A stretch of DNA of 64,000 nucleotides, from contig CABMEV010000003.1 of NCBI GenBank assembly GCA_902385255.1, positions 64,813 through 128,812 on the forward strand. The letters run 5' to 3'. The notes below the pieces were generated by a model. The model did not search any database. It saw only the letters and a list, made by a program, of their open reading frames with translations, and was not told the DNA's origin. Origin of the DNA: Candidatus Tiddalikarchaeum anstoanum. Its GTDB lineage: Archaea > Nanobdellota > Nanobdellia > Tiddalikarchaeales > Tiddalikarchaeaceae. Below are positions 1 to 64,000 of the stretch, piece after piece. The position numbers and the translations under genes were made by a program. The stretch's first letter is position 1. Every line of letters begins with the position of its first letter.

Positions 1-774
1 ACTGAACCAGTAATAGTGAAAAATAATAATAACAATGAATTAACAGCAAATATAAGCTTCATAAGGACGCTGCCAGACTTAACGAACACTAACAGCATAA
101 GCGTTTACGACTCATTAGGGAATTATCTGCCAACAACAGTCAAAAATAATTATTACATGATGCCAATAACAGTGCAGGTTAACACTACATTAAACTTTGA
201 CACTATAACACTGAAAAACGTGAACTTATTATCAGCAACTAATGAGGCGGTAAATGAGACAAGCATAGAAGCTTACATTAATTCAAAGAAGGCAGTAATC
301 AGACTGGATAATTTCGCATACAATAATGATTACTACAACGCTACAGTTGATATAACAATATTAGTTCCTAACGCTGAAGAAAACAGCGTGTTAAACGTGA
401 ACTTATTCTACGCAGTGAATAAGACATACAAAATAAACACTTATCCTGCATTGAACGCGGGAATCGTAATGAATTACCAGGCATTATCATCTGTTGTCAG
501 TAAGACTGTCGAAGTGATAACGCAGGTGGAACTTCTGCCTAACGAGGAAAAAGTGCTAATATTATCTTACGAATTAAACACTAATTCAGCAAGAACGTAC
601 GACTCATTAATAGAGGATGATAAAAACGTGACAGTAACAGTGCTGAACGAGTACTTTGCCGGAACAACACCTATTGTTAACTACGAATCGCAAACATCAC
701 AAAGCATAACGAAAACTGTACTGACCAGTAATAAACAGGCAATAATGACGTTGAAGGTGTGGTATTATGAATAA
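1..774 (+). CDS. Asn/Thr-rich putative cell-surface protein, 5' partial (reading frame open from window start; track start at 16 is a GTG)
   Basis: Frame 1 has no stop from position 1. Product is very rich in N/T/S with many N-x-S/T sequons. Stop overlaps the start of the next surface-protein gene. Confidence 0.4.
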   Translation, partial: TEPVIVKNNNNNELTANISFIRTLPDLTNTNSISVYDSLGNYLPTTVKNNYYMMPITVQVNTTLNFDTITLKNVNLLSATNEAVNETSIEAYINSKKAVIRLDNFAYNNDYYNATVDITILVPNAEENSVLNVNLFYAVNKTYKINTYPALNAGIVMNYQALSSVVSKTVEVITQVELLPNEEKVLILSYELNTNSARTYDSLIEDDKNVTVTVLNEYFAGTTPIVNYESQTSQSITKTVLTSNKQAIMTLKVWYYE

Positions 775-3613
775 GAAATCGCAATTCTTCCTAATATCAA
801 CAGTAGCTCTCGCAATAAGCTTAACCACTATAGTATTATTATACACTATACCTTACCAATTATCAATCAACAACTTATTATCCCAGAATTCAGGAGTGTC
901 CGAGTTATCAACACTAATTAAGAGCCTTAACTCATTAACTAACACGTTATATAATAGTTGGCCAAGCATGCAGTCATACAGGACTAATTTTGAAATATTA
1001 AACGTCAACGCTGAAAAAGTCGGGGATGAACCTTTCATAATAACACTGCCAATTAACGATTACGCAAGGGTAACCAGTATGGAATTAAGAGATGAAGATG
1101 GAAGATTATTAGACGCTTCGTACAGCAGCCCAGACAACGGCACATTAACAATATCCTTCAAAGATACGCTAGAAGGAGGAATTTCAAAAACTTACAACGT
1201 GTACTATGATATCATCAGCGATGAAAAGAGTGTATTAAAGGAAGCAGTAGTTAACAGCAGAGTAATTGAAACTTTAAGCTCGTTAAACTATAAATCACCA
1301 TATTATAATATAGTATTCAACAAGAATAACGGGGTAGTGACTGAGTTAGAAGTTGAAGGAGACAATAATAACTTAGCAACTAATTATTACGCAAGAACAA
1401 GAATAGGAGGAACGGATTATGATGAGACGGGGATGACTGCGAACTTCTCCTACGATTACCACAATAATGTTGCATCAATACTAATAGAAGGAGATATAGT
1501 GAGCGGTGTGAGACTGACACAGCACTACTTCCTGCACCCTGAAGGAATAATATTATACCAGGATTATACAATAACAAGTTCCGGAACTTACAATTTAAGC
1601 TACGTATTAGACACCACAGAAAGCCTTGACTCATTAGCTTATGACAACACAGTGAACATTGGCCTAGTTGAACCTGCCGAAACAATATTTAACTCCGAGA
1701 ATTATCACACATTGTTCAAGGATAATACAGGACTTAGCATAATAAACCTAGACAACTCCATCACGACAATAAGCACAGGAGGAGGCATGCACTCCAGGAT
1801 ACAATTAGCATCTAATTCATACAATAGCGGAACGTACACTCAGAGAATAATAATCGTACCTTATTTTAACAATTATACAACTTCAAAAATGATAAGTATG
1901 GCATCACTCAATAACCCTGCAAAAATAACAACGTTATCCAAATCCCAATACTTAGCTTACCAGTTCGAACCATTATTATACTTAAGCAAAGGATACTCTG
2001 ATATATTAACATTCAGCGAGCAAAACAGTGCAGAGAGTACAAGAACTGTATACACAAGCAATTATTACACCAACATCCCAACAGGAAACAGTTTCAGAAC
2101 ATCGAACAATATAGATTATGACACGCTGAATGTTACAAGACTCGGAGAAAACGTACCGCACGGCATTACTACAAAAAACCATAATTATAATTCACAGCTT
2201 GGATTCTTCATTACCAACAATGCAGGATTAAACGTGGATGGAACAATAATTAATTTATTGAACATTGACGGGAAGAATTTCACGCTGAGCATAAACATGA
2301 ATAGTTTACAAGTCAGCGATACGTTAACATTAAATGTTTTCAGCCCGAATAATATCTTAGTAAAAAGTGAAGTCTTAGTGCCAAGCATCCCCGGGAGTTT
2401 TGAGGAGAAGACTATAACAATCAATGGTCTTAACGAGTCAGGAACTTACAAAGTGAACTTGTCAGGGGATAATGTAGTGTTCACTCTACATTCAACCACA
2501 CCATTATTAAACGTGCAGCTTCCTTTCATAATCAACTCTACACTTAATGATTCTTTATACTTCGAGACAGACAATGATTTCTACCTGAACATTACAAGCT
2601 TGGATGGTGACAAAATAATAATCTTAAACAACAGCGCTAACACATTCATTAACGAAGTAACACCTGTCAATGAGATAATAACGCACCATTATTACGGATT
2701 CACACCTTACTATTTGACACTGGAAGGAGGAACTATATTATTAGACGGCAACGTTAATCTTGGAAAAGAAGAGTACTACTTAAACAACGAGAACGCTGTC
2801 GAAGTAGTATTATACGACAGCTTTATCGGAAAACAAGAATATGACTTAGCGTATGATGAAAGCAATACAGGATATTACAGGCAGGAAACTAATATATCAT
2901 TCATTGAATCGGCTAATACGTTAGAGAATAAAGACTACTCGTGGGACTTGGATAATGAAGTGTTTATTTATAAGAATTCAAACAACTGGTTTTACAATGG
3001 CGACTTCTACGCCTGCATGGGAGTGTACGGCGCCTGCAGCACTGAAACTACAAATTTCACATACGATGCATTATTGGATGATAACGAACTGTTTAAAACT
3101 GCAAGTTTCAACTCAGACAGCATAAAACCAGTAATAACAGTCTATAACGATTCCAGCCTGTTCAAAATAGTAATATCTAATCCTATAGGACTCAACTATT
3201 ATTTCGGATTAAACATTAGAATAAACGGGGACGCTGACACTTATTACAAGACTAGTTTCACGCAGGAACAACCACTTTCCGTAACTGAATTTATTAATTC
3301 AACAATAATTGATGAGACAGGATGGTCTTACATAGGAAAGAGGGACAGTACTAGTGCGGCTGCGTTATTTGCCAAGACTTCAGATTTAGAGCAGGGAAGC
3401 GTTACTGGAATAATAAGTAATGATTATTTAAGAATGGGATTAAACGGTTTTGGAACAAAAACATTATACTTCTACATAGGTGATGACTGGAATAGTGTTG
3501 AAAAAGTTGAATCTTACCTAAACAGTATGCCTGAATCTAGGAATGAACCTATTAATTATTTCTACACTTACACTAGCGGAAATGTGAAAAGTATAGGAAC
3601 GCTAATTGGATGA
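767..3613 (+). CDS. Large (948 aa) membrane-anchored, Asn/Thr-rich putative surface glycoprotein, possibly S-layer-like
   Basis: N-terminal hydrophobic anchor (FFLISTVALAISLTTIVLLYTIPY) followed by a long low-complexity N/T/S/Y-rich region with many N-glycosylation sequons. No enzymatic motif recognised. Confidence 0.45.
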   Translation: MNKKSQFFLISTVALAISLTTIVLLYTIPYQLSINNLLSQNSGVSELSTLIKSLNSLTNTLYNSWPSMQSYRTNFEILNVNAEKVGDEPFIITLPINDYARVTSMELRDEDGRLLDASYSSPDNGTLTISFKDTLEGGISKTYNVYYDIISDEKSVLKEAVVNSRVIETLSSLNYKSPYYNIVFNKNNGVVTELEVEGDNNNLATNYYARTRIGGTDYDETGMTANFSYDYHNNVASILIEGDIVSGVRLTQHYFLHPEGIILYQDYTITSSGTYNLSYVLDTTESLDSLAYDNTVNIGLVEPAETIFNSENYHTLFKDNTGLSIINLDNSITTISTGGGMHSRIQLASNSYNSGTYTQRIIIVPYFNNYTTSKMISMASLNNPAKITTLSKSQYLAYQFEPLLYLSKGYSDILTFSEQNSAESTRTVYTSNYYTNIPTGNSFRTSNNIDYDTLNVTRLGENVPHGITTKNHNYNSQLGFFITNNAGLNVDGTIINLLNIDGKNFTLSINMNSLQVSDTLTLNVFSPNNILVKSEVLVPSIPGSFEEKTITINGLNESGTYKVNLSGDNVVFTLHSTTPLLNVQLPFIINSTLNDSLYFETDNDFYLNITSLDGDKIIILNNSANTFINEVTPVNEIITHHYYGFTPYYLTLEGGTILLDGNVNLGKEEYYLNNENAVEVVLYDSFIGKQEYDLAYDESNTGYYRQETNISFIESANTLENKDYSWDLDNEVFIYKNSNNWFYNGDFYACMGVYGACSTETTNFTYDALLDDNELFKTASFNSDSIKPVITVYNDSSLFKIVISNPIGLNYYFGLNIRINGDADTYYKTSFTQEQPLSVTEFINSTIIDETGWSYIGKRDSTSAAALFAKTSDLEQGSVTGIISNDYLRMGLNGFGTKTLYFYIGDDWNSVEKVESYLNSMPESRNEPINYFYTYTSGNVKSIGTLIG

Positions 3614-4711
3614 AAGAAACTGTTGATAATATTCTAATACTTTATGAGCTGAGCAGTGAACTATTTTCGAAAAAGTTAATGCTTTCTCCTTCAACTCCCT
3701 TCTAATTTTTGAATTCTTGAATAATTTGCTAATCTTAACAGGGGTCTGGTAGTGCGAGAACTTCTTATACATCTCTTTCTTGCTTAATCCTATGCCTAGT
3801 GTCATGCATGCCTTGGCGTAGACTAGGAATCTCCAATACTGCCTTTTTTCTATCCTTCCTAGGAATACGTCAGCTCGGCTCGCCCAGTCGTATGCTTCCC
3901 TGACTTCAATTGGGTCCTCGTACTCGTTAATTATATTTTCAGCAATCCATAAGTTGACATCTTTTAATTCTAAATCATCAAAATTATCCAATGATTCATT
4001 TAAAGTATCCAAACTCTTCGACTTGAAGACCATCTTTAACACGTCGAATATGTTGACGGTTTTTGCCCTCTCGAATAATTCGTCAACGTCGGCATCGCCT
4101 TTAACATTCTGTAAGTCATTAAGTGCGCTTCTAACATCACCCTGCGCCAAGCTTGCAATCTTTTTCAGACTAATTGTTGATAATGTGAGGCCTTCCTTTT
4201 CGCAGACGTATTTTAAGAGTTTGAACACGTCCCAATATCCTCTCTTTTTAAATTTTATAACTTGGACGTTTGGCTTTATTGACTGCAATTTATCGCTGTA
4301 CTCGTCGTTTGCAGTCATTATTATCGGATAATACGTCTCTTTCACCACTTTGTTAATCTCTGCAACCCCTCCTCTGTCTGCGTTGCCGTACAAGCCGTCT
4401 ATTTCATCTATTAGTATAATCTTAGGCCTTGCTAGAAGGGTTGCCTGCTTGCTGGCATTGCCTACCACGTTATGGATATTGTCAGCATTCCTCTTGTCGC
4501 TCGCGTTTACTTCAATGACATCGTAGCCCTTGCTGTTCGCAACTGCGTATACGCTGCTGGTTTTCCCGCTTCCTTCAGGGCCGACTAATAATACTGCTTT
4601 CTTTTTCTCGTTCTTGAAATTATCCACGAAATCAGAAATGATTTTTACATTCTCATCTAACCCGAACAATTCCTTAACACTCTTCGGATTATACTTGTCA
4701 ACAAAGTTCAT
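3602..4711 (-). CDS. rfcL: Replication factor C large subunit
   Basis: AAA+ Walker A (LLVGPEGSGKTS), Walker B (ILIDEIDGL) and N-terminal KYNPKS..L.G motif typical of RFC. Lies immediately downstream of the RFC small subunit on the same strand. Confidence 0.8.
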   Translation of the reverse strand: MNFVDKYNPKSVKELFGLDENVKIISDFVDNFKNEKKKAVLLVGPEGSGKTSSVYAVANSKGYDVIEVNASDKRNADNIHNVVGNASKQATLLARPKIILIDEIDGLYGNADRGGVAEINKVVKETYYPIIMTANDEYSDKLQSIKPNVQVIKFKKRGYWDVFKLLKYVCEKEGLTLSTISLKKIASLAQGDVRSALNDLQNVKGDADVDELFERAKTVNIFDVLKMVFKSKSLDTLNESLDNFDDLELKDVNLWIAENIINEYEDPIEVREAYDWASRADVFLGRIEKRQYWRFLVYAKACMTLGIGLSKKEMYKKFSHYQTPVKISKLFKNSKIRRELKEKALTFSKIVHCSAHKVLEYYQQFLSSN

Positions 4712-4713
4712 GA

Positions 4714-5661
4714 TTATTCAGCTTTGAAAAACTGGGCGAGTAAACTCTCAAGCTGGACGTACTCGTCGCTTCCTTCTACAAGCCTAAACTCGTAATCGCC
4801 GACGACTCCTATTAATCGAATCTTGGTTTTTGCGCTAACCTTGTCAAGGTTCAAAACTTCCTGCTGTACTTGTTTTATGACATCGATTCCTGACAAGCCG
4901 TGCTTTATCATAGTGTCAAAAAGTAAATCTCGCGCTTTGATGAAGTCGCCGCTAACAGCTATCTCCAAACAATTCTTTATATCTTTCGGGTGGGCGAGAT
5001 TTGAAACTTCATAAACTAACTCCTTGCTAATAGTTGTTCCTATAACGCTTGCTGACTGCAATGTATTAATCGCTTTCCTAAGGTCTCCTCCGCTTACGTT
5101 GAACACTTCCTCCAAGACTGAATCATCAGCTTTCAATTTTTCACCAACTACTATTTTTTTCAGGAAGTCTATTACATCCTTCTTGTCTAATGGCTTAAAT
5201 TTGAATAATACGCACCTTGACTGGATTGGGTCTATAATCTTGCTTGAATAGTTGCAGTCAAGTATGAATCTGCAGCTGGAACTGTACTTCTCCATTGTAC
5301 GCCTTAATGCCTGCTGCGCCTCCCTGGTTAACGCGTCGCTCTCGCCGAGGAATATTATCTTGTAAGGCGCGGCGCCGAGAGCCTTACTTCTTGCGAAGTC
5401 CTTGACTTTATTCCTTATAGTATCTATTCCTCTTTCATCGCTCGCGTTTAATTCCAGAAAGTTTTGTTCAATATTAGAGCCGTATAAGTCATTGGCGAGC
5501 GCTAACGCGCATGTCGTCTTACCTGTACCTGCAGGGCCTGCAAATAATAAGTGGGGCATGCTTTCGCTTTTAGTGAAACCTATTAATCTTTTTATGATAC
5601 TTTGCTGGCCAACAACATCTTTTAATGATCTTGGCCTATATTTCTCAGTCCAGACATCCAT
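4714..5661 (-). CDS. rfcS: Replication factor C small subunit
   Basis: WTEKYRP..L.DVVGQ, P-loop FAGPAGTGKTT, NASDERGID and SRC-like (QSRC) motifs. Size of 315 aa indicates no intein. Confidence 0.85.
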   Translation of the reverse strand: MDVWTEKYRPRSLKDVVGQQSIIKRLIGFTKSESMPHLLFAGPAGTGKTTCALALANDLYGSNIEQNFLELNASDERGIDTIRNKVKDFARSKALGAAPYKIIFLGESDALTREAQQALRRTMEKYSSSCRFILDCNYSSKIIDPIQSRCVLFKFKPLDKKDVIDFLKKIVVGEKLKADDSVLEEVFNVSGGDLRKAINTLQSASVIGTTISKELVYEVSNLAHPKDIKNCLEIAVSGDFIKARDLLFDTMIKHGLSGIDVIKQVQQEVLNLDKVSAKTKIRLIGVVGDYEFRLVEGSDEYVQLESLLAQFFKAE

Positions 5662-5740
5662 AAATAAATTAGGATAAGATGTCGGCTTAAAAATATTTTC
5701 TAAGAAGGTTTATAAATATAGTATTTTAGGACTATTTACT

Positions 5741-6070
5741 ATGCATAACATAACATTAAGTGAAGTTTCTAAGTTGTGCTCCTGGAGCGGCGGCGCAGGT
5801 TACTTAATAGTGCCTAAAGGAGAATTAATTCAAAGCTTGGGTGATAAGGTTAGTTTTGCAGTGCCTTTACCTTTAATTTGCAAATACGGCGGATTAGACA
5901 GTTTTGCAATGACTTACGCAGAGAATACTCAGAACGTTAAGATAGTTAGCGGTGAGCATTTATTCTTGGAGAATGATGCAGTGATTCAGCTTCAACCTGA
6001 AGTCAAAACTGGCAGCAACTTGTGCAGTATTATGATAAAGGATAAGCAGATTAATTACAAGATTATTTGA
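5741..6070 (+). CDS. Hypothetical small protein, paralog of the 6083-6436 product
   Basis: Shares G-x-I-x-PKG ... VSG ... I-x-LQ pattern with the downstream ORF, indicating tandem duplication. Confidence 0.35.
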   Translation: MHNITLSEVSKLCSWSGGAGYLIVPKGELIQSLGDKVSFAVPLPLICKYGGLDSFAMTYAENTQNVKIVSGEHLFLENDAVIQLQPEVKTGSNLCSIMIKDKQINYKII

Positions 6071-6082
6071 GGAGTATTTTTT

Positions 6083-6436
6083 ATGAGTGTTATTGAATCT
6101 TTTTCCAGCTCGATTTCAGACTTAAGTTCTTGGCTGTCTCATTTTCCAGTATCAGAAAATGAAGCTGGAGGAGTAATCATTCCAAAAGGAAAAAGCTTGG
6201 ATGAAGTGATTCTGTCAGGCAGCATTAATTTTGAGGTTTCTAAAGAATTAATTGACTATTTTGGAAGCATTGAGAATGTGGCTAAAGGATACATGTACAG
6301 CCCAAGAAAGTGCGAAGTGTCAGGTTCGACTATAATTTTTGGAGATTACTCAATAAGGTTGCAGCAGGCATGTTCTAAGAAGATTTACTTGTATGCTGAA
6401 GAAGGTATTAGTTTTACGAATGAAGAAGCGGACTAA
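6083..6436 (+). CDS. Hypothetical small protein, paralog of the 5741-6070 product
   Basis: Alignable by eye with the upstream ORF (AGGVIIPKGKSL / VSGSTIIF / IRLQQ). Confidence 0.35.
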   Translation: MSVIESFSSSISDLSSWLSHFPVSENEAGGVIIPKGKSLDEVILSGSINFEVSKELIDYFGSIENVAKGYMYSPRKCEVSGSTIIFGDYSIRLQQACSKKIYLYAEEGISFTNEEAD

Positions 6437-6443
6437 AAAAAAC

Positions 6444-6725
6444 TTATTCTACTAATCCGAATTTTTTTAACCTTTCAACTATTTTTGTTACATCTATTAA
6501 TAGTTTCTTCTCGTCTACTTTCGATGGCACTTTGATGTTCTCGTTTAACACTTTGATGAATTCCTTGGTTATTTGTTCCGTATTTTTTGTGCCGTCGCAT
6601 AACTGCCAGACTATTAAGTACGCGTTGTCTAATTTGTAGAATTTCTGGTTCTCTTTGTCGGCGACGCCTATTGAATCCTTATTCTTTGCCGGGACGAAAC
6701 GCGAGACTCTTTTTGGATTGGCCAT
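6444..6725 (-). CDS. PqqD-family (RiPP-recognition-element-like) small protein
   Basis: 93 aa; YKLDNAYLIVWQLCDGTKNTEQI ... DVTKIVERLKKFGLV matches the PqqD pattern (L-N-x-A-x-x-I-W-x-L-x-DG ... L-x-x-x-G-L) as recalled from family knowledge. Confidence 0.5.
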   Translation of the reverse strand: MANPKRVSRFVPAKNKDSIGVADKENQKFYKLDNAYLIVWQLCDGTKNTEQITKEFIKVLNENIKVPSKVDEKKLLIDVTKIVERLKKFGLVE

Positions 6726-6800
6726 GAAAATATAGAAAGGCAGGTTGTTTAAAAACTTAATTCCGAAAGATTTTTAACCAAAATAATTTAGCGGCTTATT

Positions 6801-7094
6801 ATGATTAATACAAGTAGTATAATATTAAATGATAATAAGACGCTTTCAGGGGTGCTTACTAATATTCATTATTATATCCTTGAGAAAGGAGGAATTGCAT
6901 TGGAGAATGGTGAATCTAGATATTCTGGAAAAAACTGGAAAGAAACATATTTTTATAAAAATTCATCAGTCTTAATATCTTTTTGTGTGGAGCCTCTAAA
7001 TAAGTCTTACATAAAAGTTGTTTCCGAGACTAAAGAATTATTTCAGGAAGTGCTTCGTTTAACACCAAAAACGCTGATAAAGCGAATAGAATAA
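6801..7094 (+). CDS. Hypothetical protein
   Basis: ORF of 97 aa with no recognisable motif. Confidence 0.25.
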   Translation: MINTSSIILNDNKTLSGVLTNIHYYILEKGGIALENGESRYSGKNWKETYFYKNSSVLISFCVEPLNKSYIKVVSETKELFQEVLRLTPKTLIKRIE

Positions 7095-7100
7095 AAGTAC

Positions 7101-7143
7101 TTTATAAACCTTTATAAATACTCCTTTATAAGTTATTTATAAA
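7101..7143 (+). promoter_or_regulatory. Four tandem TTTATAA(A) TATA-box-like elements upstream of the TBP gene
   Basis: TTTATAA at 7101, 7111, 7125 and 7136, followed by an AGGGGG Shine-Dalgarno-like element at 7151-7156 and the ATG at 7171. Confidence 0.4.
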
Positions 7144-7170
7144 TAAACAAAGGGGGTAATTTTTTTAAAA

Positions 7171-7794
7171 ATGGGTGCAACAAGTTACACAATTCAAAAT
7201 GTTGTCGCCAGCGCGTCGCTTTTTGCTGACGTTCCTTTAGAGAAGGTGGCGACAAAATTGGCAAATACTGAGTATAATCCTGAACAATTCCCAGGACTCG
7301 TACTTAGACTTACAAGCTTAGGAATAACAGCGCTTGTATTCTCAAGCGGTAAGATAGTAGTTACAGGAGTAAAGAGCGAGGACGGAGTGCCTAGTGCCGT
7401 AAAGGATATACAGAAGGAGTTAAACAAAGCAGGCATAAAGTTCACAAAGAAGCCTGAGATGAAGGTTGAGAATATGGTGGCAAGCGGGGATATAGGGCTC
7501 ACGCTTAACCTTACTGACTTAGCTTTCAACCTGCCGACTGCAGAGTATGAGCCTGAACAATTCCCAGGACTTGTCTATAAAGTCCCAGGGTGGCATATAA
7601 CTTTCTTATTATTTAGTACTGGAAAGATAGTCTGTACTGGTGCGAAGAATGAGGGAGAGATTAAGAAAGCAGTAGCGGATTTAAGAAAGATGCTTGTAGG
7701 CATGAAGAAAGGAAAAGAAGAGAAAGAAGCCGGAATTAAGAAAACTAAAGAAGAAAAAGAAGCCAGTGCCAAAAAAGCCAAAGAAGAGAAATAA
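7171..7794 (+). CDS. tbp: TATA-box-binding protein with a Lys/Glu-rich C-terminal tail
   Basis: Two direct repeats, each with EYNPEQFPGLV...FSSGKIVVTG / EYEPEQFPGLV...FSTGKIVCTG, the classic TBP fold signature. Ends with a KEEKE-type repeated tail. Confidence 0.85.
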   Translation: MGATSYTIQNVVASASLFADVPLEKVATKLANTEYNPEQFPGLVLRLTSLGITALVFSSGKIVVTGVKSEDGVPSAVKDIQKELNKAGIKFTKKPEMKVENMVASGDIGLTLNLTDLAFNLPTAEYEPEQFPGLVYKVPGWHITFLLFSTGKIVCTGAKNEGEIKKAVADLRKMLVGMKKGKEEKEAGIKKTKEEKEASAKKAKEEK

Positions 7795-7827
7795 ATTTTT
7801 TTTCTCTTAAATTTTATTTTTTATTTT

Positions 7828-8538
7828 TTAACTTACACTTACTGTGAAACTGTAAATTTCTGTTTCATTACTGTTTAATACATTGTCTTCTGCAATTATT
7901 TTCCAGTAAATAGTCTCGCCATTGTATCCTGTTGTGTCCCAAGTATAATTAGCCCAGCCGTTTGAGGCGTTGATTAATATTGTTGAATTGTCAATCCAAG
8001 TTCCGGAATGGTTTGTCTGCAATTTTGTGCTGTACACGTTGAAGTTGTCTGCCCAGTGGCTGCTGAGAGTTATTACATCTCCAGGAGTAGGGTTAGGATT
8101 TGATTCTGCAATATCAGAATAACTAGGGGCTTTGTTTAATATGCTGAAACTATTGAAATAAGTCTCATTCATGTTATTATTCTTGTCAAAGCCGAAAAAT
8201 TTGTAATAGACGCTGTGGCCTTCATAATCTGGGTTATCAATGATGCGGGTTGTGTTGCTCCATCCGTTATCGAAATTGTTTAGTGTGCTGTTCTCGAAAC
8301 TGTTAGTTATATTCCATTCGAACAAGTAGTAATTAAGCCTTACTTCATCAGTCCAGTAAGCGCTGAAAGCCACGCATTCGTTTATAGCGTTTATACTTGT
8401 TGTGTTTGAGTTGTATTCGCTGTACACTGGCGGGGCAATATCTATTCTGAACTGAAAACTTACGAATCCGTTAGTCTGGGCGAATGAGTAAGGTATTAAT
8501 AATAAAAATAGAACTACTGCTACTACTTGCCTTTTCAT
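7828..8538 (-). CDS. Secreted protein sharing a domain with the C-terminal region of the 9865-11877 product
   Basis: N-terminal signal peptide (MKRQVVAVVLFLLLIPYSFAQ). SSHWADNFNVY ... NGWANYTWDTTGYNGE aligns with SSYWSDNLYLNY ... NGWSNFTFDTAGYGDE in the large Cys-rich protein. Confidence 0.45.
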   Translation of the reverse strand: MKRQVVAVVLFLLLIPYSFAQTNGFVSFQFRIDIAPPVYSEYNSNTTSINAINECVAFSAYWTDEVRLNYYLFEWNITNSFENSTLNNFDNGWSNTTRIIDNPDYEGHSVYYKFFGFDKNNNMNETYFNSFSILNKAPSYSDIAESNPNPTPGDVITLSSHWADNFNVYSTKLQTNHSGTWIDNSTILINASNGWANYTWDTTGYNGETIYWKIIAEDNVLNSNETEIYSFTVSVS

Positions 8539-8587
8539 GTTTCACTTACCTATTTTAAAAAAAAGTTTTAAAAAAAAATAAAAACCT

Positions 8588-9127
8588 TTATGTTGTGTGT
8601 CTTGTACTGCTTACTATTATTGTTCTCTGGAAAGTTGTAGCACCTGTTGCTGTATCATCTGCTGCGATTCTCTGCCATACTTGTACAGTGTCAGCGCCTA
8701 TTGCAGGGATATTATGTGCCCATAATGGTTCTTGGTCTGCATTTGTTAGTGTTAAATAAGCTGAAGCGTTGTATGTTTGCTCATTTCCAATAGCTATTGT
8801 AACACCTGTTGGTGCGGTAGCATTCATTTTGAAGTTTAGGTTTATTGCTACATTTCCATTGTTTGTAATATTCCAGTCACCTTTAACAGCATCTGCACAA
8901 GTGTCGTCAGGTCTTGATGCTATGTCACTTATTAGTGTAATTCCAGGTGAGAATTCTAGTATTCCAGTTTCATTTCCGCCAACTTCACAAAGTGTTGGTA
9001 TTATTATAGTTGTGTCCTCTATGATTTGTACTTGAAATCCTAAATTTCCACCGCCTGCTAATGCGACAGGTAATACGAACAAAACTAGCAGTACTAGCGT
9101 ACTTAATGCTTTGTTCAACGTTTTCAT
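8588..9127 (-). CDS. Secreted protein with signal peptide
   Basis: N-terminal MKTLNKALSTLVLLVLFVLPVALA signal-like segment. Remainder is T/N/A-rich with no recognised motif. Confidence 0.4.
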   Translation of the reverse strand: MKTLNKALSTLVLLVLFVLPVALAGGGNLGFQVQIIEDTTIIIPTLCEVGGNETGILEFSPGITLISDIASRPDDTCADAVKGDWNITNNGNVAINLNFKMNATAPTGVTIAIGNEQTYNASAYLTLTNADQEPLWAHNIPAIGADTVQVWQRIAADDTATGATTFQRTIIVSSTRHTT

Positions 9128-9164
9128 GAATAAGTTAGTTTAGTTCTAGATTTTTAAATCTTTG

Positions 9165-9815
9165 TTATTCTTTATGAGTTACTCTTTTTTTCTTTATTGA
9201 AAAATAACCAATTGCGACTATCACTACTGCCCCAATTCCAATTATTATAAAATTCTCACTTAGAAATGCTTTGACAAGTGTAAATGTCGACGGTGTCCAG
9301 TCCTGAGGAATGACAATACGCATATCTATTACATTGTTCAGTACAAAAGCAGAACCTGTATCTAATTGTATATCAGTTCTAGCGTGAAGTACTTTACCTG
9401 CAGCATATACTTCATTTTCAACTGGGAATGTGAAGTGTACAATTACCGGAATATCTGTATTAGCGGAAACGTTTACCGGGTGGTCGATGCTCGTAATGAA
9501 CTGTGTGGCAGGGTATATTATAGTCTCAGTGTTCCATGTATAATCCTGTTGTTGGACGCTGTGAGTATAGTTGAAAACTTCATCTACTATTAGTCTGAAG
9601 TTGTCGCTTTCATTAAGGCTTGGGCCTGTAACGCAGCAGTAGAATGTTATTTCTCCAGACTGGCCTGGTTCTATATTAGTTCCAGGAGAATTATTAGAAC
9701 AGTGCCATACTAAGTTGCCTGTTTGGTAGCTGCAGGAAGTTGATGATGCTTCGGCGGATAAGACATTGTTTATCCCAAAAAGTGCAATGATTAAAATGGT
9801 GACTAATTTATTCAT
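9165..9815 (-). CDS. Surface protein with N-terminal signal peptide and C-terminal transmembrane anchor
   Basis: N-terminal hydrophobic signal; C-terminal IIIGIGAVVIVAIGYFSI followed by basic KKKRVTHKE tail. Confidence 0.4.
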   Translation of the reverse strand: MNKLVTILIIALFGINNVLSAEASSTSCSYQTGNLVWHCSNNSPGTNIEPGQSGEITFYCCVTGPSLNESDNFRLIVDEVFNYTHSVQQQDYTWNTETIIYPATQFITSIDHPVNVSANTDIPVIVHFTFPVENEVYAAGKVLHARTDIQLDTGSAFVLNNVIDMRIVIPQDWTPSTFTLVKAFLSENFIIIGIGAVVIVAIGYFSIKKKRVTHKE

Positions 9816-9864
9816 TTATCTAACTCCTTTAAAGTATTCACTTTTATTTAATGTTTTTCTTTTT

Positions 9865-11877
9865 TTATATAAGTTCTGACTCAATTTCTATTGAATAATC
9901 CTCTTTTACAGGAGGTACTGCCTCGTTTAGGTCTATCCATACCCATACTTGGCATGTGTTGCCTGGTATCATGTTGTTGCAGAATCCGGCGTTTACGAAA
10001 TTATTATCCAAATACGTGCTGGTTGCAGGATTATTCGAACTGCTTATCTTAATCTGGACGCCGGAAGGAAGAGTATCATTAAGTTTGAACAAGTTATTGA
10101 TGGTTGTTCCAATACCAGTATGAGTAATGTAAAAATCACCAAGGGAAACAGTGCTCACTGAATCAACAGCTTTAGCGCTGAAAAGAGGCCTCGCATCACC
10201 CAAGAATTCCAGCAGGTTAGTAATATTACCAACACCCTCCCTCATAATGACACTAATATCAGTCCTCGGAGTGTAAACGTGCACGTTTAAAGGAGTAGTC
10301 TCATCACTATTCCCGGCAAAATCATAAGTCACGAATTTGAAACTAATAACCTCATCACCATAACCTGCAGTGTCAAAAGTGAAATTAGACCAGCCGTTAG
10401 ACGAGCCGGAATAATATTTAACAGCCTCAACAGTCCAACTACCCGTCTTATTGGAAAAAAATTGCGTATAATTCAAGTATAAATTATCACTCCAGTAAGA
10501 GGAAATCTTGACTAAGTCCCCGTCAATTAATGAATTATCACAAGTCGGCGTCAAGTCCTCATAATTAAGATTCGAGTACGAAGGCTTAGTCTTATCAAAC
10601 AAGAACTGCTTCCTGTCAGAGTAACCAGTATTCCCCGCCTCATCAGTACAATAAAACTTCACACCATGCCAGCCCTCGACTAATATGTTAACATAGTTTG
10701 AGTACGTCGCGCCATGATTCACAACCCCGACACTCACATTCGTCGAATCAAGAGTGTAACCGCAGTCCAAAATATTATCAGCATCATCAGTTACGCTGAA
10801 AGAATAATCAACAAGACTAACACTATGCATTGAACTATTAACAGGCAAAGTTGCAGTAACAATAGGAGGCTGGTTATCAACCACACAAGCGCTCGTGAAA
10901 TAATTGCACACAGCACCATTATAACAATTAGCACTGCTCCCGCTGCAAGTGTTAAAACAAACGTTGGAAGCACTATTCCACTTATAATACCCGCAGCTTA
11001 ACCAAGCACATGAATTATCACAGCCTGCACCTACAGTGTTATAACCAATATCATGCCTGTGGCATTCACTGCTAGCCCCGCAGACAGTATCACAAAGCGT
11101 TGTGTCAATAACATTGTCGCATCCGCAATTAGAAGTGCATGCAACATCATCCTTTACTGCATTACCATTATAATCAACTAATCTGTTACTGCCGTCGCAG
11201 TAATCACTTATGCAGACATCACTTGGAACTTTATAATCACACAAAGCATGAGCTCCGAAACTTGCCCTGCACCTAGTCTGGCTGACTTGGCAGTCACTGC
11301 TGCAATAAGCCTCGAACACTGAACCTGTTGATGCAGGATTATTGCTCCAAGCACTCGAACTTTTTTCATCACAGACACTTATAGCTCCGCATCCTAATTC
11401 GCAAAGACCATTACCTGAACCGCTAATAGAAATCCCGCCAGTATAAGACGCATTTTCCAGTTTTCCTGAACATTTCACACAATTCTGAGAACTCGAATCG
11501 CAGTAGCCGACATAATTTAATGCTGTGTCTGTCCTAAAGCCGAATGCAGGGTAGACATTGCACAACCAGCCGTCTCGTCCTGAACAAGCACTAACTTTGT
11601 TTACATCATTGCTGTACGCTTCAGCAACTACATTATTATTTACAGTCTTAATAGTGCCTGAACTCACAGTTCCTGTGCAGACATAAAAATAATACCATGT
11701 TCCCCCAGTATTTACTATATTATTGCATGAGTAATACGCTTGGCTGCCGCTTGCCATAGTATACAATTGGTTGACGCATGTTCCAGGTTTATTCTGCAGC
11801 TCTGCAGAGCACTTATTGGCTGCAAAACAGGAAGGGATTATAATACTTAACAATAACAAGATGATTATTCTTTTCAT
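9865..11877 (-). CDS. Large cysteine-rich secreted protein with C-terminal domains paralogous to the 7828-8538 product
   Basis: Signal peptide (MKRIIILLLLSIIIPSCFA). N-terminal half carries dozens of Cys in a low-complexity C/S/G/N-rich region; C-terminal half shares a domain with the neighbouring secreted protein. Confidence 0.5.
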   Translation of the reverse strand: MKRIIILLLLSIIIPSCFAANKCSAELQNKPGTCVNQLYTMASGSQAYYSCNNIVNTGGTWYYFYVCTGTVSSGTIKTVNNNVVAEAYSNDVNKVSACSGRDGWLCNVYPAFGFRTDTALNYVGYCDSSSQNCVKCSGKLENASYTGGISISGSGNGLCELGCGAISVCDEKSSSAWSNNPASTGSVFEAYCSSDCQVSQTRCRASFGAHALCDYKVPSDVCISDYCDGSNRLVDYNGNAVKDDVACTSNCGCDNVIDTTLCDTVCGASSECHRHDIGYNTVGAGCDNSCAWLSCGYYKWNSASNVCFNTCSGSSANCYNGAVCNYFTSACVVDNQPPIVTATLPVNSSMHSVSLVDYSFSVTDDADNILDCGYTLDSTNVSVGVVNHGATYSNYVNILVEGWHGVKFYCTDEAGNTGYSDRKQFLFDKTKPSYSNLNYEDLTPTCDNSLIDGDLVKISSYWSDNLYLNYTQFFSNKTGSWTVEAVKYYSGSSNGWSNFTFDTAGYGDEVISFKFVTYDFAGNSDETTPLNVHVYTPRTDISVIMREGVGNITNLLEFLGDARPLFSAKAVDSVSTVSLGDFYITHTGIGTTINNLFKLNDTLPSGVQIKISSSNNPATSTYLDNNFVNAGFCNNMIPGNTCQVWVWIDLNEAVPPVKEDYSIEIESELI

Positions 11878-12005
11878 TTACTCACTTTTTAATTAAAATT
11901 CGTGTATAAATAACTTTTCCCCCGAGCCAATATTTCGTTTTTTTGTTACTACTATCTTAGAATACTAAGTTTTTATATAATAGCTTATTTAAAATTGTTT
12001 AGAAA

Positions 12006-14270
12006 ATGTCTGACATTGTAAAGTTTTATTGTAAAGGTTGCGGAGGATACCATACCATACCCAAAGCAGATTTGAAAATTACCCCTGAAACTAAAGTAAC
12101 TACAGGCCAAGTGTTAAGATACAAGACTGACTGCGACTCAGGATGGAATATTTTATTATTCAAAAGAAATGATAATTTAGAATCAGGAGTTCCGACAGAA
12201 GTTGAGTATACAATTCCCGCATTCAGGATAAAAAATAAAGAGAAACCTAAAGCTGAAGAAGTGGAAAAAAAATCTGATTATACAATTGAAACTTTAGACT
12301 CAATACTCAGGCCGTTAAATCCCAAAGAGTACGCGAATAAAGAATTTGCACTCGGTAATGATTACGAAAATATACATTTTAAATATAGAGGGATGACTGG
12401 AGAATTCTACATCGAGGACCCTAAAATATTGAACGATAAAATATATGAAGGAAAAATAGTGTTCGTGCCAACTTCCACACTAAGCCCTGAAGCAGTAAAC
12501 TTAGTAGTCAGCGACATGGAATCATTAAGCTCATCTTATGCAGGAAAAGTGCAGAACTTGTACAAGAAAATGAAAAAGGGCGCTCCTGAAAATATTACTG
12601 TGAACCTGAACTTTGCAGGCTCCGACTCTGAACTAATACTATTCAACGGCGTAAGGGAGAGGCATGAAAATATCTCAAAACTTGAAACAGACACTGATGT
12701 TAAATCAAGGGATTCATTGAAAAAGACGATAATGAAAGCGTCGCTAAAAACAGTAGGAAGACAATTAATACTTTTACCAATACTATCATTAATACCAGGC
12801 GGGCTCATAGTATACACAGGTTACACAATATACTCAATGGGCAGGAATATTTACAACCTGACAAAAGTCGGCACAGAAACTGTACCCAGCATTGATGGTT
12901 TGACAACAAGCATCACTGCTGAATCTTCCGTAATAAACTCTGATGCAGGAAAATTAAATCTCGCCAACTTAGACAATTACATGCTAAGCAATGATTTCAA
13001 ACCTGTTGACGTTGACGGCGACAAGTTCACAGATTATTACGTGAACAATAATGACGCTGCTGATAAAGTATACGACCCTTTTTCCGACAAGAGATTCTTC
13101 GCGGACGGTGCAGTGCCCCAGACTGAACAGGCTAATATGCATAACACTTGGGACACTCTTCAAAATTATGAGTCGCATAAAGGAACGCTTGCAGAACAGC
13201 TACTTAAAGTTGCAGGTCTTAATGACTCTGTTAAATTCTTCACAGACTTAACAATAGGCTTAGCGATAACAGTAGGAGGCATACTCATAACTTACGGTAT
13301 AAGTTATGCGGTGCACGTCAAGAAGACAGGTTCGAAGATAATGGCGTTAAACCGCAAAGAACTGGCCAAGTTTTACTCAAATTCAAAATTGTCATTAAAG
13401 ACTGCTGAATTAAAGCCTGAAACGGACAATACACTCTCTGAACTAAAAAGTGTTACCTCAGAACTGACTGAGAAGAAAAACTTGTTGTTAACTTATGAGG
13501 GGAGAAAATTGGAGCTAGACAGACTACTCTCCTCCAAGAAAGAAGTTGAAGGAAAAACATTAACATTGGACGGCTTTATCAATACCAAATCGAAAGAATT
13601 ACAAGAGTATACTACTTACCTACTGGAGCAGGAACAGTATACAAAAGATACGCCTGCTTTTTTATCACTTATCAGAACTGCCTTTGATGAAGTAACTCAG
13701 AGCGAGAATACAACAAAGGATGTTAGTGACGAACAATTCTTGGAAGAGATAGTGATTCCAAAGAAGGATACTATAGTGTCAAAATTCACATTTGATTCAT
13801 TATCTTCAGCAGAAGGCATGGGTGATGTGGCAGCAAGGCGCAAGTACGTAGGCGATTATATTGATTACTTATCAAAAATTAACGATGTTAAAGGCAAGAA
13901 GAAAAAAGTTGAACAAGACCTTGAGAGACTAAACAATGAAAAAGCCGCGTTGTCATCTTCCGGAAGCACAGTGAAGAACAGCTCTGAACTTGTAGAATTG
14001 ACGACATCAATTAGCAACCTGACTAATGAGGTGCAGTCTTTAACGCTGAATCAGAACTTGCTGAATAACAGGCAGAGCAGCAAGAATAACTTATTATACA
14101 AGCATTTACTGAACGATCCTCAGCTGATATTCACGAAGGATTATGAAAACCTGCCTGGGAAGAATGAGATTATGAATTTCGTAAGCGAAGGAATCACAAA
14201 CGGGGATTTAGGCAGGGCTAAGAAAGAACTGGGCAAGTATTGCAGGAAGAATAATATACCAATCGTATAA
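12006..14270 (+). CDS. Membrane protein with N-terminal zinc-ribbon-like CxxC pair, two TM helices and a C-terminal coiled-coil region
   Basis: N-terminus FYCKGCGGYH...KTDCDSGW; hydrophobic segments LILLPILSLIPGGLIVYTGYTIY and LTIGLAITVGGILITYGISYAV; K/E/L-rich heptad-like C-terminal half. Confidence 0.4.
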   Translation: MSDIVKFYCKGCGGYHTIPKADLKITPETKVTTGQVLRYKTDCDSGWNILLFKRNDNLESGVPTEVEYTIPAFRIKNKEKPKAEEVEKKSDYTIETLDSILRPLNPKEYANKEFALGNDYENIHFKYRGMTGEFYIEDPKILNDKIYEGKIVFVPTSTLSPEAVNLVVSDMESLSSSYAGKVQNLYKKMKKGAPENITVNLNFAGSDSELILFNGVRERHENISKLETDTDVKSRDSLKKTIMKASLKTVGRQLILLPILSLIPGGLIVYTGYTIYSMGRNIYNLTKVGTETVPSIDGLTTSITAESSVINSDAGKLNLANLDNYMLSNDFKPVDVDGDKFTDYYVNNNDAADKVYDPFSDKRFFADGAVPQTEQANMHNTWDTLQNYESHKGTLAEQLLKVAGLNDSVKFFTDLTIGLAITVGGILITYGISYAVHVKKTGSKIMALNRKELAKFYSNSKLSLKTAELKPETDNTLSELKSVTSELTEKKNLLLTYEGRKLELDRLLSSKKEVEGKTLTLDGFINTKSKELQEYTTYLLEQEQYTKDTPAFLSLIRTAFDEVTQSENTTKDVSDEQFLEEIVIPKKDTIVSKFTFDSLSSAEGMGDVAARRKYVGDYIDYLSKINDVKGKKKKVEQDLERLNNEKAALSSSGSTVKNSSELVELTTSISNLTNEVQSLTLNQNLLNNRQSSKNNLLYKHLLNDPQLIFTKDYENLPGKNEIMNFVSEGITNGDLGRAKKELGKYCRKNNIPIV

Positions 14271-14355
14271 CTGGGATGCCCAAGTTTGCAGTAACTAGAT
14301 AGTAGGAGATAAAGTATTTAAAAAAGATAGTAATATATGAAGGTGAATTTAAACG

Positions 14356-16431
14356 ATGAGTGAACAAGTATTTGATTATGCAAACAAGGCAGGACTGGTT
14401 GAGATTTTACAACAGCCTGAATATGTTAACAAATGGGGCTCGTCAAATCCGAGCGGTATAAGCCCTAATTCTTATTTTGAGCCAGGAACCGCTGACACTT
14501 ATTCAAAACTTGTTAATTATATAGTTGATAATTTTAACGTCAAGACTGTTAAAGATGTGGAACTAATGTTCCAAAGGGCTAAGATTATTTATAATTTCAT
14601 CGGGGAAGCAAATATTCAGGTTATGCAGAACCAGACTCTTGGAAAAAAAAGCCTTCAAATTTTTGATTTAGGGGGACAGGATAGGTACAGATTCCTGCAG
14701 TCAGGCTATTCTGAAGGTGCGAATATAGGCGTATTAGTGCTGCCTTCCAATGAATTATTGGATTACTTGAAGGATTCCACTTTAAGCAATCCTGAACAAC
14801 TTCTTATAAACTTTTTTTATACTATAGTATTAAATTCCAAGGGAAAAGTCAGATTTGAAAACTTATTATTAGTTAAAACAAAAAAGGATGGTATTATTAC
14901 CAATTACACAATTGAAGACCTGCGTCAATTATATGAAAGGGAAGAGTTTGACAGGACTAATCCTGAAGGTTTAATAGCCAGGATTTTAAGATTATACGAT
15001 GCAAATTACGTTTTAGAGAATGCTGAAACTTTTGTTGATGCAATTGTTAATGAGACTTTTCAGAGGGATGCAAAAGATTTAGACTCATTGTCTGAAGAAG
15101 AGCAGCAGAGAATACTAACTGAGAAGCTTGATAATGCAAAATATGAAGCGTTAGAATCAGTTAAGTACTGGGTCAGGCTTCTTAAGTCAAAAGATGCAGG
15201 CTTCGTAGCCGCAAACTTGAATGATTACGCATTGGATGTTAAAAAATTATTATTAAACTCGGATGAGGATATTAAAAGTATAAATTCCAGGATAAAAGCT
15301 GTGAAGGATTTATTGGAAGAGTATACAAGCAATGAGAAATATTTCAAGGGCAATGAGAAGGACAGGGCCAGGCTTCCTGAACTAATAAGTGCTGGCGTTA
15401 AAAAGCAAATTGCCAAGCTTGATGAAATCTATTCTGACAAGACCAGTAAAGAATACTTAGCCCAGAAAGATGCGCTTGTAAGTTCTGTAACTTTGGACTT
15501 GGAGAAGAGGATAGAATCTCAGATTTTAGGGGGCAAAAAGCTTTACATATCAACTAAGCAGAAATTTGTTGAAAAATTAGGGGATGAGGAAGCTAAGACT
15601 GCGCTTAAGGATTTTGAGGCAAAATTTGCGGAAGATATGAAGAGTACTCATAATTATCTTGATGAGAAGATAAAACTTCTGAATTCATTTAATGTTAATG
15701 TTGAACACGTACTTTCTGAACAAGCTGCTTCATTCCAGCCTCAGCTTGACGCGGATACTGTAATACTCGGAGCTAAAGCCAAAAAAATAGTTGAAAAATA
15801 CGTTGAAGCATTGAAGGCTAAGTCTGACATTAGCAGAGTCGAAGAGTTTAAGCTTATACGCGAAGGACCTATGAAACCTGAATTTTTAGGAAGCTGTTTC
15901 TCCTCGATTTATTACTCGATTGACGCTTTCCCTCCGATAGACTTGATAAGGTTCAAGTTTTTGACTAATTATTCACCAACAATCATACAGCAGAAAGTTT
16001 CAGTAATGGGAAGGGGCGGCGCTGGAAAAACAGCTATGGCCAAGAAAATAGAGGCGAATACTTACATTGAAGATATTTCGAGCACGCCTATTAATGCCAA
16101 GACTCCTAGCGAAGCTGCAGAGATTGAACTAACCAGGGCAGAAAACATTAAAAATTATAAGAAAAAAATATATTCAACCACTACGACTGTAGGCATAGAT
16201 ATTGCAACATCCAAAGTTCACCCTAACATATTGAACAGCAATGGATTCCTGTCAAAGGAGAAAATATTCGCCCTTGCAGGATGCATGTTCCCGGCAACAT
16301 ACAGCATGGAACTTCCTGAAGGAGTGGATGCTGAAGCGTTCTATGGTAAATCTTTCCAGATAAGGCCTGAGGTTGATTTCGACAAGTGCGACGATTTAGT
16401 GGCTGAAGCAGAGCAGCTTTCATCACCCTAA
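14356..16431 (+). CDS. Large protein with Ras-superfamily GTPase-like motifs in permuted order (G3/G4-like at N-terminus, P-loop/switch-I-like at C-terminus)
   Basis: N-terminal LQIFDLGGQDRYRFL...LLLVKTKKDG resembles Rab LQIWDTAGQERFR...LVGNKCD. C-terminal VMGRGGAGKTAMAKKIEANTYIEDISST...TVGIDIATSKV resembles GDSGVGKS...TY.E.YIST.IGVDF. Central ~400 aa are K/E-rich helical. Confidence 0.45.
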   Translation: MSEQVFDYANKAGLVEILQQPEYVNKWGSSNPSGISPNSYFEPGTADTYSKLVNYIVDNFNVKTVKDVELMFQRAKIIYNFIGEANIQVMQNQTLGKKSLQIFDLGGQDRYRFLQSGYSEGANIGVLVLPSNELLDYLKDSTLSNPEQLLINFFYTIVLNSKGKVRFENLLLVKTKKDGIITNYTIEDLRQLYEREEFDRTNPEGLIARILRLYDANYVLENAETFVDAIVNETFQRDAKDLDSLSEEEQQRILTEKLDNAKYEALESVKYWVRLLKSKDAGFVAANLNDYALDVKKLLLNSDEDIKSINSRIKAVKDLLEEYTSNEKYFKGNEKDRARLPELISAGVKKQIAKLDEIYSDKTSKEYLAQKDALVSSVTLDLEKRIESQILGGKKLYISTKQKFVEKLGDEEAKTALKDFEAKFAEDMKSTHNYLDEKIKLLNSFNVNVEHVLSEQAASFQPQLDADTVILGAKAKKIVEKYVEALKAKSDISRVEEFKLIREGPMKPEFLGSCFSSIYYSIDAFPPIDLIRFKFLTNYSPTIIQQKVSVMGRGGAGKTAMAKKIEANTYIEDISSTPINAKTPSEAAEIELTRAENIKNYKKKIYSTTTTVGIDIATSKVHPNILNSNGFLSKEKIFALAGCMFPATYSMELPEGVDAEAFYGKSFQIRPEVDFDKCDDLVAEAEQLSSP

Positions 16432-16497
16432 GGCAGTATTAGTGGAAACCTTTTATACATAATTTTATTAAATACAACGTTTTTTGTCTAACTCGTT

Positions 16498-18534
16498 ATG
16501 GGGGGTATAGAAGAGTCTGAAGTAGTGGAGAAATTCTCTCATTTTATTAGCGAGTGTTACGCCAAAGAGTTATCAAAAGTTTTAACGAGCGGTGAGAAGA
16601 GTTTAAACATAGACTATGCAGAGCTTGACAAGTACGACCAGGAAGTTGCGGAGTTGCTTGCTGACAAGCCTGAAAAATACATAAAATTATTTGAGGAGTC
16701 AATACAGCAGGTTGAGGACGGCGTCAATTCCAAGATTTTTTTAAGATTTTTCAACATACCCACTAATTATTTTGTAAAGATAAAAGATATCAGGAGCAAG
16801 CATTTAGGCAAACTGGTTTTCACCGAGGGAATAGTCAGGCAGGCTAGTGCGGTTCTTCCAATGTGCACTAAGATAATATTCCGCTGCGTTGGATGCGAGC
16901 AGTTAATACTTGTAGAGCAGGAAGTTTCAATCATCAAGACTCCTGAGCAGTGCCCTAACTGCAGGAAGCGGGTTTTCAAAATAGTCGAGCACAAATTCGT
17001 TGATACTCAGAGGGTGATTCTTGAAGAGTCGCCGGAGACTTTGGAAGGCGGCAGCCAGCCAATGAGATTGAATATTATTCTAAGGAATGACTTGGTTGAT
17101 CCTGAAATAATTAAAAGGACATGTCCTGGCAGCAAGATAAGAGTTGTTGGGGTAGTTCACGAGTTTAGCAAACCTATTGCGGGCTCGAAGGATAAGAGCA
17201 CGCTTTTTGACTTGTTAATGGAGGGTAATTTTATAGAAAGCATCGAGAGAGAGTATGAGGATATAATCCTTAACGATGATGATGTTAAGCAGATAGAATT
17301 ATTATCAAGCGACCCTGATATTTTTGAGAAACTTGTCCGTTCAATTGCGCCTTCAATAAAAGGAAAAAGCAAGATTAAGGAGGCTCTTATACTGCAGATG
17401 TTCGGAGGCGTCAGGAAGAACAAGAATGACGGCACGAAGACGAGGGGAGACATTCATATATTATTGATAGGAGACCCAGGCACTGGAAAGAGCCAGTTGA
17501 TAAAGAGCGTCACATCCATTGCTCCAAAGTCGAGGTTTGTAAGCGGCAAGGGAGCGAGCGGTGCAGGACTTACTGCGACAGTAGTGAAGGATGAAATACT
17601 CAGGGGCTGGGCGTTAGAGGCAGGAGCCTTAGTGTTAGCCAATAAAGGAATACTATGCATTGATGAGATTGATAAGATGCACCCTGATGACAGAAGCGCG
17701 ATGCATGAGGCTATGGAGCAGCAGCAGATTAGCATCGCTAAGGCGAACGTTCAGGCAGTGCTTAACTGCCAGACTGCGATACTCGCAGCTGCGAATCCTA
17801 AATACGGCCGCTTCGACCAGTATAAGCCGATACCTGACCAGATAGATATGCCTGTTACTTTATTATCAAGGTTTGACTTGATATTCCCTGTGCGTGACAT
17901 TCCTAACAAGAAAGAGGATGAGGAGTTAGCAATGCACATATTGGAAGGACAAAAGGATGACACAAAGTTTGCACCTTTCATACCTTCGAATGTTGTAAGA
18001 AAGTATGCGAGTTACGCGAGACAGCATGTTATTCCTAAACTCACAGACCCTGCTATTAAAGAGATAAGCGACTTCTTCGTGAATTTAAGAAACAAGGATG
18101 TCATTAACGAGACTGATGTTAAGCCTGTTCCTATAACTCCAAGACAGTTAGAGGCTATGGTGAGGCTGGCAGAGGCGAGCGCTAAAGTCAGGTTGAGTAA
18201 TACCGTCACCAAAGAGGATGCAAAAAGAGCAATTGATTTAATGAAGGTTTACCTTGTTAAATTAGGATTCGACCCTGACACTGGAGAGATAGATATTGAC
18301 AGGGTGGTTAGCAATGTAACAAGCAGCCAAAGGAGCAAGATTTACGAAATGGTTGACTTGATGAAGGACTTGGAGAAGAATTTCGGAAAAGACCTGCCTT
18401 TAAACGAGGTTATAAACGAGGCTAAGAACAGGGGTATTGAGGAAGCGAAGGCTGAGGAAATAATTGATAAGATGAAACGAAGCGGTGAAGTTTTCGAGCC
18501 GCGAAACGGTGTTGTTAGGAGGATGCCAAAATGA
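16498..18534 (+). CDS. mcm: MCM replicative helicase
   Basis: Zn-finger cysteines (CVGCEQ...CPNCRK), Walker A IGDPGTGKSQL, Walker B ILCIDEIDKM, arginine-finger region SRFDLIF. Size of 678 aa indicates no intein. Confidence 0.9.
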   Translation: MGGIEESEVVEKFSHFISECYAKELSKVLTSGEKSLNIDYAELDKYDQEVAELLADKPEKYIKLFEESIQQVEDGVNSKIFLRFFNIPTNYFVKIKDIRSKHLGKLVFTEGIVRQASAVLPMCTKIIFRCVGCEQLILVEQEVSIIKTPEQCPNCRKRVFKIVEHKFVDTQRVILEESPETLEGGSQPMRLNIILRNDLVDPEIIKRTCPGSKIRVVGVVHEFSKPIAGSKDKSTLFDLLMEGNFIESIEREYEDIILNDDDVKQIELLSSDPDIFEKLVRSIAPSIKGKSKIKEALILQMFGGVRKNKNDGTKTRGDIHILLIGDPGTGKSQLIKSVTSIAPKSRFVSGKGASGAGLTATVVKDEILRGWALEAGALVLANKGILCIDEIDKMHPDDRSAMHEAMEQQQISIAKANVQAVLNCQTAILAAANPKYGRFDQYKPIPDQIDMPVTLLSRFDLIFPVRDIPNKKEDEELAMHILEGQKDDTKFAPFIPSNVVRKYASYARQHVIPKLTDPAIKEISDFFVNLRNKDVINETDVKPVPITPRQLEAMVRLAEASAKVRLSNTVTKEDAKRAIDLMKVYLVKLGFDPDTGEIDIDRVVSNVTSSQRSKIYEMVDLMKDLEKNFGKDLPLNEVINEAKNRGIEEAKAEEIIDKMKRSGEVFEPRNGVVRRMPK

Positions 18535-19208
18535 GTGAAGATGTAAAAAGTGAAGATTCATACAAGAGACTGACTGCGTTTAGGGTTCCTATTAATTACT
18601 TATTATCAGCTCCCTTGAACAAGGAGGGTGACAGTTTTGAATATTTAGCTTTCAAGGATTTGAAAGTTTCAAGAGTGAGAATAGTTGCGACTATTGTAAG
18701 CAAGAAAATTAATGATGACAGAAGCTATGCTTATCTCGTATTGGATGACGGCACCGAGACTATGAGGGTTAAGTGCTGGAAGGAAGATGTTGAAAAATTA
18801 GAGAAGCCGATAGTCGGGGACATAATTGAAATTATAGGCAGGGTTAGGGAATGGAATAGTGAGCGTTACTTGTCATGCGAATCACTGCACGTAGTCAGCG
18901 ACCCTAATCATTGGTTGTATCACGAGTTTGAACTTTTAATGTCAAAGGAGAAGTTTGAAAGGGTTAACGAGAAAGTTGAGACAGGCGTTAGCACAGGTGT
19001 TGAGAAGAAGGAATCCTCTGATATTAAAAAAGAGGATTTAGTATTAAAAATAATCAAGGATAATGATATCGGGAAGGGTACGAGTTTCGCACTTATCCAG
19101 AGGGAGTCCAAGCTTGATGAAGCCGCGCTTAAAGAGGTATTGTCAACTTTATTAAATGACAGCGTGATTTATGAGCCTCAGAAAAACAGTTATAAACTGT
19201 TAGAGTAG
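18531..19208 (+). CDS. OB-fold plus winged-helix protein, RPA32-like candidate
   Basis: Start overlaps the MCM stop by 4 nt. Central RVRIVATIVSK...YAYLVLDDGTETMRVKCW...GDIIEIIGRVREW is OB-fold-like; C-terminal region resembles a winged helix. Assignment is by pattern only. Confidence 0.4.
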   Translation: MSEDVKSEDSYKRLTAFRVPINYLLSAPLNKEGDSFEYLAFKDLKVSRVRIVATIVSKKINDDRSYAYLVLDDGTETMRVKCWKEDVEKLEKPIVGDIIEIIGRVREWNSERYLSCESLHVVSDPNHWLYHEFELLMSKEKFERVNEKVETGVSTGVEKKESSDIKKEDLVLKIIKDNDIGKGTSFALIQRESKLDEAALKEVLSTLLNDSVIYEPQKNSYKLLE

Positions 19209-19221
19209 AAGTGATGAATAT

Positions 19222-19626
19222 ATGAAAACTTATGAAGAGTTATTGAAGAGGGCTGAAGTTTTAATGCCTAAAAAGATTGAAACTAGGGACCGTTTTGAAG
19301 TTCCCAAAGTTAAAGGCAGCATTCAGGGAAAGAGGACTATGATTAGTAATCTGAAAAACATAGCCGATTACTTATACCGTGATGTTGACCTTCTTATCCC
19401 ATTCCTCGAGAAAGAATTAGCCACTAAAGCCATAAAGGATGGCAATTATATTGTGTTCATGGGCAAGTTCTCCGCAGGCAGGATTAATGACAAGATTTTA
19501 GAGTTCGTTAACGAGTACGTGAAGTGCAGGCAGTGCGGGAAGCCGGACACTAAGACTTCAAAGAAGGACCGCGTATTATTCGTGGAGTGCATGGGCTGCG
19601 GCGCCAAATATCCCATCAGGAAGTAA
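19222..19626 (+). CDS. Translation initiation factor 2 beta subunit (aIF2-beta)
   Basis: 134 aa; conserved RFEVPKV, GKRT.I.NL, and C-terminal zinc ribbon CRQCGKPDT...CMGCGA. Confidence 0.8.
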   Translation: MKTYEELLKRAEVLMPKKIETRDRFEVPKVKGSIQGKRTMISNLKNIADYLYRDVDLLIPFLEKELATKAIKDGNYIVFMGKFSAGRINDKILEFVNEYVKCRQCGKPDTKTSKKDRVLFVECMGCGAKYPIRK

Positions 19627-19629
19627 TTA

Positions 19630-19929
19630 ATGATTGTTGCAAAACTGCATAAGAGAGGAAATGATTTATTATTAGCAGCTTGTGATGAAGAATTATTAGG
19701 AAAGACTCTGAATCATTCTAACGGTGCTGAAATATTCATAAATCCTTCTTTCTATAAAGGCGACAAGATGGATAAGGAAGAATTTATCAAGAACCTGAAA
19801 GACGCGACTATTATTAACTTGTTCGGCAAGGAGACTGTAAAAATTGCTGTCGACGCCAACGAATTAAGCGAAGATGGGGCAATAATTATAGCAGGAGTTC
19901 CGCACGCCCAGATAGTAAGGATGTTATGA
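19630..19929 (+). CDS. Conserved archaeal hypothetical protein (possibly DUF424-like)
   Basis: 99 aa; MIVAKLHKRGNDLLLAACDEELLGKTL resembles a small archaeal family as recalled; unverified. Confidence 0.3.
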   Translation: MIVAKLHKRGNDLLLAACDEELLGKTLNHSNGAEIFINPSFYKGDKMDKEEFIKNLKDATIINLFGKETVKIAVDANELSEDGAIIIAGVPHAQIVRML

Positions 19930-19935
19930 CTAAAG

Positions 19936-20187
19936 TTATGCTATTGTAAAACTGAATTCGAAATATATTTTATTATTTTGATCTATTTGTAATGTGAGAT
20001 TTATTGGTTCACCAATCGCGTACTCTTTAACCATCTCATAATTATTTTGAATTGATTGAAGCACCTCTTGTTTGTTGCGTGTATCTTTTGACTTCGGCAG
20101 CAAATAAGTTATATACTTTAATAATTCCGATTCGTTGCGTTTTAGCTCATCTTTTTTAATAATGAATATTCTTTCCTCAAGATTCAT
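19936..20187 (-). CDS. Hypothetical protein
   Basis: ORF of 83 aa, no motif recognised. Confidence 0.2.
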   Translation of the reverse strand: MNLEERIFIIKKDELKRNESELLKYITYLLPKSKDTRNKQEVLQSIQNNYEMVKEYAIGEPINLTLQIDQNNKIYFEFSFTIA

Positions 20188-20230
20188 AATTTAAAACTTA
20201 AAAAATTATATTTATAAACTTTCTTATTTT

Positions 20231-20764
20231 TTACCAGGGTTCTCTTTTAACACCTATCTTGTATCCTATAATATTGGCAGCCCTGTGGACTATAGGTGTA
20301 AGTACTAGCGCTATTATTACGATGTACCACGAGTAAGGTGTGTAAAACCTAACTGCTATTAATGAGCCTATTATGAAATCCTCCATGTCAAGAAGCCCCA
20401 TATTAGCGCCTCTTGGAAGACCCATCCTTCTCTTGTAAAAACTGCCAATTAAATCCCCAATCATTGCACCTAAACCAATGAATAAGTAAGACAGAGGAGG
20501 CAAGGAGAGAGCTGTAATAGTTGAAGGAAGGATTGATATGAAATAAGTTACTAATAATCCCATTAGATAACCCATTATGGATGCGAGTATTAATCCTTCA
20601 ATAGTTTTACCGTCGCCAAACACCCGGTTCTTCCCAATCTTCAAGCCGAAATCTAAAGGGTGCTTCTTGAAAGGCATCCTGATAAGAAAAGGAGGAGAAC
20701 CGTTCGCGATATAAGCTGGAATCAGTATTTGAAGCGTTTGAACTATAATATCAGCCAAAATCAT
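20231..20764 (-). CDS. carS: CDP-archaeol synthase (CarS family)
   Basis: 177 aa polytopic membrane protein with AYIANGSPP, HPLDFG, FGDGKTIEG and SFYKRRMGLPRG...DMEDF motifs characteristic of CarS; divergent from a CDP-alcohol phosphatidyltransferase gene. Confidence 0.65.
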   Translation of the reverse strand: MILADIIVQTLQILIPAYIANGSPPFLIRMPFKKHPLDFGLKIGKNRVFGDGKTIEGLILASIMGYLMGLLVTYFISILPSTITALSLPPLSYLFIGLGAMIGDLIGSFYKRRMGLPRGANMGLLDMEDFIIGSLIAVRFYTPYSWYIVIIALVLTPIVHRAANIIGYKIGVKREPW

Positions 20765-20818
20765 GGTATTATGCTAAATGAGTTAGGTTTTTAAAAAAAC
20801 TATTGTTCCATTATTAGA

Positions 20819-21436
20819 ATGAGCAAGCTCGAAAAAGTAAAAGGATTATTTAGCAAAGTAAACCTTCTTGAAAAAATAAAAGCAGTATTCAACAAAATTA
20901 TAGACCCTTTTTTGAATACTCTTGTAAAATTTCACGTAACGCCTAATGAGGTAACAAGCAGCGTATTCTTCTTCCTCGCAATCACTATACTATTCTTGGT
21001 TAAGAAAAACCTGGTAGTTTCAGGACTATTTTTAATACTAACATCCCTCGTTGACGCAGTGGACGGCGCACTGGCAAAGAAGGTTGGAAGCACAAGATTC
21101 GGAGACTTTTATGACGCTTTCCTGGACAGGATTGTAGAAGCTGCAATATATTTAACAATAAGCTTGGCATACCCTGAGTTGTACCTGCCTTCATTTTTCG
21201 CACTAGCATTCTCATTCATGACTAGTTACGTTGCTGCAAGGGCGGAAGTATGGACTATAGGAGTCAAGATTAAGTATTTAGGAATAGGGTCTAGGACTGG
21301 AAGATTGGTAATACTAATACTCGCATTCTTATTCAACCAGCTGCAGATAGGGTTGTATCTTATAATAATAGTTGCAGGAATAACAATGATAGGCAGAACT
21401 TATGTAACAATGAAAATATTAAGAAGTAACAGATAA
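20819..21436 (+). CDS. CDP-alcohol phosphatidyltransferase (archaetidyl-headgroup synthase family)
   Basis: DAVDGALAKKVGSTRFGDFYDAFLDRIVE matches the D-G-x2-A-R-x8-G-x3-D-x3-D signature; multiple TM helices. Confidence 0.7.
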   Translation: MSKLEKVKGLFSKVNLLEKIKAVFNKIIDPFLNTLVKFHVTPNEVTSSVFFFLAITILFLVKKNLVVSGLFLILTSLVDAVDGALAKKVGSTRFGDFYDAFLDRIVEAAIYLTISLAYPELYLPSFFALAFSFMTSYVAARAEVWTIGVKIKYLGIGSRTGRLVILILAFLFNQLQIGLYLIIIVAGITMIGRTYVTMKILRSNR

Positions 21437-21450
21437 AAAAAACTTTTTTT

Positions 21451-22176
21451 TTACTGGAATGACAATAAGTCATCAGTTGTTAACTTTTTCTTGTTCATGA
21501 GTTTTGTTATAGCTTCTTCCTCTTTCTCTTTCATGATTGCTTCTTCTTTCTTCTTCATATACTCTTTCTTCTCTATAAGAGTCTTATTCTCTTTTCTTAA
21601 TTTGTCAATCTCGTCTTTTAATATCAGCTGAAGGTTTTTGCTCTCCTTCTTGAAGCTCTTTATATCTTTCTGGAACTCCTTCATCTTCTGGCTTATCTTA
21701 TCGCTCTCTTCGGCGTTCTTGATTACAAGATTGTGATACTCGTTATGTTTCTGCCTTGCATCGCCTAATTCGTGAATGAGCTCTCTGATTCTTTTAAACA
21801 CGATGCCTTTCTTCTCAGCCTCTTTAAGCTTGGCTTTCAAACCTTTCAATTCCTTCATGATTGCTTCCTCTTTCTTGATGGATAATACATTAACCTGGAA
21901 GAACCATTCTTTCTTATTGATTATTTTCCTTAAAGTCTTGGAATCATCCTCGACTTCGTTCAATCCTTTCTTCTCCTCATTAAGATTCTTCAATTCAGAA
22001 ATAATATTTTTAATCTTATCAACCATTTCGCAGCGCTTCTCTTTATTCTCCCTGACTACTTCGTTGAACTTGTCGCGTTCGCCTTTAAGCTTATTAAACT
22101 CGTTAATGTCATCTATGATTTTAGTCCTAAGCTCGTTTTTCCTATCTTTCAGCTCGATTAATTTTTGCCTTTCCAT
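21451..22176 (-). CDS. Lys/Glu-rich coiled-coil protein
   Basis: 241 aa, highly charged with heptad-like K/E/L periodicity; no enzymatic motif. Confidence 0.3.
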   Translation of the reverse strand: MERQKLIELKDRKNELRTKIIDDINEFNKLKGERDKFNEVVRENKEKRCEMVDKIKNIISELKNLNEEKKGLNEVEDDSKTLRKIINKKEWFFQVNVLSIKKEEAIMKELKGLKAKLKEAEKKGIVFKRIRELIHELGDARQKHNEYHNLVIKNAEESDKISQKMKEFQKDIKSFKKESKNLQLILKDEIDKLRKENKTLIEKKEYMKKKEEAIMKEKEEEAITKLMNKKKLTTDDLLSFQ

Positions 22177-22403
22177 GTTTCACAACTAATAAAAAACCCT
22201 GTTTTATTATTAAATATTATGGGTATTAAATCTTTAGTTAGGGATGTTGCATTTTTATATATTTCGTATAAGCTTTTAACCACTTATCCGCTCCCTTATT
22301 TCCAGCAAATACTCTACAGCCTTATAATAATAACGTTTACGGTGCTATTTGCCGTTCCCAGGATAAAAGACTTTAAATAATATGGTTGACACCTTAAAAA
22401 ACC

Positions 22404-24065
22404 ATGAATAAAAGAACAATTCTACCTGTTTTATTACTATCACTTATACTATTAGTTAGTGGTTGTACTATAACAGTAAACCCGAACGGGGGACAAACAA
22501 GCGGAGGTAGCAGTGGACAGACAACAGGAGGCCAATCAACAAACACTCAGACTACAGGCGGCCAGACTACTGACACTACAACGCAAACTAGTACTTACGT
22601 TTCCAGCGTTACAGTAACTAGTATAACTGATTCTGAGAACAACGTTTTGTACTCAGGAGCTTCAACAAGCGACGAAATTGTAAGAGTAAGAGGTACGATT
22701 ACAGCAACTATTGGAACAACGCAATACAGTACAGTTGTATCACATAATGGTATAGAACAATTCGTAAGTGTTGGATCAACAGGAGCCTTTGAAACACCCG
22801 TTGGTATAGTACCTGGACAGAACACATTCCAAATAATAGTAAGAGACTTAGAGGGCAATATAATTGGAAGAAGTTCACAGTACATAATTAACTCGGCAAC
22901 AGTTACTAATGAGGCAGGACAAACAGTAACAGCACAAACTACAGATCTTAGAGTCACACTTACATGGAATGTTGATGACACAGATGTAGACTTGCACGTG
23001 ATAGACCCTAACCATTGTGAAGCTTACTACGCAGACAAGCAGGCAATCGAAAACGGTGCATTAGATGTAGATATCACAACAGGTTTCGGACCTGAGATAT
23101 ACACGCAAAACCAGGGTACAGCATTACTTGGAGATTATGAAGTATTAATCAACTATTACAGCAATCATGGAAACACTGAGCCGGTAACAGCAACAGTCCG
23201 CGTACAAGTAAATGAAGGAACAGTGCAGACATTCACGCACACTTTCACAACAGATGAAGGAGACGCAGCAAACTGGGTTGTTGGAAACTTCAGAATACCG
23301 ACTGCTAATATAAGCCCAACAAACAGGTGCGAAGAGTCAACAATAACGGATAATACAAATGTCTCGAATACCGAACTTGTATCAGTGACTAACCTTGCAA
23401 TTACAAGCGTTGGAGACCAGACTAGTAGCGGTATGTCAATCACGACAACTAATAGAGTAGTTACAGTGACTGGACAAGTTAGCTTTACAGGAACGCTGAA
23501 TGAGAGAGTAATATTATACGTTAACGACGTGCCACAATATGTGGAAGTTAGCAGTACAGGAAGTTTCACAGCTGAAACAGTCTTAGCACCAGGATTAAAC
23601 ACGTTAAGGATTTCAGCAGTAGATTCCACTGGGAGCGAAGTGTTCACAAGCAGGTCTTGGACCATAACAGCATCAAGCATTGCAGCAAGCGACTTAACAG
23701 TAGTATTATCATGGGATACGAATTATGATGATATGGACTTGCACGTACTTGGACCTGACGGAGTAGAAACAAACTATATTTACAAGAACACAAGCACAGG
23801 CGTATTGGACATTGATAAAACAGATGGTTATGGACCTGAAACGTTTACTCTAAACCCAACAGCACCAAACGGAGTATACGAGATAAGCACATGTTATTAT
23901 GCAAACCACGGAACTGGAAGTTCAACTGACGTCTCATACACTGAAGACTCACACATAACAGTTTCAATTACAACTAACAGGGAAACTACAACTTACAGGC
24001 ATACATTCCCCGCTGTTGACGCCGGAACTTGTTGGAGTGCAGCAAATATAACAATAGCAAGGTAA
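22404..24065 (+). CDS. Secreted lipoprotein-like protein with Thr/Gly-rich linker and two tandem copies of a ~100 aa domain
   Basis: Signal peptide with lipobox-like LLVSGC. Internal duplication: LTWNVDDTDVDLHVIDPN...DVDITTGFGPEIYT...YEVLINYYSNHG versus LSWDTNYDDMDLHVLGPD...DIDKTDGYGPETFT...YEISTCYYANHG. Confidence 0.5.
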   Translation: MNKRTILPVLLLSLILLVSGCTITVNPNGGQTSGGSSGQTTGGQSTNTQTTGGQTTDTTTQTSTYVSSVTVTSITDSENNVLYSGASTSDEIVRVRGTITATIGTTQYSTVVSHNGIEQFVSVGSTGAFETPVGIVPGQNTFQIIVRDLEGNIIGRSSQYIINSATVTNEAGQTVTAQTTDLRVTLTWNVDDTDVDLHVIDPNHCEAYYADKQAIENGALDVDITTGFGPEIYTQNQGTALLGDYEVLINYYSNHGNTEPVTATVRVQVNEGTVQTFTHTFTTDEGDAANWVVGNFRIPTANISPTNRCEESTITDNTNVSNTELVSVTNLAITSVGDQTSSGMSITTTNRVVTVTGQVSFTGTLNERVILYVNDVPQYVEVSSTGSFTAETVLAPGLNTLRISAVDSTGSEVFTSRSWTITASSIAASDLTVVLSWDTNYDDMDLHVLGPDGVETNYIYKNTSTGVLDIDKTDGYGPETFTLNPTAPNGVYEISTCYYANHGTGSSTDVSYTEDSHITVSITTNRETTTYRHTFPAVDAGTCWSAANITIAR

Positions 24066-24134
24066 TCCTTGCTATTTTTTTTTTATTTTTTTAATTAAGT
24101 TCTTAAATCATTATTGAAATCATATTACTAAATC

Positions 24135-24704
24135 ATGATATTGCTATTATTGTTCCTTTACTCTTACCTGATAGGCAGTTTTCCTACAGCGTATTTACTG
24201 GTGGAACTTTTTAAGAAAAAAAACATATTAAGACTGGGCGACGGAAACAACGGCGCCTATAATGTGTTAAAAGTTACAAAAAATTTAGGCATAACAAGTA
24301 TAGTCTTATTAATAGACGCGTTTAAAGGTGCACTAGTAGCACTGACTTATTCTTATTTTGAAAATTCAAACACAGCAGTTTTAGTTGCCTTGTCTGGTTT
24401 ACTATTAGGACATGATTATTCAATATGGCTGAATTTTAAAGGAGGTAAGGGCTTGGCTTCAGCATTCGGTGCAATGTTAATATTAGCGCCTGAATTTGTA
24501 ATAATCACATCTGTTCTTTATTTGTTGGCGTTGTTTTTAGTCAGGAAAGCTGAGCTGGCTGGATTAATCATCACCCCCGTACTTTTAGCATTAATGTTCA
24601 TCCTGAGACCTAGCCTCTTACTGCCTGCTTTCATCACAGGTTTATTAATATGCCTGAAAGATATAATTAAACTCTTAAATAGGAAAAAAGTATCAATATT
24701 TTAA
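24135..24704 (+). CDS. plsY: PlsY-like glycerol-3-phosphate acyltransferase family protein
   Basis: GSFPTAYLLVELF...RLGDGNNGAYNVLKV...LLIDAFKGALVA resembles the PlsY pattern (G-S-x-P-x-x-Y ... G-S-G-N-x-G-A-T-N ... D-x-x-K-G). Identified by motif memory only. Confidence 0.5.
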   Translation: MILLLLFLYSYLIGSFPTAYLLVELFKKKNILRLGDGNNGAYNVLKVTKNLGITSIVLLIDAFKGALVALTYSYFENSNTAVLVALSGLLLGHDYSIWLNFKGGKGLASAFGAMLILAPEFVIITSVLYLLALFLVRKAELAGLIITPVLLALMFILRPSLLLPAFITGLLICLKDIIKLLNRKKVSIF

Positions 24705-25642
24705 TGAATCTTAGCAGGATAATACTATTAACTCTGTCTCTTCTTATACTATTATTATTAATGCCTTTCTTTAACTCCATACTTGGGGGGTTTCTCATAG
24801 CTTACTTGTTCAAGTCTTTGTTCGAGTCAGTTGAGAATAAGGTGAGAAATAGGACAGTGAGCGCTGGATTGGTGACATTCGTATCAGTCATTGTTTTATT
24901 GTTAATTAATTACTTGTTCTTCAGGACAGTGATTACAAGCTTTATACAAATGCAGGCTTTGATTGATAAGAATGTATTATTGTTGAATAATATTATATCA
25001 TCAATGTCGGCGGATATTATTGTGACAAGCACTCCTTCGAACATTATTGACTACTTTTATGGCCTTTTTACAAGCGCGCCTAAAACCATACTTGATTTTA
25101 TCATAGTAGTCTCTGTCACTTTCTACTCGCTCAAGGATTTTGAAAAAGTTAAACTTTTCATAAAATCATTATTTGACCATAAAATATCCAAAGCTTTTGA
25201 CAGGATTTATGGAAGGGTTGAGCAATTAATTAATTCATTCATTTACGGGCACTTAATGGTTAGCTTGATTTTGAGCATAATGGTTTTCACCATTGTTTCA
25301 TTCCTGAAAATACCTTTTTCCCTGGAGCTTTCCTCAATTAGCTTCGCAATGGGGGTCTTTCCAATACTCAGCGCTTACATGCTTACGCTAATTGTGGGAT
25401 TTTACTACTTATTCTTCGCGGATTATTTAAGATTTATAATCTTAATAGTGGTTAGTGTCATACTTTTTTTCATAGATAGGAATGTTAAAGTATTGCTTCA
25501 TGCAAAAGACAGCATTAACCATTTGCTCCTCGTTGTCGGACTAGTCGGCGGAGTTGCAGTTTTCGGATTTTACGGCTTTATTGCAGGGCCAATCCTTACA
25601 AGCCTTGCTCAGGCATTAATAGAAGAATTATACAAATTTTAA
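24704..25642 (+). CDS. Polytopic membrane protein (possibly AI-2E/PerM-like transporter family)
   Basis: 312 aa with multiple hydrophobic helices; start overlaps the PlsY-like stop by 1 nt. Family assignment is weak. Confidence 0.3.
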   Translation: MNLSRIILLTLSLLILLLLMPFFNSILGGFLIAYLFKSLFESVENKVRNRTVSAGLVTFVSVIVLLLINYLFFRTVITSFIQMQALIDKNVLLLNNIISSMSADIIVTSTPSNIIDYFYGLFTSAPKTILDFIIVVSVTFYSLKDFEKVKLFIKSLFDHKISKAFDRIYGRVEQLINSFIYGHLMVSLILSIMVFTIVSFLKIPFSLELSSISFAMGVFPILSAYMLTLIVGFYYLFFADYLRFIILIVVSVILFFIDRNVKVLLHAKDSINHLLLVVGLVGGVAVFGFYGFIAGPILTSLAQALIEELYKF

Positions 25643-25857
25643 CGAGCATCCACTATTTTTATCGCGCCCCTTGGACAGTACTGCATTGCTGAAATATTCT
25701 GTCCTATTTTTTTTAATTTAATCTTTATAGCGTGCGCTTTTTCATCATCAAGTATTTCCCAATTTCCCGGGCATACCTTGACGCATATACCGCAGCCGTT
25801 GCATTTTTCGCGGTTTACAATTATCCTATAAAATTTCTCTTGCTTTGCCATTCTCAA
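25639..25857 (-). CDS. Small 4Fe-4S ferredoxin-like protein
   Basis: CNGCGICVKVCP plus a distal CP motif (QYCPRGA). Confidence 0.5.
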   Translation of the reverse strand: MRMAKQEKFYRIIVNREKCNGCGICVKVCPGNWEILDDEKAHAIKIKLKKIGQNISAMQYCPRGAIKIVDAR

Positions 25858-26776
25858 ATAACACCTTGTACAATTTGCTAATCAGAGGAGCATTAATCTT
25901 CCTCTTGTCTATTACTTTCTTGACTATCTTAATGGCATTTATGCCTTCAACAGTCTGGCCTACATCTTTAAGCGCTTCCTCAACGCTGAAACCCTTGGCC
26001 AGTTTTTCACCAAAACGCCTGTTCCTGCTGTGAATACTATTGCAAGTTACAATTAAGTCGCCAACACCTGCGAGAGAGTGCACTGTTTCACCGTCGCCTC
26101 CCATTATCTTGACAATTTCAGAAAGTTCTTTAAGCCCCATGCTTATAATCCCTGCCTTTGTATTATCGCCATAACCTAAGCCGTCAACTATCCCTGTCGC
26201 TATCGCGATTATATTCTTTAAGGCGCTGCACCATTCTACTCCAATAATATCACTGGTTGTAGTAATATTATAATACTCATTCTTGAACGCGTTAACCGCT
26301 GATTTTAACGCTTTAGAATCAGTTGATGCAAAGACTACATAAGTTGGAACCTTTAAAGCCACCTCGTTGGCTATGCTAGGGCCCCCTATTGACACTATTT
26401 TATTCTTAACAACATCGCTTATTACCTCGCTCATCCTCTTGTCAGTCTCATCCTCCAAACCCTTGGCAGTGTTAACTATCACTGACTTTTTTGGAATAAA
26501 ATTTGAAGATTTCACTATGACACTTTTTACGATATTGGACGGGAGCGATACCACAACTAGTTCAGCATTCTTCAATGACTCCTCAATGTTTGACGTTGCA
26601 GTAATATCCTTCTTTAATTCAACGCCCTGCAAGTACTTGTTATTCTTATGATTCTGATTGATGTCTTTGTTGACATCATCTTCTATGCTCCACAAAATTA
26701 CTTTATGATTATTATCCCCGAGCAGTTTAGCAATGGCTGTGCCCATATTCCCTGCGCCGAGTATTGTAATATTCAT
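25826..26776 (-). CDS. gpsA: NAD(P)H-dependent glycerol-3-phosphate dehydrogenase (GpsA family)
   Basis: N-terminal ITILGAGNMGTAIA Rossmann motif; central GPSIANEVA, IGVEWCSALKNIIAIATGIVDGLGYGDNTKAG and AGVGDLIVTC...SRNRRFG blocks typical of GpsA. Confidence 0.75.
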   Translation of the reverse strand: MNITILGAGNMGTAIAKLLGDNNHKVILWSIEDDVNKDINQNHKNNKYLQGVELKKDITATSNIEESLKNAELVVVSLPSNIVKSVIVKSSNFIPKKSVIVNTAKGLEDETDKRMSEVISDVVKNKIVSIGGPSIANEVALKVPTYVVFASTDSKALKSAVNAFKNEYYNITTTSDIIGVEWCSALKNIIAIATGIVDGLGYGDNTKAGIISMGLKELSEIVKIMGGDGETVHSLAGVGDLIVTCNSIHSRNRRFGEKLAKGFSVEEALKDVGQTVEGINAIKIVKKVIDKRKINAPLISKLYKVLFENGKAREIL

Positions 26777-28098
26777 GCTACTAATTCACCTGCCTTATAG
26801 ACTATTATCGTATTAGTCGTATTTTTCAAAAATAGTCCTGCTACGAATACGATAACATCATCCTTTTTAATTATCTTATTATTCAGGCAGTGTCTGGTTA
26901 TCCTAATCACTTTATCATTATCATCCCCTATATTATGCATTAAGGGCGACACACCGTAGCTAATCATGAGCTGCCTTTTAACATTGTCATTTTCAGTTAC
27001 AGCTATTATATCATTGGCCTTACTGAATCTTGAAATCATCCTCGCAGTATAACCGCTTCTAGTCAGGCATATAATCTTGCCATTCAGCTCTTCTGCTATC
27101 TTAAACGCGTTAAGAGTTATCAAATTGTGCATATTCTTTACTATATCAAAACTCGTAATCCTGGATTCTTCAACCAATCTGCATATCTTCCTCATGGCTT
27201 TTACCACTAGCGCAGGATGTCTGCCTATGCTTGTCTCACCAGACAACATTACAGTATCCGCCCCGTCTATTACTGCATTCGCAACATCACTCGTTTCAGC
27301 GCGGGTCGGAGTATTATTAGTAATCATTGACTCCATCATCTGAGTGGCAACTATTACTGGCTTTCCTGCATTGTTGCACTTTCGTATTATCATCTTCTGG
27401 ATTAAAGGTATCCTCTCGCTTGCGATTTCAACGCCTAAGTCTCCTCTCGCAACCATTACGCCATCGCACGTTTTTAATATCTCTTCGAAATTATCAACAC
27501 CTAATTTTGACTCTATTTTGGCTAATATTTTGACCCCGCTGTTTTTTAGCTTGTCCCGGACGGTTTTAATGTCATCTGCGCTGTTTGTGAATGATACAGC
27601 AACAAAATCTATGTCTTTCTTGACTGCAAAATTGAGTCCTTCAACATCCTTTTCGGACAATAATGGCAGGTTGAAATTAACACCCTTCACAACTAATTTC
27701 CTATTCTTGACCAGGATGCCATTATTCTCCATTAAAATCTTTATTTTTTTCTTATTAACATCAGTTACTTTTGCACTGTTTGCTCCGTCATTAATAAGCA
27801 GGGTCATCCCTTTCGTTAATACATGAGAAATATTTGCTGATACATCAATATCCAATACGTCGCCTTTTTCGAATTTCGCATCATTATTTAATACTCTTAA
27901 TTCCGGACCTGCAGTGTCCAAGATTATAGGGATATCACCTATTTTTCTGATATTAGCAATAATCGTTGAATACTGCTCGAAATTGCCGTATGATAAATTA
28001 ATCCTGCATGCGTTCATGCCTGAATCATACATGTCTCTAATGACTTTTTCAGCAATGCTTGCAGGCCCTACAGTGCATAATATTTTCGTATTGTTCAT
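26773..28098 (-). CDS. pyk: Pyruvate kinase
   Basis: KILCTVGPAS...GMNACRINLSYG N-terminal signature; MVARGDLGVE and VATQMMESM active-site blocks. Confidence 0.85.
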   Translation of the reverse strand: MNNTKILCTVGPASIAEKVIRDMYDSGMNACRINLSYGNFEQYSTIIANIRKIGDIPIILDTAGPELRVLNNDAKFEKGDVLDIDVSANISHVLTKGMTLLINDGANSAKVTDVNKKKIKILMENNGILVKNRKLVVKGVNFNLPLLSEKDVEGLNFAVKKDIDFVAVSFTNSADDIKTVRDKLKNSGVKILAKIESKLGVDNFEEILKTCDGVMVARGDLGVEIASERIPLIQKMIIRKCNNAGKPVIVATQMMESMITNNTPTRAETSDVANAVIDGADTVMLSGETSIGRHPALVVKAMRKICRLVEESRITSFDIVKNMHNLITLNAFKIAEELNGKIICLTRSGYTARMISRFSKANDIIAVTENDNVKRQLMISYGVSPLMHNIGDDNDKVIRITRHCLNNKIIKKDDVIVFVAGLFLKNTTNTIIVYKAGELVA

Positions 28099-28104
28099 AA
28101 TCTC

Positions 28105-28971
28105 TTAATCACTATCCTTAATCATACTCGTCGCTGCCAAAACTCCGCTTCCAACAGCTGTGCTTATCTGATAAGAGTTTGGAGTGCAGTCTCCTGCCGC
28201 CCATACCTTTGGAACGTTCGTCTTCATCTCAGAGTCAACTTTTATTTTATTACCTGTTAATGCCATGCCTAAGCTTTTTGCAAAATCAGTTGATGAAGCG
28301 TCGCCGAGAGCTATGAATACGCCGTCCGTTTTGATTACTCTTTTTCCGCTTTTAACACCTGTCACTTTGTCGCCGCCTATTATTTCGTCAATTTTTAAAT
28401 CTTCAACCTTTATGCCTGCCTTTTTCGTCTTTGATACTAAGTCGTTGCTTATCTTTAACTCTTCGCCGTTTGTGATTATGGTTAAGTCTTTTGTAAAAAC
28501 AAGAAGTTGTAATGCGGTTCTCGCTGCGAAATCGCCGCTTCCTATTATAAGCACTTTTTTATTTTTGAAGAAGAACCCGTCGCACGTTGCGCAGTAAGAA
28601 ACACCCCTTCCTGTGAATTTTTCCTCACCCTTAATGTTTGAATTCTTAGGAGTATTCCCTGTTGCTACTAACAGCATTCTGGATTCAAAGGAGTTATTAC
28701 CAGTATGTATTATGAATCTGTCTGTGAATTCAACGTTCGTCGCCAAATCATCAACTATTTCAGCGCCGAAGCTTTTTGCCTGATTATATCCTTTCTCCAT
28801 GATTTCGGCGCCGTTAGTCACTCCTGTCGCGAAATAATTGTTTATTATTACATTAGTATTCCATATCTTGTTCTTTTTGCCAAGCACTAAGACGCTTCTT
28901 CCTGCTTTTGCAAGGTATATCGCTGCTGCTAAGCCAGAAGGTCCAGCGCCGAGTATTACAGCATCTAACAT
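28105..28971 (-). CDS. trxB: Thioredoxin reductase-like FAD-dependent disulfide oxidoreductase
   Basis: LDAVILGAGPSGLAAAIY FAD motif, CATCDGFFF redox-active CxxC, VLIIGSGDFA second Rossmann motif. Start placed at internal Met (track ORF extends to 29016, overlapping the upstream gene). Confidence 0.75.
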   Translation of the reverse strand: MLDAVILGAGPSGLAAAIYLAKAGRSVLVLGKKNKIWNTNVIINNYFATGVTNGAEIMEKGYNQAKSFGAEIVDDLATNVEFTDRFIIHTGNNSFESRMLLVATGNTPKNSNIKGEEKFTGRGVSYCATCDGFFFKNKKVLIIGSGDFAARTALQLLVFTKDLTIITNGEELKISNDLVSKTKKAGIKVEDLKIDEIIGGDKVTGVKSGKRVIKTDGVFIALGDASSTDFAKSLGMALTGNKIKVDSEMKTNVPKVWAAGDCTPNSYQISTAVGSGVLAATSMIKDSD

Positions 28972-28991
28972 AAAATATATAAGAAGATTGT

Positions 28992-29720
28992 TTATTTTAT
29001 TAACTCTTTCATGCAAGTGACAAAAAGCCTTCTTGAATCCTTGTTCGGGCCCTTTCCATTCTCATCAAAGATTTGTTTAACCTTGAATCCCGCACTTATG
29101 AGCGCAGCTTCCACTTTTTTAAGAGGGAATGTTTTTTCAACAACTTGGTCTGAAAACATCTTGTACATATTGCCTTTCTTTTTTAGGATTATATCATCCC
29201 ATAATGCCAAATCATTCCTGCTTGATGTCTGAGACAGGACTATAGTGTCCATTAATTTCGACCAGCTTCTTTTAGGCTCTTTGAAAGAGTCAAACTTTGC
29301 CTGCGTGTTAAAGTCGAATATGAATAGTCCTTTTTCACTTAAATGGTTGTATGTGTTTTTGAATGTTTTCTGCCAGTCGTCAAACACTTTTAAGTGGTTT
29401 ATGGTGTCGTACATGCACAGTATTACGTCGAATTTCTTGTTTAATCTGAAGCTGGTCATGTCTGCCTGTATGTACTTGGATTTTTTGTCTTTCTTCCTGG
29501 CTATTGCCAGCATCTCTTTTGATATGTCAAGCCCTGTGGTTTCAAATTTTTTCGATAAGGGAATCAGTATATTCCCTGTTCCGCATCCGAGTTCCAGCAC
29601 TGACTTTGCAGTCCTATCATACTTGTTAATCATGGATGTGATTATTTTGTTGAACTTAGCGTAAATCTCTTCACCCATAAGTTCATCATAAACGCTTGCC
29701 AATTCTTTATACGCAGCCAT
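28992..29720 (-). CDS. Class I SAM-dependent methyltransferase
   Basis: VLELGCGTGNILIPL motif I and downstream acidic residue (GLDIS). Confidence 0.6.
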   Translation of the reverse strand: MAAYKELASVYDELMGEEIYAKFNKIITSMINKYDRTAKSVLELGCGTGNILIPLSKKFETTGLDISKEMLAIARKKDKKSKYIQADMTSFRLNKKFDVILCMYDTINHLKVFDDWQKTFKNTYNHLSEKGLFIFDFNTQAKFDSFKEPKRSWSKLMDTIVLSQTSSRNDLALWDDIILKKKGNMYKMFSDQVVEKTFPLKKVEAALISAGFKVKQIFDENGKGPNKDSRRLFVTCMKELIK

Positions 29721-29761
29721 AGAAATATTAAAAAGGCAGTATTTTAATAAACTTATTATTC

Positions 29762-31864
29762 CTAGTTTAAATTATTGATTTTGATTCTTTTCCTGTTTTC
29801 TAAATTTAGAACTTCTTCATGTATTTTTCTCTCTAAATTTTTTTGGCTTGGAATAAAGCCTGTATATTGTTTTTTGAAGAAATTAATATAACTTATTAAA
29901 TCCTGATAAAATTTTTCTTTTTCCGTATTACTAGAATTTTTCTTTAAAGGCTCCAATGTGTTAAGAGGATAGAAGAAACTTAAGTATTCTTCCGGGCGGC
30001 TGTAAAATTCTTTGTTTAAAACTCCAAAAGGGTATATTGCATTTCCAAAATGCAGGTCTTTCTGCCTGGATTCATAATGTTTTTTTATAAATCTATCCCA
30101 TTCTTTTTTCATATCATCAGGTAAATCGTTTCCTTTCGAGTCTTTTAACTCGCTTGTTTTAATGAGTGTAAAATTTGGTTTGCTTGCTGAATATCTTGTA
30201 TTATACATTTTTGACCAGCCGTTTCCACCTTCTGCTTCTGTTAACAGATTTGGCATATAACCTAATTTATACCATCCTCCAAAACATGAAGTTAAAACAT
30301 TTGCGTTTTTATAGAATTGGTACTTGTTAAATAAAGGATTGGCATTGTAAACCCAGCACTTGTGCAGTTTAAAGTCACGGTCAGGCCCGAATGTTATTAT
30401 TGCTTCAACATCCCGTTCCCCATTGTTAACCTTAGTTTTTCCGCTTTGAATAGGTTCAGTTATTGCAGATACGAAAGGTACTGGGCGATTCTGATACTGT
30501 GCAGGAGGACATGTTGTTCCAGGCATTAATACACCCCTCACCATTGAACCGCTCTTTAAACCTGTCCTCACCATTTTAACGTCATAATCCTCTTGGAAGT
30601 TTACTAAATCCCATTTTAATTTAGGTGTTAATAAATCCATACCATATTTTTTAAGAAGGTGAAAATCAACTTGTTTCTCTGTCCATCCAAGAACATAATA
30701 TAAGTAGATGCCTTCACCAATTACGTTTGTAAACAATTTATTAATCCTTGCACGTCTGCTGTCTGCGAGCAATGCTATTCTTGAAGCAGGTTTTCCATCT
30801 TCATTATTATAATTCACAAGCACTTCTTCCAAAAGTTCATTAGGCATGAAAGGGCTTTCAATAACTTCATATAATGTTAATAATGTTTTAACTGCATCAT
30901 CAACTTTTTGCAGATTAAAACTTTCAACCTCTTGATTTTCAGGCAATTCTATACTTATCCTATGGCCTAAACCATTAGAGTAAGCTGTTCCTTTTTTTAA
31001 TGCAATCATAGTCATTATTACATACTTGGTTATTGCAGCATTATTTTCATACTCAGGTCTTCCGCTTAACTTACTTGTGCACAAAAGCGTTGTGTCTGAA
31101 TATTCAGCATTGTCACGGTACTCTATGTATATTGAACCATTTTTTTTAACAATGACGACCGGCTGTTTTATACTAACCTGGTGGACTAGCTTGTCTTTCT
31201 TTGTTGCGCTGTCAACGTCAAATTTTCCAAAATGGCCTTTATACTGGCCTTTGATGAATATGTCTAAAGCGAATTTTTCATCATTAAAGCCTACAGTGTT
31301 AAAGTCAATTTTTTTCCTGTCATTATCATAAAACTCTAACATGTCAAGTATTGTTCTGTTAGGGGCTTTTTTTCCATCAACTATTTTGTAATCTACAGGC
31401 CTGCTGCCGTAAAAGTATAATACGGCTTTAATATGGTCCATCAAACCGTAAGTTAGGTAATAATCTTCTTGATGGTCTGTCAAAATATCTTGGCGTTCAA
31501 GTCTCGCTCCGAAACATCTTGGAACATTCGGAGCCTCATGGTCATTAAGTTTTTCATTGAAAGGTCCGACTAAGTTGCTGTTAGCATACCTTCCAGAATT
31601 ATATTGTGACTTGACAAAAGAACCTATGACTCCGTCATCAATGCTTTCAGCGTTGCAGAACCTGTTTGTGGAATTATTTAATGGGTCTATATTTGATGAA
31701 ATACCTTTCTCATTGAACTTATCGCGCATATATTGCGTAATTGGAAAAACATTGCCGTATTTTTGCACTAATTTGTTGTATACTTTTATCCCTCCATAAT
31801 TGATTATGAATTCAGTTAGGAACGCTTCCTGTACATTAAGTAATTCATTAAGAGTAATACTCAT
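29762..31864 (-). CDS. Large hypothetical protein (700 aa), no recognisable family
   Basis: Long intact ORF with globular, non-repetitive composition; no signal peptide or TM helix evident; no motif recognised. Confidence 0.3.
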   Translation of the reverse strand: MSITLNELLNVQEAFLTEFIINYGGIKVYNKLVQKYGNVFPITQYMRDKFNEKGISSNIDPLNNSTNRFCNAESIDDGVIGSFVKSQYNSGRYANSNLVGPFNEKLNDHEAPNVPRCFGARLERQDILTDHQEDYYLTYGLMDHIKAVLYFYGSRPVDYKIVDGKKAPNRTILDMLEFYDNDRKKIDFNTVGFNDEKFALDIFIKGQYKGHFGKFDVDSATKKDKLVHQVSIKQPVVIVKKNGSIYIEYRDNAEYSDTTLLCTSKLSGRPEYENNAAITKYVIMTMIALKKGTAYSNGLGHRISIELPENQEVESFNLQKVDDAVKTLLTLYEVIESPFMPNELLEEVLVNYNNEDGKPASRIALLADSRRARINKLFTNVIGEGIYLYYVLGWTEKQVDFHLLKKYGMDLLTPKLKWDLVNFQEDYDVKMVRTGLKSGSMVRGVLMPGTTCPPAQYQNRPVPFVSAITEPIQSGKTKVNNGERDVEAIITFGPDRDFKLHKCWVYNANPLFNKYQFYKNANVLTSCFGGWYKLGYMPNLLTEAEGGNGWSKMYNTRYSASKPNFTLIKTSELKDSKGNDLPDDMKKEWDRFIKKHYESRQKDLHFGNAIYPFGVLNKEFYSRPEEYLSFFYPLNTLEPLKKNSSNTEKEKFYQDLISYINFFKKQYTGFIPSQKNLERKIHEEVLNLENRKRIKINNLN

Positions 31865-31925
31865 CTTGATTAATTAGTTTAAACTATCTTATTTATAAAA
31901 TTTAGCACCACGTTAAGTTGTTGTA

Positions 31926-33707
31926 TTATCCCATTCCCCATGTTGCCTGGGTTTTTCTTTTAATTTCAGCTATCTGTTTTAACACTTCTATCTCGCCTTT
32001 TGTCAGGAAACTCTTTAATTCGTTTTTGATTTTTAGGAAGTCCTTTTCAGGAATGCTTGTGTATAATATTTCCTTGTTGAACAAGTCTTTCTCATAAGTT
32101 GCACCTTCAATGCTGCATGCCACTCGTTCGTGCTCCTTAACCTGCGTGATTGAGACTCCATTATCCTGGAGGTCTTTGATGTGTCCGACAACAGTTCCGG
32201 ATTCATTGATTACATCAACGTTTGTTTTTAACACGCCGTTCAATACTTCAACGCCTACGATTGCAGGCTTGCTCTTCCGGAATACGAATTCGCCAAGCAC
32301 CTGAATCTTTGAAGGTATGACTACGCTGTTTAATGCCTCCCTCTTCTTCTCCTCCATTATCTCATTCTTCCATCTGTCATACTGTTCAAATAAATGGTAG
32401 ATAACGTCAGCTGTGATAATGTTTATCCTCTGCTTGTCAGCGAGCATTTTAGCATCGTCCAATACTTTAACGCCGAAACCCATGATGACTCCATAATACA
32501 AGTCTTTCTGCTTCATCTGCACTGCATCTAATACATCCATCTTGTTAATGTCCCCAATACCTGCCTTGCATAATGAAATTCCCTTGCTTGTCAAGAAAAC
32601 ATTTAATGCTTCAAGGCTGCCTAAACTATCAGCTTTGAGAACTATGCCTTCTTTAGAAATATCCAGTATTACGCTTTTAATGTCCTCTTTCATCTTTTTA
32701 GCAATTACTAATGCTTCCTTCATGTCTTTTGCACTTTCAAGAGGCATTCCCGCTATTGCTTTTTCAAGATTGGGCGCGGATATCCTTATCCCTCTCGCTG
32801 CAACTATTGAGTCTTTCTTTTCAAAGCTGCATTTCTTATCCCTTATCTCCTGAAGTGGACATGGTTCGAGCAACGCCCTAATCTTGGTGATTATTGGCTC
32901 GTCAGCTCCGCCTACAACTATTAATTGGTCTTTGTTTATTACCCCGTCGTATAAGATGACATCTATCACTGTTCCAAGACCTACTGCTTCCTTAACCTCT
33001 AATACGCTCCCTTTTGCATTGGCTGATTTAATCTCCAAATTCTTGGATAAGTATTTCTGCGCGAGTCCGCTGATTACGACTAATAATTCACTGATTCCTT
33101 CCCCTGTTACTGCACTGCAAGGTACTATTGCAACACTCTTTGTGAAATCATTGATATTATTGAATAAGTCGCAGTTAATTCCGTAAGTTGCTAATTCATT
33201 CATGAAGTTATAGACTTTATTCTGGATGATATCTTTCACCTGCTGGTTTTGGTGTTTAATGCTCTCCAAGTAAGATGATGTTTTCTGAGGAACCCAGCCG
33301 TTAACCAAGTCTACTTTATTTGCCGCTATCACAAAAGGCACTTTGAAGCTTTTTAGAATCTCTATGCTTTCCCTAGTCTGAGGCTGCACTCCCTGGCTGA
33401 TATCAATAACTAATATTGCTATGTTTGCAACGCTCCCCCCCCTCTTTCTTAAGTTGCTAAATGCTTCATGGCCTGGCGTGTCGATAGCAAGAAGTCCTGG
33501 GATTTCAAGAGTTATTCCGAATTTTTTCAGTAAGTCTCCGCTTAACTCTTCAATCTTGCTGGCTGGAATCTCAGTTGCCCCAATGCACTGGGTCATTCCC
33601 CCAAGCTCTGATTTTTGAACAGCAGTCTCCCTAATCTTGTCGAGTAGTGTGCTCTTTCCGTGGTCTACGTGGCCGACTACAACGATGATTGGACTCCTTA
33701 GTGGCAT
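31926..33707 (-). CDS. infB: Translation initiation factor aIF5B (IF2-like GTPase)
   Basis: VVGHVDHGKSTLLDKIR (G1), DTPGHEAF (G3), NKVD (G4). Size of 593 aa indicates no intein. Confidence 0.85.
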   Translation of the reverse strand: MPLRSPIIVVVGHVDHGKSTLLDKIRETAVQKSELGGMTQCIGATEIPASKIEELSGDLLKKFGITLEIPGLLAIDTPGHEAFSNLRKRGGSVANIAILVIDISQGVQPQTRESIEILKSFKVPFVIAANKVDLVNGWVPQKTSSYLESIKHQNQQVKDIIQNKVYNFMNELATYGINCDLFNNINDFTKSVAIVPCSAVTGEGISELLVVISGLAQKYLSKNLEIKSANAKGSVLEVKEAVGLGTVIDVILYDGVINKDQLIVVGGADEPIITKIRALLEPCPLQEIRDKKCSFEKKDSIVAARGIRISAPNLEKAIAGMPLESAKDMKEALVIAKKMKEDIKSVILDISKEGIVLKADSLGSLEALNVFLTSKGISLCKAGIGDINKMDVLDAVQMKQKDLYYGVIMGFGVKVLDDAKMLADKQRINIITADVIYHLFEQYDRWKNEIMEEKKREALNSVVIPSKIQVLGEFVFRKSKPAIVGVEVLNGVLKTNVDVINESGTVVGHIKDLQDNGVSITQVKEHERVACSIEGATYEKDLFNKEILYTSIPEKDFLKIKNELKSFLTKGEIEVLKQIAEIKRKTQATWGMG

Positions 33708-33802
33708 AATAATTATTTAATAAATAATATTTTATAAAACCTTACTTATTAGTCAATTATCTTACAAAAAAGCTTATAAGTTTAGTAAATTTCTCATTTG
33801 GG

Positions 33803-35137
33803 ATGATTCAGTATTCATTGGATGCTATTGTCGGCAGGGCTAATATTCAAAACGTATTATTAGGTTTGTACAATGAGCAGGGTTTAAATTTTTCCAAAAA
33901 AGGCACCACACTTGTAATACGACCTGACACTTTAATGCCTGCATCTTATATAACTTCAAATAATGTGTATTCTATGCCTGATTTGAAAGGCGTATTATCC
34001 CTTGAACTTCACGGACTAATGAATCCTGAAAAATATGTTGAAGAGAAAGGCAACTGGTTTTCTCATAACTATTTCAACTGGCATCCTATCCCTTTCGTTA
34101 AGAATACTATATTAGTGAAAGCAGGGGCGAAGATTGAAGATATGCATTCAGTTATAGTTTCCCCTTATGCTAAAATAGAAGCTCCAGGATTCTATGAAGA
34201 CAGGGCTTTTGATGACCTTTGCAAGGTTGTTATTAAGAACTGGACTTTTGTAGGCGAACAGGCGCATATCAGAACCAGGTATTTGAAGGATGGCGTATTA
34301 ACCGTTGGTCCCGCAGTTATTGGAAGAAACTGCATGCCTGGCGGAGCCTGCGATATAGGTCCTGGTGTTGTTATGGAAGACGGCTCCACCGTAGGTGCTG
34401 AGCGCTTCCATGGAGTTGTTGAAGCTTACACTTCATACGCGCCGCATTACATGCATAGTGAAGGAGTTATCCCTGAGCCTTTGCTTGAGGAGCGCATAAA
34501 ACTTGCCAAAGTCATAATTGATACGAGTCATAGGCTGTTAAACACTGACTATGAAGGCAGGGAAGTTTTCCTATCATGGAGGACGGGCAGCAATAATATT
34601 TACGTGTCGCCTAATTTTCCACTCAAGGAGAACTCGTTAGAGTACTCGGATTATAACGTGCGTAAAGCAGTCACAGGTAATAATCCAATCATCGGAGTTG
34701 TCTTTACAGGATTAAGCGAGGGGATTAGCAAAATATTCACCCCTAATAATATGGCAAGACTGTTATTTAACAGGGTGACTACTCAGCTTGCAAACAAAGT
34801 CAGGGGTGAAGGTGCACTTAAGAAAATGCTTGACAATTTGACTGGCATGCATGTTGGGGAAAACAGCGATGCAGGTCTTGACACATTCATAGACTATTTG
34901 CATCCGGAGCTTTGCTACGTCGGCAACAATGTCAAGATTCATCCTTATTCAGGAATGCCTGTCCACGCTTACAGGACTATCAAAGTTGGCAGCGTAATCC
35001 AGCATGTATTATCACTTGGAATACTTCACATCAGCGACGACTGCGAGTTCGGAAGGACATTGTTCTATCCGGGAACGTACATCGCGAAAGGCAAAAAGTT
35101 CGGCAAGAACTTCACATTGCACGGAGTATTTTCGTAA
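33803..35137 (+). CDS. Hypothetical protein (444 aa) with Gly-rich segment
   Basis: GPAVIGRNCMPGGACDIGPGVVMEDGSTVGAE glycine-rich stretch; family not recognised. Confidence 0.3.
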   Translation: MIQYSLDAIVGRANIQNVLLGLYNEQGLNFSKKGTTLVIRPDTLMPASYITSNNVYSMPDLKGVLSLELHGLMNPEKYVEEKGNWFSHNYFNWHPIPFVKNTILVKAGAKIEDMHSVIVSPYAKIEAPGFYEDRAFDDLCKVVIKNWTFVGEQAHIRTRYLKDGVLTVGPAVIGRNCMPGGACDIGPGVVMEDGSTVGAERFHGVVEAYTSYAPHYMHSEGVIPEPLLEERIKLAKVIIDTSHRLLNTDYEGREVFLSWRTGSNNIYVSPNFPLKENSLEYSDYNVRKAVTGNNPIIGVVFTGLSEGISKIFTPNNMARLLFNRVTTQLANKVRGEGALKKMLDNLTGMHVGENSDAGLDTFIDYLHPELCYVGNNVKIHPYSGMPVHAYRTIKVGSVIQHVLSLGILHISDDCEFGRTLFYPGTYIAKGKKFGKNFTLHGVFS

Positions 35138-35184
35138 AAATACTCAAAATTTAAAAAATCCGGCTTAGTTTATTTAATTTTAAA

Positions 35185-35687
35185 ATGGCTGAAGAATTTC
35201 TGGACTTAGTTGACGAGAATGACAATGTAATAGGCGTTGATTCAAGGGCTAATATTTACAGGGAAGGAAAAGGCAATAATATCAGGGTCATAAATATTTT
35301 ATTATTCAACTCTAAGGAGAATTACTTGTGCCAAAAAGGTCGATGAACAGGAGTTTATTCCCAGGCAGGTATGATTTCTCATGCGGCGAGCACGTAATAT
35401 CAGGGGAGGATTATTACTCTGCAGCGCTTCGCGGCGTAAAGGAAGAATTGGGGCTGGAAGATATTCATTTAGTCGAGGTTGGCAAGATAGGCTGCAAAGA
35501 AGGGGCAAGCTCCTTCATGAAGGTTTACAAAGCAGTCTATGACGGGAAAATAAAATGCTATGATAAGGATGGGATTTCTGAAATAAAATATTATTCGCTT
35601 GATAAAATTTTTGATATGATGAAGAAGGATATTAATACGTTCAAGCCAGACTTTAAAGTAGTGTTAAACTGGTATTTGAATAAATAG
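35185..35687 (+). CDS. Nudix hydrolase, interrupted by a frameshift at an A5 run (35332-35336)
   Basis: Frame 1 gives MAEEFLDLVDENDNVIGV...INILLFNSKENYLCQKGR*; frame 3 continues ...KRSMNRSLFPGRYDFSCGEHVISGEDYYSAALRGVKEELGL (Nudix box). One extra A would join the frames. Confidence 0.55.
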
Positions 35688-35693
35688 AAAAAT

Positions 35694-35927
35694 TTATTGT
35701 TTTATTACTTCTGTTTCAAAGCCTTCTTCCTTGCCGAATTTCTCTATGACTTTGACCACTTCTTTCAGGTCTTTCTCTTCCATATTGACCATGAATGATA
35801 ATTCAGTGGCTAAGCCGCCGTTGGCCAAAGTATTGTGCTCTTCGAAGACTTGAAGTATTTTCTTTTCAAGCTTTTTCAATTTAGGACTAGCTTCCTCTTT
35901 TGATAAAACAATTAATGCTTCAACCAT
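35694..35927 (-). CDS. Small hypothetical protein
   Basis: 77 aa charged protein, no motif recognised. Confidence 0.25.
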   Translation of the reverse strand: MVEALIVLSKEEASPKLKKLEKKILQVFEEHNTLANGGLATELSFMVNMEEKDLKEVVKVIEKFGKEEGFETEVIKQ

Positions 35928-35943
35928 AATATAATAAAAAGTG

Positions 35944-36510
35944 TTATTGTTTATTTTTAAGCTTTATGTACTTTTTCTCCTTCTTGCCTTCTCCCACAGT
36001 ATATACTTCTACTTTGAATTTTTTATTCTTGGCCTTTAATATGAAGTAGTCAAACTCTTCAGGGTTCTTCGGATAAAACTGCACTATAGCAGTGCTTCCT
36101 TTTTTTAAAACCCTGCTTAGTTCCGAAAGTGCTGTTTCGTATTCCTCAGGCTTTAGCCACTGCACGGTGCTGATTGATACTGCGCCGTCAAATGATTCAT
36201 CTTTGAAAGGGAGGTTTCGAATGTCGCACTCTGCCAACTTTTTTATCTTCTTGTTCTTTGCAAGAATTATCATATTTCTGCTGATGTCGCATCCTACAGC
36301 GTCAAATCCTTTATCCAGTAATACTCTGGTTGAGAATCCTGTGCCGCACCCTAAGTCCAGTATTAAAGAGTCTTTTTTGAAATTGGCAATCTCGAGAGCG
36401 TCAAGAGTCATCCCTGTTTGTATTCGAAGAAATGCTCCGCTCTTGTCGTAAAGTTCAGATTGGTTTTTAGAATAATAAAAAAGAGGGTTTGTTCCAAGAA
36501 TGTCGCTCAT
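35944..36510 (-). CDS. Class I SAM-dependent methyltransferase
   Basis: ILDLGCGTGFSTRVL motif I and acidic CDIS. Start placed at internal Met (MSDILG) whose ATG overlaps the L24e stop (ATGA); track ORF extends to 36531. Confidence 0.6.
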   Translation of the reverse strand: MSDILGTNPLFYYSKNQSELYDKSGAFLRIQTGMTLDALEIANFKKDSLILDLGCGTGFSTRVLLDKGFDAVGCDISRNMIILAKNKKIKKLAECDIRNLPFKDESFDGAVSISTVQWLKPEEYETALSELSRVLKKGSTAIVQFYPKNPEEFDYFILKAKNKKFKVEVYTVGEGKKEKKYIKLKNKQ

Positions 36511-36674
36511 TCTTCTCTTTTCTTGCTCCACTTCATATTGTTCTGGTTTCTGCCTAAGTTAAGCATGTTTCTTTCGCACTTTTTTGAGCAGAATTCTAAG
36601 ACTTTTCCGTCTTTTCTTACGAACATTAATCCCTTGCCTTTCTCTACTAATTTGCTGCAGAAAATGCATTTCAT
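36507..36674 (-). CDS. rpl24e: Ribosomal protein L24e
   Basis: 56 aa, below the ORF-track cutoff; [37 protein letters not shown] matches the L24e zinc-binding N-terminus. ATG overlaps the S28e stop. Confidence 0.75.
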
Positions 36675-36888
36675 TTGCGTTTTCCTCCGCTGCTAAGTGG
36701 GCTTGCTTCCATCTCAGTCTCTAAGAGCATTAGTATGTCGTCAATCCTGACAGGTCCTTTTACGTTTCTTCTAATAATCTTATCTTTATCCCTGCCTGTT
36801 AATATCTTGACCCTTACTTGTGTTGCGTCTCCCCTAACTCCTGTTCTTCCTATTAGTTCAACTACTTTTCCCTGGTAGCGTTACTCAT
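36671..36888 (-). CDS. rps28e: Ribosomal protein S28e, apparent frameshift at an A4 run (36866-36869)
   Basis: Conserved [51 protein letters not shown] core lacks an in-frame ATG (preceded by TAA at 36881-36883). An ATG at 36886-36888 in the +1 frame joins if one A is added, giving [17 protein letters not shown]... Confidence 0.65.
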
Positions 36889-36983
36889 TAAGGTTGACTT
36901 TCTCTACTTTAACGTTCTTCTTAATACCTTCTTCAGGATTCTCGTCCTTTGCCTTATTTTTTCCTTTACTGCCACCCATATTT

Positions 36984-37355
36984 TCACTTCTTCTTGTAAG
37001 TAGCTATTTTTTCTTTAACTTCTATAAGTGCATTCTTTCCTTCGCCTGCATCTAGAATTACTGCGCTAGCTGTTGGCACTGTAACGCCTACTGCTTCGCC
37101 GACGTATTTCTTATTTTTAACGAAAATGTATGATATTCCTTTTTCATCACAAAGTGCAGGTAAATGCATTACTATCTCCGGAGGTTCGACATCTTTAGCT
37201 ATAATTACTAATTTTGCTATACCTCTTTCTATTGCTTTTGTTACCTCATTAGTTCCTTTTTTTACTTTTCCACTATTTTTTGCAACAGCAAATACTTCTA
37301 GCACTTTCTGCTGTATATCATCTGGTACTTCAAATGTTACATATGAAACCATCAA
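36984..37355 (-). CDS. rpl7ae: Ribosomal protein L7Ae
   Basis: KGTNEVTKAIERGIAKLVIIAKDVEPPEIVMHLPALCDEKGISY is the L7Ae/L30e signature; heads the conserved L7Ae-S28e-L24e gene order. Confidence 0.85.
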   Translation of the reverse strand: MMVSYVTFEVPDDIQQKVLEVFAVAKNSGKVKKGTNEVTKAIERGIAKLVIIAKDVEPPEIVMHLPALCDEKGISYIFVKNKKYVGEAVGVTVPTASAVILDAGEGKNALIEVKEKIATYKKK

Positions 37356-37509
37356 ACATCACTCTCCCTTTTTATTGAATAAATAGTACTACAACGCCTT
37401 TAAAAACTTTATGAAAACTAATTATCCAGCTTGAATAACTACTTTAAAGGAGTAATTAATATTTTTAATAAGGATTATTTAGTTCTAATGCAGGGTTGAG
37501 TTTTAAAAA

Positions 37510-38076
37510 ATGGGTTTGTCATTAGAAAAACTGGTTTATTTGCACGAAAAGGTCAATGAGTCACTGCTTAATAAAAAACCAGTTCTGGAGAGTTCTAATT
37601 TAAAAGGCAAAAAACTGATTTTATTAGGCTATACTGATTATCTTCCTTTTGATACTATAGAAAGACTTTCAAATTATGGAATCGGAAAGAATAATATATA
37701 CCTTGTAGAAGTTCCTCAGGAAGCTTTTGACAGCTTTTCTAAATTTAATTCTTATTCACAGGCGGATTTTCTTAGCGAATCACTTAAAAAAAGTACAGGT
37801 ACTCCGGAATCACCATGCTTAAACATTGCAAAACTGCTTTTTTTTGAACCTTATTTTATGGTTCCTGTCGCGGATGACTCATTTAAGAATGAGGTACGTG
37901 ACAGCGTAATAGACAGGTATGTACTGTCATGGATTGATGTGATTGGAAAAAACTTGGACCCCACCCTGTTTAATGACATAGTTTTCTTTGGAGGAAAACT
38001 TCATGTAAACTATTTGGAACTTAAAGCAAAACTTGGCAGGTTTAACAATCTAAACTACAAAATTAAGATATTCTAA
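37510..38076 (+). CDS. Hypothetical protein
   Basis: 188 aa, no motif recognised. Confidence 0.25.
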   Translation: MGLSLEKLVYLHEKVNESLLNKKPVLESSNLKGKKLILLGYTDYLPFDTIERLSNYGIGKNNIYLVEVPQEAFDSFSKFNSYSQADFLSESLKKSTGTPESPCLNIAKLLFFEPYFMVPVADDSFKNEVRDSVIDRYVLSWIDVIGKNLDPTLFNDIVFFGGKLHVNYLELKAKLGRFNNLNYKIKIF

Positions 38077-38080
38077 TAAC

Positions 38081-38887
38081 TTATTGAAATTCAGGTTCTT
38101 CATCTATTTGATATTTTTCTTCAACAGTGCTGTTGTAACTTTTTATGAGTTCGTTTTTTATTGCTTTAGGATTGGATGCGAATACTAATTGTTTATTGTT
38201 AACTGATAAATCAAACATTTGCTTTGATGCGTTTATTACATCAATATCAGTCAATAATCCGAATGTTTTGTCCCCGCCGTAAAAATTTTCATTTGATAGC
38301 CTCAATGCTTCTTTTTTGATGGCTAAGTACATATCTTCGAAAAAAACGTATTTTTTTTGTATAATATCCCTTTTAATCTTAAGAAATTCTGAAACTTTAA
38401 TATCTGGATTTTTATCTAATATAGTTAACACATTATTTGCCATTTTTTTTGTAATACTTGTATATATGTCTCTTTCGCTGAAATTTAAACGGGAGACATC
38501 GGAGCATAATGAATCTACAAACTCGTTTACTTTGGAATTTACTTCATGTTTGTGCGCTTCTTCTAACTCTTCTTTTATATATTCCCTGATTAACTTTAAT
38601 GTGTTCTTTTCATTTTCCTTGTAATTGAATTGTGAAGCGATTATTTTATTGGCGATGTAGTAACTGCAGTTTTTTAATTTGTTAATCTCATCGTTAGTAT
38701 AGTTTTGTTCGCCTCTTGATGTTGCAACTAGATAAGTTATATTTGCTAACAACTCAAAGTCTTTATTACTTTCAGCAGCCAGCTCTTTCAATGGCGTGAG
38801 TATACTATCTAATGAAACCATGCCCAATCTAGAAATGAATCCCTTTATAAGTATTTCTAATTTGTTGTCACTTTGTGGTGGTTGCAT
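38081..38887 (-). CDS. Hypothetical protein
   Basis: 268 aa, no motif recognised; start abuts the stop of the upstream ORF (38887). Confidence 0.25.
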   Translation of the reverse strand: MQPPQSDNKLEILIKGFISRLGMVSLDSILTPLKELAAESNKDFELLANITYLVATSRGEQNYTNDEINKLKNCSYYIANKIIASQFNYKENEKNTLKLIREYIKEELEEAHKHEVNSKVNEFVDSLCSDVSRLNFSERDIYTSITKKMANNVLTILDKNPDIKVSEFLKIKRDIIQKKYVFFEDMYLAIKKEALRLSNENFYGGDKTFGLLTDIDVINASKQMFDLSVNNKQLVFASNPKAIKNELIKSYNSTVEEKYQIDEEPEFQ

Positions 38888-39393
38888 TACTCATCGTCTG
38901 TTATTAAAGGCATTTCCTGAACCACGTTTAAGGCTTTTTTGAGCATTTCAGAGCTAACTACATTATATTTATTTTTGCATTTTTTAATTAAATCAGTATT
39001 AATATAAGGATATATAAAACTCAGTTTTGAAGAAATAGTGTCATTATTCACGCTAAGAACCCTTAACAAATAAGTGTATTCTTTATTGAAACTAAGCAGC
39101 CTCAATTTGTACTCATTATCCCTTTTATGATAGCAGAAACTAACATTAGTAAAGACATCTTTCATTAAATTCTTGTTCTTAATCGATGAGTTAATCTTTC
39201 TTTCAAGGGAGTTAACGCTGGAATCTAACTTTTCTATTATTTTTATAATATTATCCTCAACTGTAAATATGGCAACATTTAAATCAGTATTTAATAAGCC
39301 CAAACTTACATAACCCTCGCTTTTAACTAAGGGTTTTATTAGCAAAGCTGCATCATTGGCGCTTCCGTGTTCAAGAATTTCATACAAGTTCAT
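38887..39393 (-). CDS. Hypothetical protein
   Basis: 168 aa, no motif recognised. Confidence 0.25.
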   Translation of the reverse strand: MNLYEILEHGSANDAALLIKPLVKSEGYVSLGLLNTDLNVAIFTVEDNIIKIIEKLDSSVNSLERKINSSIKNKNLMKDVFTNVSFCYHKRDNEYKLRLLSFNKEYTYLLRVLSVNNDTISSKLSFIYPYINTDLIKKCKNKYNVVSSEMLKKALNVVQEMPLITDDE

Positions 39394-39527
39394 TAAAAAT
39401 CAAAAAAAATTAATGTTCTATCTCTTTTAAGGTTTAGTCTTAATCACTTAGTGGTAACCTTCATTTTTTTGTAACTACTCTTTAGTAAAACTATCTTTTT
39501 TAAATAAGAACTCTTGGACTAACAATT

Positions 39528-40115
39528 ATGGGTTTAGAGTCTGCTTTAAAAATTGAAATAATCGGATTCAACACGATGGCAGTTAAAGTGCCTGCTTTTT
39601 TTTATGATATCAAAGGAAGATTCACAGCGTTTTACGATATTCCTTTTGCAAAAAACAGTAATCCAAACATTGACTGCAGCAACATACCTTTTGGGGTTTA
39701 TTCATGCTTAAACACAAAATTGAGTTATAACCTTCCGAAGGAAGAATTCTGCGAGAAAATAAATAACATAATTGAGAAAAATACAGGCTTGAAGATAAAT
39801 GATATTGTACTCGAATCAGTGTACGTGTTGAAGGATAATTTCACAATATGCGTGCCAATAGGCTGCATAAATGAAACCCGTTTCGAAAGAAGTTTAGCTG
39901 TTACGAAAAACATAATAGACTCACTTGGGAGACGCAAGTTTATAACTGATTTAAAAATATTCCTAGCCGAGCCTCAGATGGGATTCGTAGAACACTTTTT
40001 GAAGATTAAATACAGCCATGCGGGTATTTCCATTGTTAATAAGTCGCAGTTTGAGACCAAACAACACATAATTGATAAGGATATCAGCAGTGCAGCAGAC
40101 TTTGGTATATTATGA
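39528..40115 (+). CDS. Hypothetical protein
   Basis: 195 aa, no motif recognised. Confidence 0.25.
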   Translation: MGLESALKIEIIGFNTMAVKVPAFFYDIKGRFTAFYDIPFAKNSNPNIDCSNIPFGVYSCLNTKLSYNLPKEEFCEKINNIIEKNTGLKINDIVLESVYVLKDNFTICVPIGCINETRFERSLAVTKNIIDSLGRRKFITDLKIFLAEPQMGFVEHFLKIKYSHAGISIVNKSQFETKQHIIDKDISSAADFGIL

Positions 40116-41054
40116 TTACAGCGGCTTTTGTAAAACTTCATGTACAGCTTCGTCAATAATGCTTGTTCTGTTCAAGCTTACTCCTTCAAACATGCTACTT
40201 CCCACCTTATCAAGATAAACAACTATTGAAATTTTAACCGTGTCATTCAATTCTTGTTCACTGATTTTTCCAAGTTTGTTTATCGCGTTTCTTATATCAA
40301 TTTTTAATTTATCAAAACTGACTTTAACGCTATTTTTTTTATTGTCTAGTAATTCCTTAGTGTTTAGTAAATTTTTAACCTTGCTTATAAATCCGATTTC
40401 CTCGCCAAATACTAGCATTAAGTCTCTCTTAGGCAGGTTAATTATAACTTCAACAGATTCATTTTTTAATCTTTTATACTCATTATTTTCTATAAACTCA
40501 GAAACTTTTTTATTGTCTATTGATGCTATATTCATTTCAGTTATTATGCCGTGAATTAACGTGTCTAATCTTACACCTATTTGAGTTTCACCTTTGCCTT
40601 CAGTGAATAAGGACATAGCATATTGATCTTCTAATAAGCGTATATAACTGTTTAATTCATCTTTTATTACATTAATATTCTCTATTGTTAATATGAACTT
40701 TCTTTCTTCATCAGTAATTTTCATGAATACCCTTTTTTCCCTGTCATTTAAGCCTTTAGGTTTTTCCTTTAATCTTTCAAAATCATCCATCTCTTTCTTG
40801 ACTTCTTTCTTGAGTTCAGCCTTTCTTTTAGGGTCGTGGAAGAATTCATGCTTTTCTTTTAAAAAAATAAATGCGTTAAAAGTTTTTTTATCTTGGTCAT
40901 TCATAGATAGAAATTCATTCTTTTCTTCATCATTTAAATCATTGAAGAAGTCTCTGTCTTCCTTAGTCATTTTTTCATAATCTTTTTTTGACTGTTCAGA
41001 TATTCTAAAAGACTTGTCAGCTATATTAGCCAGCACTTCGTCAGGGGTTACCAT
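40116..41054 (-). CDS. Highly charged coiled-coil-like hypothetical protein
   Basis: 312 aa, K/E/D-rich helical composition. Confidence 0.3.
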   Translation of the reverse strand: MVTPDEVLANIADKSFRISEQSKKDYEKMTKEDRDFFNDLNDEEKNEFLSMNDQDKKTFNAFIFLKEKHEFFHDPKRKAELKKEVKKEMDDFERLKEKPKGLNDREKRVFMKITDEERKFILTIENINVIKDELNSYIRLLEDQYAMSLFTEGKGETQIGVRLDTLIHGIITEMNIASIDNKKVSEFIENNEYKRLKNESVEVIINLPKRDLMLVFGEEIGFISKVKNLLNTKELLDNKKNSVKVSFDKLKIDIRNAINKLGKISEQELNDTVKISIVVYLDKVGSSMFEGVSLNRTSIIDEAVHEVLQKPL

Positions 41055-41085
41055 ATAGATTTAAGTTTAAAATTTTATATTTTAA

Positions 41086-41616
41086 CTATTTTGCTTTTTT
41101 AGCTATAAAGTTAAGAAGTGCTTTTCCGGCTATGCTAACGTCGCTGTTTGAGCCGTCAATAACTATATCAGGATTCACATTAGGCGCGGTTTTTGCCCTT
41201 TCAATGCGCCGTTGAACCTCTGGTTCAGCCTCCCTGCCTCTCTTTGATAATCGCTCTTCAATAAGAGAGATTGGGGCTGTAATTTCAACAGTCACCGAAC
41301 TAGGCCATTTTGTTTTTGCATCACCTAAGGCGTCTCTGCTGATATTCACAATATAATTCCTGCCTTTCTTCAAGCCTTCAATAACATCTTTACCAATGCC
41401 GTACAACTTGTCATAAGACTCCCACCATAAGAAATAATCACTCTTTTTGAAATCCTCCTTCTTGACTGACACGAAATCCTCAGTCTCCACTGAAGAAGGC
41501 CTGGTAATAAACCTCTTAACATGAGTAACATTCGGATTCCTATTGCAGGCCCATTCTATAATTGCATCCTTGCCGCTGCCACTGTTGCCGACCACTAAGA
41601 ATAATAATCCTTTCAT
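41086..41616 (-). CDS. phnN: PhnN-like ribose 1,5-bisphosphate phosphokinase family protein
   Basis: Aligns by eye along its length with E. coli PhnN as recalled: LFLVVGNSGSGKDAI (P-loop), RFITRPSS, WESYDKLYGIG, YIVNISRDAL, RLSKRGREAEPEVQRRIERA. Confidence 0.65.
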   Translation of the reverse strand: MKGLLFLVVGNSGSGKDAIIEWACNRNPNVTHVKRFITRPSSVETEDFVSVKKEDFKKSDYFLWWESYDKLYGIGKDVIEGLKKGRNYIVNISRDALGDAKTKWPSSVTVEITAPISLIEERLSKRGREAEPEVQRRIERAKTAPNVNPDIVIDGSNSDVSIAGKALLNFIAKKAK

Positions 41617-42218
41617 ATGTCTATTATTACTCCACTCTTTCCGGCATTAACAATTTTAGTCTTTCCTAAATAATCTGTTAACCCGAAAGTTTCGTGAATG
41701 TGACCGCAGACTACAAGGTCCGGCTTGTAAGTTTCAATAATCTTTCTTATATCCGCGCTGCCTGCATTAGTCCAGCCTATATTATCAAGCTTGGTGTCCA
41801 ATGGAGGTTCATGCGTCAGTAAGACTGTTTTTTTGCCTTTCGATTTTTTAAAATTCACCTTTAAACTCTTAAACAAGTCATCATCAGGGCTTCCTATGAA
41901 TCCGAAACTGGTTCCGCCGGCGCCGAGGACTGCAACGTCGCCGAATAATTTATAGTAAGAATGAATATTATACACGCCTTTCCCGTACTTCTCGCTCAGG
42001 AAATCCATATCCATCGGAGTATCATGGTTTCCATGAACCATTAAAACCTCTATTCCCTCTTTCTTAAAGGGTCCGATTAAGCCATTGCCATCGCTGCCCA
42101 TCTCTAATATGTCGCCGCAAAGCACGACTAAGTCAACCTTGTTCTTTTTAGCCTTCTTAGCTAACTTCTCAGCTGCCTTCTTGTCAGAATGCAGGTCGCT
42201 TGCTGCAAGTATCTTCAT
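41613..42218 (-). CDS. Metallophosphoesterase (calcineurin-like)
   Basis: DLH, GD, GNHD and GHIHE motifs in canonical order; stop overlaps the start of the PhnN-like gene by 4 nt. Confidence 0.7.
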   Translation of the reverse strand: MKILAASDLHSDKKAAEKLAKKAKKNKVDLVVLCGDILEMGSDGNGLIGPFKKEGIEVLMVHGNHDTPMDMDFLSEKYGKGVYNIHSYYKLFGDVAVLGAGGTSFGFIGSPDDDLFKSLKVNFKKSKGKKTVLLTHEPPLDTKLDNIGWTNAGSADIRKIIETYKPDLVVCGHIHETFGLTDYLGKTKIVNAGKSGVIIDI

Positions 42219-42272
42219 AAAACAAGTATAATTAGTTTTTTTCTTATTTAAAAAAATTGTTAAAGAAGGTTG

Positions 42273-44852
42273 TTAGACGCCTGTATTTTTATAAAACAGT
42301 TTCTTAGCCAGTTCAGCAGTTATAAAATAGGCTATTAATACGCCGCTCACGAATAACAGGATATTTATAGGCATGTATACGAATTCAAACAAATCCTTCC
42401 CAATCACTGTATAAGTTATTACAAACGTGAATATTATGGTTATTATTGATGCTAATAGCAGCCAACTGCTTGGTTTACTCTTAAATAAACTAAGCCTTGT
42501 TCTTATTGCGAACGTAATTATTATCTCCGATAATGCGGACTCAATAAACCATGCGGTCCTAAAGAGTTCAACATTCGCATTGAATAAGTACATAAGCCCG
42601 AATATTAACACTAAGTCGAAAAAAGTGCTAATTCCACCGAAGTAAACCATAAATTTTGATATAAAACTAATATCCCATTTTTTGGGCTTTTTCAAAAATT
42701 CTTCGTCAACGTTATCGGTGACTATGGTAAGGAGAGGTATGTCGCTTACGAAATTATTCAATAATATCTGAGACGGAAGGAGTGGTATGAAGTTAAGGAA
42801 GAGTGACGATGCGGCAACTGTGAACATGTTTCCGAAATTTGCACTGATAGTGTTTAATATGTACTTAGTTATATTAGCGAATATTTTCCTTCCTTCTTTT
42901 ATTCCTTCTGTTAAAACTTCCAGGCTCTTATTTAACAGGATAACATCAGCAGCCTCTTTTGCTATGCCTGTGCCTGAGTCTACGGATATTCCTACATCTG
43001 CAGCCCTGAGAGCGGGTGCGTCATTCGCTCCGTCCCCTAAGAATCCGACAATGTGGCCTTCCTTGTTTAATACTTCAACTATCCTGTACTTCTTGTCAGG
43101 GTCTATTCTTGCAAAGACATTATACTTGGATACATATTCCTCAAAAACGCCGTCCTTTAATTTGTCCAATTCTTCGCCGGTAATTACAGTATTATCAACT
43201 ATTTGGAATCCAACCTCTTCGCAGATCTTCCTCGTGACTAATGGGCTGTCTCCTGTTATTATCTTAATTGAGACTCCGAGTTTTTTTAAGCTCATTATGG
43301 ATTCCTTGGCGCTTTTTTTCGGAGGGTCAATGAATATCAAAAATCCTTCAAAGTTCATCCTGCATTCGTCGCTCTTAGTGATATCTTTTTTTTCAATGAT
43401 TTTTGAGGCTACGGATATTATTGTAAAACCCTGTGATTCGTAGCTTAACACTCTCTTTTTTATTTCTGCAAGTTTTTCCTTTGTGATAACGGAGTGGTCA
43501 AAGTTAGTGCAAACTTCCAGTATCCACTCTGGTGCGCCTTTCGCAATCAAAACATTTTCCTTACCCATCCTGACAAGAACGCTCATCCTTTTTCGTTTGA
43601 AGTCGAATTCGTTAGTGTCAAGTTCATCATAATTATCTATTTTCTTCTCAAAATCTTTTGCGAACTTGCTTTCCCATATTGCCTTATCAATATAGTTCCC
43701 AAAGAATCCTCCTTTCTTAACCTGTTTTACCTGTTTTACCTGTTTTGATGTATTGCATAATAAACCGTAAAGGAGCACTTTTTCACTCCTTTTTCCTTCG
43801 CTGTTTAAGTAATCCACCAGTTCGAAATTATTATTTGTCAAAGTCCCGGTCTTATCACAGCATACTGTGTCAATGTTTCCGAAATCCTCAAGTGATGATA
43901 ATTTTTTCACAACTACTTTCTTCTTAGCCATGAATATTGCGCCGTTTGACAGCGTGATAGTTATGATTATTGGCAGCGCTTCAGGTATTATACCAACAGC
44001 AAGTGCCACTGCAAACAGGAAAGACTCGAATATACCCTTTCCGAGCACTGCATTGGCGATGAATATGAAAACAGTCATTAAGAGTATCACTTTAAGCAGC
44101 ATGTCGCTGAATGTCCTGATGTTTTTTTGGAATTCATCCTCATGAGCTTTTTGTTTAATCTTCGTGGCCATACTGCCCATGAATGTGTTCTCTCCAGTCT
44201 GGATTACTACGCCTCTTCCTTCGCCGCTTGCAACGGAAGTTCCCATGAATGCGACATTCCTCAGGTATTGAGGGAGCGACCTTGTCTCATTGCTGGTCTT
44301 TACCTCTTTAAGCACAGGAACTGATTCGCCAGTCAGAACTGATTCATCAGTGACTAATTCATCTACGTGAACAAGCCTTATGTCGGCAGTAACTATATCC
44401 CCCAAGTTTAACAGCACTATATCTCCCGGCACTAAATTTTTAGCGTCAACTTCCTCCTCTTCGCCGTCTCGCAAAACCTTCGCCTTTAATGTTATGTACT
44501 TTCTTAATTCTTCAACAACTTTTTCCGCCTTATACTCCTGGAAGAATCCCAGGAAGCTGTTAAGTAATACTATTACAATGATAACTATTGCTTCAGTATG
44601 CTCCCCTAAGAAATAAGATATCACTGCAGCTATGACTAAAGTGAAAATTAACGGGCTTTTAAACTGGGATACTAATATGTCAGACCAGTTTCTTCTTCCA
44701 TTTGTCTTAATCTCATTATAACCGTACTTATTTATTCTTGACAGCGCGTCATCACTGTTAAGTCCTTTATCAGAACTTTCCAGCTTCTTTAACACTTCAT
44801 GTTCAGGCAGAGCCCATAATAATTCCTTAACGCCGCCGCTGTCCATAACCAC
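42273..44852 (-). CDS. Cation-transporting P-type ATPase (Ca2+/Mg2+-type)
   Basis: Phosphorylation motif CCDKTGTLT, TGES, hinge GDGANDAPAL, and about ten TM helices. Confidence 0.85.
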   Translation of the reverse strand: MVMDSGGVKELLWALPEHEVLKKLESSDKGLNSDDALSRINKYGYNEIKTNGRRNWSDILVSQFKSPLIFTLVIAAVISYFLGEHTEAIVIIVIVLLNSFLGFFQEYKAEKVVEELRKYITLKAKVLRDGEEEEVDAKNLVPGDIVLLNLGDIVTADIRLVHVDELVTDESVLTGESVPVLKEVKTSNETRSLPQYLRNVAFMGTSVASGEGRGVVIQTGENTFMGSMATKIKQKAHEDEFQKNIRTFSDMLLKVILLMTVFIFIANAVLGKGIFESFLFAVALAVGIIPEALPIIITITLSNGAIFMAKKKVVVKKLSSLEDFGNIDTVCCDKTGTLTNNNFELVDYLNSEGKRSEKVLLYGLLCNTSKQVKQVKQVKKGGFFGNYIDKAIWESKFAKDFEKKIDNYDELDTNEFDFKRKRMSVLVRMGKENVLIAKGAPEWILEVCTNFDHSVITKEKLAEIKKRVLSYESQGFTIISVASKIIEKKDITKSDECRMNFEGFLIFIDPPKKSAKESIMSLKKLGVSIKIITGDSPLVTRKICEEVGFQIVDNTVITGEELDKLKDGVFEEYVSKYNVFARIDPDKKYRIVEVLNKEGHIVGFLGDGANDAPALRAADVGISVDSGTGIAKEAADVILLNKSLEVLTEGIKEGRKIFANITKYILNTISANFGNMFTVAASSLFLNFIPLLPSQILLNNFVSDIPLLTIVTDNVDEEFLKKPKKWDISFISKFMVYFGGISTFFDLVLIFGLMYLFNANVELFRTAWFIESALSEIIITFAIRTRLSLFKSKPSSWLLLASIITIIFTFVITYTVIGKDLFEFVYMPINILLFVSGVLIAYFITAELAKKLFYKNTGV

Positions 44853-44933
44853 TAAATTTAATTTTTGGAATCTTTATAATTATTAGGGAACAGACCATTT
44901 TTAGGCAAAGTCTCTGACACTGGGTAATAGTTC

Positions 44934-44947
44934 AAAACCTTTATATA
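44934..44947 (+). promoter_or_regulatory. Archaeal BRE/TATA-like promoter element for the 44994 gene
   Basis: AAAACCTTTATATA about 50 nt upstream of the ATG, with GGAGGTG Shine-Dalgarno-like sequence 8-14 nt before the start. Confidence 0.4.
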
Positions 44948-44993
44948 GCAACTTTTCATCTATGTTCTCGCACTTTTTGGAGGTGTATATTAG

Positions 44994-45251
44994 ATGGAAA
45001 CTAAGAACTTGGAAAAAATTGCAGAAAGGGCAGATGTAGCAGATATTAAACCTATATTGCCTGTTGGTATTTCTTCAATAGAAGACTTCTGCAACAAGTT
45101 ACAGAAAGAATCAGTAAAGGGTTTTTCAGAACATTATTTCGGGAAACCAAAGCCGACATCCAGGGATTATAACCCAAGAGGCTATAAAGGATGCGTTAAA
45201 AAATTCAAGAATCGCAACGAAGGAAGCGATTACGAGTCAAAATTAGCTTAA
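44994..45251 (+). CDS. Small hypothetical protein
   Basis: 85 aa ORF with its own TATA-like element and SD. Confidence 0.3.
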   Translation: METKNLEKIAERADVADIKPILPVGISSIEDFCNKLQKESVKGFSEHYFGKPKPTSRDYNPRGYKGCVKKFKNRNEGSDYESKLA

Positions 45252-45268
45252 GAAGGTGATATTTAAAT

Positions 45269-45487
45269 ATGAATATGAAAACTATAGAAAATATGCTTGA
45301 TCCAGAACAGGCACGAATAGTAAACGGACTTAAAGGGCACTTGGGGCTTCATGCAAATGTAACAACCAGGGATATATACACTGCTGGAGTAAAAAGAACA
45401 GGCGCCAGAGCGCTTAAATTATTCGATACTGTGGCTGAACTTGCAGGATATAAAAGAGTAGACCAAGATTCAGAATACGAATTCTAA
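45269..45487 (+). CDS. Small hypothetical protein
   Basis: 72 aa ORF followed by T-rich tract. Confidence 0.3.
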   Translation: MNMKTIENMLDPEQARIVNGLKGHLGLHANVTTRDIYTAGVKRTGARALKLFDTVAELAGYKRVDQDSEYEF

Positions 45488-45597
45488 AAACATTTTTTTT
45501 AAGTACTTCCTTTTTGAAGTACCTCTTTTTTGTCACCACTTAAAAGTAACATTTATAAAGGGGTTTTTTTCTAATAACTTGCAAGGTGATAAATTAG

Positions 45598-45786
45598 ATG
45601 AAAAATATATTAGAGCATATTGTTGAATCTGTAGAACTGTTGCCAAAAGAATCAATAGAATCTACAATAGTACCCGGCGGCTTTGGACAAGACGCTGTTG
45701 AAGCTTACTTACAAAAATTAGATTCAAAAAACGGCAATGACATAAAAGATAAGCAACCATTACCAGAATCAGCATATAAATTTTAA
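45598..45786 (+). CDS. Small hypothetical protein
   Basis: 62 aa ORF preceded by ACATTTATAAAGGGG promoter-like element and followed by T-rich tract. Confidence 0.3.
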   Translation: MKNILEHIVESVELLPKESIESTIVPGGFGQDAVEAYLQKLDSKNGNDIKDKQPLPESAYKF

Positions 45787-45818
45787 AAAACTTTTTTTAA
45801 ATTTTAATTATTTATTTT

Positions 45819-47150
45819 TTATTCTATTTTAACCCTTTGGCCGTCCTGCAATAAGTGGACTGTCTCTCCTAACTTGTAGCCTTCGCCTGTTGCTAATTCG
45901 ACGGCGCTGGCTAGTTTAGGAAGCGTGCCATGAGTTGGGATGTAATGTTTGGCCTTAACCATTCTAAGAAGGTCTAACTGGTCCTCGCGGCTTGCGTGTC
46001 CGCTGACATGGATGTCGACGAATAAGTGAACGCCGGCATCCCTTATCATCTTCTCCACTGTCTGCCTGTTAGCCTGGCAGACAGGAACAGGTATTGCCTC
46101 GCTGCAGAATACTACGACATCATTCTTTTCAAGCTTTAATCCTAATTCGTTTCGGGCCATCCTTGTAAGCATAGCATCAGTCTCGCCCTGGTTGCCAGTC
46201 ATTATAAGCACGAATTTTTCACGGCCCTGTTTTTCAATCATCTTAAAAGCAGCCTCTATCTCGTCGCCGAATGACAGGATAGGAACATCCTTGAAGGATA
46301 TTAGTTTGGCCCTCGTGCTTGCATCCAGGTAATTCTTCATGCTGCGGCCGAAGATTATAGGTATTCGACCCATCTTTTTTGCAATCTTAATCATATTGCT
46401 GATCCTGACACAATGACTTGCGAAAGTTGTAAGCACTATAAGTTTATGCTCGTGCTTAAGATTTAATAATAAGTCCTTCAGCATCTCAGCCTGCAAACCC
46501 TCGCTGAACGTCCTGCCAAAATGGTCGATACGGGTGGAATCGCTTATTAATGCAGTAACGCCGGTGCTTCCTAATTTTTTCAATCTTGCATAATCAGTCT
46601 TCTGGCCGTAAGTTGGATTATCGTCAAATTTCCAGTCATTGGCGTAGAGGACTGTACCTTCAGGCGTGTGAAGTGCTGCAATTATAGTCTGAAGAGTGGA
46701 ATGCGTTGCGTAAATGAATTCAACACTTATGTCACTGCTAATCTTGAAAGTGTTTCCCGGGCTCATCTTTACAAGCTTATTGTCAAGGTGGCCTCGTTGG
46801 TCCCTCTCCTGATTCCTTAAAACTTCAATAGTGTAAGGTGTTCCTATAATGGGTGCAGTGTTGTAATGGTGGGCTATTTTAGTAATTCCTCCCAAGTGGT
46901 CGAGGTGTGCGTGAGTGCAGACTATGGCCTTAACGTATTTTCCCCATTCTTTGCGCATGGCGGTATCATCAGGCAATGCTCCTATATGCAATAACTTATT
47001 AGGGTGCAGGCTCCAAGCATCACCTTCGTAACTTATTAATTTATCAACAAAGACGCCGATATCAAATATTACTACTTCATTATTATAACGCACAGCGGTC
47101 ATGTTCTTGCCAATATCTGTATAACCGCCAATTGCCCAAACTTCAATCAT
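45819..47150 (-). CDS. rnj: RNase J-like beta-CASP metallo-beta-lactamase ribonuclease
   Basis: MBL motif CTHAHLDHLGG with downstream conserved D/H residues; about 440 aa as for archaeal RNase J. Confidence 0.7.
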   Translation of the reverse strand: MIEVWAIGGYTDIGKNMTAVRYNNEVVIFDIGVFVDKLISYEGDAWSLHPNKLLHIGALPDDTAMRKEWGKYVKAIVCTHAHLDHLGGITKIAHHYNTAPIIGTPYTIEVLRNQERDQRGHLDNKLVKMSPGNTFKISSDISVEFIYATHSTLQTIIAALHTPEGTVLYANDWKFDDNPTYGQKTDYARLKKLGSTGVTALISDSTRIDHFGRTFSEGLQAEMLKDLLLNLKHEHKLIVLTTFASHCVRISNMIKIAKKMGRIPIIFGRSMKNYLDASTRAKLISFKDVPILSFGDEIEAAFKMIEKQGREKFVLIMTGNQGETDAMLTRMARNELGLKLEKNDVVVFCSEAIPVPVCQANRQTVEKMIRDAGVHLFVDIHVSGHASREDQLDLLRMVKAKHYIPTHGTLPKLASAVELATGEGYKLGETVHLLQDGQRVKIE

Positions 47151-47228
47151 CTAACTTTCAATTCCATCTCTTTTATACTTAAATTAATACTCTCTTATTA
47201 TTAGTTTAAAAACGTTTTCAAAACAAGT

Positions 47229-48188
47229 TTAGTTTTCAATATTTGTGTAAACTTCTTCAAATACCTTAACTCTTTCAGCGCTTGACAAGTTTAACAGCAT
47301 ATCAAGCAGTTTATTGTCAAGGAAAGGGTACCTTACTGAAACGTTGAATTTCTTCGAGATTGTGTAATAATAATCCAGTGTTTTGTAAGCATCTAAAAGG
47401 GACTCGTAATCCATCATGAATCCGAAGGGTGAAATTATGACTTCATAAAAGTCCTCCTTCGCCTTCTCGCAGCAGTGATAGAAAGGAAGCAGATGGTTTA
47501 AGGTATTATTATCAGAGGATGGAAACAGCATCTTTAATTCGTTAATTTTCTCCTTGCCATTGTCAGGATTGACTATTTTAAAATCGCAGTTTAAGTCGCG
47601 GGCAACTTGTGTGATAAAATTTGAACTCTTACCCGAATCGGAAAATATTACGAATTTAGGGATATTATAAACCCTGCTTGATATTGCGCGAAAAAGTTCC
47701 CCTGCAACCACTTCAACGCTGTCTTCAAAGGATTCGAAAAAGTCCTTGACAGGGTTGAAAAAGACGCGGCTATACAGTTTAACAATTCCCTCCTTCATGT
47801 CAAGTTCTAATAAAGTTCCAGGTTTTAATTCCAGGCTCGTATTTGACGATTCGTCACAGGCTTTGAAGAATTCATCATTATCCTCATAATAGACAGGGTG
47901 TGTCCCTAAGAAATCACGCATTATTAATAATTTTTCATCCTTGTTTGCGTAGATAAAGCTGTAATCAGCATTGTATGATGCGAGTATCTGGACTCCTTTC
48001 TCCTCAAGTAATCTGAAGAAGACTTCACCGTCTGTTTTGGAATCATTAGTTATGTTATGCTGATTCATCAGTTCAAAATAATTGTACAATACCCCATTGT
48101 AAAGGAAAGACTCATTGTTAATGTTAAAATCAGGTTTAAATTCTAATTTTTTGCTCTTCTTGCTGAAAAAAGCTTTGAAAACGGCCAT
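47229..48188 (-). CDS. Asparagine-synthase-like protein, truncated and lacking the N-terminal catalytic Cys
   Basis: LYNGVLYNYFEL...DGEVFFRLLEEKG...LIMRDFLGTHPVYY resembles the AsnB glutaminase domain; VIFSDSGKSS is a degenerate PP-loop. Only 319 aa and no Cys2. Confidence 0.4.
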   Translation of the reverse strand: MAVFKAFFSKKSKKLEFKPDFNINNESFLYNGVLYNYFELMNQHNITNDSKTDGEVFFRLLEEKGVQILASYNADYSFIYANKDEKLLIMRDFLGTHPVYYEDNDEFFKACDESSNTSLELKPGTLLELDMKEGIVKLYSRVFFNPVKDFFESFEDSVEVVAGELFRAISSRVYNIPKFVIFSDSGKSSNFITQVARDLNCDFKIVNPDNGKEKINELKMLFPSSDNNTLNHLLPFYHCCEKAKEDFYEVIISPFGFMMDYESLLDAYKTLDYYYTISKKFNVSVRYPFLDNKLLDMLLNLSSAERVKVFEEVYTNIEN

Positions 48189-48203
48189 ATTATTGAATTA
48201 ATT

Positions 48204-48857
48204 TTGTTTTGCGTAATATATAAAAACTATGAAAAAATTAGAATTTGGTTAATGATTAAAAAAATCAATCATGATAAGATACACCCGAAGAAACACGAGA
48301 TTCATAATAACACCACTAATATTAAGATGAGCAAGGATTTGAGGAATTTAGTTCTTATTAACTCGTTCTATAACTTTTTTTACGGGCTTGCAGAGCCTTT
48401 CATTACCATATTTTTCAATAAGTTCGGAGACCTTTCAGAAGTTGGAATCAGCATAGCAATATTATACATAGTTCAGGGAGTCATATCCTACTTCGTCAGC
48501 AACTACATTAATGTATTAGGCCCAAAGAGGGTTGTATTAATATCGCAGATTTTTGAAAGCGTCAGGGTTTTTGGATTCATATTCGCGCAAAACGTTTACT
48601 GGGTTTATGGACTCCAAATACTTGGAGGCATAATCCAGGGATTTAACACTCCTGCATATATGAGCGTGTACGTTAATGTATGCAGGGACGAGTCTGACAA
48701 GAGCGTGGGAATACATTCAAGTATTCCAACAATAGCTTACGGAGTTAGCGCTTTAATTGCAGGATTCATGATAGACATGTTCGGTTATGTTCCAATCTTC
48801 ATATTATGGGGTTTGCAGGAGTTATTCTACGGATTATACATCTATTTTAAAGTCTAA
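48204..48857 (+). CDS. Polytopic membrane protein (possible half-size MFS-like transporter)
   Basis: About six hydrophobic helices; true start probably at an internal Met (MSKDLRNLVL). Confidence 0.3.
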   Translation: MFCVIYKNYEKIRIWLMIKKINHDKIHPKKHEIHNNTTNIKMSKDLRNLVLINSFYNFFYGLAEPFITIFFNKFGDLSEVGISIAILYIVQGVISYFVSNYINVLGPKRVVLISQIFESVRVFGFIFAQNVYWVYGLQILGGIIQGFNTPAYMSVYVNVCRDESDKSVGIHSSIPTIAYGVSALIAGFMIDMFGYVPIFILWGLQELFYGLYIYFKV

Positions 48858-49175
48858 CTTATCCCCTTTTTTGACCAAGCCTTTCTTTGATGCAGGCAGT
48901 TCTAAAACTAAGCTTTGCCCGTTAACTGCGCTAAAAAACTTCCAGGGTTTGCATAACTCCGCTTTTAACACGTTATAATCTTTGTCAAGCCAGATTGCAG
49001 CAAAGTCTTGGTATACAAAGAATGAGTCGAGCGTTGAGTCAAACAGCATATGTATTAAGTAAGCGTCAAAATCCCCGAAATCTTTCTTAAAACGGAGCCC
49101 TACTGCACTCATTAAGCCTTTGCAGTCACAGATTTTCTTTGCTATTATCTTCTTGCCTTTCTTTATGATTAACAT
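48834..49175 (-). CDS. DUF192-like small protein
   Basis: 113 aa; GLMSAVGLRFKKD...LDSFFVYQD...VLELPAS pattern resembles DUF192 (COG1430) as recalled. Confidence 0.4.
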   Translation of the reverse strand: MLIIKKGKKIIAKKICDCKGLMSAVGLRFKKDFGDFDAYLIHMLFDSTLDSFFVYQDFAAIWLDKDYNVLKAELCKPWKFFSAVNGQSLVLELPASKKGLVKKGDKLDFKIDV

Positions 49176-49211
49176 AAAATATTAAAAGATTCGGTCTTTT
49201 TTTAACTCTTT

Positions 49212-49787
49212 ATGTTCGAAGTTTACAAAGAGAATGCGATGAAGGATTACGCTCTTGCAAAGAAGAAAGTACTCGTTGACCTTGACATCCTGAAAGAGCT
49301 TGACAAGTTCAACAAATTAACGGATTATTATACAACAAGCAGCTGCAGCGGCAGAATATTATTATTACGTGTTAATGAGAAAGGAGAGAAGATGCCTGAA
49401 GCGTTCTATTACAAGACGCACGATAAGACAACAACTAAGGAGATACTAAAATTAGTTGACAATTATGATGAAAAGTACGATTTATGGTTTAAGGTTGAAC
49501 CTTTCATACTTCACATAGGATGCCGCGACATTGAAGGGGCAAGGACTCTGCTTCAGTTTTGCAAGGACTTGGGTATTAAAAGGGCAGGGATAAACGCTTT
49601 CTCCAAGAGGATAATTGTTGAAGTCATAGGAACCCAGTACTTGGACACGCCTATAGTTAAAGCTGGAGAAAAACTAGTATCTGATGATTATATAAGTATT
49701 CTTGTTAAGACTGCGAACGTTAAGCTTGCGAAGAATAAAGGCATACTTCATGATTTTTTCAGAAAGTCAAAAGCTTTAAACCGTTAA
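49212..49787 (+). CDS. taw3: tRNA wybutosine-synthesizing protein 3 homolog (Taw3/TYW3 family)
   Basis: Diagnostic TTSSCSGRI motif and overall size of about 190 aa. Confidence 0.7.
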   Translation: MFEVYKENAMKDYALAKKKVLVDLDILKELDKFNKLTDYYTTSSCSGRILLLRVNEKGEKMPEAFYYKTHDKTTTKEILKLVDNYDEKYDLWFKVEPFILHIGCRDIEGARTLLQFCKDLGIKRAGINAFSKRIIVEVIGTQYLDTPIVKAGEKLVSDDYISILVKTANVKLAKNKGILHDFFRKSKALNR

Positions 49788-50340
49788 TTACGAACTGCAC
49801 TCCGACTGCGAGCATGAATAATCCCGTAACCCTTGTTGCTATGTATTGTAATTTCTTATTCTCCTCGGTCACTTTAAGGAAGAATGTTGAAAACACCATT
49901 AGTATATAATTTAGTATTATTGCCAGAGTGCTTATCAACAATGAGTAAAGAATTGTTGAATAACTGCTGATTATCGTGATTGCCGTAATGCTTGCAGGTC
50001 CGACTATTAACGGTGTTCCTATGCTTAAATACATAACTTCCACGTTTTTCTTGACATTGAATATTTCATCCTTGAAAAGGTAGGATACTCCGAAGATGCC
50101 AAGGCTTAATCCGCATGCTATGTTTAACGCTGAATTGCTTATTCCAAGGAATTGTTTGAATATTAAAGGTCCAAAGATTGCAAAGAAAGTGATTAGTGCC
50201 AATGCTATCAGGTTGCTGTAGTTGATAATCTCCCTAACTTTGTCTTTAGTGAACTCTTTAGTGATTGTTGCACTGACTAACATCTTGCTGAAAGGGTTAA
50301 CAACTATAATCATCGTAATTAGGTCATTTAAGAAAGACAT
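49759..50340 (-). CDS. MarC-family integral membrane protein
   Basis: IVVNPFS near N-terminus and IGTPLIVGPASI in the C-terminal half; six TM helices. Confidence 0.5.
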   Translation of the reverse strand: MSFLNDLITMIIVVNPFSKMLVSATITKEFTKDKVREIINYSNLIALALITFFAIFGPLIFKQFLGISNSALNIACGLSLGIFGVSYLFKDEIFNVKKNVEVMYLSIGTPLIVGPASITAITIISSYSTILYSLLISTLAIILNYILMVFSTFFLKVTEENKKLQYIATRVTGLFMLAVGVQFVINGLKLLTF

Positions 50341-50386
50341 ATTCCTAATAATTGAGTGGTGGAATTATTTTAAAACTTGCTTTTTT

Positions 50387-51340
50387 TTATTTCTCTTCAG
50401 AAAATTGAATTGCGCAGTAGTCCACGAAGTTCACGTAGTCTCCTGTTACGTCGCCGCTCGTGTACTGTTTTAACAATTTGCCTTTTAACTTTTTGGCCTT
50501 CATGTTCTTTAGTACCTGCATGAGAACTCCTATAGCGTTTAATCCGCATATCGTCAGGTTCTCCTTGTCAGTGTATGAGAATAAGGCGTCAACGTGTAAT
50601 TCCTGGATTTCCTTAACGGCTTTCCAGTCCAATACTTTAATATCCTTGTTTAACTCTTCACCTTTCTCGTCGGATAGTGTGAATCCGTAGCTTGGGCCGA
50701 CGTGCGAGAAGTCTGATGAAGCTATGAATAATACGTTCTTGCCGCTCTTCTCCCATGCTTTGAAGATGGCATCTCCTAATTCCTTAATTGTTTTAATATC
50801 ATTAGTGCTGGCGTTTATGCATATTGGCACAATCTTCGGGCACGAATCTCCGAATACGTATTTTAGAAAAGGAACCTGCACTTCAATACTGTGCTCTAAC
50901 GAGTGGCTGAGCTCGTCCTCTATGAAATCCTTATCCTCAGCTTCTATTAATTTATTAAATTCTGAATCAACTTCAACTTCGCCTATAGGTGTTGCCCAGA
51001 CTCCCTCCGGAAATAATGCGGCGCCAATCCCTATACTGTTATGATTAGGTCCTATTATTACAACCACGTCAGGTGTTTTATTTTCACCTACTAATCTGTA
51101 AGCGTGGGCTGCGCATGGACCGCTCATGTCATAACCTGCATGAGGGCATATGAAAGCCATGAATTCGTCCGTCTTCTTCACCAAAGGTTCGTTCTTCGGC
51201 CCGAATTCATTGTTTAAAAAACAGTTTTTAATCTGGTTGTCAAGTTCCTTAGCTGAGCTTTTATAGAATGTACCGCTTACTCTTTCAAGTCTATAAGTCT
51301 TCATCTGTGAAATCTTCCAACTTGTAAGTATAATCTTCAT
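50387..51340 (-). CDS. Memo-like protein (AmmeMemoRadiSam system protein B family)
   Basis: ICPHAGYDMSGPCAAHAY and downstream His/Asp-rich blocks; located next to S2 as in many archaea. Confidence 0.65.
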   Translation of the reverse strand: MKIILTSWKISQMKTYRLERVSGTFYKSSAKELDNQIKNCFLNNEFGPKNEPLVKKTDEFMAFICPHAGYDMSGPCAAHAYRLVGENKTPDVVVIIGPNHNSIGIGAALFPEGVWATPIGEVEVDSEFNKLIEAEDKDFIEDELSHSLEHSIEVQVPFLKYVFGDSCPKIVPICINASTNDIKTIKELGDAIFKAWEKSGKNVLFIASSDFSHVGPSYGFTLSDEKGEELNKDIKVLDWKAVKEIQELHVDALFSYTDKENLTICGLNAIGVLMQVLKNMKAKKLKGKLLKQYTSGDVTGDYVNFVDYCAIQFSEEK

Positions 51341-51917
51341 CCTTCTTGATTAATCCGCGGTTTTTCAAATATTCGCGGCCAAGTATCCAGAATACAAGCG
51401 GCAGACTCTTCTTGCTTTTATTATTACACGGAATAGCATAATCAACATTTTCTAAAGAGTTACTTGAGCCAACTAGGGCAACAATTGGAATATTACAAAG
51501 CCTGGCATCTTTTATTACCTGTCTGTCAGGCCAAGGGTCGCATACTACTATGAGTTTAGGTTCGAAGAATCCTTCATATGCAGGATTAGTTAATATGCCA
51601 GGAAGATATCTTCCTGTTATTCTTTTCATGCCTGTTATTGATGCAGCTTTCTTGACAGCTTTATAACCAGTCTCTCTTCTGCATACTATTAATATATCCT
51701 GAGGCGCGTACTGGGCTAAGAATTTGCCTGCAATCTTTAATCTCTCATCTATTTTTTGAACATCAAGTATTTTGATTCCCTGCTGTTTAGTCTTGTAAAT
51801 GAACGCTTCAACACTTTTATCCTTGTATTTTGTTCCAATATGTATTGCTGATTTCAAGTACCAGTCAAGTGGAACTAGAAGGTTTGCACCTTCTTCTTTT
51901 TCTTTTTTTGCTGTCAT
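51291..51917 (-). CDS. rps2: Ribosomal protein S2 (uS2)
   Basis: HIGTKYKDKSVEAFIYKTKQQGIKILDVQK...RYLPGILTN matches archaeal S2. Confidence 0.85.
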   Translation of the reverse strand: MTAKKEKEEGANLLVPLDWYLKSAIHIGTKYKDKSVEAFIYKTKQQGIKILDVQKIDERLKIAGKFLAQYAPQDILIVCRRETGYKAVKKAASITGMKRITGRYLPGILTNPAYEGFFEPKLIVVCDPWPDRQVIKDARLCNIPIVALVGSSNSLENVDYAIPCNNKSKKSLPLVFWILGREYLKNRGLIKKDEDYTYKLEDFTDEDL

Positions 51918-51922
51918 GTTTT

Positions 51923-52096
51923 TTAATCCCTTTTAATTGTTATCGGCAAGACGCCTTCTTCCATCTCTTTTTTAGCTATGGAGATAACGTCAAACATATC
52001 TTTTGGCCTTTTTATAAGTATTGGTGCGTCCATACTGAGTTGCAGCGCCCTAGCGCTGAGTATCCTTGCTTTTTCGAATTTATTGTACGATTCCAT
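51923..52096 (-). CDS. rpoK: DNA-directed RNA polymerase subunit K (Rpb6/omega homolog)
   Basis: 57 aa, below ORF-track cutoff: MESYNKFEKARILSARALQLSMDAPILIKRP... matches the RpoK core. Confidence 0.7.
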   Translation of the reverse strand: MESYNKFEKARILSARALQLSMDAPILIKRPKDMFDVISIAKKEMEEGVLPITIKRD

Positions 52097-52104
52097 GTTC
52101 TAAA

Positions 52105-52887
52105 TCACTTTAAATTTTTAATTATTTCACTAATTTTGTCTCTTATTTTAAAGCTTTCCTCAACGCATTGCTCAATTTCTTTGACATTAAAGCCGCCTTT
52201 CCCGCCTTTCTGCATTGCGTTTATTTCGCCTTCACTGCAGGTTATAGTAAGCCTGGCGTCGCTAATTTGTTCTTCATCAGAGTCCGGGTCTATAAGGAGG
52301 GTGTCATCTATTTTTACAAACGTTGTTGGTATTGGAACCTTTATGAAAGGTATTTTTCCATTGCTCCACTCGCCTAATACTACCTGGTTCTTAGCATCCA
52401 ATTTTGGCATTTTTGCATTCTTTAATGCTGAAATTGCCGCTAAGCCGCAGGCGTCGATTAAGTTGCCGTCATTGTTTAATATATATACGTCAACGAATAC
52501 GTTCCAGACTTTCTCTCCTGGAATTATGCATAACTTGTCTATATCTATCGCTCCGCTCTCCCTTATTCCCCTGTCGACAACCCTTGATAATTCTATAGCA
52601 TCCTCTGTTGGAGGTCCTGGTTCGAACTTCACATCTGATATGGCGCTTAATTCAACATTGCATACCAAGTTTCCGGAATTAGGAGTGTCAGGGTAAGGTG
52701 TTCCCACACTCATCTTCACACCTGCTATTACCTGCGTGTCGCCTATCCTTAACAATGCGCTTCCTTCTGCGTTCTTGCTGACATCAGTCTCTACGCTTAT
52801 TGGCCTGTAATCGTTCATTCTTCTGTCCCTGTTTCTTAACTTCTTGTCAGCCAGTGCAAGTATGTATTCTCTTAATTCTTTCTTCAT
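52105..52887 (-). CDS. rrp42: Exosome complex component Rrp42 (RNase PH-like, non-catalytic)
   Basis: RNase PH fold motifs (DYRPISVETDV..AEGSALLRIGDTQVIAGVK; EPGPPTEDAIELSRVVDRGIRES; LNNDGNLIDACGLAAISAL). Confidence 0.75.
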   Translation of the reverse strand: MKKELREYILALADKKLRNRDRRMNDYRPISVETDVSKNAEGSALLRIGDTQVIAGVKMSVGTPYPDTPNSGNLVCNVELSAISDVKFEPGPPTEDAIELSRVVDRGIRESGAIDIDKLCIIPGEKVWNVFVDVYILNNDGNLIDACGLAAISALKNAKMPKLDAKNQVVLGEWSNGKIPFIKVPIPTTFVKIDDTLLIDPDSDEEQISDARLTITCSEGEINAMQKGGKGGFNVKEIEQCVEESFKIRDKISEIIKNLK

Positions 52888-54257
52888 TTCTTGTCATCCC
52901 CGATTTTTTTGGCTGCAACTTTTGCTTCTTTTAACAATTTGCTCGTAATCTCCCCTTCATCAGCGTACTTTTTCAGGACGTCCTCGTTTATGAGTTCTCC
53001 TTTCCCGTCTTTTTTAACGACTGCTAATTCCAGGTTTATAGTTGCAGCTTTCTCAGTCTGCAGTTCTACAGGCGTGTTTATTATGTATACTTCACCTTTC
53101 AGTTTATTATCCTCAGAGTAGAACGAATGCTTCGTGTACCATGCGTCTTTTTTAAGCTCTGTCAGCGCATAATCGCCTCTGTCAAAGATAATGTCTAATC
53201 CGTTATACTTTGAGCCGCTTTTCATGAAGCGCTTCAGCACTATCTTGTTCTCATCTCTTTTTTCAATCCTTCCTTTTAAGAAATTTGTAGTGCCATCAAG
53301 CCTGTACTCTGCAGCAAGGTATAAGTCTCCTTCCTTCGGAGCTTTTGATAAGACAAAACTCTCTATTTCCTTGTTTAATTTCTTCTCATTGAATCCTGCC
53401 TTTATCAAATTCTCGCTGAAGTCCACGACGTTGTGGAAATTATCTGTCTTGTAAGTGTGGTGGTTTTCAACTGTTGGCTTAACTTCACGTCTTAATGCAT
53501 CAAGAGTTTCTTTTGCAGTCTTGTCAAACCGCATATATACAGTTATTAATCCTTTTCTTATCAGTTTAGGGCCTTCTTCTTTTTCGAATTTCTCTTTTAT
53601 CTTGTCGTAATCCTTGTATAAGTCGTCGATTTCTTTTTTCAATTCGTCATCTTTCTTGTCCTGCGCGCTGCTCTTCCATAATATGCCCCATCCTTCCTTG
53701 CATTTCTCGTCAGTTATCTTGTTCAGTCTCACTGACTCTTCCCTATCTCGGATGTTGCTGCTTAATTTCGTGAATCCTTTCTGGATTAGTACAGTATCAG
53801 GTCCGAAGATGTGTATCTTCGTGCTTAATGTGTAGCATTCAGGGTCTTCCTCTTTTAACTGCACTAGGATTTTCTCCCCTTCCTTCACATAGCCCCAGTA
53901 ATCTTTGAGCGGAAGGAGTCCTATCTTTTTCAGTCCCAAGTCTACGTGAATATTCTTAGTGTTAGGGTCCAGTTTTATTATCTTACCAAGGTATATGTGG
54001 CCGGATTCTTCTTTTTTTACGGCTACGTGCTCCACATCATCCATTATTACCTTAGTTACTTTCTCGCTCTCTTCGCCTTTTATTACTATTCCATTCTTGT
54101 CAGCTAAGTCATGTATAATAGTATCATAGTCCTCGTCGAATTTGGCTTTCTTGAAAGAATCTTTTACATTCTCGCTTGGACTGCTTACTTTTATTTTATT
54201 TTTCAGTAGTAGCTGTGTTAATGCACTACTATAAATTCCTCTGATTTTTACACTCAT
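52884..54257 (-). CDS. FAU-1-like RNA-binding protein (RNase E/G-like, DUF402-containing family)
   Basis: N-terminus MSVKIRGIYSSALTQLLL resembles archaeal FAU-1 N-termini as recalled; 457 aa. Translationally coupled (4-nt overlaps) between Rrp41 and Rrp42. Confidence 0.5.
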   Translation of the reverse strand: MSVKIRGIYSSALTQLLLKNKIKVSSPSENVKDSFKKAKFDEDYDTIIHDLADKNGIVIKGEESEKVTKVIMDDVEHVAVKKEESGHIYLGKIIKLDPNTKNIHVDLGLKKIGLLPLKDYWGYVKEGEKILVQLKEEDPECYTLSTKIHIFGPDTVLIQKGFTKLSSNIRDREESVRLNKITDEKCKEGWGILWKSSAQDKKDDELKKEIDDLYKDYDKIKEKFEKEEGPKLIRKGLITVYMRFDKTAKETLDALRREVKPTVENHHTYKTDNFHNVVDFSENLIKAGFNEKKLNKEIESFVLSKAPKEGDLYLAAEYRLDGTTNFLKGRIEKRDENKIVLKRFMKSGSKYNGLDIIFDRGDYALTELKKDAWYTKHSFYSEDNKLKGEVYIINTPVELQTEKAATINLELAVVKKDGKGELINEDVLKKYADEGEITSKLLKEAKVAAKKIGDDKK

Positions 54258-55054
54258 TTTTCAATCACTTCGTATTTTTTCTTTATAGCTTGTTTCATCA
54301 TTTCATGTATTTTTTTGCATGCTTTAGTGCCTGCGTTTATCGCCTGCATTAATTCATTCTTTGTTACCTTACCATCTAATTGTAACAGTGTTATCTCATC
54401 AAGTGCAGGTATGTATGCTATTGGGATATCCGTCGCTCCTCCGCCTTCATGGTAGTCCTCTTCGTGTTTTGTGATGTCAACGCATATCTTATCATCTATT
54501 TTTCCAACTGCAACAGCCGGCACTAATCCTCTCATCATTATCCCAGCATCTGCAAGCGCTAATGATGATGCTATTACTGCTGCGCATCTTGAACCTGCGT
54601 CTGCCTGCGGGATTTCTATGAATAATTGTATCATACTTTTTGGGTATTCTTCTACAAATATTGCTTTCTCAACAGCATTTTTTATGACAAGCCCTAATTC
54701 TATGCTTCTCCTGCTTGGTCCGGGTCTTGCCCTGTCTGTTACGCTGAAGCTCATCAGGTCATAATAGCATTTTATTATTAATTTTTCAGTGTCTTCCATG
54801 TGTTTAGGCCTAACTTTCTGCGGTCCGAAAACCCCTGCTATTGCGACTGTGTCCCCAACTTGGACTCTTGCGCTCCCGTCAGCATTGTCAAGAACTCCGA
54901 TATCCATAGATATTGGCCTTAATTCGTCAAATCCTCTCTTGTCGAATCTTTTTTCGTAACCGTGAGTTTGTTTCTTGACAGCCACTTTCTTGTTTTCCTT
55001 CTTTGGTTCTTTTTTAACTGTTTTTTTAATTTGTGCTTTTTTCTTTGTAACCAT
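54254..55054 (-). CDS. rrp41: Exosome complex exonuclease Rrp41 (RNase PH-like, catalytic)
   Basis: DKRGFDELRPISMDIGVLDNADGSARVQVGDTVAIAGVFGP and QADAGSRCAAVIASSLALADAGI motifs. Confidence 0.8.
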   Translation of the reverse strand: MVTKKKAQIKKTVKKEPKKENKKVAVKKQTHGYEKRFDKRGFDELRPISMDIGVLDNADGSARVQVGDTVAIAGVFGPQKVRPKHMEDTEKLIIKCYYDLMSFSVTDRARPGPSRRSIELGLVIKNAVEKAIFVEEYPKSMIQLFIEIPQADAGSRCAAVIASSLALADAGIMMRGLVPAVAVGKIDDKICVDITKHEEDYHEGGGATDIPIAYIPALDEITLLQLDGKVTKNELMQAINAGTKACKKIHEMMKQAIKKKYEVIEK

Positions 55055-55057
55055 CTT

Positions 55058-55744
55058 TTATTCACCTTTGTTTAGCATTTTTTCAATCTTTTCTGTAAGT
55101 CCGCTAGTGTGACTTTCGTTTGAAATTTTTTCAATGATATTTTTCGCCTTTAACGTATCTACAGGTTCTCCTTTTATCCATACTATCCCGTTTTGCCCGA
55201 TTATTATCTGGGTCTTTGTCTTGTCTTTTATCATTGATATCATGCTGCCTTTTGTTCCGATAAGTCTTGGTATTTTGGAACTGTTTATTTTCATTATTAT
55301 TCCGCCGTTTAGTTTCTTGGTTTCCTGCTCCTTCATTGTTAACGTGACTATCTTGCTTTTGGTCAGCCCTATTATTTTTGCAAATATGACATCGCCGTAT
55401 GTGTAATAATATGTCATATCATTCTTTTCAAGGTCTATGAATTCCCTGCTTGCTTCCCTAACTGGGAGTGAAGCGTCATAAGGGCAGTTTACGTCTATGA
55501 ACCATGAAGAGAAATTCATATCCGTAACCGTTCCGATAACGTAGTCTCCTCTTCTTGGCATATAAACGCTCTTGAATCCATTGACTTGTATTGCGTTATT
55601 TTTTAAATTCACGAGTCCAACAATGCTCGAGATAATTTGTTCACCATTCCGGTAAGTCCCTTCGCTTGGTATTAAGTCCATACCTTCAGCTAGTACTTCT
55701 CCGGGTGTTACATGTTCCCTTTCTTTAACTATTATTTTGCTCAA
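55058..55744 (-). CDS. rrp4: Exosome RNA-binding subunit Rrp4 (S1 and KH domains)
   Basis: VTPGEVLAEG...PSEGTY; GDYVIGTVTDMNFSSWFIDV (S1); IPRLIGTKGSMISMIKDKTKTQIIIGQNGIVWI (KH). Confidence 0.8.
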   Translation of the reverse strand: MSKIIVKEREHVTPGEVLAEGMDLIPSEGTYRNGEQIISSIVGLVNLKNNAIQVNGFKSVYMPRRGDYVIGTVTDMNFSSWFIDVNCPYDASLPVREASREFIDLEKNDMTYYYTYGDVIFAKIIGLTKSKIVTLTMKEQETKKLNGGIIMKINSSKIPRLIGTKGSMISMIKDKTKTQIIIGQNGIVWIKGEPVDTLKAKNIIEKISNESHTSGLTEKIEKMLNKGE

Positions 55745-55750
55745 AAATTT

Positions 55751-56452
55751 TCACCTCTGTGTTATATTTACTTCTCCGTGAGTAGCTTCATTCAAAGCTT
55801 TGATCACTTCTTCTTTTAATCCGCCGGGTATTTTTATTATGAAATGCCATGAGCCGTCGCTCATCCAGTCACTTTTTATCATTTTTCCAAACCTGGCTAC
55901 TGCGTTATGCGCTTTGCCTCCGTACTTCGGTCCGGTGTAACCTTCTATTGTTGCCTCTTCAAACCTTATTGGCAGTACGGGTCTTAAAGCATCAAGTACT
56001 GTTTCTATCTGCTCCTCTGCGCTTTTGAACGGGTCAAAGTTAATTTTTATCTGTTCAAGCGCTAATTCTATCCTCGTACCAGGTATAGGGAGATTAGTTC
56101 TCGGGTCTATACCTTGTCGTGAGATTATGCTTATTATTTCTTTCTTCTTCTGTTCCTGCAGTTCTCTTTTATACTCGGTCGTGAACTGCATGTTTCCTTC
56201 TTTTATTATCTGGCCGGAGATTTGGTCTTCATTGTCCGTTCCGAAAACTTCCTTTAAATTCCCAGACCTCTCGCCTGTTTTTACATCCTTGAAAATTCCC
56301 TCAATTTCTAATGCTTCTTTCACATCATTTATTTGCCCTTTTTTGAAAGCTATGGCTTTGTCAGGTATTATTAATACTTCAAACGTCTGCCCGTTGCGTT
56401 TTAGTGACGCGATGTGATGCTGTTTCTTTTTCTGCTCGTATACGATTCTCAA
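55751..56452 (-). CDS. SBDS/Sdo1 ribosome maturation protein homolog
   Basis: N-terminal FEVLIIPDKAIAFKKG...DVKEALEIEGIFKDVKTGE FYSH-like domain; position between proteasome alpha and Rrp4. Confidence 0.75.
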   Translation of the reverse strand: MRIVYEQKKKQHHIASLKRNGQTFEVLIIPDKAIAFKKGQINDVKEALEIEGIFKDVKTGERSGNLKEVFGTDNEDQISGQIIKEGNMQFTTEYKRELQEQKKKEIISIISRQGIDPRTNLPIPGTRIELALEQIKINFDPFKSAEEQIETVLDALRPVLPIRFEEATIEGYTGPKYGGKAHNAVARFGKMIKSDWMSDGSWHFIIKIPGGLKEEVIKALNEATHGEVNITQR

Positions 56453-56484
56453 AAGATGAACACCTTAAAAAATATTAGACATTC

Positions 56485-57180
56485 TTATTCCTTGCTGTCT
56501 TTTCCTTTGAAATCCTTCATATTGATAGGTTTGAATGTCTTGTCGCTTTTTTCAATTATTACGCCTTCAAGTCTGTCTATCTTGAAGTTGCTGTTCAATG
56601 CGTTTTTTAGTGCTTCAACTGCCAATGATATGGCTTCGTTTTTTGTGAGCCCGTCTTTGTAATTCTTGTTGAAATATTCTATTATTTTTTTGCTGTTCTC
56701 TCCTATAGCTCCTGCTTTAAATTCGAAGTATACCCCGCTCACTTCAGTTATGAAGAGGTGGGGCTTGTCGTCGTATCCGGCTATCAGGAAGCTTACTCCG
56801 TATGGTCTCATTCCGCCGTACTGCGTGAATGCCTGCATCTGGTTGCATATATCCTTCACAACGCTTTTTATATCAACATCCTCGTCATACGTTGTTCTGT
56901 GATTTTGCGCAGCCACTTGTGCATGCTCGACTAGTATCCTGCCGTCACTGACTAATCCGCTCATTGCTGCAGAAATATGTCTGTCTATAGGCATTATTTT
57001 TTCAACACTGTTTGGTATCACTAATTTTTCAAATAAGACTTTATCAGCGATTAATACTACTCCTTCTTTGAATGTTACACCTACTGCTGGAGTTCCTTTG
57101 TTTACTGTTTCCTTTGCATACTCTACCTGTAATAATCTTCCATCAGGGGAGAACATTGTAATTGCTCTATCATAACCCAT
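56485..57180 (-). CDS. psmA: Proteasome alpha subunit
   Basis: YDRAITMFSPDGRLLQVEYAKE signature. Start placed at internal Met to avoid overlap with upstream gene (track ORF extends to 57207). Confidence 0.85.
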   Translation of the reverse strand: MGYDRAITMFSPDGRLLQVEYAKETVNKGTPAVGVTFKEGVVLIADKVLFEKLVIPNSVEKIMPIDRHISAAMSGLVSDGRILVEHAQVAAQNHRTTYDEDVDIKSVVKDICNQMQAFTQYGGMRPYGVSFLIAGYDDKPHLFITEVSGVYFEFKAGAIGENSKKIIEYFNKNYKDGLTKNEAISLAVEALKNALNSNFKIDRLEGVIIEKSDKTFKPINMKDFKGKDSKE

Positions 57181-57184
57181 TACA

Positions 57185-57538
57185 TCATTGGGAAAACCGT
57201 TTACCATCTTTTTTTAAAACCTCATTTTTTGCTAATTTTTTTATGCTTCCGCTTGTTTTAAGCGTATTGATTACTATTTGCTTTTCTCCGATACGCCTCA
57301 CGAGTGATAAGACAGCAATCATTGTATCTTTGTACTGGCTATCTACGCGGATAATGTTATCGTTTACGATTTGAATTCCGGCTTTGGAAAAACCATCTTC
57401 TCCTAAAAATCTGAGAGCCGTATCGTATATACCTTTCTTAACCTCATCTTTAAAAACTTTTTCATCACTTATCACTTCAAAATATATGTACCTCTTCTTA
57501 TGCCTTGATGAGGGAAGAATCATATTAATTATAACCAC
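57185..57538 (-). CDS. rnp2: RNase P protein subunit Pop5 (Rnp2)
   Basis: 117 aa; KRYIYFEVIS motif and position immediately upstream of psmA. Confidence 0.6.
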   Translation of the reverse strand: MVIINMILPSSRHKKRYIYFEVISDEKVFKDEVKKGIYDTALRFLGEDGFSKAGIQIVNDNIIRVDSQYKDTMIAVLSLVRRIGEKQIVINTLKTSGSIKKLAKNEVLKKDGKRFSQ

Positions 57539-57562
57539 TGGCTCTTTTAAAAATACTATTCC

Positions 57563-58567
57563 TTATTTATTAATTATTAAGGTCTTTTGCCTGCCTGATT
57601 CTATGTCTTTACTTAGTACTCGTTTTTCATACTCTTTAACTGATTTGTTTAAAAAAAGAACTATCCCTTCTTTAATTCTCCTTATATCTTCTGGATTAAT
57701 ATTTGCATGGGAGTCAAGGTCATCGTACCCCTCAACTGCTTCGCCCAAGGAGTTGAACTTAACGCCGTAAATAGCATGTAAACTATAACCATCTTCATCG
57801 GATAAAATCAGCATGTGCATATTTTTATTTCTTAAGTAATTCACTCTCTTTTTTTCATTTTTTAACTTGATAATATCACCCAAATCATAAAATTCGAATA
57901 CTTTTTTCTTTTTTGATAACTCTTTTATAGATACTTCTTCAGGAATGACTGCAAGGTCTGCTAAAAGGCATGTTGAATCATGATTTTGTTTTGTGTAATT
58001 TAATAATTCCTCGATTTTCAGAACTTCAGCTTTTTTGTCTTCACATAAATGCTTTATTTCTTTTTCAATATCCTTTACTCTCTGTTTCTCAAAATCTTCC
58101 AGTCTTATGGCGTCATCATCAGTGAATGTTTCTTTGCCAAAATATGTTCTCACAATTTTTTGCAAGTCTTCAACATCAGCTTTCTTAATCTCACTCTCCG
58201 CTGCCTTGACAATTACAGCGCCATTTTCACCTATTTTTACGGCGCTGATGCAGTTCCAGTTGCCGTCGTAAAATGAGTGTAATTTATTATTTATATTGTA
58301 CATGATGTTTTCTGTTATCTCATAAAAGTTTGAGCACGGGATTTTTTTGGATGTAAAGTATTCTTTTGGAATTTTTGCAGAGTTAAAGAACGCAGATGTA
58401 AAACACTCATATGCTTCTTTTTTTTCTTCGTTAACCTGCATTTCTTTGGGAAGCTTTTCTAATTCAAGCAGTTCTTTAGACTTTTTTATATATAATTGTT
58501 CCAGTTTCTCTACGGCTTCGTTTTTAGGTAAGCCTCTAATCGAGTTTCTAAACGCGTCAAAATTCAT
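57563..58567 (-). CDS. Hypothetical protein
   Basis: 334 aa, charged, no motif recognised. Confidence 0.25.
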   Translation of the reverse strand: MNFDAFRNSIRGLPKNEAVEKLEQLYIKKSKELLELEKLPKEMQVNEEKKEAYECFTSAFFNSAKIPKEYFTSKKIPCSNFYEITENIMYNINNKLHSFYDGNWNCISAVKIGENGAVIVKAAESEIKKADVEDLQKIVRTYFGKETFTDDDAIRLEDFEKQRVKDIEKEIKHLCEDKKAEVLKIEELLNYTKQNHDSTCLLADLAVIPEEVSIKELSKKKKVFEFYDLGDIIKLKNEKKRVNYLRNKNMHMLILSDEDGYSLHAIYGVKFNSLGEAVEGYDDLDSHANINPEDIRRIKEGIVLFLNKSVKEYEKRVLSKDIESGRQKTLIINK

Positions 58568-58700
58568 TAACCGATTGGGAACTTCTTTTTTTAATAAGGC
58601 TTTTTCAGAACTGCTAAGTAGTAATCTTTCCTTTAATGAAATTTTTAAGATACTTATTTATATAAGATTTTAATCTGATATTCTTGGTTTTAACCTAAAA

Positions 58701-59198
58701 ATGTCACCTACCTCGCTTGAAAAAATAATGGATTTTTACAACTCCAGAATGGACTGTTTAAACACGGCATTATCATGGTTTAAGGAGTACAATCCCGGTT
58801 TTATTGCAGTCTTTAAAAATGACAATAAAGCGCTTACCCTTGTCAGGTGCGAGGATATAAGTGAACAATTAAAAAAAGTATTATACAGGGCTAATAGGGT
58901 GTTAAAGAGCGAGCACCCTATTGATGCAGTTGACGTGGTTTTTAATTCTGAATCTAAAAAAGACAATTTATCAATTAATATGATTAGTTTCATATCTAGT
59001 ATTAATAATGGTTTTTACTACACTGATTATATAACATTCCCGCTTAATGAGCCTAGTATTGACTTAAGAATTATCAGGGAAAACAGCATAGCCTCAGGTT
59101 TGTACATTTACTTAACATCAAAGTGCTGGAATAACTCATTTAAAAGGGAAAAGGTAAAAGTGGACAGGTTCATTAGAAGCAGGCAGTTTACGTTTTAA
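58701..59198 (+). CDS. Hypothetical protein
   Basis: 165 aa, no motif recognised; preceded by TATTTATATAAG promoter-like element. Confidence 0.25.
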   Translation: MSPTSLEKIMDFYNSRMDCLNTALSWFKEYNPGFIAVFKNDNKALTLVRCEDISEQLKKVLYRANRVLKSEHPIDAVDVVFNSESKKDNLSINMISFISSINNGFYYTDYITFPLNEPSIDLRIIRENSIASGLYIYLTSKCWNNSFKREKVKVDRFIRSRQFTF

Positions 59199-59257
59199 AA
59201 AAAATTTAAATCAAACTATTTTTATATACAAAAAACTAATTATTTTAGTTAAAAGGA

Positions 59258-59341
59258 TGCGGGGTTGCCGGAGTGGTCAAACGGGCTAGCTTCAGGAGCT
59301 AGTGGCTTAGTGCCTGCGCGAGTTCGATACTCGTACCCCGC
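59258..59341 (+). tRNA. tRNA-Leu (anticodon CAG), class II with long variable arm; no encoded CCA
   Basis: Folded by hand: acceptor GCGGGGT/ACCCCGC, D-stem CCG/CGG, anticodon stem CTAGC/GCTAG with loop TTCAGGA, 15-nt variable arm, T-arm GCGAG-TTCGATA-CTCGT, discriminator A. Confidence 0.8.
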
Positions 59342-59390
59342 ATATTTCTTTAAGGTTTTTTGGTCCAGATTTCTTCTTAAAGAAAGATGG

Positions 59391-59411
59391 GTTTCGGTGC
59401 TCGTACCCTGC
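59391..59411 (+). repeat. Degenerate direct repeat of the tRNA-Leu 3' end (att-like)
   Basis: TTTCGGTGCTCGTACCCTGCA versus tRNA 3' end GTTCGATACTCGTACCCCGCA (17 of 21 identical), 50 nt downstream of the tRNA. Confidence 0.4.
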
Positions 59412-59477
59412 AATAACCTATTTAAACCACTAATTAGTAGTAACATTTTTAAATAGATTTTTTTCTAATATACTCAA

Positions 59478-60077
59478 ATGATTGACAGCATTAATATAAG
59501 GGGTTTGGATTTTAAGCTTTCAAATATTGAAGATTGCAATTCGATAAAGTCTCATGTTCAAACTAAGTCAGATCCTTTTTCAGTTGCGGTCCGCGACTTG
59601 CTTAGAGTTTATGAAACTGTTAATTCGTTAACAAATTATTATGAAGAATTAAATAAGTTAAACAACGATTTATACAGAATTAATGACAATGACTTGCTTC
59701 TTGGCAAAATACACGAATTTGGCAATGTATTAAGCAAAGATTTTGTTATGCTTGATAACATTTACAAAAATATAAATGAGTCAATACGTGACGTTTTAAA
59801 ATATAAATCCGTTGTCGCCCCAAATTATGACCAAACGGAACTTCTTTTTTCAAATATTGAAAGATTCACAAGCCACCAAATTAGAATACGCAATATGACG
59901 CCTTATTTATTGCAGCTTCTTCATTCACCTAATATTAATAATCCAAATGTGGCAAAGAATATGGAATTTTTTATGAAATCGTTTTCAACTGAATTAGATT
60001 TTTTCAAAAATGATTATGAACCAATGACAACGCAATTATCAAGGTGCATTAAAAACTTAGTACCAAAAATAACTTAA
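59478..60077 (+). CDS. Hypothetical protein
   Basis: 199 aa, no motif recognised. Confidence 0.25.
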   Translation: MIDSINIRGLDFKLSNIEDCNSIKSHVQTKSDPFSVAVRDLLRVYETVNSLTNYYEELNKLNNDLYRINDNDLLLGKIHEFGNVLSKDFVMLDNIYKNINESIRDVLKYKSVVAPNYDQTELLFSNIERFTSHQIRIRNMTPYLLQLLHSPNINNPNVAKNMEFFMKSFSTELDFFKNDYEPMTTQLSRCIKNLVPKIT

Positions 60078-60078
60078 A

Positions 60079-61353
60079 TTATTCGCCTTTGAAGTCGACT
60101 ATTTTGAATACTGGCCATTTGAGCTTTTTTCTGCCTTTTAATTCCGGAAGTTCAACTATGAATCCTACTTCAACAACTTTTCCGCCAAGTTTTTCTATCA
60201 AATTCCCTGCAGCTAAAGCTGTTCCTCCAGTAGCCAGTAAATCATCGAGCAATAATATTCTCTGGCCATGCTTGATAGCATCCTTATGTATCTCAATGGT
60301 AGCCTGTCCGTACTCTAAGTCATAAGATTCACTGACTGTTTCAGCAGGAAGTTTCCCCTTCTTACGGATTAATATGACACCTTTCCCTAGTTTTGAAGCG
60401 AGCGCCGAGGCGAGAACAAAACCCCTGCTTTCAATTCCAGCTATTAAGTCAATATCAATATTCTTATAATGTTCTTCAAGAATATCCAGCATCAATCTGA
60501 AACCTTCAGCATCCTTCAATAATGTTGTAATATCCCTAAACATTATTCCTTTCTTCGGCCAGTCTGGAACGGTGCGAATAAGACTCTTAATATATTCCTC
60601 TTCTTTTTTTTCATTTAATGATTCTACAACCTTGACCAATAATTTCTTCATCTTATCGGCATTCTCATTGAATATCTTCAGTATGTCATCCCAGCTTACT
60701 GGCATTTCATCAGTCTTCCAGCAGTCATAATCCGTAGACATCGCAATTCCTGCATATTCAATTTCTGCCTCCCTTGCAAGGATAGCTTCAGGAGCAATAC
60801 TCATGTTTATCACATCAGCACCCCATTGCCTGAACATTTTGCTCTCAGCTACGGTTGAAAACCTAGGCCCTTCAATGGTTACTACCGTGCCTTCTTTGTG
60901 AAAATTGTACTTTAAACGTTCGCACTCGTCTATGATTTTTTTCCTCAAGAATCCGGAAAAAGGATTTGCCAAGCTTACGTGTTTCGGGCCGTCCTTGAAG
61001 TCGTCAAAAAAAGAAAGTATCCTCCTTCTTGTAAAATCAATAAAGTCAGATAATACAACAAAATCTCCGCGCCCAATCTCCTCGCGCAGTGAACCAACTG
61101 CTGTTGTTGCTATTATATGAGTGCATCCTAGATTCTTTAATGCCTGTATGTTTGCCCTGTTATTTACAAAAGTGGGAGGGATTTGGTGTTTTTTTCCATG
61201 CCTGGCAAGTATGTAAACATCGGTATTGTTTAACTTGCCGTATGTTATTGTTGAGGAAGGTTTGCCATAAACAGTGTCTATATCCACTTCTTTGCAGTCT
61301 TTCAATATCTTCGGGTCATCCAATCCGCTGCCGCCAATAATGCCCACTTTCAT
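60079..61353 (-). CDS. Fusion protein: S-methyl-5'-thioadenosine phosphorylase (N-terminal) and adenine phosphoribosyltransferase (C-terminal)
   Basis: N-terminal half: KVGIIGGSGL...HGKKHQIPPTFVNNRANIQAL...ATTAVGSL...TIEGPRFSTVAES...GADVINMS (MTAP). C-terminal half: ESRGFVLASALA...VILIRKKGKLPAE...LLLDDLLATGGT (APRT PRPP-binding). Confidence 0.75.
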   Translation of the reverse strand: MKVGIIGGSGLDDPKILKDCKEVDIDTVYGKPSSTITYGKLNNTDVYILARHGKKHQIPPTFVNNRANIQALKNLGCTHIIATTAVGSLREEIGRGDFVVLSDFIDFTRRRILSFFDDFKDGPKHVSLANPFSGFLRKKIIDECERLKYNFHKEGTVVTIEGPRFSTVAESKMFRQWGADVINMSIAPEAILAREAEIEYAGIAMSTDYDCWKTDEMPVSWDDILKIFNENADKMKKLLVKVVESLNEKKEEEYIKSLIRTVPDWPKKGIMFRDITTLLKDAEGFRLMLDILEEHYKNIDIDLIAGIESRGFVLASALASKLGKGVILIRKKGKLPAETVSESYDLEYGQATIEIHKDAIKHGQRILLLDDLLATGGTALAAGNLIEKLGGKVVEVGFIVELPELKGRKKLKWPVFKIVDFKGE

Positions 61354-61449
61354 GAAAAATAATGAAATTATCACTTAATTAAAAAGCTTTTATTAAAAAT
61401 CGTATTAAAAAGATATTTAAACAATAATTTTTAGCTACTTTTACTGCAA

Positions 61450-62106
61450 ATGGTTTCAACCAATTTCAAATACCAAGTATTCGCCCAAAACGGGGCCGAG
61501 CGGTTATTAAAATGCGTAAAATTTGGAATGCAGAAATCAGTGGATATATATAATGAAGTGTTAAACAGGAATGAATCACTGGATTTTAAAGTGAGAGATT
61601 TTTCAGAAATAAATTATAACCCTGAAATTATGCATATAAAAAATCCGCATATGAAAATAAGCCTGATATACATAAAAATGCAGAAAGAATTGTCACAGTC
61701 AAACTCTTATCTTATATTCTTGATTAACAGATTCAGGGACGAATATTTGAACCATGAATACTTAGGCCATACGAATGTTTTTCCTGCGAATGAGGGGCAG
61801 AAGCAGAATGTTCTAATAACGCTGAACTTGTTCATAAACGAGTCATTGAAGAATAAGGATTTCAATTTCATATCTACATTTTTAGGATTCCATGAACAAA
61901 TGCATGCAATAACTGATGCAGCAGAGAGAAACGGCATGGAACACTGCACTAACCTTGGATGCGGCCTGGCAGACATGTCCACTCCAGGCTGGGATGCAGA
62001 TACGCATATTAAGAATATGTCTTATACGTTTTCAAGAGAGAAGCGTTTCGAGATTTGCAGCTACTGCCGAGGCCTTGTAGAGCAGAGTTTTAACCTAATG
62101 CAATAG
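61450..62106 (+). CDS. Putative HExxH zinc metallopeptidase-like protein with C-terminal Cys cluster (SprT/Wss1-like candidate)
   Basis: FHEQMHAITD (HExxH) followed by CTNLGCG ... CSYCRG. Family assignment by motif only. Confidence 0.35.
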   Translation: MVSTNFKYQVFAQNGAERLLKCVKFGMQKSVDIYNEVLNRNESLDFKVRDFSEINYNPEIMHIKNPHMKISLIYIKMQKELSQSNSYLIFLINRFRDEYLNHEYLGHTNVFPANEGQKQNVLITLNLFINESLKNKDFNFISTFLGFHEQMHAITDAAERNGMEHCTNLGCGLADMSTPGWDADTHIKNMSYTFSREKRFEICSYCRGLVEQSFNLMQ

Positions 62107-62147
62107 CGCAACATTTTTAATAATAATCATTTAGCAACTATATTATA

Positions 62148-63146
62148 ATGCTCACTAAGTTTGGGAATAAAATAAAGCAGTTCGCGTACGGAATCAGAAT
62201 AATGTTCAATAATGAAGAATATCACAGGGTTTTAAACCACGACGAATTCCTGAAGAGAAAAACAGAGAAGTATCGGCAAAAACTTCAAATGTATAAGAAG
62301 GAATCTTTCAACCGCGGAAAGTATGAAGGCCAGGATGAGTATAAAAGGTATATTAATGATAATTTTTCCAATCTTGCAGAGAATTTGGGAATAACAATTC
62401 TTCCCGGCGACTGCTGTCTCGAAGATGTATTGTTAAAAATAAAAGAGGCTGAATCTTTTAAAAAATTACTCGGCAAAAAAGAAACAAGATATGATGCATT
62501 AACGGCGTTATGCATGAAGAAGATGAATTCAACATTCACTCCGTACATCAACCAGCTTACGAGTTATGTAAAAGAGTACTCCCCTGAAGTTGTTGAAAAA
62601 GTCGAGAAAGGTGTATTAAACGGATTAATAAATTACTTATCGCTCTGCTGCAACTTGGTTAACTTTGATGATTATGCATTATTAGACACTAGTTATATAA
62701 GTAAATTCAGGGAGACTAACAGTTCCAAGGCATTAAGGTGTGATAATCTGCATCCTAACATTAAGGGGATGATACTTCCAGTAGCTGCAATAAAGGAATA
62801 CTACGCGATGATTAATGAATACCGCGACATCAGAATTGCAAAAAGAGTCAAAAGCGACATCATACAATTATTATCAAACCCGAATCTTATGATTATCCCT
62901 ATGTCTAAATCTTTAGAGTACTTGGACAAGGAGACTGTTGACATATTCTGCGATGAGAATAACGGGCATAAGAAGTATCACAAAGCTGACTTACAGATAA
63001 TAAGCTTTTATAAAAAATTCGGCCACCAATTCTCGAACTTATACCTGCTTGCCATAGACCAGGATTTATGGGCTGAGATGGAAAAATTATCCAAATCCAG
63101 GAATAACCTATCTATTATATCAAACAAGCTTACTAAAATTTTATAA
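62148..63146 (+). CDS. Hypothetical protein
   Basis: 332 aa, no motif recognised. Confidence 0.25.
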   Translation: MLTKFGNKIKQFAYGIRIMFNNEEYHRVLNHDEFLKRKTEKYRQKLQMYKKESFNRGKYEGQDEYKRYINDNFSNLAENLGITILPGDCCLEDVLLKIKEAESFKKLLGKKETRYDALTALCMKKMNSTFTPYINQLTSYVKEYSPEVVEKVEKGVLNGLINYLSLCCNLVNFDDYALLDTSYISKFRETNSSKALRCDNLHPNIKGMILPVAAIKEYYAMINEYRDIRIAKRVKSDIIQLLSNPNLMIIPMSKSLEYLDKETVDIFCDENNGHKKYHKADLQIISFYKKFGHQFSNLYLLAIDQDLWAEMEKLSKSRNNLSIISNKLTKIL

Positions 63147-63169
63147 AAAACCGGCTTGTTAAAAATATT

Positions 63170-63385
63170 ATGCCAGTTGCAAAAATAATTGAGTTAATAG
63201 GCACGTCTAATCAGAGTTTTGAAGATGCAGTACAGCAAGTAATAAAGAGGGCAACAAAGACTTTAAGGCATGTCTCAGGATTGCACATAGTAAGCCAGAA
63301 GATTAATCTTAGTGAAGGAAAAATAGTGGAATACAGGGTTAATGTTAAAGTTGCTTTCGGAATAGATGACCTGAAAAAGAAATAA
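63170..63385 (+). CDS. Dodecin-family small flavin-binding protein
   Basis: 71 aa; IGTSNQSFEDAVQQ...GKIVEYRVNVKVAF matches dodecin pattern as recalled. Confidence 0.55.
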   Translation: MPVAKIIELIGTSNQSFEDAVQQVIKRATKTLRHVSGLHIVSQKINLSEGKIVEYRVNVKVAFGIDDLKKK

Positions 63386-63387
63386 AA

Positions 63388-63909
63388 TTACTTGAATAAT
63401 TTTTCAAAGCTAACGCGAACTCTTTCAAAATTATCTATACCTAAATAGTTAGCCCATGCTTTAATCTCGGAACCGTTAAACAATTCGTATTTATCCTTGG
63501 CGCAGCTTGCAAAAAGCACAGGCAAGTCATACTTTACTGCGCGCTTCATATTCTCAGCCATCCTTCTTATAATCCTTCCTCTCTTTGAATGCTCGCTTGT
63601 TAACAACAAGTTAAGATTAAACACCAAGGCTATCTTCTTCTCGAACATGAAATTGGCAGCACTATCATCAATTCCCCCCTTGACGTGCTGCAGGCTGTCT
63701 TTAGGGTATAATAGTTCAGCATTGATTACGCCTGAAGGCAAACCCATTTTTAAGCCCTTATCTAATACGTCGTCAGTCTTCGGGCTTAAGAATACTATGT
63801 CATTTTTCTGGAATTTTAAATCATCAGCTATTTTAGCACTTCCAGTATGGATGTGAAACTGTCTCTTCTCATCAGGGCTTATATTGTATAATACGCACGC
63901 GTCAAACAT
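63388..63909 (-). CDS. rnp3: RNase P protein subunit Rpp30 (Rnp3)
   Basis: Aligns by eye with Pyrococcus Rpp30 as recalled (D...A..M..KK.AL.F.L..LL.S ... KY ... F.S.A). At 173 aa it is shorter than typical. Confidence 0.55.
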   Translation of the reverse strand: MFDACVLYNISPDEKRQFHIHTGSAKIADDLKFQKNDIVFLSPKTDDVLDKGLKMGLPSGVINAELLYPKDSLQHVKGGIDDSAANFMFEKKIALVFNLNLLLTSEHSKRGRIIRRMAENMKRAVKYDLPVLFASCAKDKYELFNGSEIKAWANYLGIDNFERVRVSFEKLFK

Positions 63910-64000
63910 AACTTAAAAATAATAATCAGGCTTTTTTATTAGTTGTCTTTCTCCATTTGTAAAAACGAAATCGCTTCATCAAGACTTGTGGAGTATTTCT

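Follow-up and report, generated by a model that had tools for sequence, protein, structure and literature searches.

A FAU-1/RNase W homologue with a degenerate nuclease centre, encoded between exosome ring genes in a Nanobdellota archaeon

Canonically, the archaeal exosome superoperon runs Pop5-PsmA-SBDS-Rrp4-Rrp41-Rrp42-L37ae-RpoP and onwards. In Candidatus Tiddalikarchaeum anstoanum (Nanobdellota, DPANN), however, Rrp41 does not lie directly before Rrp42 in the 64-kb stretch of DNA analysed here (the window): a 1374-nt FAU-1 gene separates them. What is a protein of this family doing between the two ring subunits? The definition of RNase W/FAU-1 as the first ribosome-biogenesis nuclease specific to archaea dates only from 2024; its activity as a ribonuclease and its part in pre-rRNA maturation are known for Pyrococcus furiosus (Pf), T. 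kodakarensis and H. volcanii. On the side of the exosome, Csl4 is absent from Undinarchaeota and Cluster 2 DPANN (PMC7414124), and the composition of the exosome in Csl4-less DPANN archaea is a question explicitly raised by Dombrowski et al. (2020).

The window keeps the order Pop5-PsmA-SBDS-Rrp4-Rrp41 ... Rrp42 of the canonical superoperon, with FAU-1 inserted before the last gene, and differs from it downstream, where RpoK-(enolase)-uS2-Memo stands in place of L37ae-RpoP-Pcc1 (Table 1). The classical form is seen in Hydrothermarchaeota (L094) and in one further surveyed locus (L091), and the Rrp42-RpoK junction of the window recurs in six other loci (L003, L005, L006, L089, L090, L095). The Rrp4, Rrp41 and Rrp42 genes are co-oriented and tightly packed, with a gap of 3 nt between Rrp4 and Rrp41, and NCBIfam equivalog models name all three; Rrp4 and Rrp42 exceed the curated cut-offs, whereas Rrp41 scores 275 bits, below its cut-off of 318.7. 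Rrp41, which has a Lys-rich N-terminal extension of ~35 aa, aligns with P. abyssi Rrp41 (2pnz) at E=1.3e-64, and the motifs PGPxRRSIE, QADAGxR and D..K.EE.Y align. The initial annotation of this DNA had described a 457-aa ORF between Rrp41 and Rrp42 with 4-nt start/stop overlaps on both sides, and both ATGA overlaps can be read in the sequence.

Table 1. Features of the exosome superoperon in the window (positions are those of the 64-kb stretch)
Feature	Position	Strand	Evidence or remark
FAU-1/RNase W homologue with degenerate nuclease centre	52884..54257	-	ORF, ATG start, 457 aa, 1374 nt
ATGA overlap, Rrp41 stop / FAU-1 start	54254..54257	-	Direct sequence reading: ...GAA AAA TGA / ATG AGT GTA
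ATGA overlap, FAU-1 stop / Rrp42 start	52884..52887	-	Direct sequence reading: ...AAG AAA TGA / ATG AAG AAA
S1 + 5'-sensor region of FAU-1, residues ~79-200	53658..54023	-	Best conserved part in the clade
DUF402-like C-terminal domain of FAU-1, residues ~301-440	52938..53357	-	Fold retained; residues for metal binding and catalysis lost
Pop5/Rpp14, RNase P subunit	57185..57538	-	PF01900 1.8e-12
Proteasome alpha subunit	56485..57207	-	Proteasome 8.6e-54; Proteasome_A_N
SBDS	55751..56452	-	SBDS_N, SBDS_domain_II, SBDS_C
Rrp4, exosome cap (S1 + KH)	55058..55744	-	NF003181 1.2e-70; ECR1_N_2, RRP4_S1, KH_6
Rrp41, exosome phosphorolytic subunit	54254..55054	-	TIGR02065 3.2e-82; RNase_PH + RNase_PH_C
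Rrp42, exosome ring subunit	52105..52887	-	NF003282 4.7e-91, 304.5 bits against a cut-off of 280
RpoK (Rpb6-like), 57 aa, next gene downstream after Rrp42	51923..52096	-	PF01192 4.6e-09
Ribosomal protein uS2	51291..51917	-	PF00318 9.3e-25
Memo-like protein, last gene in the co-oriented series	50387..51340	-	PF01875 2.4e-65

The assignment of the inserted gene to FAU-1, made earlier from the letters alone, proves correct. The protein, whose N-terminus is MSVKIRGIYSSALTQLL, aligns over its full length (query residues 2-452 against 11-468) with the P. furiosus chains 8wo8_A and 8rza_A, both 'Probable ribonuclease FAU-1', at E=1.1e-63 in a phmmer search against PDB; an identical NCBI entry is named 'RNA-binding protein AU-1', and Pfam RNase_E_G matches at 2.3e-10. 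Confidence is high along the whole AF2 model (pLDDT 93.3, pTM 0.86, no segment below 50), and Foldseek aligns it with 8rza_A at E=2e-44 and TM 0.72, the TM being 0.72-0.74 for 8rza/8wo8 (~467 columns) and 0.69 for 8rzf. In this model the protein has the domain architecture of RNase W, with central/N-terminal, S1, 5'-sensor and helical parts and a C-terminal DUF402 barrel, and two groups of separate Foldseek matches fall on the S1/5'-sensor of RNase E and on DUF402 phosphatases. It shares length and domain order with the RNase W/FAU-1 proteins of P. furiosus (8RZA, 8WO8), S. acidocaldarius (8RZF), H. volcanii and T. kodakarensis (TK2227), and is 34-35% identical to Pf RNase W over the whole protein; unlike them, its gene is embedded in the exosome operon and does not stand alone.

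Matches to RNase E/G cover residues 79-249 (TIGR00757) and 82-240 (E. coli RNase E), and the S1 and 5'-sensor folds match those of the N-terminal half of bacterial RNase E/G (E. coli 2BX2, C. crescentus 4OXP; Foldseek E ~1e-10, TMt 0.69 for 4oxp), whereas the DNase I-like catalytic domain, the Zn link and the small domain of those enzymes are lacking; the RNase E active site has never been present in any RNase W protein, the window copy included. Within the 5'-monophosphate pocket (Pf K170, S172, R173, K174, R181, R201 and T202), K164, S166, K195 (for R201) and S196 (for T202) are conserved or conservatively changed, but Pf R173, K174 and R181 have become S167, N168 and S175; with these changes (R173S, K174N, R181S) the basic 5'-sensor patch has lost some of its residues relative to RNase W/FAU-1. 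The regulatory residues R6 (Pf R12) and H266/H267 (Pf H271/H272) are kept, the HH pair being invariant in 65 sequences; Pf R10 is K4 here, a conservative substitution that characterises the embedded clan. In the C-terminal domain, R343 and T366, the counterparts of the RNA-groove residues Pf R355 and T378, are retained.

The C-terminal domain has changed far more at its centre than in its fold. Its beta-barrel is predicted with pLDDT 86-97, and with its helices it is shared with the DUF402 nucleoside di/triphosphatases S. aureus Ntdp/Sa1684 (7D8G), FomD (5ZDN) and SC4828 (3CBT), all three of which (7d8g, 5zdn, 3cbt) are matched by the model in Foldseek at E 1e-6 to 6e-6; Pfam DUF402 does not detect the domain in the window protein. 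These phosphatases and RNase W have D/D/N metal ligands in common, and the window protein has none of them. Four independent alignments agree that Pf H326, K328, D364, N404, D420, D424 and D437 correspond to E317, R319, N352, I392, N408, A412 and N424, that is, to the changes H326E, K328R, D364N, N404I, D420N, D424A and D437N with respect to the RNase W/FAU-1 proteins named above. The Mg ligands of the P. furiosus enzyme include D420, D424 and N404, together with D364 and D437; H326 and K328 complete the nuclease centre, and the C-terminal domain on its own is inactive when it carries D424K (PMC11602121). The family identity given in the initial annotation, which presented the gene product as a FAU-1-like RNA-binding protein, stands; the nuclease-centre residues of RNase W are missing from this copy, which is therefore not to be assumed a ribonuclease. 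To judge from its residues, it is a descendant of the RNase W family rather than a demonstrable RNase W enzyme.

How widely the embedded arrangement occurs was surveyed in metagenome contigs searched with an alignment, supplemented by exact-protein look-ups; a single-protein search of genome contigs with the window FAU-1 had yielded two loci. The order Rrp41-FAU1-Rrp42 is present in 29 of 88 FAU-1 loci, with Rrp41 immediately upstream and, in every contig long enough to show it, Rrp42 immediately downstream, and three further embedded loci were found through their proteins (L089, from Jingweiarchaeum/'Parvarchaeota', L090 and L095); the look at relatives' exosome operons that had been proposed at the outset thus finds the insertion again many times over. 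The 29 loci were assembled independently and their FAU-1 is 30-64% identical to the window copy; the same gene order in so many independent loci means that the arrangement is not due to chance. Gaps at the junctions range from -83 to +16 nt (mode -4) and never exceed 16 nt. Within 5 kb of FAU-1, exosome genes are absent from the other 59 of the 88 loci, which are of the kind seen in Thermococcus and Bathyarchaeia. The embedded copies form one clan, and a single split of the tree parts them from the stand-alone copies. The idea that the insertion is universal in Nanobdellota was given up after sampling from the exosome side, where three operons labelled 'Nanoarchaeota archaeon' (L091-L093) have Rrp41-Rrp42 without FAU-1; the exosome of this group is hence not strictly dependent on FAU-1, and the insertion is a clade feature, neither unique to this genome nor universal in the phylum. 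Fusions of FAU-1 with the RNase PH domains of Rrp41 or Rrp42 were sought among the 150 best of 378 strong representatives (the longest having 528 aa) and none was found, and phmmer searches of the 64-kb window for a second FAU-1 or a Csl4, with Rrp4 N+S1, FAU-1 and the FAU-1 S1 region as queries, returned the query genes only, a result of small reach, as the window covers 64 kb of a contig of at least 208 kb and an intact paralogue may lie elsewhere in the genome. We found no description of the synteny in the open-access literature, including the papers on RNase W and on the Tiddalikarchaeum genome and the supplement on Undinarchaeota.

Loss of the nuclease centre follows this division. The complete set of residues is kept in 59 of 60 stand-alone copies, while at least two are lost in half of the full-length embedded copies (14 of 28), and losses of this extent are restricted to operon-embedded copies. 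They occurred at least four separate times on NJ trees, one of them built from the N-terminal 300 residues only, and across the family (~241 full-length sequences) loss of D420/D424 is confined to these embedded lineages. Neither this loss, which is the new point of the present analysis, nor the clade-level, non-universal distribution was visible in the initial annotation. In the clade of the window protein (at least 15 members of 453-464 aa, 50-64% identical), S1/5'-sensor has a mean pairwise identity of 74.7% and 55% near-invariant positions, against 50.1% and 14% for DUF402. The positions equivalent to D364, N404, D420 and D424 vary freely there (N/K/S/C/M at 408, A/G/V/T/I at 412), a pattern of released constraint.

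Could such a gene simply be decaying, a pseudogene in progress, or a mis-called ORF? Its catalytic residues are gone and its C-terminal domain is the least conserved part, yet the 457-aa frame is intact, its length is held across the clade, it overlaps both neighbours precisely, and no segment of the AF2 model falls below pLDDT 50; on length conservation and AF2 confidence we reject this reading of the ORF, which is essentially refuted and to which we give next to no weight. Another view is that the protein is still an active ribonuclease, with its site in the central domain, with a rebuilt centre (clade-invariant E317, K328 and D362) or with a metal-independent mechanism. All 15 clade members carry E317 in place of Pf H326, D362, K328 and E398 stay conserved in the clade's C-terminal domain, and full-length PfRNase W carrying D424K or H326A kept near-wild-type RNase activity in vitro, dependence on these residues appearing only in the isolated C-terminal domain (PMC11602121), so residue loss is not proof of inactivity. 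Nonetheless, the equivalents of the metal and catalytic positions drift freely, the domain escapes the Pfam DUF402 model, and the Pf central domain is reported to show no RNase activity (PMC11602121); we consider continued activity improbable, and infer from the residue pattern that the nuclease activity of the window copy has been lost.

In a pull-down with His6-DnaG (TK1410) from T. kodakarensis, Rrp42 (TK1633), Rrp41 (TK1634) and FAU-1 (TK2227) were all present, although the FAU-1 gene is unlinked to the exosome genes in that species; the observation comes from one pull-down, in which FAU-1 had a MASCOT score of 235 and went undiscussed by the authors (PMC2962436). This gives independent support to the functional link with the exosome that the initial annotation had suggested from gene order; a physical link, and with it cooperation with the exosome in DPANN, we infer. 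Like Csl4 and DnaG, the window FAU-1 is predicted to bind RNA, it is encoded with the ring, and its T. kodakarensis counterpart travels with DnaG, Rrp41 and Rrp42. Csl4 itself is missing from the DPANN group to which the window belongs. With Csl4 it has an S1 domain in common and otherwise no homology beyond the generic S1 fold: it lacks the Zn-ribbon and the N-terminal domain of Csl4, no Csl4 match was obtained for it in Pfam or NCBIfam, and its Foldseek matches to exosome cap chains are marginal and at the level of S1 (E ~1e-2).

Adjacency alone is no proof of a complex, since the superoperon also encodes products outside the exosome (proteasome alpha, SBDS, Pop5, uS2). The gene may have hitch-hiked: an independent rRNA-maturation factor, comparable to RNase W of H. 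volcanii, would have landed in the superoperon of a compact genome and be co-expressed without touching the exosome. Pop5, proteasome alpha, SBDS, RpoK, uS2 and Memo belong to unrelated machines and share the gene string, some Nanoarchaeota exosome operons lack FAU-1, and the role of RNase W in 16S maturation does not require the exosome; halophiles such as H. volcanii are not known to have an exosome. What speaks against hitch-hiking is that the gene occupies precisely the place between both members of an obligate heterodimer, in frames that overlap or nearly abut, in relatives down to ~30% identity; that catalytic residues are lost only in embedded copies, which is hard to explain if these do the same job as elsewhere; and that the T. 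kodakarensis pull-down contained FAU-1 along with DnaG, Rrp41 and Rrp42 (PMC2962436). We regard it as an unlikely explanation, albeit one that retains some weight.

The reading to which we incline, by a modest degree of belief, is that the window FAU-1 is a non-catalytic, ssRNA-binding accessory factor or partner of a Csl4-less exosome in an operon-fixed Nanobdellota clan. The gene is the Nanobdellota (DPANN) orthologue of FAU-1/RNase W; in this clan it is fixed between rrp41 and rrp42, and it presumably shares a transcript and translational coupling with the ring subunits. In the lineage of Tiddalikarchaeum, the DUF402 centre has had its metal-binding and catalytic residues replaced, while strong constraint persists on the N-terminal, S1, 5'-sensor and helical parts, the HH motif included, and this combination makes a non-catalytic role in binding single-stranded RNA the most likely one. 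FAU-1 would then, for example, hand over the trailers of pre-rRNA or intermediates of decay to the sites of phosphorolysis in Rrp41, and probably assists the exosome by binding RNA, not by cutting it.

A bolder proposal, which we put forward tentatively and hold to be rather doubtful, is that in Csl4-less Nanobdellota FAU-1/RNase W is a stoichiometric, operon-encoded exosome component, whose DUF402 trimer docks on the Rrp41-Rrp42 ring/Rrp4 cap and whose own nuclease centre, then dispensable, decayed at least four times independently. A homotrimer of FAU-1 formed via DUF402 was reported by Kawai (2024); such a trimer would match the three-fold ring of the exosome and account for the retention of an inactive DUF402, and in this it would also favour the more modest reading above. 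Vayssieres et al., by contrast, observed FAU-1 as a monomer.

For the family, the conserved and coupled placement between ring subunits predicts that FAU-1 works on or with the exosome, and the nuclease centre, which has decayed repeatedly and only in copies within the exosome operon, points the same way. The degenerate copies are natural 'separation-of-function' variants, with predicted RNA binding retained and catalysis lost, for dissecting the RNase E-like N-terminal half, and they carry a warning for annotation: the labels 'ribonuclease E/G' and 'RNase W' on these DPANN proteins may name a lost activity. If FAU-1 is indeed a stoichiometric component, it would be an archaeal parallel to the eukaryotic exosome subunits that have turned into non-catalytic scaffolds, and the association of FAU-1, DnaG and the exosome glimpsed in Thermococcus would be ancient and general.

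The initial annotation described a FAU-1-like protein inserted between Rrp41 and Rrp42 with 4-nt overlaps at both ends, and both the family and the layout proved right. Residues 2-452 align end to end with P. furiosus FAU-1/RNase W (8wo8, 8rza; E=1.1e-63); S. acidocaldarius RNase W (8rzf) and the S1/5'-sensor portion of E. coli RNase E give weaker alignments. Pfam reports RNase_E_G alone (2.3e-10) and no longer DUF402. A model that AlphaFold2 built from 65 homologues has high confidence in every part (pLDDT 93.3, pTM 0.86), and Foldseek matches it to 8rza and 8wo8 along its whole length (E=2e-44, TM 0.72-0.74), with separate matches to RNase E S1/5'-sensor structures and to DUF402 phosphatases. 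The identical NCBI protein is named 'RNA-binding protein AU-1 [Candidatus Tiddalikarchaeum anstoanum]', from a DPANN archaeon (Nanobdellota; Nanoarchaeia; Tiddalikarchaeales). Alignment, fold matches and name therefore agree on FAU-1, and by descent, fold and regulatory motifs the protein is a member of the RNase W/FAU-1 family.

Both junctions are ATGA overlaps in the sequence (GAA AAA TGA of Rrp41 over ATG AGT GTA of FAU-1; AAG AAA TGA of FAU-1 over ATG AAG AAA of Rrp42), within a co-oriented string Pop5 - proteasome alpha - SBDS - Rrp4 - Rrp41 - FAU-1 - Rrp42 - RpoK - uS2 - Memo. This operon is of the same type as the classical archaeal exosome superoperon, plus the FAU-1 insertion, but ends in RpoK-uS2-Memo instead of L37ae-RpoP. 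The RpoK ORF is shorter than the default ORF length cut-off; the related loci L003, L005, L089 and L095 have the order RpoK-enolase-uS2, whereas no enolase separates the two genes in L001 and L002, the closest relatives, or in the window itself. Homology of the window Rrp41 to L001, L002 and PDB chains begins only at residue 35-36, and the preceding extension may add an RNA-binding tail, or the start codon may have been placed too far upstream. Loci L005 and L089 carry a DUF192 protein beside TYW3, at about the place of the window's 113-aa ORF.

Features of the exosome operon and its surroundings in the window
Feature	Position	Strand	Description
FAU-1/RNase W homologue	52884..54257	-	ATG start, 457 aa, N-terminus MSVKIRGIYSSALTQLL
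Rrp41	54254..55054	-	upstream of FAU-1; NCBIfam equivalog, Pfam RNase_PH / RNase_PH_C
Rrp41 N-terminal extension	54950..55054	-	Lys-rich, ~35 aa, MVTKKKAQIKKTVKKEPKKENKKVAVKKQTHGYEK...
Rrp42	52105..52887	-	downstream of FAU-1; NCBIfam equivalog, Pfam RNase_PH / RNase_PH_C
Rrp4	55058..55744	-	precedes Rrp41; NCBIfam equivalog, Pfam KH / S1
RpoK (Rpb6)	51923..52096	-	57 aa, between Rrp42 and uS2; PF01192 4.6e-09
ORF flanking operon region	57563..58567	-	334 aa, no Pfam match at E<=0.01
ORF flanking operon region	48834..49175	-	113 aa, no Pfam match at E<=0.01
tRNA	59259..59342	+	84 nt, sole Rfam match in window, 51 bits; exceeds standard tRNA length, may be class II or intron-containing

The same insertion, which the initial annotation proposed to look for in related exosome operons, recurs. 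Two genome loci with FAU-1 55-59% identical to the window protein have exactly the window's gene order, L003, L005 and L006 (36-41% identity, exact-protein look-ups) again show Rrp41-FAU1-Rrp42, and in L007 and L008 (30% identity) FAU-1 stands alone. With 80 metagenomic FAU-1 loci collected by an alignment-derived pattern, and ORFs labelled by phmmer comparison with the operon proteins of the window, Rrp41 lies directly upstream of FAU-1 in 29 of 88 loci, with Rrp42 directly downstream wherever the contig extends; in the other 59 this labelling found no exosome genes within ~5 kb of FAU-1. The labelling is sensitive enough, since with the window Rrp41 as query P. abyssi Rrp41 is recovered at 1e-64. 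Gaps at embedded loci (-56 to +15 nt from Rrp41 to FAU-1, -83 to +16 nt from FAU-1 to Rrp42; mode of junction gaps -4) are so small that there is no room for an internal promoter. One branch of a neighbour-joining (NJ) tree parts the 28 full-length embedded copies from 60 stand-alone copies, P. furiosus included. Where a taxon is named, embedded copies belong to Tiddalikarchaeum, 'Nanoarchaeota archaeon', 'Nanoarchaeia archaeon' and 'Parvarchaeota'/Jingweiarchaeum, and stand-alone copies to Thermococcus, Bathyarchaeota/Bathyarchaeia and Freyarchaeota. Sampling that started from Rrp42, not from FAU-1, yielded three records labelled 'Nanoarchaeota archaeon' (L091, L092, L093; gene at 4001-4780 in each) in which Rrp41 adjoins Rrp42 in the classical manner, without FAU-1 at the locus; L092 and L093 keep the DPANN-type Rrp42-RpoK junction, and a Hydrothermarchaeota control locus has the classical order. 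L091 carries L37ae-RpoP-Pcc1 and has reverse gyrase as a neighbour. DPANN-type FAU-1, wherever seen in the sample, sits inside the exosome operon, and the insertion is absent from some exosome operons of the phylum.

Vayssieres et al. 2024 (PMC11602121) assigned RNA cleavage by RNase W to its C-terminal DUF402 domain, where (P. furiosus numbering) N404, D420 and D424 are ligands of a first Mg and D424, D437 and D364 of a second, with H326 and K328 in contact with the scissile-side phosphate. In a HMMER pairwise alignment H326/K328/D364/N404/D420/D424/D437 correspond to window E317/R319/N352/I392/N408/A412/N424, and two MAFFT alignments and an hmmalign of 264 family members give identical replacements; with all seven residues replaced, the protein lacks the family's defining catalytic feature. 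Other functional residues are kept or replaced conservatively: R355 and T378 of the groove gripping the bound dinucleotide's 5' phosphate, the regulatory R12 and H271/H272, and some of the 5'-sensor pocket. The RNase E-like RNA-binding half is largely intact and the nuclease centre degenerate. At R10 (5' phosphate lock; window residue 4) 27/30 embedded copies have Lys and 58/60 stand-alone copies Arg; at R201 (5'-sensor) the counts are 24/30 and 60/60. Because it belongs to the family by descent, fold and motifs yet lacks the catalytic feature, we file the protein as a non-canonical and, judging from its sequence, probably non-catalytic RNase W/FAU-1 variant. D424K abolished and H326A crippled the activity of the isolated DUF402 domain, and the full-length P. 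furiosus mutants kept theirs in vitro (PMC11602121); residue loss is therefore a strong, inconclusive sign of inactivity, and an enzyme still active through another site, for which these full-length mutants speak, seems improbable.

All seven centre residues are kept in 59 of the 60 stand-alone copies (one has D437G) and in 10 of the 28 full-length embedded copies; four of the 28 have N404S only (three also changed at H326), and 14 have lost at least two. On NJ trees, including one limited to residues 1-300, in which the C-terminal domain cannot drive grouping, degenerate centres occupy at least four distinct positions: the window clade, whose sister is the intact P0017; P0026/P0050; P0052 with L017, L019 and L025; and a 438-aa 'Parvarchaeota' type (P0028, P0101, P0111, P0119). 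The embedded position is confirmed for P0026 and P0101. Members of the window clade differ freely from one another at the replaced positions, and their mean pairwise identity is 74.7% in the S1/5'-sensor half and 50.1% in DUF402 (near-invariant positions, 55% and 14%), against 52.8% and 57.0% in stand-alone copies; by these figures, constraint in the window clade has moved off the C-terminal domain. Gene decay, which would also erode a catalytic centre, is very hard to credit when DUF402 is kept at full length and predicted by AlphaFold2 to fold, and pseudogene status was rejected on that ground. Among the matches listed are short FAU-1-like proteins of 318-337 aa (P0325, P0328, P0329, P0332, P0334, P0341, P0354, P0361, P0365, P0380, P0381), which best match profile positions ~235-457 (helical + DUF402) plus a second, separate stretch; they appear to be without most of the S1/5'-sensor half, a reduction opposite to the window's.

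Descended from RNase W, the window protein is co-transcribed and translationally coupled with the exosome ring. In the likeliest reading it would bind single-stranded or 5'-monophosphorylated RNA and, without cutting RNA itself, cooperate with the exosome, in which Rrp41 has its conserved motifs in place. No second, intact FAU-1 copy lies within the 64-kb window, and no FAU-1/RNase PH subunit fusion occurs among the best 150 of 378 strong representatives. Adjacency alone is no proof of a complex, since proteasome alpha and SBDS share the superoperon; these neighbours, and the Nanoarchaeota exosome operons without FAU-1, would suit a protein that is co-expressed with the exosome and works independently of it, a reading we consider unlikely, though it is the most serious of the rivals. 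The exosome link is more than a guess because of three published observations. A T. kodakarensis His6-DnaG pull-down contained Rrp42, Rrp41 and FAU-1 (PMC2962436, Table 2; FAU-1 as a single match, left undiscussed by the authors), with FAU-1 (TK2227) encoded far from Rrp42 and Rrp41 (TK1633/TK1634). Csl4, the cap subunit with S1 and Zn-ribbon domains through which DnaG is attached, is missing from Undinarchaeota and from Cluster 2 DPANN, which include Nanoarchaeota; the authors of that work raised the consequence for the exosome of these archaea as a question (PMC7414124 and supplement). Kawai et al. (2024) reportedly found that FAU-1 forms a homotrimer via DUF402, which would match the three-fold exosome ring and explain structurally why an inactive domain is kept; Vayssieres et al. 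saw RNase W monomers (PMC11602121). In Thermococcales and Haloferax, FAU-1 has a role in the maturation and stability of rRNA, and many genes of the superoperon serve rRNA and ribosome biogenesis.

In the open-access literature we found no mention of the FAU-1 insertion in the exosome operon or of the loss of the RNase W nuclease centre, and database entries call these proteins 'ribonuclease E/G' or 'AU-1' with no remark attached. A single simple experiment could now address both the partners of RNase W and the composition of the Csl4-less DPANN exosome.

Follow-up and report, generated by a model that had tools for sequence, protein, structure and literature searches.

The Rpp30-Pop5 junction of Candidatus Tiddalikarchaeum anstoanum

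Candidatus Tiddalikarchaeum anstoanum is a DPANN archaeon (Nanoarchaeia) represented by a MAG with a genome of ~1.2 Mb, described in PMC8561730. In the 64,000-nt stretch of its DNA analysed here (the window), the genes for the RNase P subunits Rpp30 and Pop5 are held apart by a block of seven protein genes and a tRNA-Leu(CAG), the 3' end of which recurs there as a 17/20 copy (Table 1). An earlier note on this DNA, made from the sequence alone, took the block for an insertion that had split a conserved gene neighbourhood by integration at the tRNA gene. The locus raises the question of whether a mobile element or some other rearrangement uncoupled the two genes. The draft assembly comprises 56 contigs, of which the one carrying the locus is 208 kb long and matches the psmA and MTAP-APRT of the window at 100%; the window ends 91 nt beyond Rpp30.

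Table 1. Features of the Rpp30-Pop5 region, numbered from the first nucleotide of the window
Feature	Position	Strand	Evidence or remarks
Pop5 (RNase P subunit), from the probable start	57185..57523	-	Pfam PF01900 Rpp14/Pop5, E 1.8e-12; alignment with five orthologues
TATA-like box TTTTTAAAA	57545..57553	-	22-30 nt 5' of the Pop5 ATG; read from aligned sequences
h334, 334 aa, uncharacterised; left-most block gene	57563..58567	-	Cluster VVB74650.1, singleton
h165, 165 aa, uncharacterised	58701..59198	+	Singleton, family-less
TATA-like TTTTATATA before tRNA-Leu	59220-59228	+	
tRNA-Leu(CAG)	59258..59343	+	ARAGORN; Rfam RF00005, 51 bits
Degenerate direct copy of tRNA-Leu 3' end, 17/20	59393..59412	+	Shuffle test
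h199, 199 aa, uncharacterised	59478..60077	+	Singleton; GC 0.295
MTAP-APRT fusion	60079..61374	-	Pfam PF01048 and PF00156; NCBIfam MTAP and apt
HEQMH-motif protein, 218 aa	61450..62106	+	Sequence; downstream Cys pairs
h332, 332 aa, predicted PIN-like C-terminal domain	62148..63146	+	HMMER, AF2, Foldseek
Dodecin (small flavin-binding protein)	63170..63385	+	Pfam PF07311, E 5e-24
Rpp30 (RNase P component 3), short 173-aa form	63388..63909	-	Annotation and orthologues

Pop5 heads a co-directional unit, Pop5-psmA-SBDS-Rrp4-Rrp41-RNaseE/G-Rrp42-RpoK-S2-Memo, in which Pop5, psmA, SBDS, Rrp4, Rrp41 and Rrp42 were all identified by Pfam. These six occur in the order given by the earlier note, which had called the series intact; strictly it is not, as an RNase E/G-like gene of 457 aa sits at the Rrp41/Rrp42 junction and is kept there in relatives. 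The longest Pop5 ORF spans 57185-57538, and alignment with five orthologues puts the probable true start, with the conserved MILPSSR, at the ATG at 57523. With the start placed there, the distance to Rpp30, previously given as 5.8 kb, becomes 5,864 nt. At the left edge of the block 39 nt lie between the end of h334 and the Pop5 ATG, and at the right edge Rpp30 and the dodecin gene are convergent with 2 nt between them. Family models match Rpp30 weakly (Pfam 22.5 bits versus a cutoff of 35; NCBIfam "RNase P component 3", E 1.3e-11, under that model's cutoff). Its identity is supported by the NCBI annotation, "Ribonuclease P protein component 3", and by orthologues in seven related loci (L001-L003, L005-L007 and L011) that are 54-62% identical and adjoin Pop5.

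Synteny in related genomes

The spacing of Rpp30 and Pop5 was compared across eight loci, the window and the seven just named. Rpp30 lies directly 5' of Pop5 in L001-L003, at a distance of 66 nt, and the two are separated by 814 nt in L005, 982 nt in L006, 962 nt in L007 and 1344 nt in L011, against 5852 nt for the window in the same table of spacings. No homologue of a block gene and no tRNA was found within 10 kb of the junction in any of the seven related loci, nor was there a tRNA between or beside Rpp30 and Pop5 in L001-L007 or L011-L013. Because the relatives hold the two genes 66 nt to 1.3 kb apart without the block genes, the part of the earlier reading that saw an insertion splitting this neighbourhood stands: relative to these loci, Rpp30 has been separated from Pop5. 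The Methanothermobacter numbering given there likewise holds, Mth687p being Pop5 and Mth688p Rpp30, with mth685 as SBDS in the exosome superoperon. In L004, the closest relative (psmA 74% identical), the protein encoded upstream of Pop5 terminates in ...FLKQTAEIKKID, which resembles neither the Rpp30 C terminus nor h334, and in the more distant relatives represented by L012 the junction is rearranged, with TFE directly adjoining Pop5.

The remaining junctions from TFE to Memo keep their spacing to within ~45 nt, most to within ~15, the exception being MTase/Rpp30 in L011 (256 nt versus 29-35). Rpp30/Pop5 is the sole variable junction in ~15 kb of otherwise rigid collinearity among the compared loci, with five fill states in eight loci. 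All-against-all BLAST found the gap-filling ORFs to be unrelated among L005, L006/L011, L007 and the window. L006 and L011 share their fillers, at 74% and 61% identity, and fillers are therefore inherited within sublineages; L007 contains a tandem paralogue pair (E 0.004), and L011 has an additional s150-like copy. Most related loci carry a TTTAAA(A/T)A-like box ~20-34 nt 5' of the Pop5 ATG, and in L011 the tract at that distance is AT-rich and shows no clear box. The corresponding box in the window may represent the superoperon promoter, which the insertion would have left beside Pop5.

Gene content and composition of the block

The block had been described as carrying six genes, three of them hypothetical. 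The MTAP-APRT fusion and the dodecin proved correct; the number did not, as there are seven genes, four of them family-less besides the HExxH protein. Three of these, h334, h165 and h199, have no family in Pfam, NCBIfam or PADLOC and no phage or viral match; h334 and h165 also lack a PHROG family, and h199 has one sub-threshold PHROG match (E 0.007). Plasmid records gave no match to h334 or h199, and h334 has coding-like codon usage (z -0.25). The homologue search was exhaustive for h332 alone, those for the other orphan genes being shallow.

The MTAP-APRT fusion joins methylthioadenosine phosphorylase and adenine phosphoribosyltransferase domains. Among the best 120 of 8000 clusters scored, its homologues are 62-75% identical and keep both domains, compared with 64-74% for psmA; it is a native, core gene of the Nanoarchaeia, as conserved as psmA. 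It sits elsewhere in relatives, with different neighbours in each of L008, L009 and L010, and in the genome that contains both L006 and L008 it shares a contig with Rpp30-Pop5 at a distance of ~315 kb.

The HEQMH protein, with no family or PDB match and an unusable single-sequence AF2 model (pLDDT 38), is a possible zinc metalloprotease as judged by its motif. The h332 product is predicted to combine a helical N-terminal region with a PIN-like nuclease domain at its C terminus. HMMER detected five homologues among 1.84 billion representatives, giving a family of six clusters, whose three named sources are Nanoarchaeia/Nanoarchaeota MAGs. Residues D180, E217, D281 and D304 are invariant in the family, and the AF2 model (pLDDT 82-92 over most of residues 130-325) has VapC20, AF0591, Utp24 and Nmd4 as its top PDB matches in Foldseek (probability ~1.0, E 0.008-0.05, TM ~0.6). 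Pfam PIN_12 and PIN_8 each match one family member, at E 0.03-0.06 only. The four conserved acidic residues and the Rossmann-like alpha/beta/alpha fold of the model identify h332 as a predicted PIN-domain nuclease.

Across 57.5-63.4 kb a compositional shift is present in part. Codon usage is native, with z values of -0.64 to +0.81 for the block genes and -3.63 for a wrong-frame ORF, and the right-hand 3.3 kb is ordinary in composition. The left 2.5 kb, from h334 to h199 and including the tRNA and its copy, is AT-rich (GC 0.318 versus 0.374), with h199 the lowest-GC gene of the block, and its raw tetranucleotide distance, ~3 SD over the window mean, is among the three highest in the window. The GC-normalised tetranucleotide signature falls at the 16th percentile. 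Five family-less genes at 37.5-41 kb are equally AT-rich and have no tRNA, so that low GC tracks orphan genes generally.

The tRNA-Leu gene and the question of integration

The tRNA-Leu(CAG) and the degenerate copy of its 3' end, both reported in the earlier note, are confirmed. The copy agrees with the tRNA at 17 of 20 positions and reaches from the T-loop as far as the discriminator base, the sublocation that many tRNA-targeting integrases use, and a second match of this kind arose in 0/100 shuffles. It begins 50 nt 3' of tRNA-Leu on the same strand, and the similarity is limited to the 20 nt. A repeat that close to the tRNA is unable to bound an element of 5.8 kb. The tRNA itself sits within the block, with 1.7 kb separating it from the Pop5 edge and 4.0 kb from the Rpp30 edge, and the block edges carry no repeats above chance.

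Hallmarks of mobile elements are absent from the block. None of its seven proteins belongs to an integrase, recombinase or other mobile-element family (Pfam to E 10; PHROGs, NCBIfam and PADLOC), in agreement with the earlier remark that no integrase is present, and the cargo has no match in PHROGs, phage and plasmid records or IMG/VR contigs, libraries that are almost without DPANN elements. Neither the att core TTCGATACTCGTACCCCGCA nor relatives of h334, h165 or h199 occurred on the viral contigs searched. The block as one mobile element integrated at the tRNA is not supported: the tRNA is internal, its copy is 50 nt off and an integrase is absent, and the lack of edge repeats, the native codon usage and the presence of a core gene in the cargo also speak against it. 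The tests of integrase, tRNA position, repeats and empty site all went against the tRNA-integration half of the earlier proposal. The 20-nt copy is a separate, small local scar and no block boundary; its source may be a former integration that has since lost its interior, a replaced tRNA gene or a short duplication.

A narrower version of the idea is unlikely, and is the best of the alternatives. The left segment alone (57563-60077) could be what is left of a virus or plasmid after integration at tRNA-Leu(CAG), the 20-nt copy being its surviving att; integrase and most of the element would have been lost, and the tRNA and remnant carried into the gap between Rpp30 and Pop5. This is kept as a rival because the segment holds orphan genes only and is AT-rich. 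The copy is real and runs exactly from T-loop to discriminator base, but the 50 nt between it and the tRNA place none of the three ORFs between att sites, and for 3'-end integration h334 and h165 are on the wrong side, upstream of the tRNA. GC in the segment is lower than elsewhere in the block, and the raw tetranucleotide distance is high, as noted above, yet its codon usage is native, its GC-normalised signature is unremarkable, and the family-less cluster at 37.5-41 kb is as AT-rich without a tRNA. That h334, h165 and h199 are all singletons without a family would suit such a remnant; however, no integrase fragment appears even at E <= 10, and the viral contigs contain neither the att core nor protein relatives.

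Origin of the block

The block probably consists of relocated native genes and orphan genes, set down at a boundary between transcription units that tolerates insertions, rather than of an element integrated at a tRNA. In this nanoarchaeal clade the Rpp30/Pop5 junction would be the boundary between MTase-Rpp30 and Pop5-psmA-SBDS-exosome-S2-Memo. Pop5 appears to retain a TATA-like promoter of its own immediately 5' of it, so that DNA could be inserted here without breaking either unit. In Ca. T. anstoanum the gap probably grew to 5.86 kb through one or several chromosomal rearrangements, whose order and number we can only infer. These would have introduced native genes that relatives carry at other positions, as is shown for MTAP-APRT and probable for tRNA-Leu and dodecin, together with the lineage-restricted or orphan genes for h334, h165, h199, the HExxH protein and the PIN-domain protein.

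A more speculative reading, which we regard as improbable, makes the junction a recurrent site of gene capture or gene birth in the CG07-land/Nanoarchaeia, the mechanism leaving neither an integrase nor a target duplication behind, with the tRNA-Leu scar as the last trace of a DPANN integrative element. If true, each lineage's spacer would have been filled independently with unrelated small ORFs, here as a 5.9-kb mosaic. The related view of a site-specific hotspot, in which the spacer is targeted by unrecognised integrase-free insertion or gene capture, or is a cradle of genes arising de novo from AT-rich promoter-proximal DNA, is slightly less probable still. It would explain the unrelated ORFs of each lineage, the five fill states at one junction where nearly all others are invariant, and the L007 paralogue pair and extra L011 copy. 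The inserts nevertheless lack flanking direct repeats and target-site duplications, no border motif is conserved except the promoter-like box, and among more distant relatives there is plain rearrangement of the junction, TFE abutting Pop5 in L012; relaxed selection at an operon boundary accounts for the pattern, and a dedicated mechanism is unneeded. Least probable is that the block is ancestral and was lost by the relatives, or that the MAG assembly joined two loci, for example from co-occurring strains: eight loci were sampled and the metagenome-assembled draft has 56 contigs, but Rpp30-Pop5 adjacency extends far outside the clade (the consecutive locus tags Mth688p/Mth687p), loss would imply precise deletions in several independent events, the other lineages' fillers are unrelated to the block, both joins are as tightly packed as is typical (39-nt and 2-nt gaps), the composition and closest homologues of the block are Nanoarchaeial and the contig is long.

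The account of relocated and orphan genes at an operon boundary is chiefly of corrective value: a synteny break accompanied by a tRNA and a tRNA-end repeat mimics a genomic island, and relatives reveal a mosaic with native genes. It shows the RNase P subunit genes of Ca. T. anstoanum to be uncoupled, offers a small, clean instance of the places at which reduced DPANN genomes accept changes of gene order and harbour orphan genes, and brings to notice a rare, Nanoarchaeia-restricted predicted PIN-domain family and a conserved fused enzyme of MTA/adenine salvage. Genome plasticity of this sort is ordinary, and it leaves the current view of these systems as it was.

Comparison with known systems

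Like tRNA-targeted integrative elements, the block presents an intact tRNA followed by a same-strand partial 3' copy, a scar of the kind that such elements leave. Unlike them, it has no integrase, its repeats lie 50 nt apart instead of bracketing it, its tRNA is inside the block and missing from the empty site of relatives, and its cargo includes core genes and showed no virus or plasmid similarity in the libraries searched. The exosome superoperon (Koonin et al. 2001) unites RNase P subunits, proteasome alpha, SBDS, Rrp4, Rrp41 and Rrp42. The window follows it in the single direction and tiny or overlapping gaps of Pop5-psmA-SBDS-Rrp4-Rrp41-...-Rrp42-RpoK-S2, as do L001-L003 in having Rpp30 directly 5' of Pop5, as in Methanothermobacter; the window departs from it in that Rpp30 has moved 5.86 kb away and is convergent with dodecin, and the clade studied here, throughout, in the RNase E/G-like gene that separates Rrp41 from Rrp42. 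Plasticity zones between conserved operons differ in scale from this junction, which holds 0-7 genes in a genome of ~1.2 Mb, and in fill, which here includes a tRNA and housekeeping genes that have moved, not accessory or defence cargo (PADLOC hits 0). As in those zones, mobility genes are absent and collinear flanks enclose one junction that carries unrelated, mostly orphan genes in each lineage.

The Rpp30-Pop5 junction in related genomes

Candidatus Tiddalikarchaeum anstoanum is represented by a 1.16-Mb metagenome-assembled genome of 36.5% GC, assigned to the order CG07-land of the class Nanoarchaeia (PMC8561730); that paper makes no statement on the Rpp30-Pop5 locus. The psmA and MTAP-APRT proteins of the window show 100% identity to NCBI entries of this organism. 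In the window, the minus-strand genes run Memo, S2, RpoK, Rrp42, a 457-aa RNase E/G-like protein, Rrp41, Rrp4, SBDS, psmA and Pop5, overlapping or separated by tiny gaps. Rpp30, annotated as RNase P component 3, lies beyond the intervening block and 91 nt short of the window's end. The earlier note had described this locus correctly, except that the operon it called intact carries the RNase E/G-like gene between Rrp41 and Rrp42, and that the start of Pop5 is shifted. Alignment with orthologues places this start most likely at an ATG where the conserved MILPSSR begins; the GTG that opens the longest ORF is probably wrong.

The RNase E/G-like protein matches Pfam RNase_E_G, and its homologues also show a weak DUF402 match, resembling FAU-1. 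Its gene keeps the same position in the related loci L001, L005-L007, L011 and L012 and is absent in L013, a placement suggesting that, in this clade, an endonuclease and the exosome are functionally linked.

Ten related loci were assembled from psmA scans of genome and metagenome collections together with psmA homologue look-ups. The relatives with psmA 64-74% identical to the window's form a clade in which the order TFE, M50 peptidase, AspRS, transglutaminase, methyltransferase, Rpp30, Pop5 ... Memo is collinear, and Rpp30 orthologues are clear. Rpp30 and Pop5 are separated by 66 nt in L001, L002 and L003, 814 nt in L005, 982 nt in L006, 962 nt in L007 and 1344 nt in L011, as against 5852 nt in the window. 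Relative to the common arrangement the window therefore carries an insertion, and the splitting of Rpp30 from Pop5 proposed in the earlier note is real: in the relatives with a measured distance the two genes lie 66-1344 nt apart, and none of the relatives examined has a block gene or a tRNA closer than 10 kb to the junction. The closest relative by psmA (L004, 74%), represented by a 1.7-kb contig, has a gene upstream of Pop5 whose C-terminus is unlike both Rpp30 and h334, the 334-aa protein next to Pop5 in the block. More distant relatives have a rearranged junction: Pop5 directly adjoins TFE in L012, and a 168-aa ORF upstream of Pop5 in L013 is not recognisably Rpp30.

The Rpp30 of the window, L001, L005-L007 and L011 is short (172-181 aa). 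Its matches to the Rpp30 models of Pfam and NCBIfam are confined to their C-terminal part and score below the curated cutoffs, the N-terminal ~70 residues being divergent in this clade.

L005, L006/L011, L007 and the window each have gap ORFs of their own, unrelated to those of the others; the close relatives L006 and L011 share gap ORFs at 74% and 61% identity. Gap ORFs of 137 and 155 aa in L007 (8738-9649) are weak tandem paralogues (E 0.004), and in L011 (4834-5660) the 150-aa ORF of L006 has two related copies, which hints at local duplication as one route of gap growth.

Gene content of the block

The block holds seven protein genes, one more than had been counted before, and a tRNA-Leu(CAG) gene (see table; family-less proteins are named by their length in aa).

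Features of the Rpp30-Pop5 region and of a comparison stretch, in window coordinates
Feature	Positions	Strand
AT-rich stretch of five genes without a Pfam family, next to L7Ae	37510-41054	
457-aa RNase E/G-like protein	52884-54257	-
Pop5 start, ATG (most likely)	57523	-
Pop5 start, GTG of longest ORF (probably wrong)	57538	-
Box TTTTTAAAA	57545-57553	
h334	57563-58567	-
h165	58701-59198	+
tRNA-Leu(CAG)	59258-59343	+
tRNA 3' segment that recurs	59323-59342	
Degenerate copy of that segment	59393-59412	
h199	59478-60077	+
MTAP-APRT fusion	60079-61374	-
218-aa HEQMH protein	61450-62106	+
h332	62148-63146	+
Dodecin	63170-63385	+
Rpp30	63388-63909	-

The MTAP-APRT fusion joins MTA phosphorylase and adenine phosphoribosyltransferase, consecutive salvage steps, in one polypeptide. 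Both domains are common to the best 120 of 8000 scored clusters, at 62-75% identity, about the level of psmA, and well-conserved copies of the protein occur widely among Nanoarchaeia, Pacearchaeota and Woesearchaeota MAGs. Each of the three genomes examined has different genes next to the fusion; in that of L006, ~315 kb of one contig separate it from Rpp30-Pop5. The fusion is a core gene that moves about as a chromosomal gene.

Among the orphan proteins, h332 was the one searched exhaustively for homologues, and HMMER found only 5 among 1.84 billion representatives. The resulting family comprises six clusters, and the three that carry a source name are all from Nanoarchaeia or Nanoarchaeota MAGs. 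Its C-terminal part is a PIN-like nuclease domain, confidently modelled by AF2, with D180, E217, D281 and D304 invariant and VapC20, AF0591, Utp24 and Nmd4 as top PDB fold matches; the model is poor for the helical ~165 aa at the N-terminus. No antitoxin-like gene is evident adjoining h332. The 218-aa protein contains HEQMH followed by C-x4-C ... C-x2-C, a spacing that resembles that of archaemetzincin-type zinc proteases. It matched no family, and because it had no PDB sequence match and its single-sequence AF2 model is unusable (pLDDT 38), an archaemetzincin-like identity is a guess.

Mobile-element signatures and composition

The 20 nt of tRNA-Leu from the T-loop to the discriminator base recur, with three mismatches, 50 nt beyond the tRNA. 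A second match of this kind arose in none of 100 dinucleotide-preserving shuffles of the window. The att-like repeat of the earlier note is real as a repeat. Its two copies lie close together, and no repeat at the block edges rises above chance; repeats around the inserts in the window and its relatives are merely 9-mers in AT-rich DNA. Local alignment confines the similarity to the 20 nt, and no other tRNA-Leu-like sequence was found elsewhere in the window, nor any further Rfam family within the block. The 5' strand of the T-stem is missing from the copy, which is therefore neither a pseudo-tRNA nor half of a split tRNA. The sequences on either side of the two copies are unlike each other, so a simple 70-nt tandem duplication is not evident. 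The 10-bp hairpin TTTCTTTAAG/CTTAAAGAAA between tRNA and copy is not more stable than in shuffles (z -0.91).

Integration at the tRNA gene, as the earlier note had read this pattern, is not supported: the tRNA sits inside the block, the empty site of relatives has no tRNA, there is no integrase, edge repeats are missing, and the cargo includes the core MTAP-APRT gene. No block protein matched an integrase, virus, plasmid or defence family. Nothing was returned by tblastn of the five uncharacterised proteins against phage records or of h334, h199 and h332 against plasmid records, by IMG/VR scans for four orphan proteins, the h332 family and the tRNA att core, or by a structural search of viral proteins; these virus and plasmid negatives are weak evidence, because the libraries hold few DPANN elements. 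A defence island was rejected, as PADLOC matches none of the proteins.

Among stretches of its size, the block as a whole belongs to the 6% lowest in GC and the 10% highest in tetranucleotide distance. Composition is ordinary across the right 3.3 kb. The left 2.5 kb is rich in AT (GC 0.318); its raw tetranucleotide distance lies ~3 SD out and falls to the 16th percentile once GC is normalised. Codon usage of all block genes is native (z -0.64 to +0.81, within one SD of the window's genes), and the measure discriminates, since a wrong-frame ORF control scored -3.63. Five consecutive genes without a Pfam family next to L7Ae (GC ~0.30-0.35), which may be another lineage-specific orphan-gene cluster, deviate as much as the left part of the block. 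Across this genome low GC thus goes with orphan genes, and it is no sign of a foreign block. The main rival explanation, that this AT-rich left part with its tRNA copy is what decay has left of an element formerly associated with tRNA-Leu, is unlikely. The block is probably a mosaic in which relocated native genes and orphan genes specific to the lineage built up at an operon boundary that tolerates insertions, with the tRNA copy as an independent small scar.

A proposed operon boundary

In every locus, among them L001, L004-L007 and L011 as well as the window, an AT-rich tract occupies the 30-60 nt ahead of the Pop5 ATG, and most loci have a TTTAAA(A/T)A-like box ~20-34 nt upstream of it; L011 has the tract but, at this distance, no clear box. 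The window's box lies between the h334 stop codon and Pop5. Its conservation suggests the promoter of a near-leaderless Pop5-psmA-... transcript, in which case the Rpp30-Pop5 junction would be a transcription-unit boundary with the inserts upstream of the promoter. At most other junctions the genes overlap or stand a few nt apart, and such tight spacing suggests coupling. Distances at the other junctions are constant within ~45 nt, most within ~15, with one further exception (methyltransferase-Rpp30, 256 nt in L011 vs 29-35 nt elsewhere); the Rpp30-Pop5 distance varies far more. On this reading of the sequence, Rpp30-Pop5 would be the one junction that tolerates extra DNA. A dedicated hotspot mechanism here, which the recurrent unrelated gap ORFs might call to mind, is less probable than the decayed remnant. 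An ancestral block or an assembly artefact is the least probable reading.

The favoured mosaic would be ordinary plasticity of a reduced genome that shuffles its genes fast. The arrangement that it interrupts has the precedent cited for it in Methanothermobacter, where Mth687p is Pop5, Mth688p is Rpp30 and mth685 encodes SBDS in the exosome superoperon.

What the first reader, a model, noticed from the sequence alone, without database searches (positions are those of the whole stretch)
60079..61374. MTA phosphorylase fused to adenine phosphoribosyltransferase in one polypeptide
The N-terminal ~260 aa carry MTAP signatures and the C-terminal ~160 aa carry the APRT PRPP-binding motif, in one uninterrupted frame. 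MTAP releases adenine from methylthioadenosine and APRT converts adenine plus PRPP to AMP, so the fusion would channel adenine within one salvage route. I am not aware of this architecture being characterised, but cannot confirm novelty without a search.
Basis: partly seen in the sequence, partly recalled or inferred. Interest (0 to 1): 0.55.

Follow-up and report, generated by a model that had tools for sequence, protein, structure and literature searches.

The report
Fused MTA phosphorylase–adenine phosphoribosyltransferase gene
A tiny symbiotic archaeon (DPANN group) encodes two consecutive adenine-recycling enzymes as one linker-less protein; the fusion is real and common in its relatives, arose separately in opposite order in ultra-small CPR bacteria, and I found no published study of it.

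Summary
One ORF on the minus strand (60079-61353; true start ATG 61353, 424 aa) carries a complete MTAP domain (aa 1-247) and a complete type-I APRT domain (aa 249-424). Both pass curated NCBIfam cut-offs and keep their catalytic residues.

It is not a lost-stop artefact. The protein is 100% identical to a Ca. Tiddalikarchaeum anstoanum entry. All 120 best database clusters, whose named members are Nanoarchaeota, Woesearchaeota or Pacearchaeota, have the same architecture, and the junction length is tightly fixed.

The AlphaFold model shows an ordered helix-kink-helix junction with no flexible linker.

Close relatives in Nitrospirota, Desulfatiglans, records titled Bathyarchaeia and some DPANN carry the same two genes as a separate adjacent mtnP-apt pair. 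That pair is the likely ancestor.

A reverse-order APRT-MTAP fusion is widespread in Patescibacteria (CPR), sometimes with a NUDIX insert. A long-linker form occurs in sequences that look like marine eukaryotes. That makes at least three independent fusions.

The likely function is MTA, 5'-deoxyadenosine or adenosine plus phosphate giving adenine, then adenine plus PRPP giving AMP, in an organism reported to lack de novo purine synthesis. Channelling is not proven.

Databases label the protein as MTAP only. Ten literature searches found no description of the fusion.

The parts
60079..61353 (-). Complete coding sequence of the fused protein: 424 aa plus the stop codon at 60079-60081, with the start ATG at 61351-61353.
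   Evidence: ORF list and sequence. 100% identity and coverage to the 424-aa NCBI protein of Ca. Tiddalikarchaeum anstoanum.
60613..61353 (-). MTAP (S-methyl-5'-thioadenosine phosphorylase) domain, aa 1-247.
   Evidence: Pfam and NCBIfam matches. 52% identity to human MTAP over about 250 aligned columns, with TM-score 0.82-0.88 normalised to the target. Residue mapping.
60718..60735 (-). Adenine-binding motif T207-D208-Y209-D210-C211-W212, equivalent to human T219-D220-Y221-D222-C223-W224.
   Evidence: Alignment to human MTAP 1CB0. T207, D208, D210 and W212 are invariant in 77 fused homologues.
60583..60612 (-). Junction: a short helix (aa 248-257) linking the last MTAP helix (aa 221-246) directly to the first APRT strand (aa 260-263). 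It contains an A8 run on the coding strand at 60604-60611.
   Evidence: AlphaFold2 model: block pLDDT 82-90 across the junction and no segment below 50. Motif-to-motif spacing is 50-51 aa in 82 of 98 homologues. Homopolymer check.
60082..60609 (-). Type-I adenine phosphoribosyltransferase (APRT) domain, aa 249-424.
   Evidence: NCBIfam TIGR01090 and NF002634 above their cut-offs. Full-length alignment to APRT chains 5B6H, 4MB6 and 2DY0, E about 1e-50.
60220..60258 (-). PRPP-binding motif I-L-L-L-D370-D371-L-L-A374-T375-G-G377-T378.
   Evidence: Read directly from the sequence. Aligned to VLVVDDLLATGGT in solved APRT chains. D370, D371, A374 and T378 are invariant.

Best explanation
The gene encodes a bifunctional purine-salvage enzyme.

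1. The N-terminal MTAP domain cleaves a 6-aminopurine nucleoside with phosphate. The substrate is 5'-methylthioadenosine, and probably also 5'-deoxyadenosine and perhaps adenosine. The products are free adenine and (5-substituted) ribose-1-phosphate.
2. The C-terminal APRT domain immediately converts that adenine plus PRPP into AMP and pyrophosphate.

Removing adenine pulls the reversible phosphorolysis forward. It also keeps a scarce purine base inside a cell that cannot make purines de novo.

The fusion is typical of Nanoarchaeota-type DPANN archaea. It most likely arose from an adjacent mtnP-apt gene pair by loss of the mtnP stop codon and of the MTAP C-terminal tail. That welded the last MTAP helix onto the first APRT helix without a linker.

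What is shown: the architecture, intact catalytic residues, conservation, the ordered junction, the split relatives, and independent fusions elsewhere. What is inferred: the actual activities, the substrate range, kinetic coupling or channelling, and the oligomeric state.
For: - Both domains exceed curated equivalog cut-offs.
- MTAP residues map as follows (human to this protein): R60/H61/H65/T93/A94/F177/S178/M196/D220/D222 to R51/H52/H56/T84/A85/F165/S166/M184/D208/D210. T18 becomes S9 and T197 becomes S185. All are invariant or at least 90% conserved in 77 fused homologues.
- The APRT motifs FRDIT, ESRGF, RKxGKLP, SYxLEYG and DDLLATGGT are all present and conserved.
- All 120 best clusters are fused in the same order, with a median of -1 extra residues between the two domain models.
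- The junction spacing is fixed at 50-51 aa in 82 of 98 homologues.
- The model has pLDDT 90.1 and a helix-kink-helix junction.
- Split mtnP-apt pairs at 50-65% identity, separated by roughly -10 to +80 nt, occur in Nitrospirota, Desulfatiglans, Haliea, records titled Bathyarchaeia and some Woesearchaeota. Bacterial context is confirmed. In Desulfatiglans a nucleobase permease follows the pair in the same orientation.
- Tail-less split MTAPs end exactly where the fusion junction lies.
- Independent fusions exist: APRT-MTAP in 93 of the 120 proteins listed, whose named members are Patescibacteria or Parcubacteria, in a bacterial genomic context. A long-linker MTAP-APRT occurs in eukaryote-like sequences.
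- The source organism is reported to lack de novo purine synthesis and to keep only the last step of PRPP synthesis (PMC8561730).
- A TYW3 gene in the window implies a wyosine pathway, one step of which releases MTA (established knowledge).
Against: - There are no biochemical data for any member.
- pTM is only 0.67, so the relative orientation of the two domains is uncertain.
- The fused gene has no conserved gene neighbourhood in DPANN that would tie it to a pathway.
- No MTA-producing or MTR-1-P-consuming gene was found in the 64-kb window.
- The human C-terminal helix carrying L279, which closes the 5'-alkylthio pocket of the neighbouring subunit, has no counterpart. V233 is replaced by W. 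Preference for MTA over adenosine is therefore unproven.
- Proximity alone rarely gives true channelling.
Confidence: 0.8

Rival explanations
1. Nucleoside scavenging rather than MTA recycling. The phosphorylase half mainly cleaves host- or environment-derived adenosine or deoxyadenosine. The ribose-1-phosphate feeds PRPP synthesis or the pentose-bisphosphate (RuBisCO-linked) route, and APRT retains the base as AMP. This would amount to an adenosine-kinase bypass in ultra-small symbionts.
For: - S9 matches S12 of the adenosine-using S. mansoni MTAP. The 5'-pocket cap residue (human L279, S. mansoni Q289) is absent.
- The organism lacks de novo purine synthesis and a pentose pathway.
- The same two enzymes are fused independently in CPR bacteria, a group for which a nucleoside/RuBisCO route has been proposed, as it has for DPANN (PMC5113843, PMC6389311).
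- In Desulfatiglans the split pair sits beside a nucleobase permease and a purine nucleoside phosphorylase.
Against: - The best NCBIfam matches are MTAP equivalogs. Scores for PNP models are far below their cut-offs.
- T84 is human-like (human T93), not the S. mansoni Asn.
- The remaining 5'-pocket is hydrophobic (W221, I224, L225).
- No RuBisCO, R15P isomerase, ribose-1-P kinase or pentomutase gene lies in the window.
Confidence: 0.3
2. Neutral consequence of genome compaction. Two already adjacent or overlapping genes lost the stop codon in a streamlined genome. Both activities persist but there is no kinetic coupling, and the only benefit is 1:1 co-expression.
For: - Tail-less split relatives have a stop and a start only a few nucleotides apart or overlapping (L013, L014, L015), so a single indel would fuse them.
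- Fused and split forms interleave in NJ trees.
- DPANN and CPR genomes are highly compact.
Against: - The junction length is tightly conserved and structurally ordered.
- The fusion has been retained across clusters that share only about 60% identity.
- The fusion arose at least three times in different orders and lineages, which points to selection.
Confidence: 0.3
3. One half is a catalytically dead scaffold or regulatory domain.
For: Some divergent fused paralogue clusters do have degenerate motifs. P0122 has ADCDSW and VGEVLATGETT. P0126 has lost the PRPP motif and part of the flexible loop.
Against: In the window protein and in 77 close homologues, every catalytic motif of both halves is invariant or nearly so.
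Confidence: 0.04
4. Assembly or sequencing artefact: two genes joined by a lost stop or a frameshift, for example at the A8 run in the junction.
For: An A8 homopolymer lies exactly at the junction (60604-60611). A +/-1 error there would end the frame at aa 255-269.
Against: - The in-frame fusion is found in more than 120 independent clusters and in seven species genomes that lack this homopolymer.
- The junction length and sequence are conserved.
- The APRT half has no start codon of its own at the position used in split relatives.
Confidence: 0.01

Closest known systems
Human MTAP (PDB 1CB0, 5EUB) and archaeal MTAP II of Sulfolobus (2A8Y, 1V4N) and Aeropyrum (1WTA)
   Same: Same fold and family: 52% identity to human MTAP and 46-48% to the archaeal enzymes. 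The phosphate, ribose and adenine-binding residues are the same, including the DYD motif. H125, the equivalent of human H137 contributed by the neighbouring subunit, is conserved, which suggests the trimer is kept.
   Different: The C-terminal tail is missing: the human last helix with L279, and the archaeal Cys-rich CxC tail. APRT follows directly. T18 becomes S, T197 becomes S and V233 becomes W.
Bacterial type-I APRT (E. coli 2DY0; related chains 4MB6, 5B6H, 7XI2)
   Same: Aligned end to end at E about 1e-50, with all PRPP, PPi-loop, flexible-loop and hood motifs present.
   Different: It is not a free-standing protein. Its N-terminal helix is continuous with the MTAP C-terminal helix.
Split mtnP-apt gene pairs (Nitrospirota L010/L019/L020/L023, Desulfatiglans L017/L018, Haliea L015, records titled Bathyarchaeia L004/L005, some Woesearchaeota L013/L014)
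   Same: Same two genes in the same order, 50-65% identical in each half. This is the probable ancestral state.
   Different: Two separate ORFs with a stop codon. Most of these MTAPs keep a 5-15 residue Cys-containing tail.
APRT-MTAP fusion of Patescibacteria/Parcubacteria (e.g. P0325, P0286, P0295)
   Same: The same two enzymes in one polypeptide, in another lineage of ultra-small, biosynthetically reduced organisms.
   Different: The order is reversed, there is a linker of about 10 residues, and the MTAP CxC tail is retained. Some members have a NUDIX domain inserted (P0356, P0361). This is an independent fusion event.
Schistosoma mansoni adenosine/MTA phosphorylase (4L5A etc.; PMC5147791)
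   Same: An MTAP-family enzyme that serves adenosine salvage in a purine auxotroph. It shares the Ser at the human T18 position.
   Different: It is not fused. It has Asn at the human T93 position and Gln289 in a C-terminal helix that is absent here.

Membership tests
MTAP (S-methyl-5'-thioadenosine phosphorylase, TIGR01694; trimeric PNP_UDP_1 class) | Profile score above the curated equivalog cut-off, over the full domain length. | tested here: met
   TIGR01694 scores 281.4 bits against a cut-off of 274.85, covering aa 3-244 and profile positions 2-239 of 240. Other MTAP equivalog models (NF006334 and others) score high but below their own cut-offs.
MTAP (S-methyl-5'-thioadenosine phosphorylase, TIGR01694; trimeric PNP_UDP_1 class) | Phosphate-binding residues (human T18, R60, H61, T93, A94, T197). 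| tested here: met
   S9, R51, H52, T84, A85 and S185. The two Thr-to-Ser changes are conservative. All six are invariant or at least 90% conserved in 77 homologues.
MTAP (S-methyl-5'-thioadenosine phosphorylase, TIGR01694; trimeric PNP_UDP_1 class) | 6-aminopurine specificity through Asp220 and Asp222, where PNP has Asn instead. | tested here: met
   D208 and D210 lie in TDYDCW and are invariant. The methylthioinosine phosphorylase model scores below its cut-off (199 against 223).
MTAP (S-methyl-5'-thioadenosine phosphorylase, TIGR01694; trimeric PNP_UDP_1 class) | Hydrophobic 5'-alkylthio pocket, including the residue from the neighbour's C-terminal helix (human L279). | tested here: inconclusive
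   H56, P60, I224 and L225 are kept. V233 becomes W221. The L279 helix has no counterpart because APRT begins at aa 249.
MTAP (S-methyl-5'-thioadenosine phosphorylase, TIGR01694; trimeric PNP_UDP_1 class) | Phosphorolysis of MTA to adenine and MTR-1-P; homotrimer or hexamer. | not testable with these tools
   Only a monomer model was possible. H125, the equivalent of the trans-acting human H137, is invariant.
Type-I adenine phosphoribosyltransferase (TIGR01090 apt) | Profile score above the curated equivalog cut-off, over the full domain length. | tested here: met
   TIGR01090 scores 223.4 against 185.85. NF002634 scores 246.7 against 170 and covers aa 249-423.
Type-I adenine phosphoribosyltransferase (TIGR01090 apt) | PRPP motif (acidic pair plus the ATGGT loop), the PPi loop (RGF), the flexible-loop Glu-Tyr, and the adenine hood (FRD). 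| tested here: met
   D370, D371, A374, T375, G377 and T378; R310, G311 and F312; E347, Y348 and G349; F272, R273 and D274. All are invariant or at least 90% conserved.
Type-I adenine phosphoribosyltransferase (TIGR01090 apt) | Adenine + PRPP to AMP + PPi activity; homodimer. | not testable with these tools
   No assay and no multimer modelling were available.
Substrate-channelling bifunctional enzymes (e.g. tryptophan synthase, DHFR-TS) | A physical tunnel or electrostatic path, or kinetic evidence that the intermediate does not equilibrate with bulk solvent. | not testable with these tools
A pTM of 0.67 leaves the domain orientation uncertain.

The most novel reading that the evidence does not exclude
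The fusion could be a convergently evolved adenine-retention module of ultra-small symbionts. It occurs as MTAP-APRT in DPANN, APRT-MTAP in CPR, and as a third version in sequences that look like marine eukaryotes.

The DPANN form joins a trimer-forming domain to a dimer-forming domain through a rigid helical junction with no linker. It might therefore assemble into a defined higher-order particle, either a D3 hexamer or a cage-like oligomer. Such a particle would bring the adenine-releasing and adenine-consuming sites together and give true channelling.
Probability: 0.15. Interest if true: 0.7.

Novelty: new variant of a known kind. Interest (0 to 1): 0.4.

Why it matters
1. Annotation. Every named member I saw is labelled only as MTAP or purine nucleoside phosphorylase. 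Metabolic reconstructions of DPANN and CPR genomes can therefore miss their adenine phosphoribosyltransferase and under-call purine salvage capacity.
2. Biology. Recurrent, independent fusion of the same two enzymes in the two great radiations of ultra-small, purine-auxotrophic organisms is a strong comparative-genomic signal. It suggests that holding on to adenine released from SAM by-products or scavenged nucleosides is under selection there.
3. Enzymology. A natural linker-less fusion of a trimeric and a dimeric enzyme is a tractable test case for intermediate channelling and for symmetry-driven assembly. It could also serve as a one-protein catalyst for making AMP analogues from nucleosides.

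Both chemistries are textbook and the functional link between them is well known. This is an interesting variant, not a new kind of system.

Tried and rejected
- Lost-stop or frameshift artefact: rejected.
- Programmed slippage at the junction A8 run to make an MTAP-only product: a +/-1 shift would stop at aa 255-269, but the run is not conserved in other fused genes. Rejected as a conserved feature.
- Conserved gene neighbourhood of the fused gene in DPANN (three long contigs): none found.
- Window-wide search for partner genes (PRPP synthase, pentomutase, MtnA/e2b2, RuBisCO, spermidine synthase): none found in 64 kb.
- The source contig beyond the window could not be fetched, because the exact protein is not in the contig index.
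- NJ trees of each half and of the concatenate could not resolve whether the DPANN fusion arose once, with later fissions, or several times. No bootstrap or ML tool was available.
- I first read as showing the fusion in Nitrospirota, Desulfatiglans, Haliea, and records titled Methanosarcinales and Bathyarchaeia. Frame and stop analysis showed these are split adjacent genes.
- The AlphaFold DB fold search, meant to show how UniProt names such proteins, was unavailable.
- Ten literature searches found no description of the fusion. Subscription-only papers are not covered.
Full report
**1. What is there**

The minus strand carries one uninterrupted ORF at 60079..61374. The upstream GTG is only the first possible start. 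The ATG at 61351-61353 gives a 424-aa protein beginning MKVGIIGGSG. This is the start used by every homologue and by the identical NCBI entry.

- Pfam finds PNP_UDP_1 over aa 2-244 (1.3e-44) and Pribosyltran over aa 286-421 (1.7e-16).
- NCBIfam places the N-terminal half in MTAP (TIGR01694, 281.4 bits, cut-off 274.85).
- NCBIfam places the C-terminal half in adenine phosphoribosyltransferase (TIGR01090, 223.4 against 185.85; NF002634 covering aa 249-423).
- The two domain models abut, so there is no linker.

The start is 61353. MTAP is about 247 aa and APRT about 176 aa. The junction lies near nt 60610.

**2. Whose genome, and is the fusion real?**

The protein is 100% identical to an entry named 'S-methyl-5'-thioadenosine phosphorylase [Candidatus Tiddalikarchaeum anstoanum]'. 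That organism is a DPANN (Nanoarchaeia) MAG from groundwater (PMC8561730).

The window is archaeal throughout. It holds RFC, TBP, MCM, aIF2-beta, aIF5B, the exosome/proteasome/SBDS superoperon, an RNase P p30 homologue (below the Pfam cut-off) and TYW3.

All 120 best database clusters carry both Pfam domains (61-75% identity, 97-100% coverage, 423-450 aa). A local domain map shows all of them in the order MTAP-APRT, with a median of -1 residues between the two domain models. Source names, where given, are Nanoarchaeota, Nanoarchaeia, Pacearchaeota or Woesearchaeota.

The spacing between the MTAP DYDCW motif and the APRT IRTxPDFP motif is 50-51 residues in 82 of 98 sequences.

An A8 run lies exactly at the junction in the window (60604-60611), but it is absent from other fused genes. 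The fusion therefore cannot be a homopolymer error.

**3. Are both halves competent?**

MTAP half. Alignment to human MTAP (1CB0; 52% identity) maps every catalytic residue:

- R60/H61/H65/T93/A94/F177/S178/M196/D220/D222 become R51/H52/H56/T84/A85/F165/S166/M184/D208/D210.
- T18 becomes S9 and T197 becomes S185.
- The trans-acting H137 becomes H125.

APRT half. It aligns end to end with solved bacterial APRT chains and keeps the FRD hood, the ESRGF PPi loop, RKxGKLP, the SYxLEYG flexible loop and the DDLLATGGT PRPP motif.

All of these positions are invariant or at least 90% conserved in an alignment of 77 fused homologues (A1).

One real difference concerns the MTAP C-terminus. In human MTAP the C-terminal helix closes the neighbour's 5'-alkylthio pocket with L279. 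In the adenosine-using S. mansoni enzyme the equivalent residue is Q289 (PMC5147791). That helix has no counterpart here, because APRT starts at that point. V233 is replaced by Trp. S9 matches the S. mansoni Ser12. The base specificity (6-aminopurine) is therefore clear, but the preference among MTA, 5'-deoxyadenosine and adenosine cannot be inferred.

**4. Structure**

An AlphaFold2 model built on A1 has mean pLDDT 90.1 and pTM 0.67. The last MTAP helix (aa 221-246) is followed by a one-residue kink. A short helix (aa 248-257) then leads to the first APRT strand (aa 260-263). No segment falls below pLDDT 50, so the junction is ordered and not a flexible tether. The moderate pTM leaves the relative domain orientation uncertain.

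Foldseek against the PDB aligns only about 250 columns, which is the MTAP half (TM-score 0.82-0.88 normalised to the target). Sequence search of the PDB finds chains matching one half or the other, never both. No two-domain structure has been solved.

**5. Origin: an mtnP-apt gene pair**

A scan of one genome per GTDB species returned 23 loci whose match covered the full or nearly full query. Frame and stop analysis divides them as follows.

- True single-ORF fusions: only L001-L003 and L006-L009. These are titled Pacearchaeota, Woesearchaeota or simply 'archaeon', with GC 28-38%.
- Two adjacent genes, mtnP then apt, with a stop codon and a gap of roughly -10 to +80 nt: records titled Nitrospirota (L010, L019, L020, L023), Desulfatiglans (L017, L018), Haliea (L015), Bathyarchaeia (L004, L005), Methanosarcinales (L011, L024), Magasanikbacteria (L012), and some Woese- and Nanoarchaeota (L013, L014, L021).
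- L016, also titled Methanosarcinales, has the reverse gene order, apt then mtnP, as separate genes.

Bacterial context was verified for two of the split loci. L018 has a class-A PBP upstream, and the pair is followed in the same orientation by a nucleobase permease. L023 has HldE upstream.

Most split MTAPs end in a short Cys-containing tail. Several (L012-L014, L024) are tail-less and stop exactly where the fused proteins continue into APRT.

The simplest history is an adjacent, co-transferred mtnP-apt pair in which a small indel removed the stop. NJ trees interleave fused and split forms, so the number of fusion and fission events within this clade is unresolved.

**6. Independent fusions elsewhere**

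The search of 50%-identity representatives, combined with local domain mapping, revealed proteins with the opposite order.

Following one of them up showed that 93 of the 120 listed proteins are APRT-MTAP fusions. They have a median length of 451 aa, a linker of about 10 residues, and a retained CxC tail. Source names, where given, are Patescibacteria or Parcubacteria.

- One sits on a 621-kb contig beside gyrB, SecE-NusG-L11 and GatB.
- Two clusters have a NUDIX domain inserted between the halves (P0356, P0361).

A third type has a human-like MTAP, a spacer of about 45 residues, and an APRT whose closest unfused relatives come from marine eukaryote transcriptome catalogues (P0146, P0392, P0393).

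The same two enzymes have therefore been fused at least three times. Two of those events are in the two radiations of ultra-small, biosynthetically reduced organisms.

**7. Most likely mechanism**

From established biochemistry, MTAP releases adenine from MTA, and many MTAPs also accept 5'-deoxyadenosine. APRT then converts adenine and PRPP to AMP.

The source organism is reported to lack de novo purine and pyrimidine synthesis and a pentose pathway. It retains only the last enzyme of PRPP synthesis.

MTA would still arise from diphthamide and wyosine-type tRNA modification (established knowledge), and a TYW3 gene lies in the window. 5'-Deoxyadenosine would arise from radical-SAM enzymes.

I therefore read the protein as a bifunctional adenine-retention enzyme. 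The APRT half removes the product of the reversible phosphorolysis and keeps the purine in the nucleotide pool.

- Shown: architecture, residue conservation, ordered junction, split ancestors, convergent fusions.
- Inferred: activities, substrate range, kinetic coupling, oligomeric state.

The trans-acting H125 is invariant and the APRT motifs are intact. Trimeric MTAP and dimeric APRT interfaces may therefore both persist, which would force a higher-order assembly. This is speculation that needs multimer modelling or experiment.

**8. Rivals**

- (a) The phosphorylase half mainly serves adenosine or nucleoside scavenging. This would link to PRPP regeneration or to the pentose-bisphosphate/RuBisCO route proposed for CPR and DPANN. 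It is compatible with S9 and the missing pocket cap. It has no support from pathway genes in the window.
- (b) The fusion is a neutral by-product of genome compaction. This is plausible mechanistically. It is weakened by the fixed junction length and by recurrent independent fusion.
- (c) One half is inactive. This is true for some divergent paralogues (P0122, P0126) but not for this protein.
- (d) Artefact. Rejected.

**9. Known or new?**

The sequence and hundreds of relatives are already in public databases, but they are named only as MTAP or purine nucleoside phosphorylase.

- Ten full-text searches found no description of a natural MTAP-APRT or APRT-MTAP fusion.
- The genome paper for this organism does not mention MTAP, APRT or salvage.
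- Two central CPR/DPANN nucleoside-pathway papers do not mention the fusion either.
- The library lacks most subscription journals, and I could not query InterPro or UniProt. 'Undescribed' therefore holds only within those limits.

I classify it as a new variant of a known kind, of moderate interest.

Noticed in passing
window 24135-24704 (+), 25826-26776 (-), 20231-20764 (-): Bacterial-type lipid genes lie a few kb from the archaeal CDP-archaeol synthase (CarS) and a CDP-alcohol phosphatidyltransferase. The bacterial-type genes are PlsY (glycerol-3-phosphate acyltransferase) and GpsA (NAD-dependent sn-glycerol-3-P dehydrogenase). This is a mixed archaeal and bacterial membrane-lipid toolkit in a DPANN genome.
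   Followed up: no
P0356 (605 aa), P0361 (614 aa; locus L085 5001-6845): Triple-domain APRT-NUDIX-MTAP proteins occur in Patescibacteria. A further stand-alone NUDIX gene lies just downstream in L085. This suggests nucleotide or nucleoside-diphosphate hydrolysis is coupled to the same salvage module.
   Followed up: partly
P0122 (419 aa), P0126/P0272 (398-399 aa; P0272 = NCBI MCK9568014.1, Pacearchaeota): Divergent fused paralogue clusters have degenerate catalytic motifs. P0122 has ADCDSW and VGEVLATGETT. P0126 has lost the PRPP motif and part of the flexible loop. They may be pseudo-enzyme derivatives of the fusion.
   Followed up: partly
P0146, P0392 (510 aa), P0393 (484 aa): MTAP-(~45 aa)-APRT fusions with a human-like MTAP half. 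The closest unfused APRT relatives come from marine eukaryote transcriptome catalogues (MMETSP, EukProt). This is probably an independent eukaryotic fusion.
   Followed up: partly
P0138, P0167, P0228, P0260; P0169, P0171, P0214: Other APRT architectures appear among the representatives. Some are tandem APRT-APRT proteins of about 360-415 aa. Others are APRT preceded by an unassigned N-terminal region of about 230 aa. Geobacter and Desulfuromonadales loci also match from query residue 215 onwards.
   Followed up: no
L018 5425-9107 (record titled uncultured Desulfatiglans sp.): The split pair is part of a purine-salvage cluster. The order is mtnP, apt, a Xan_ur_permease-family nucleobase permease, and a second, divergent PNP_UDP_1 phosphorylase on the opposite strand.
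   Followed up: partly
window 52884-54257 (-): A 457-aa ORF with an RNase E/G-family domain sits between the two RNase PH-type exosome subunit genes (52105-52887 and 54254-55054), inside the exosome/SBDS/proteasome superoperon.
   Followed up: no
window 767-3613, 9865-11877, 12006-14270, 29762-31864, 33803-35137; also 57563-58567, 58701-59198, 59478-60077, 61450-62106, 62148-63146: Many large ORFs (up to 948 aa), and all five immediate neighbours of the fused gene, have no Pfam match.
   Followed up: no
window 60604-60611: An A8 run on the coding strand lies exactly at the domain junction. A +/-1 slip would give an MTAP-only product of about 255-269 aa. The run is not conserved in other fused genes, so it is probably incidental.
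   Followed up: yes
window 59258-59343 (+): A tRNA-Leu (CAG) gene lies about 700 nt from the 3' end of the fused gene, on the opposite strand, with one 199-aa ORF between them.
   Followed up: no
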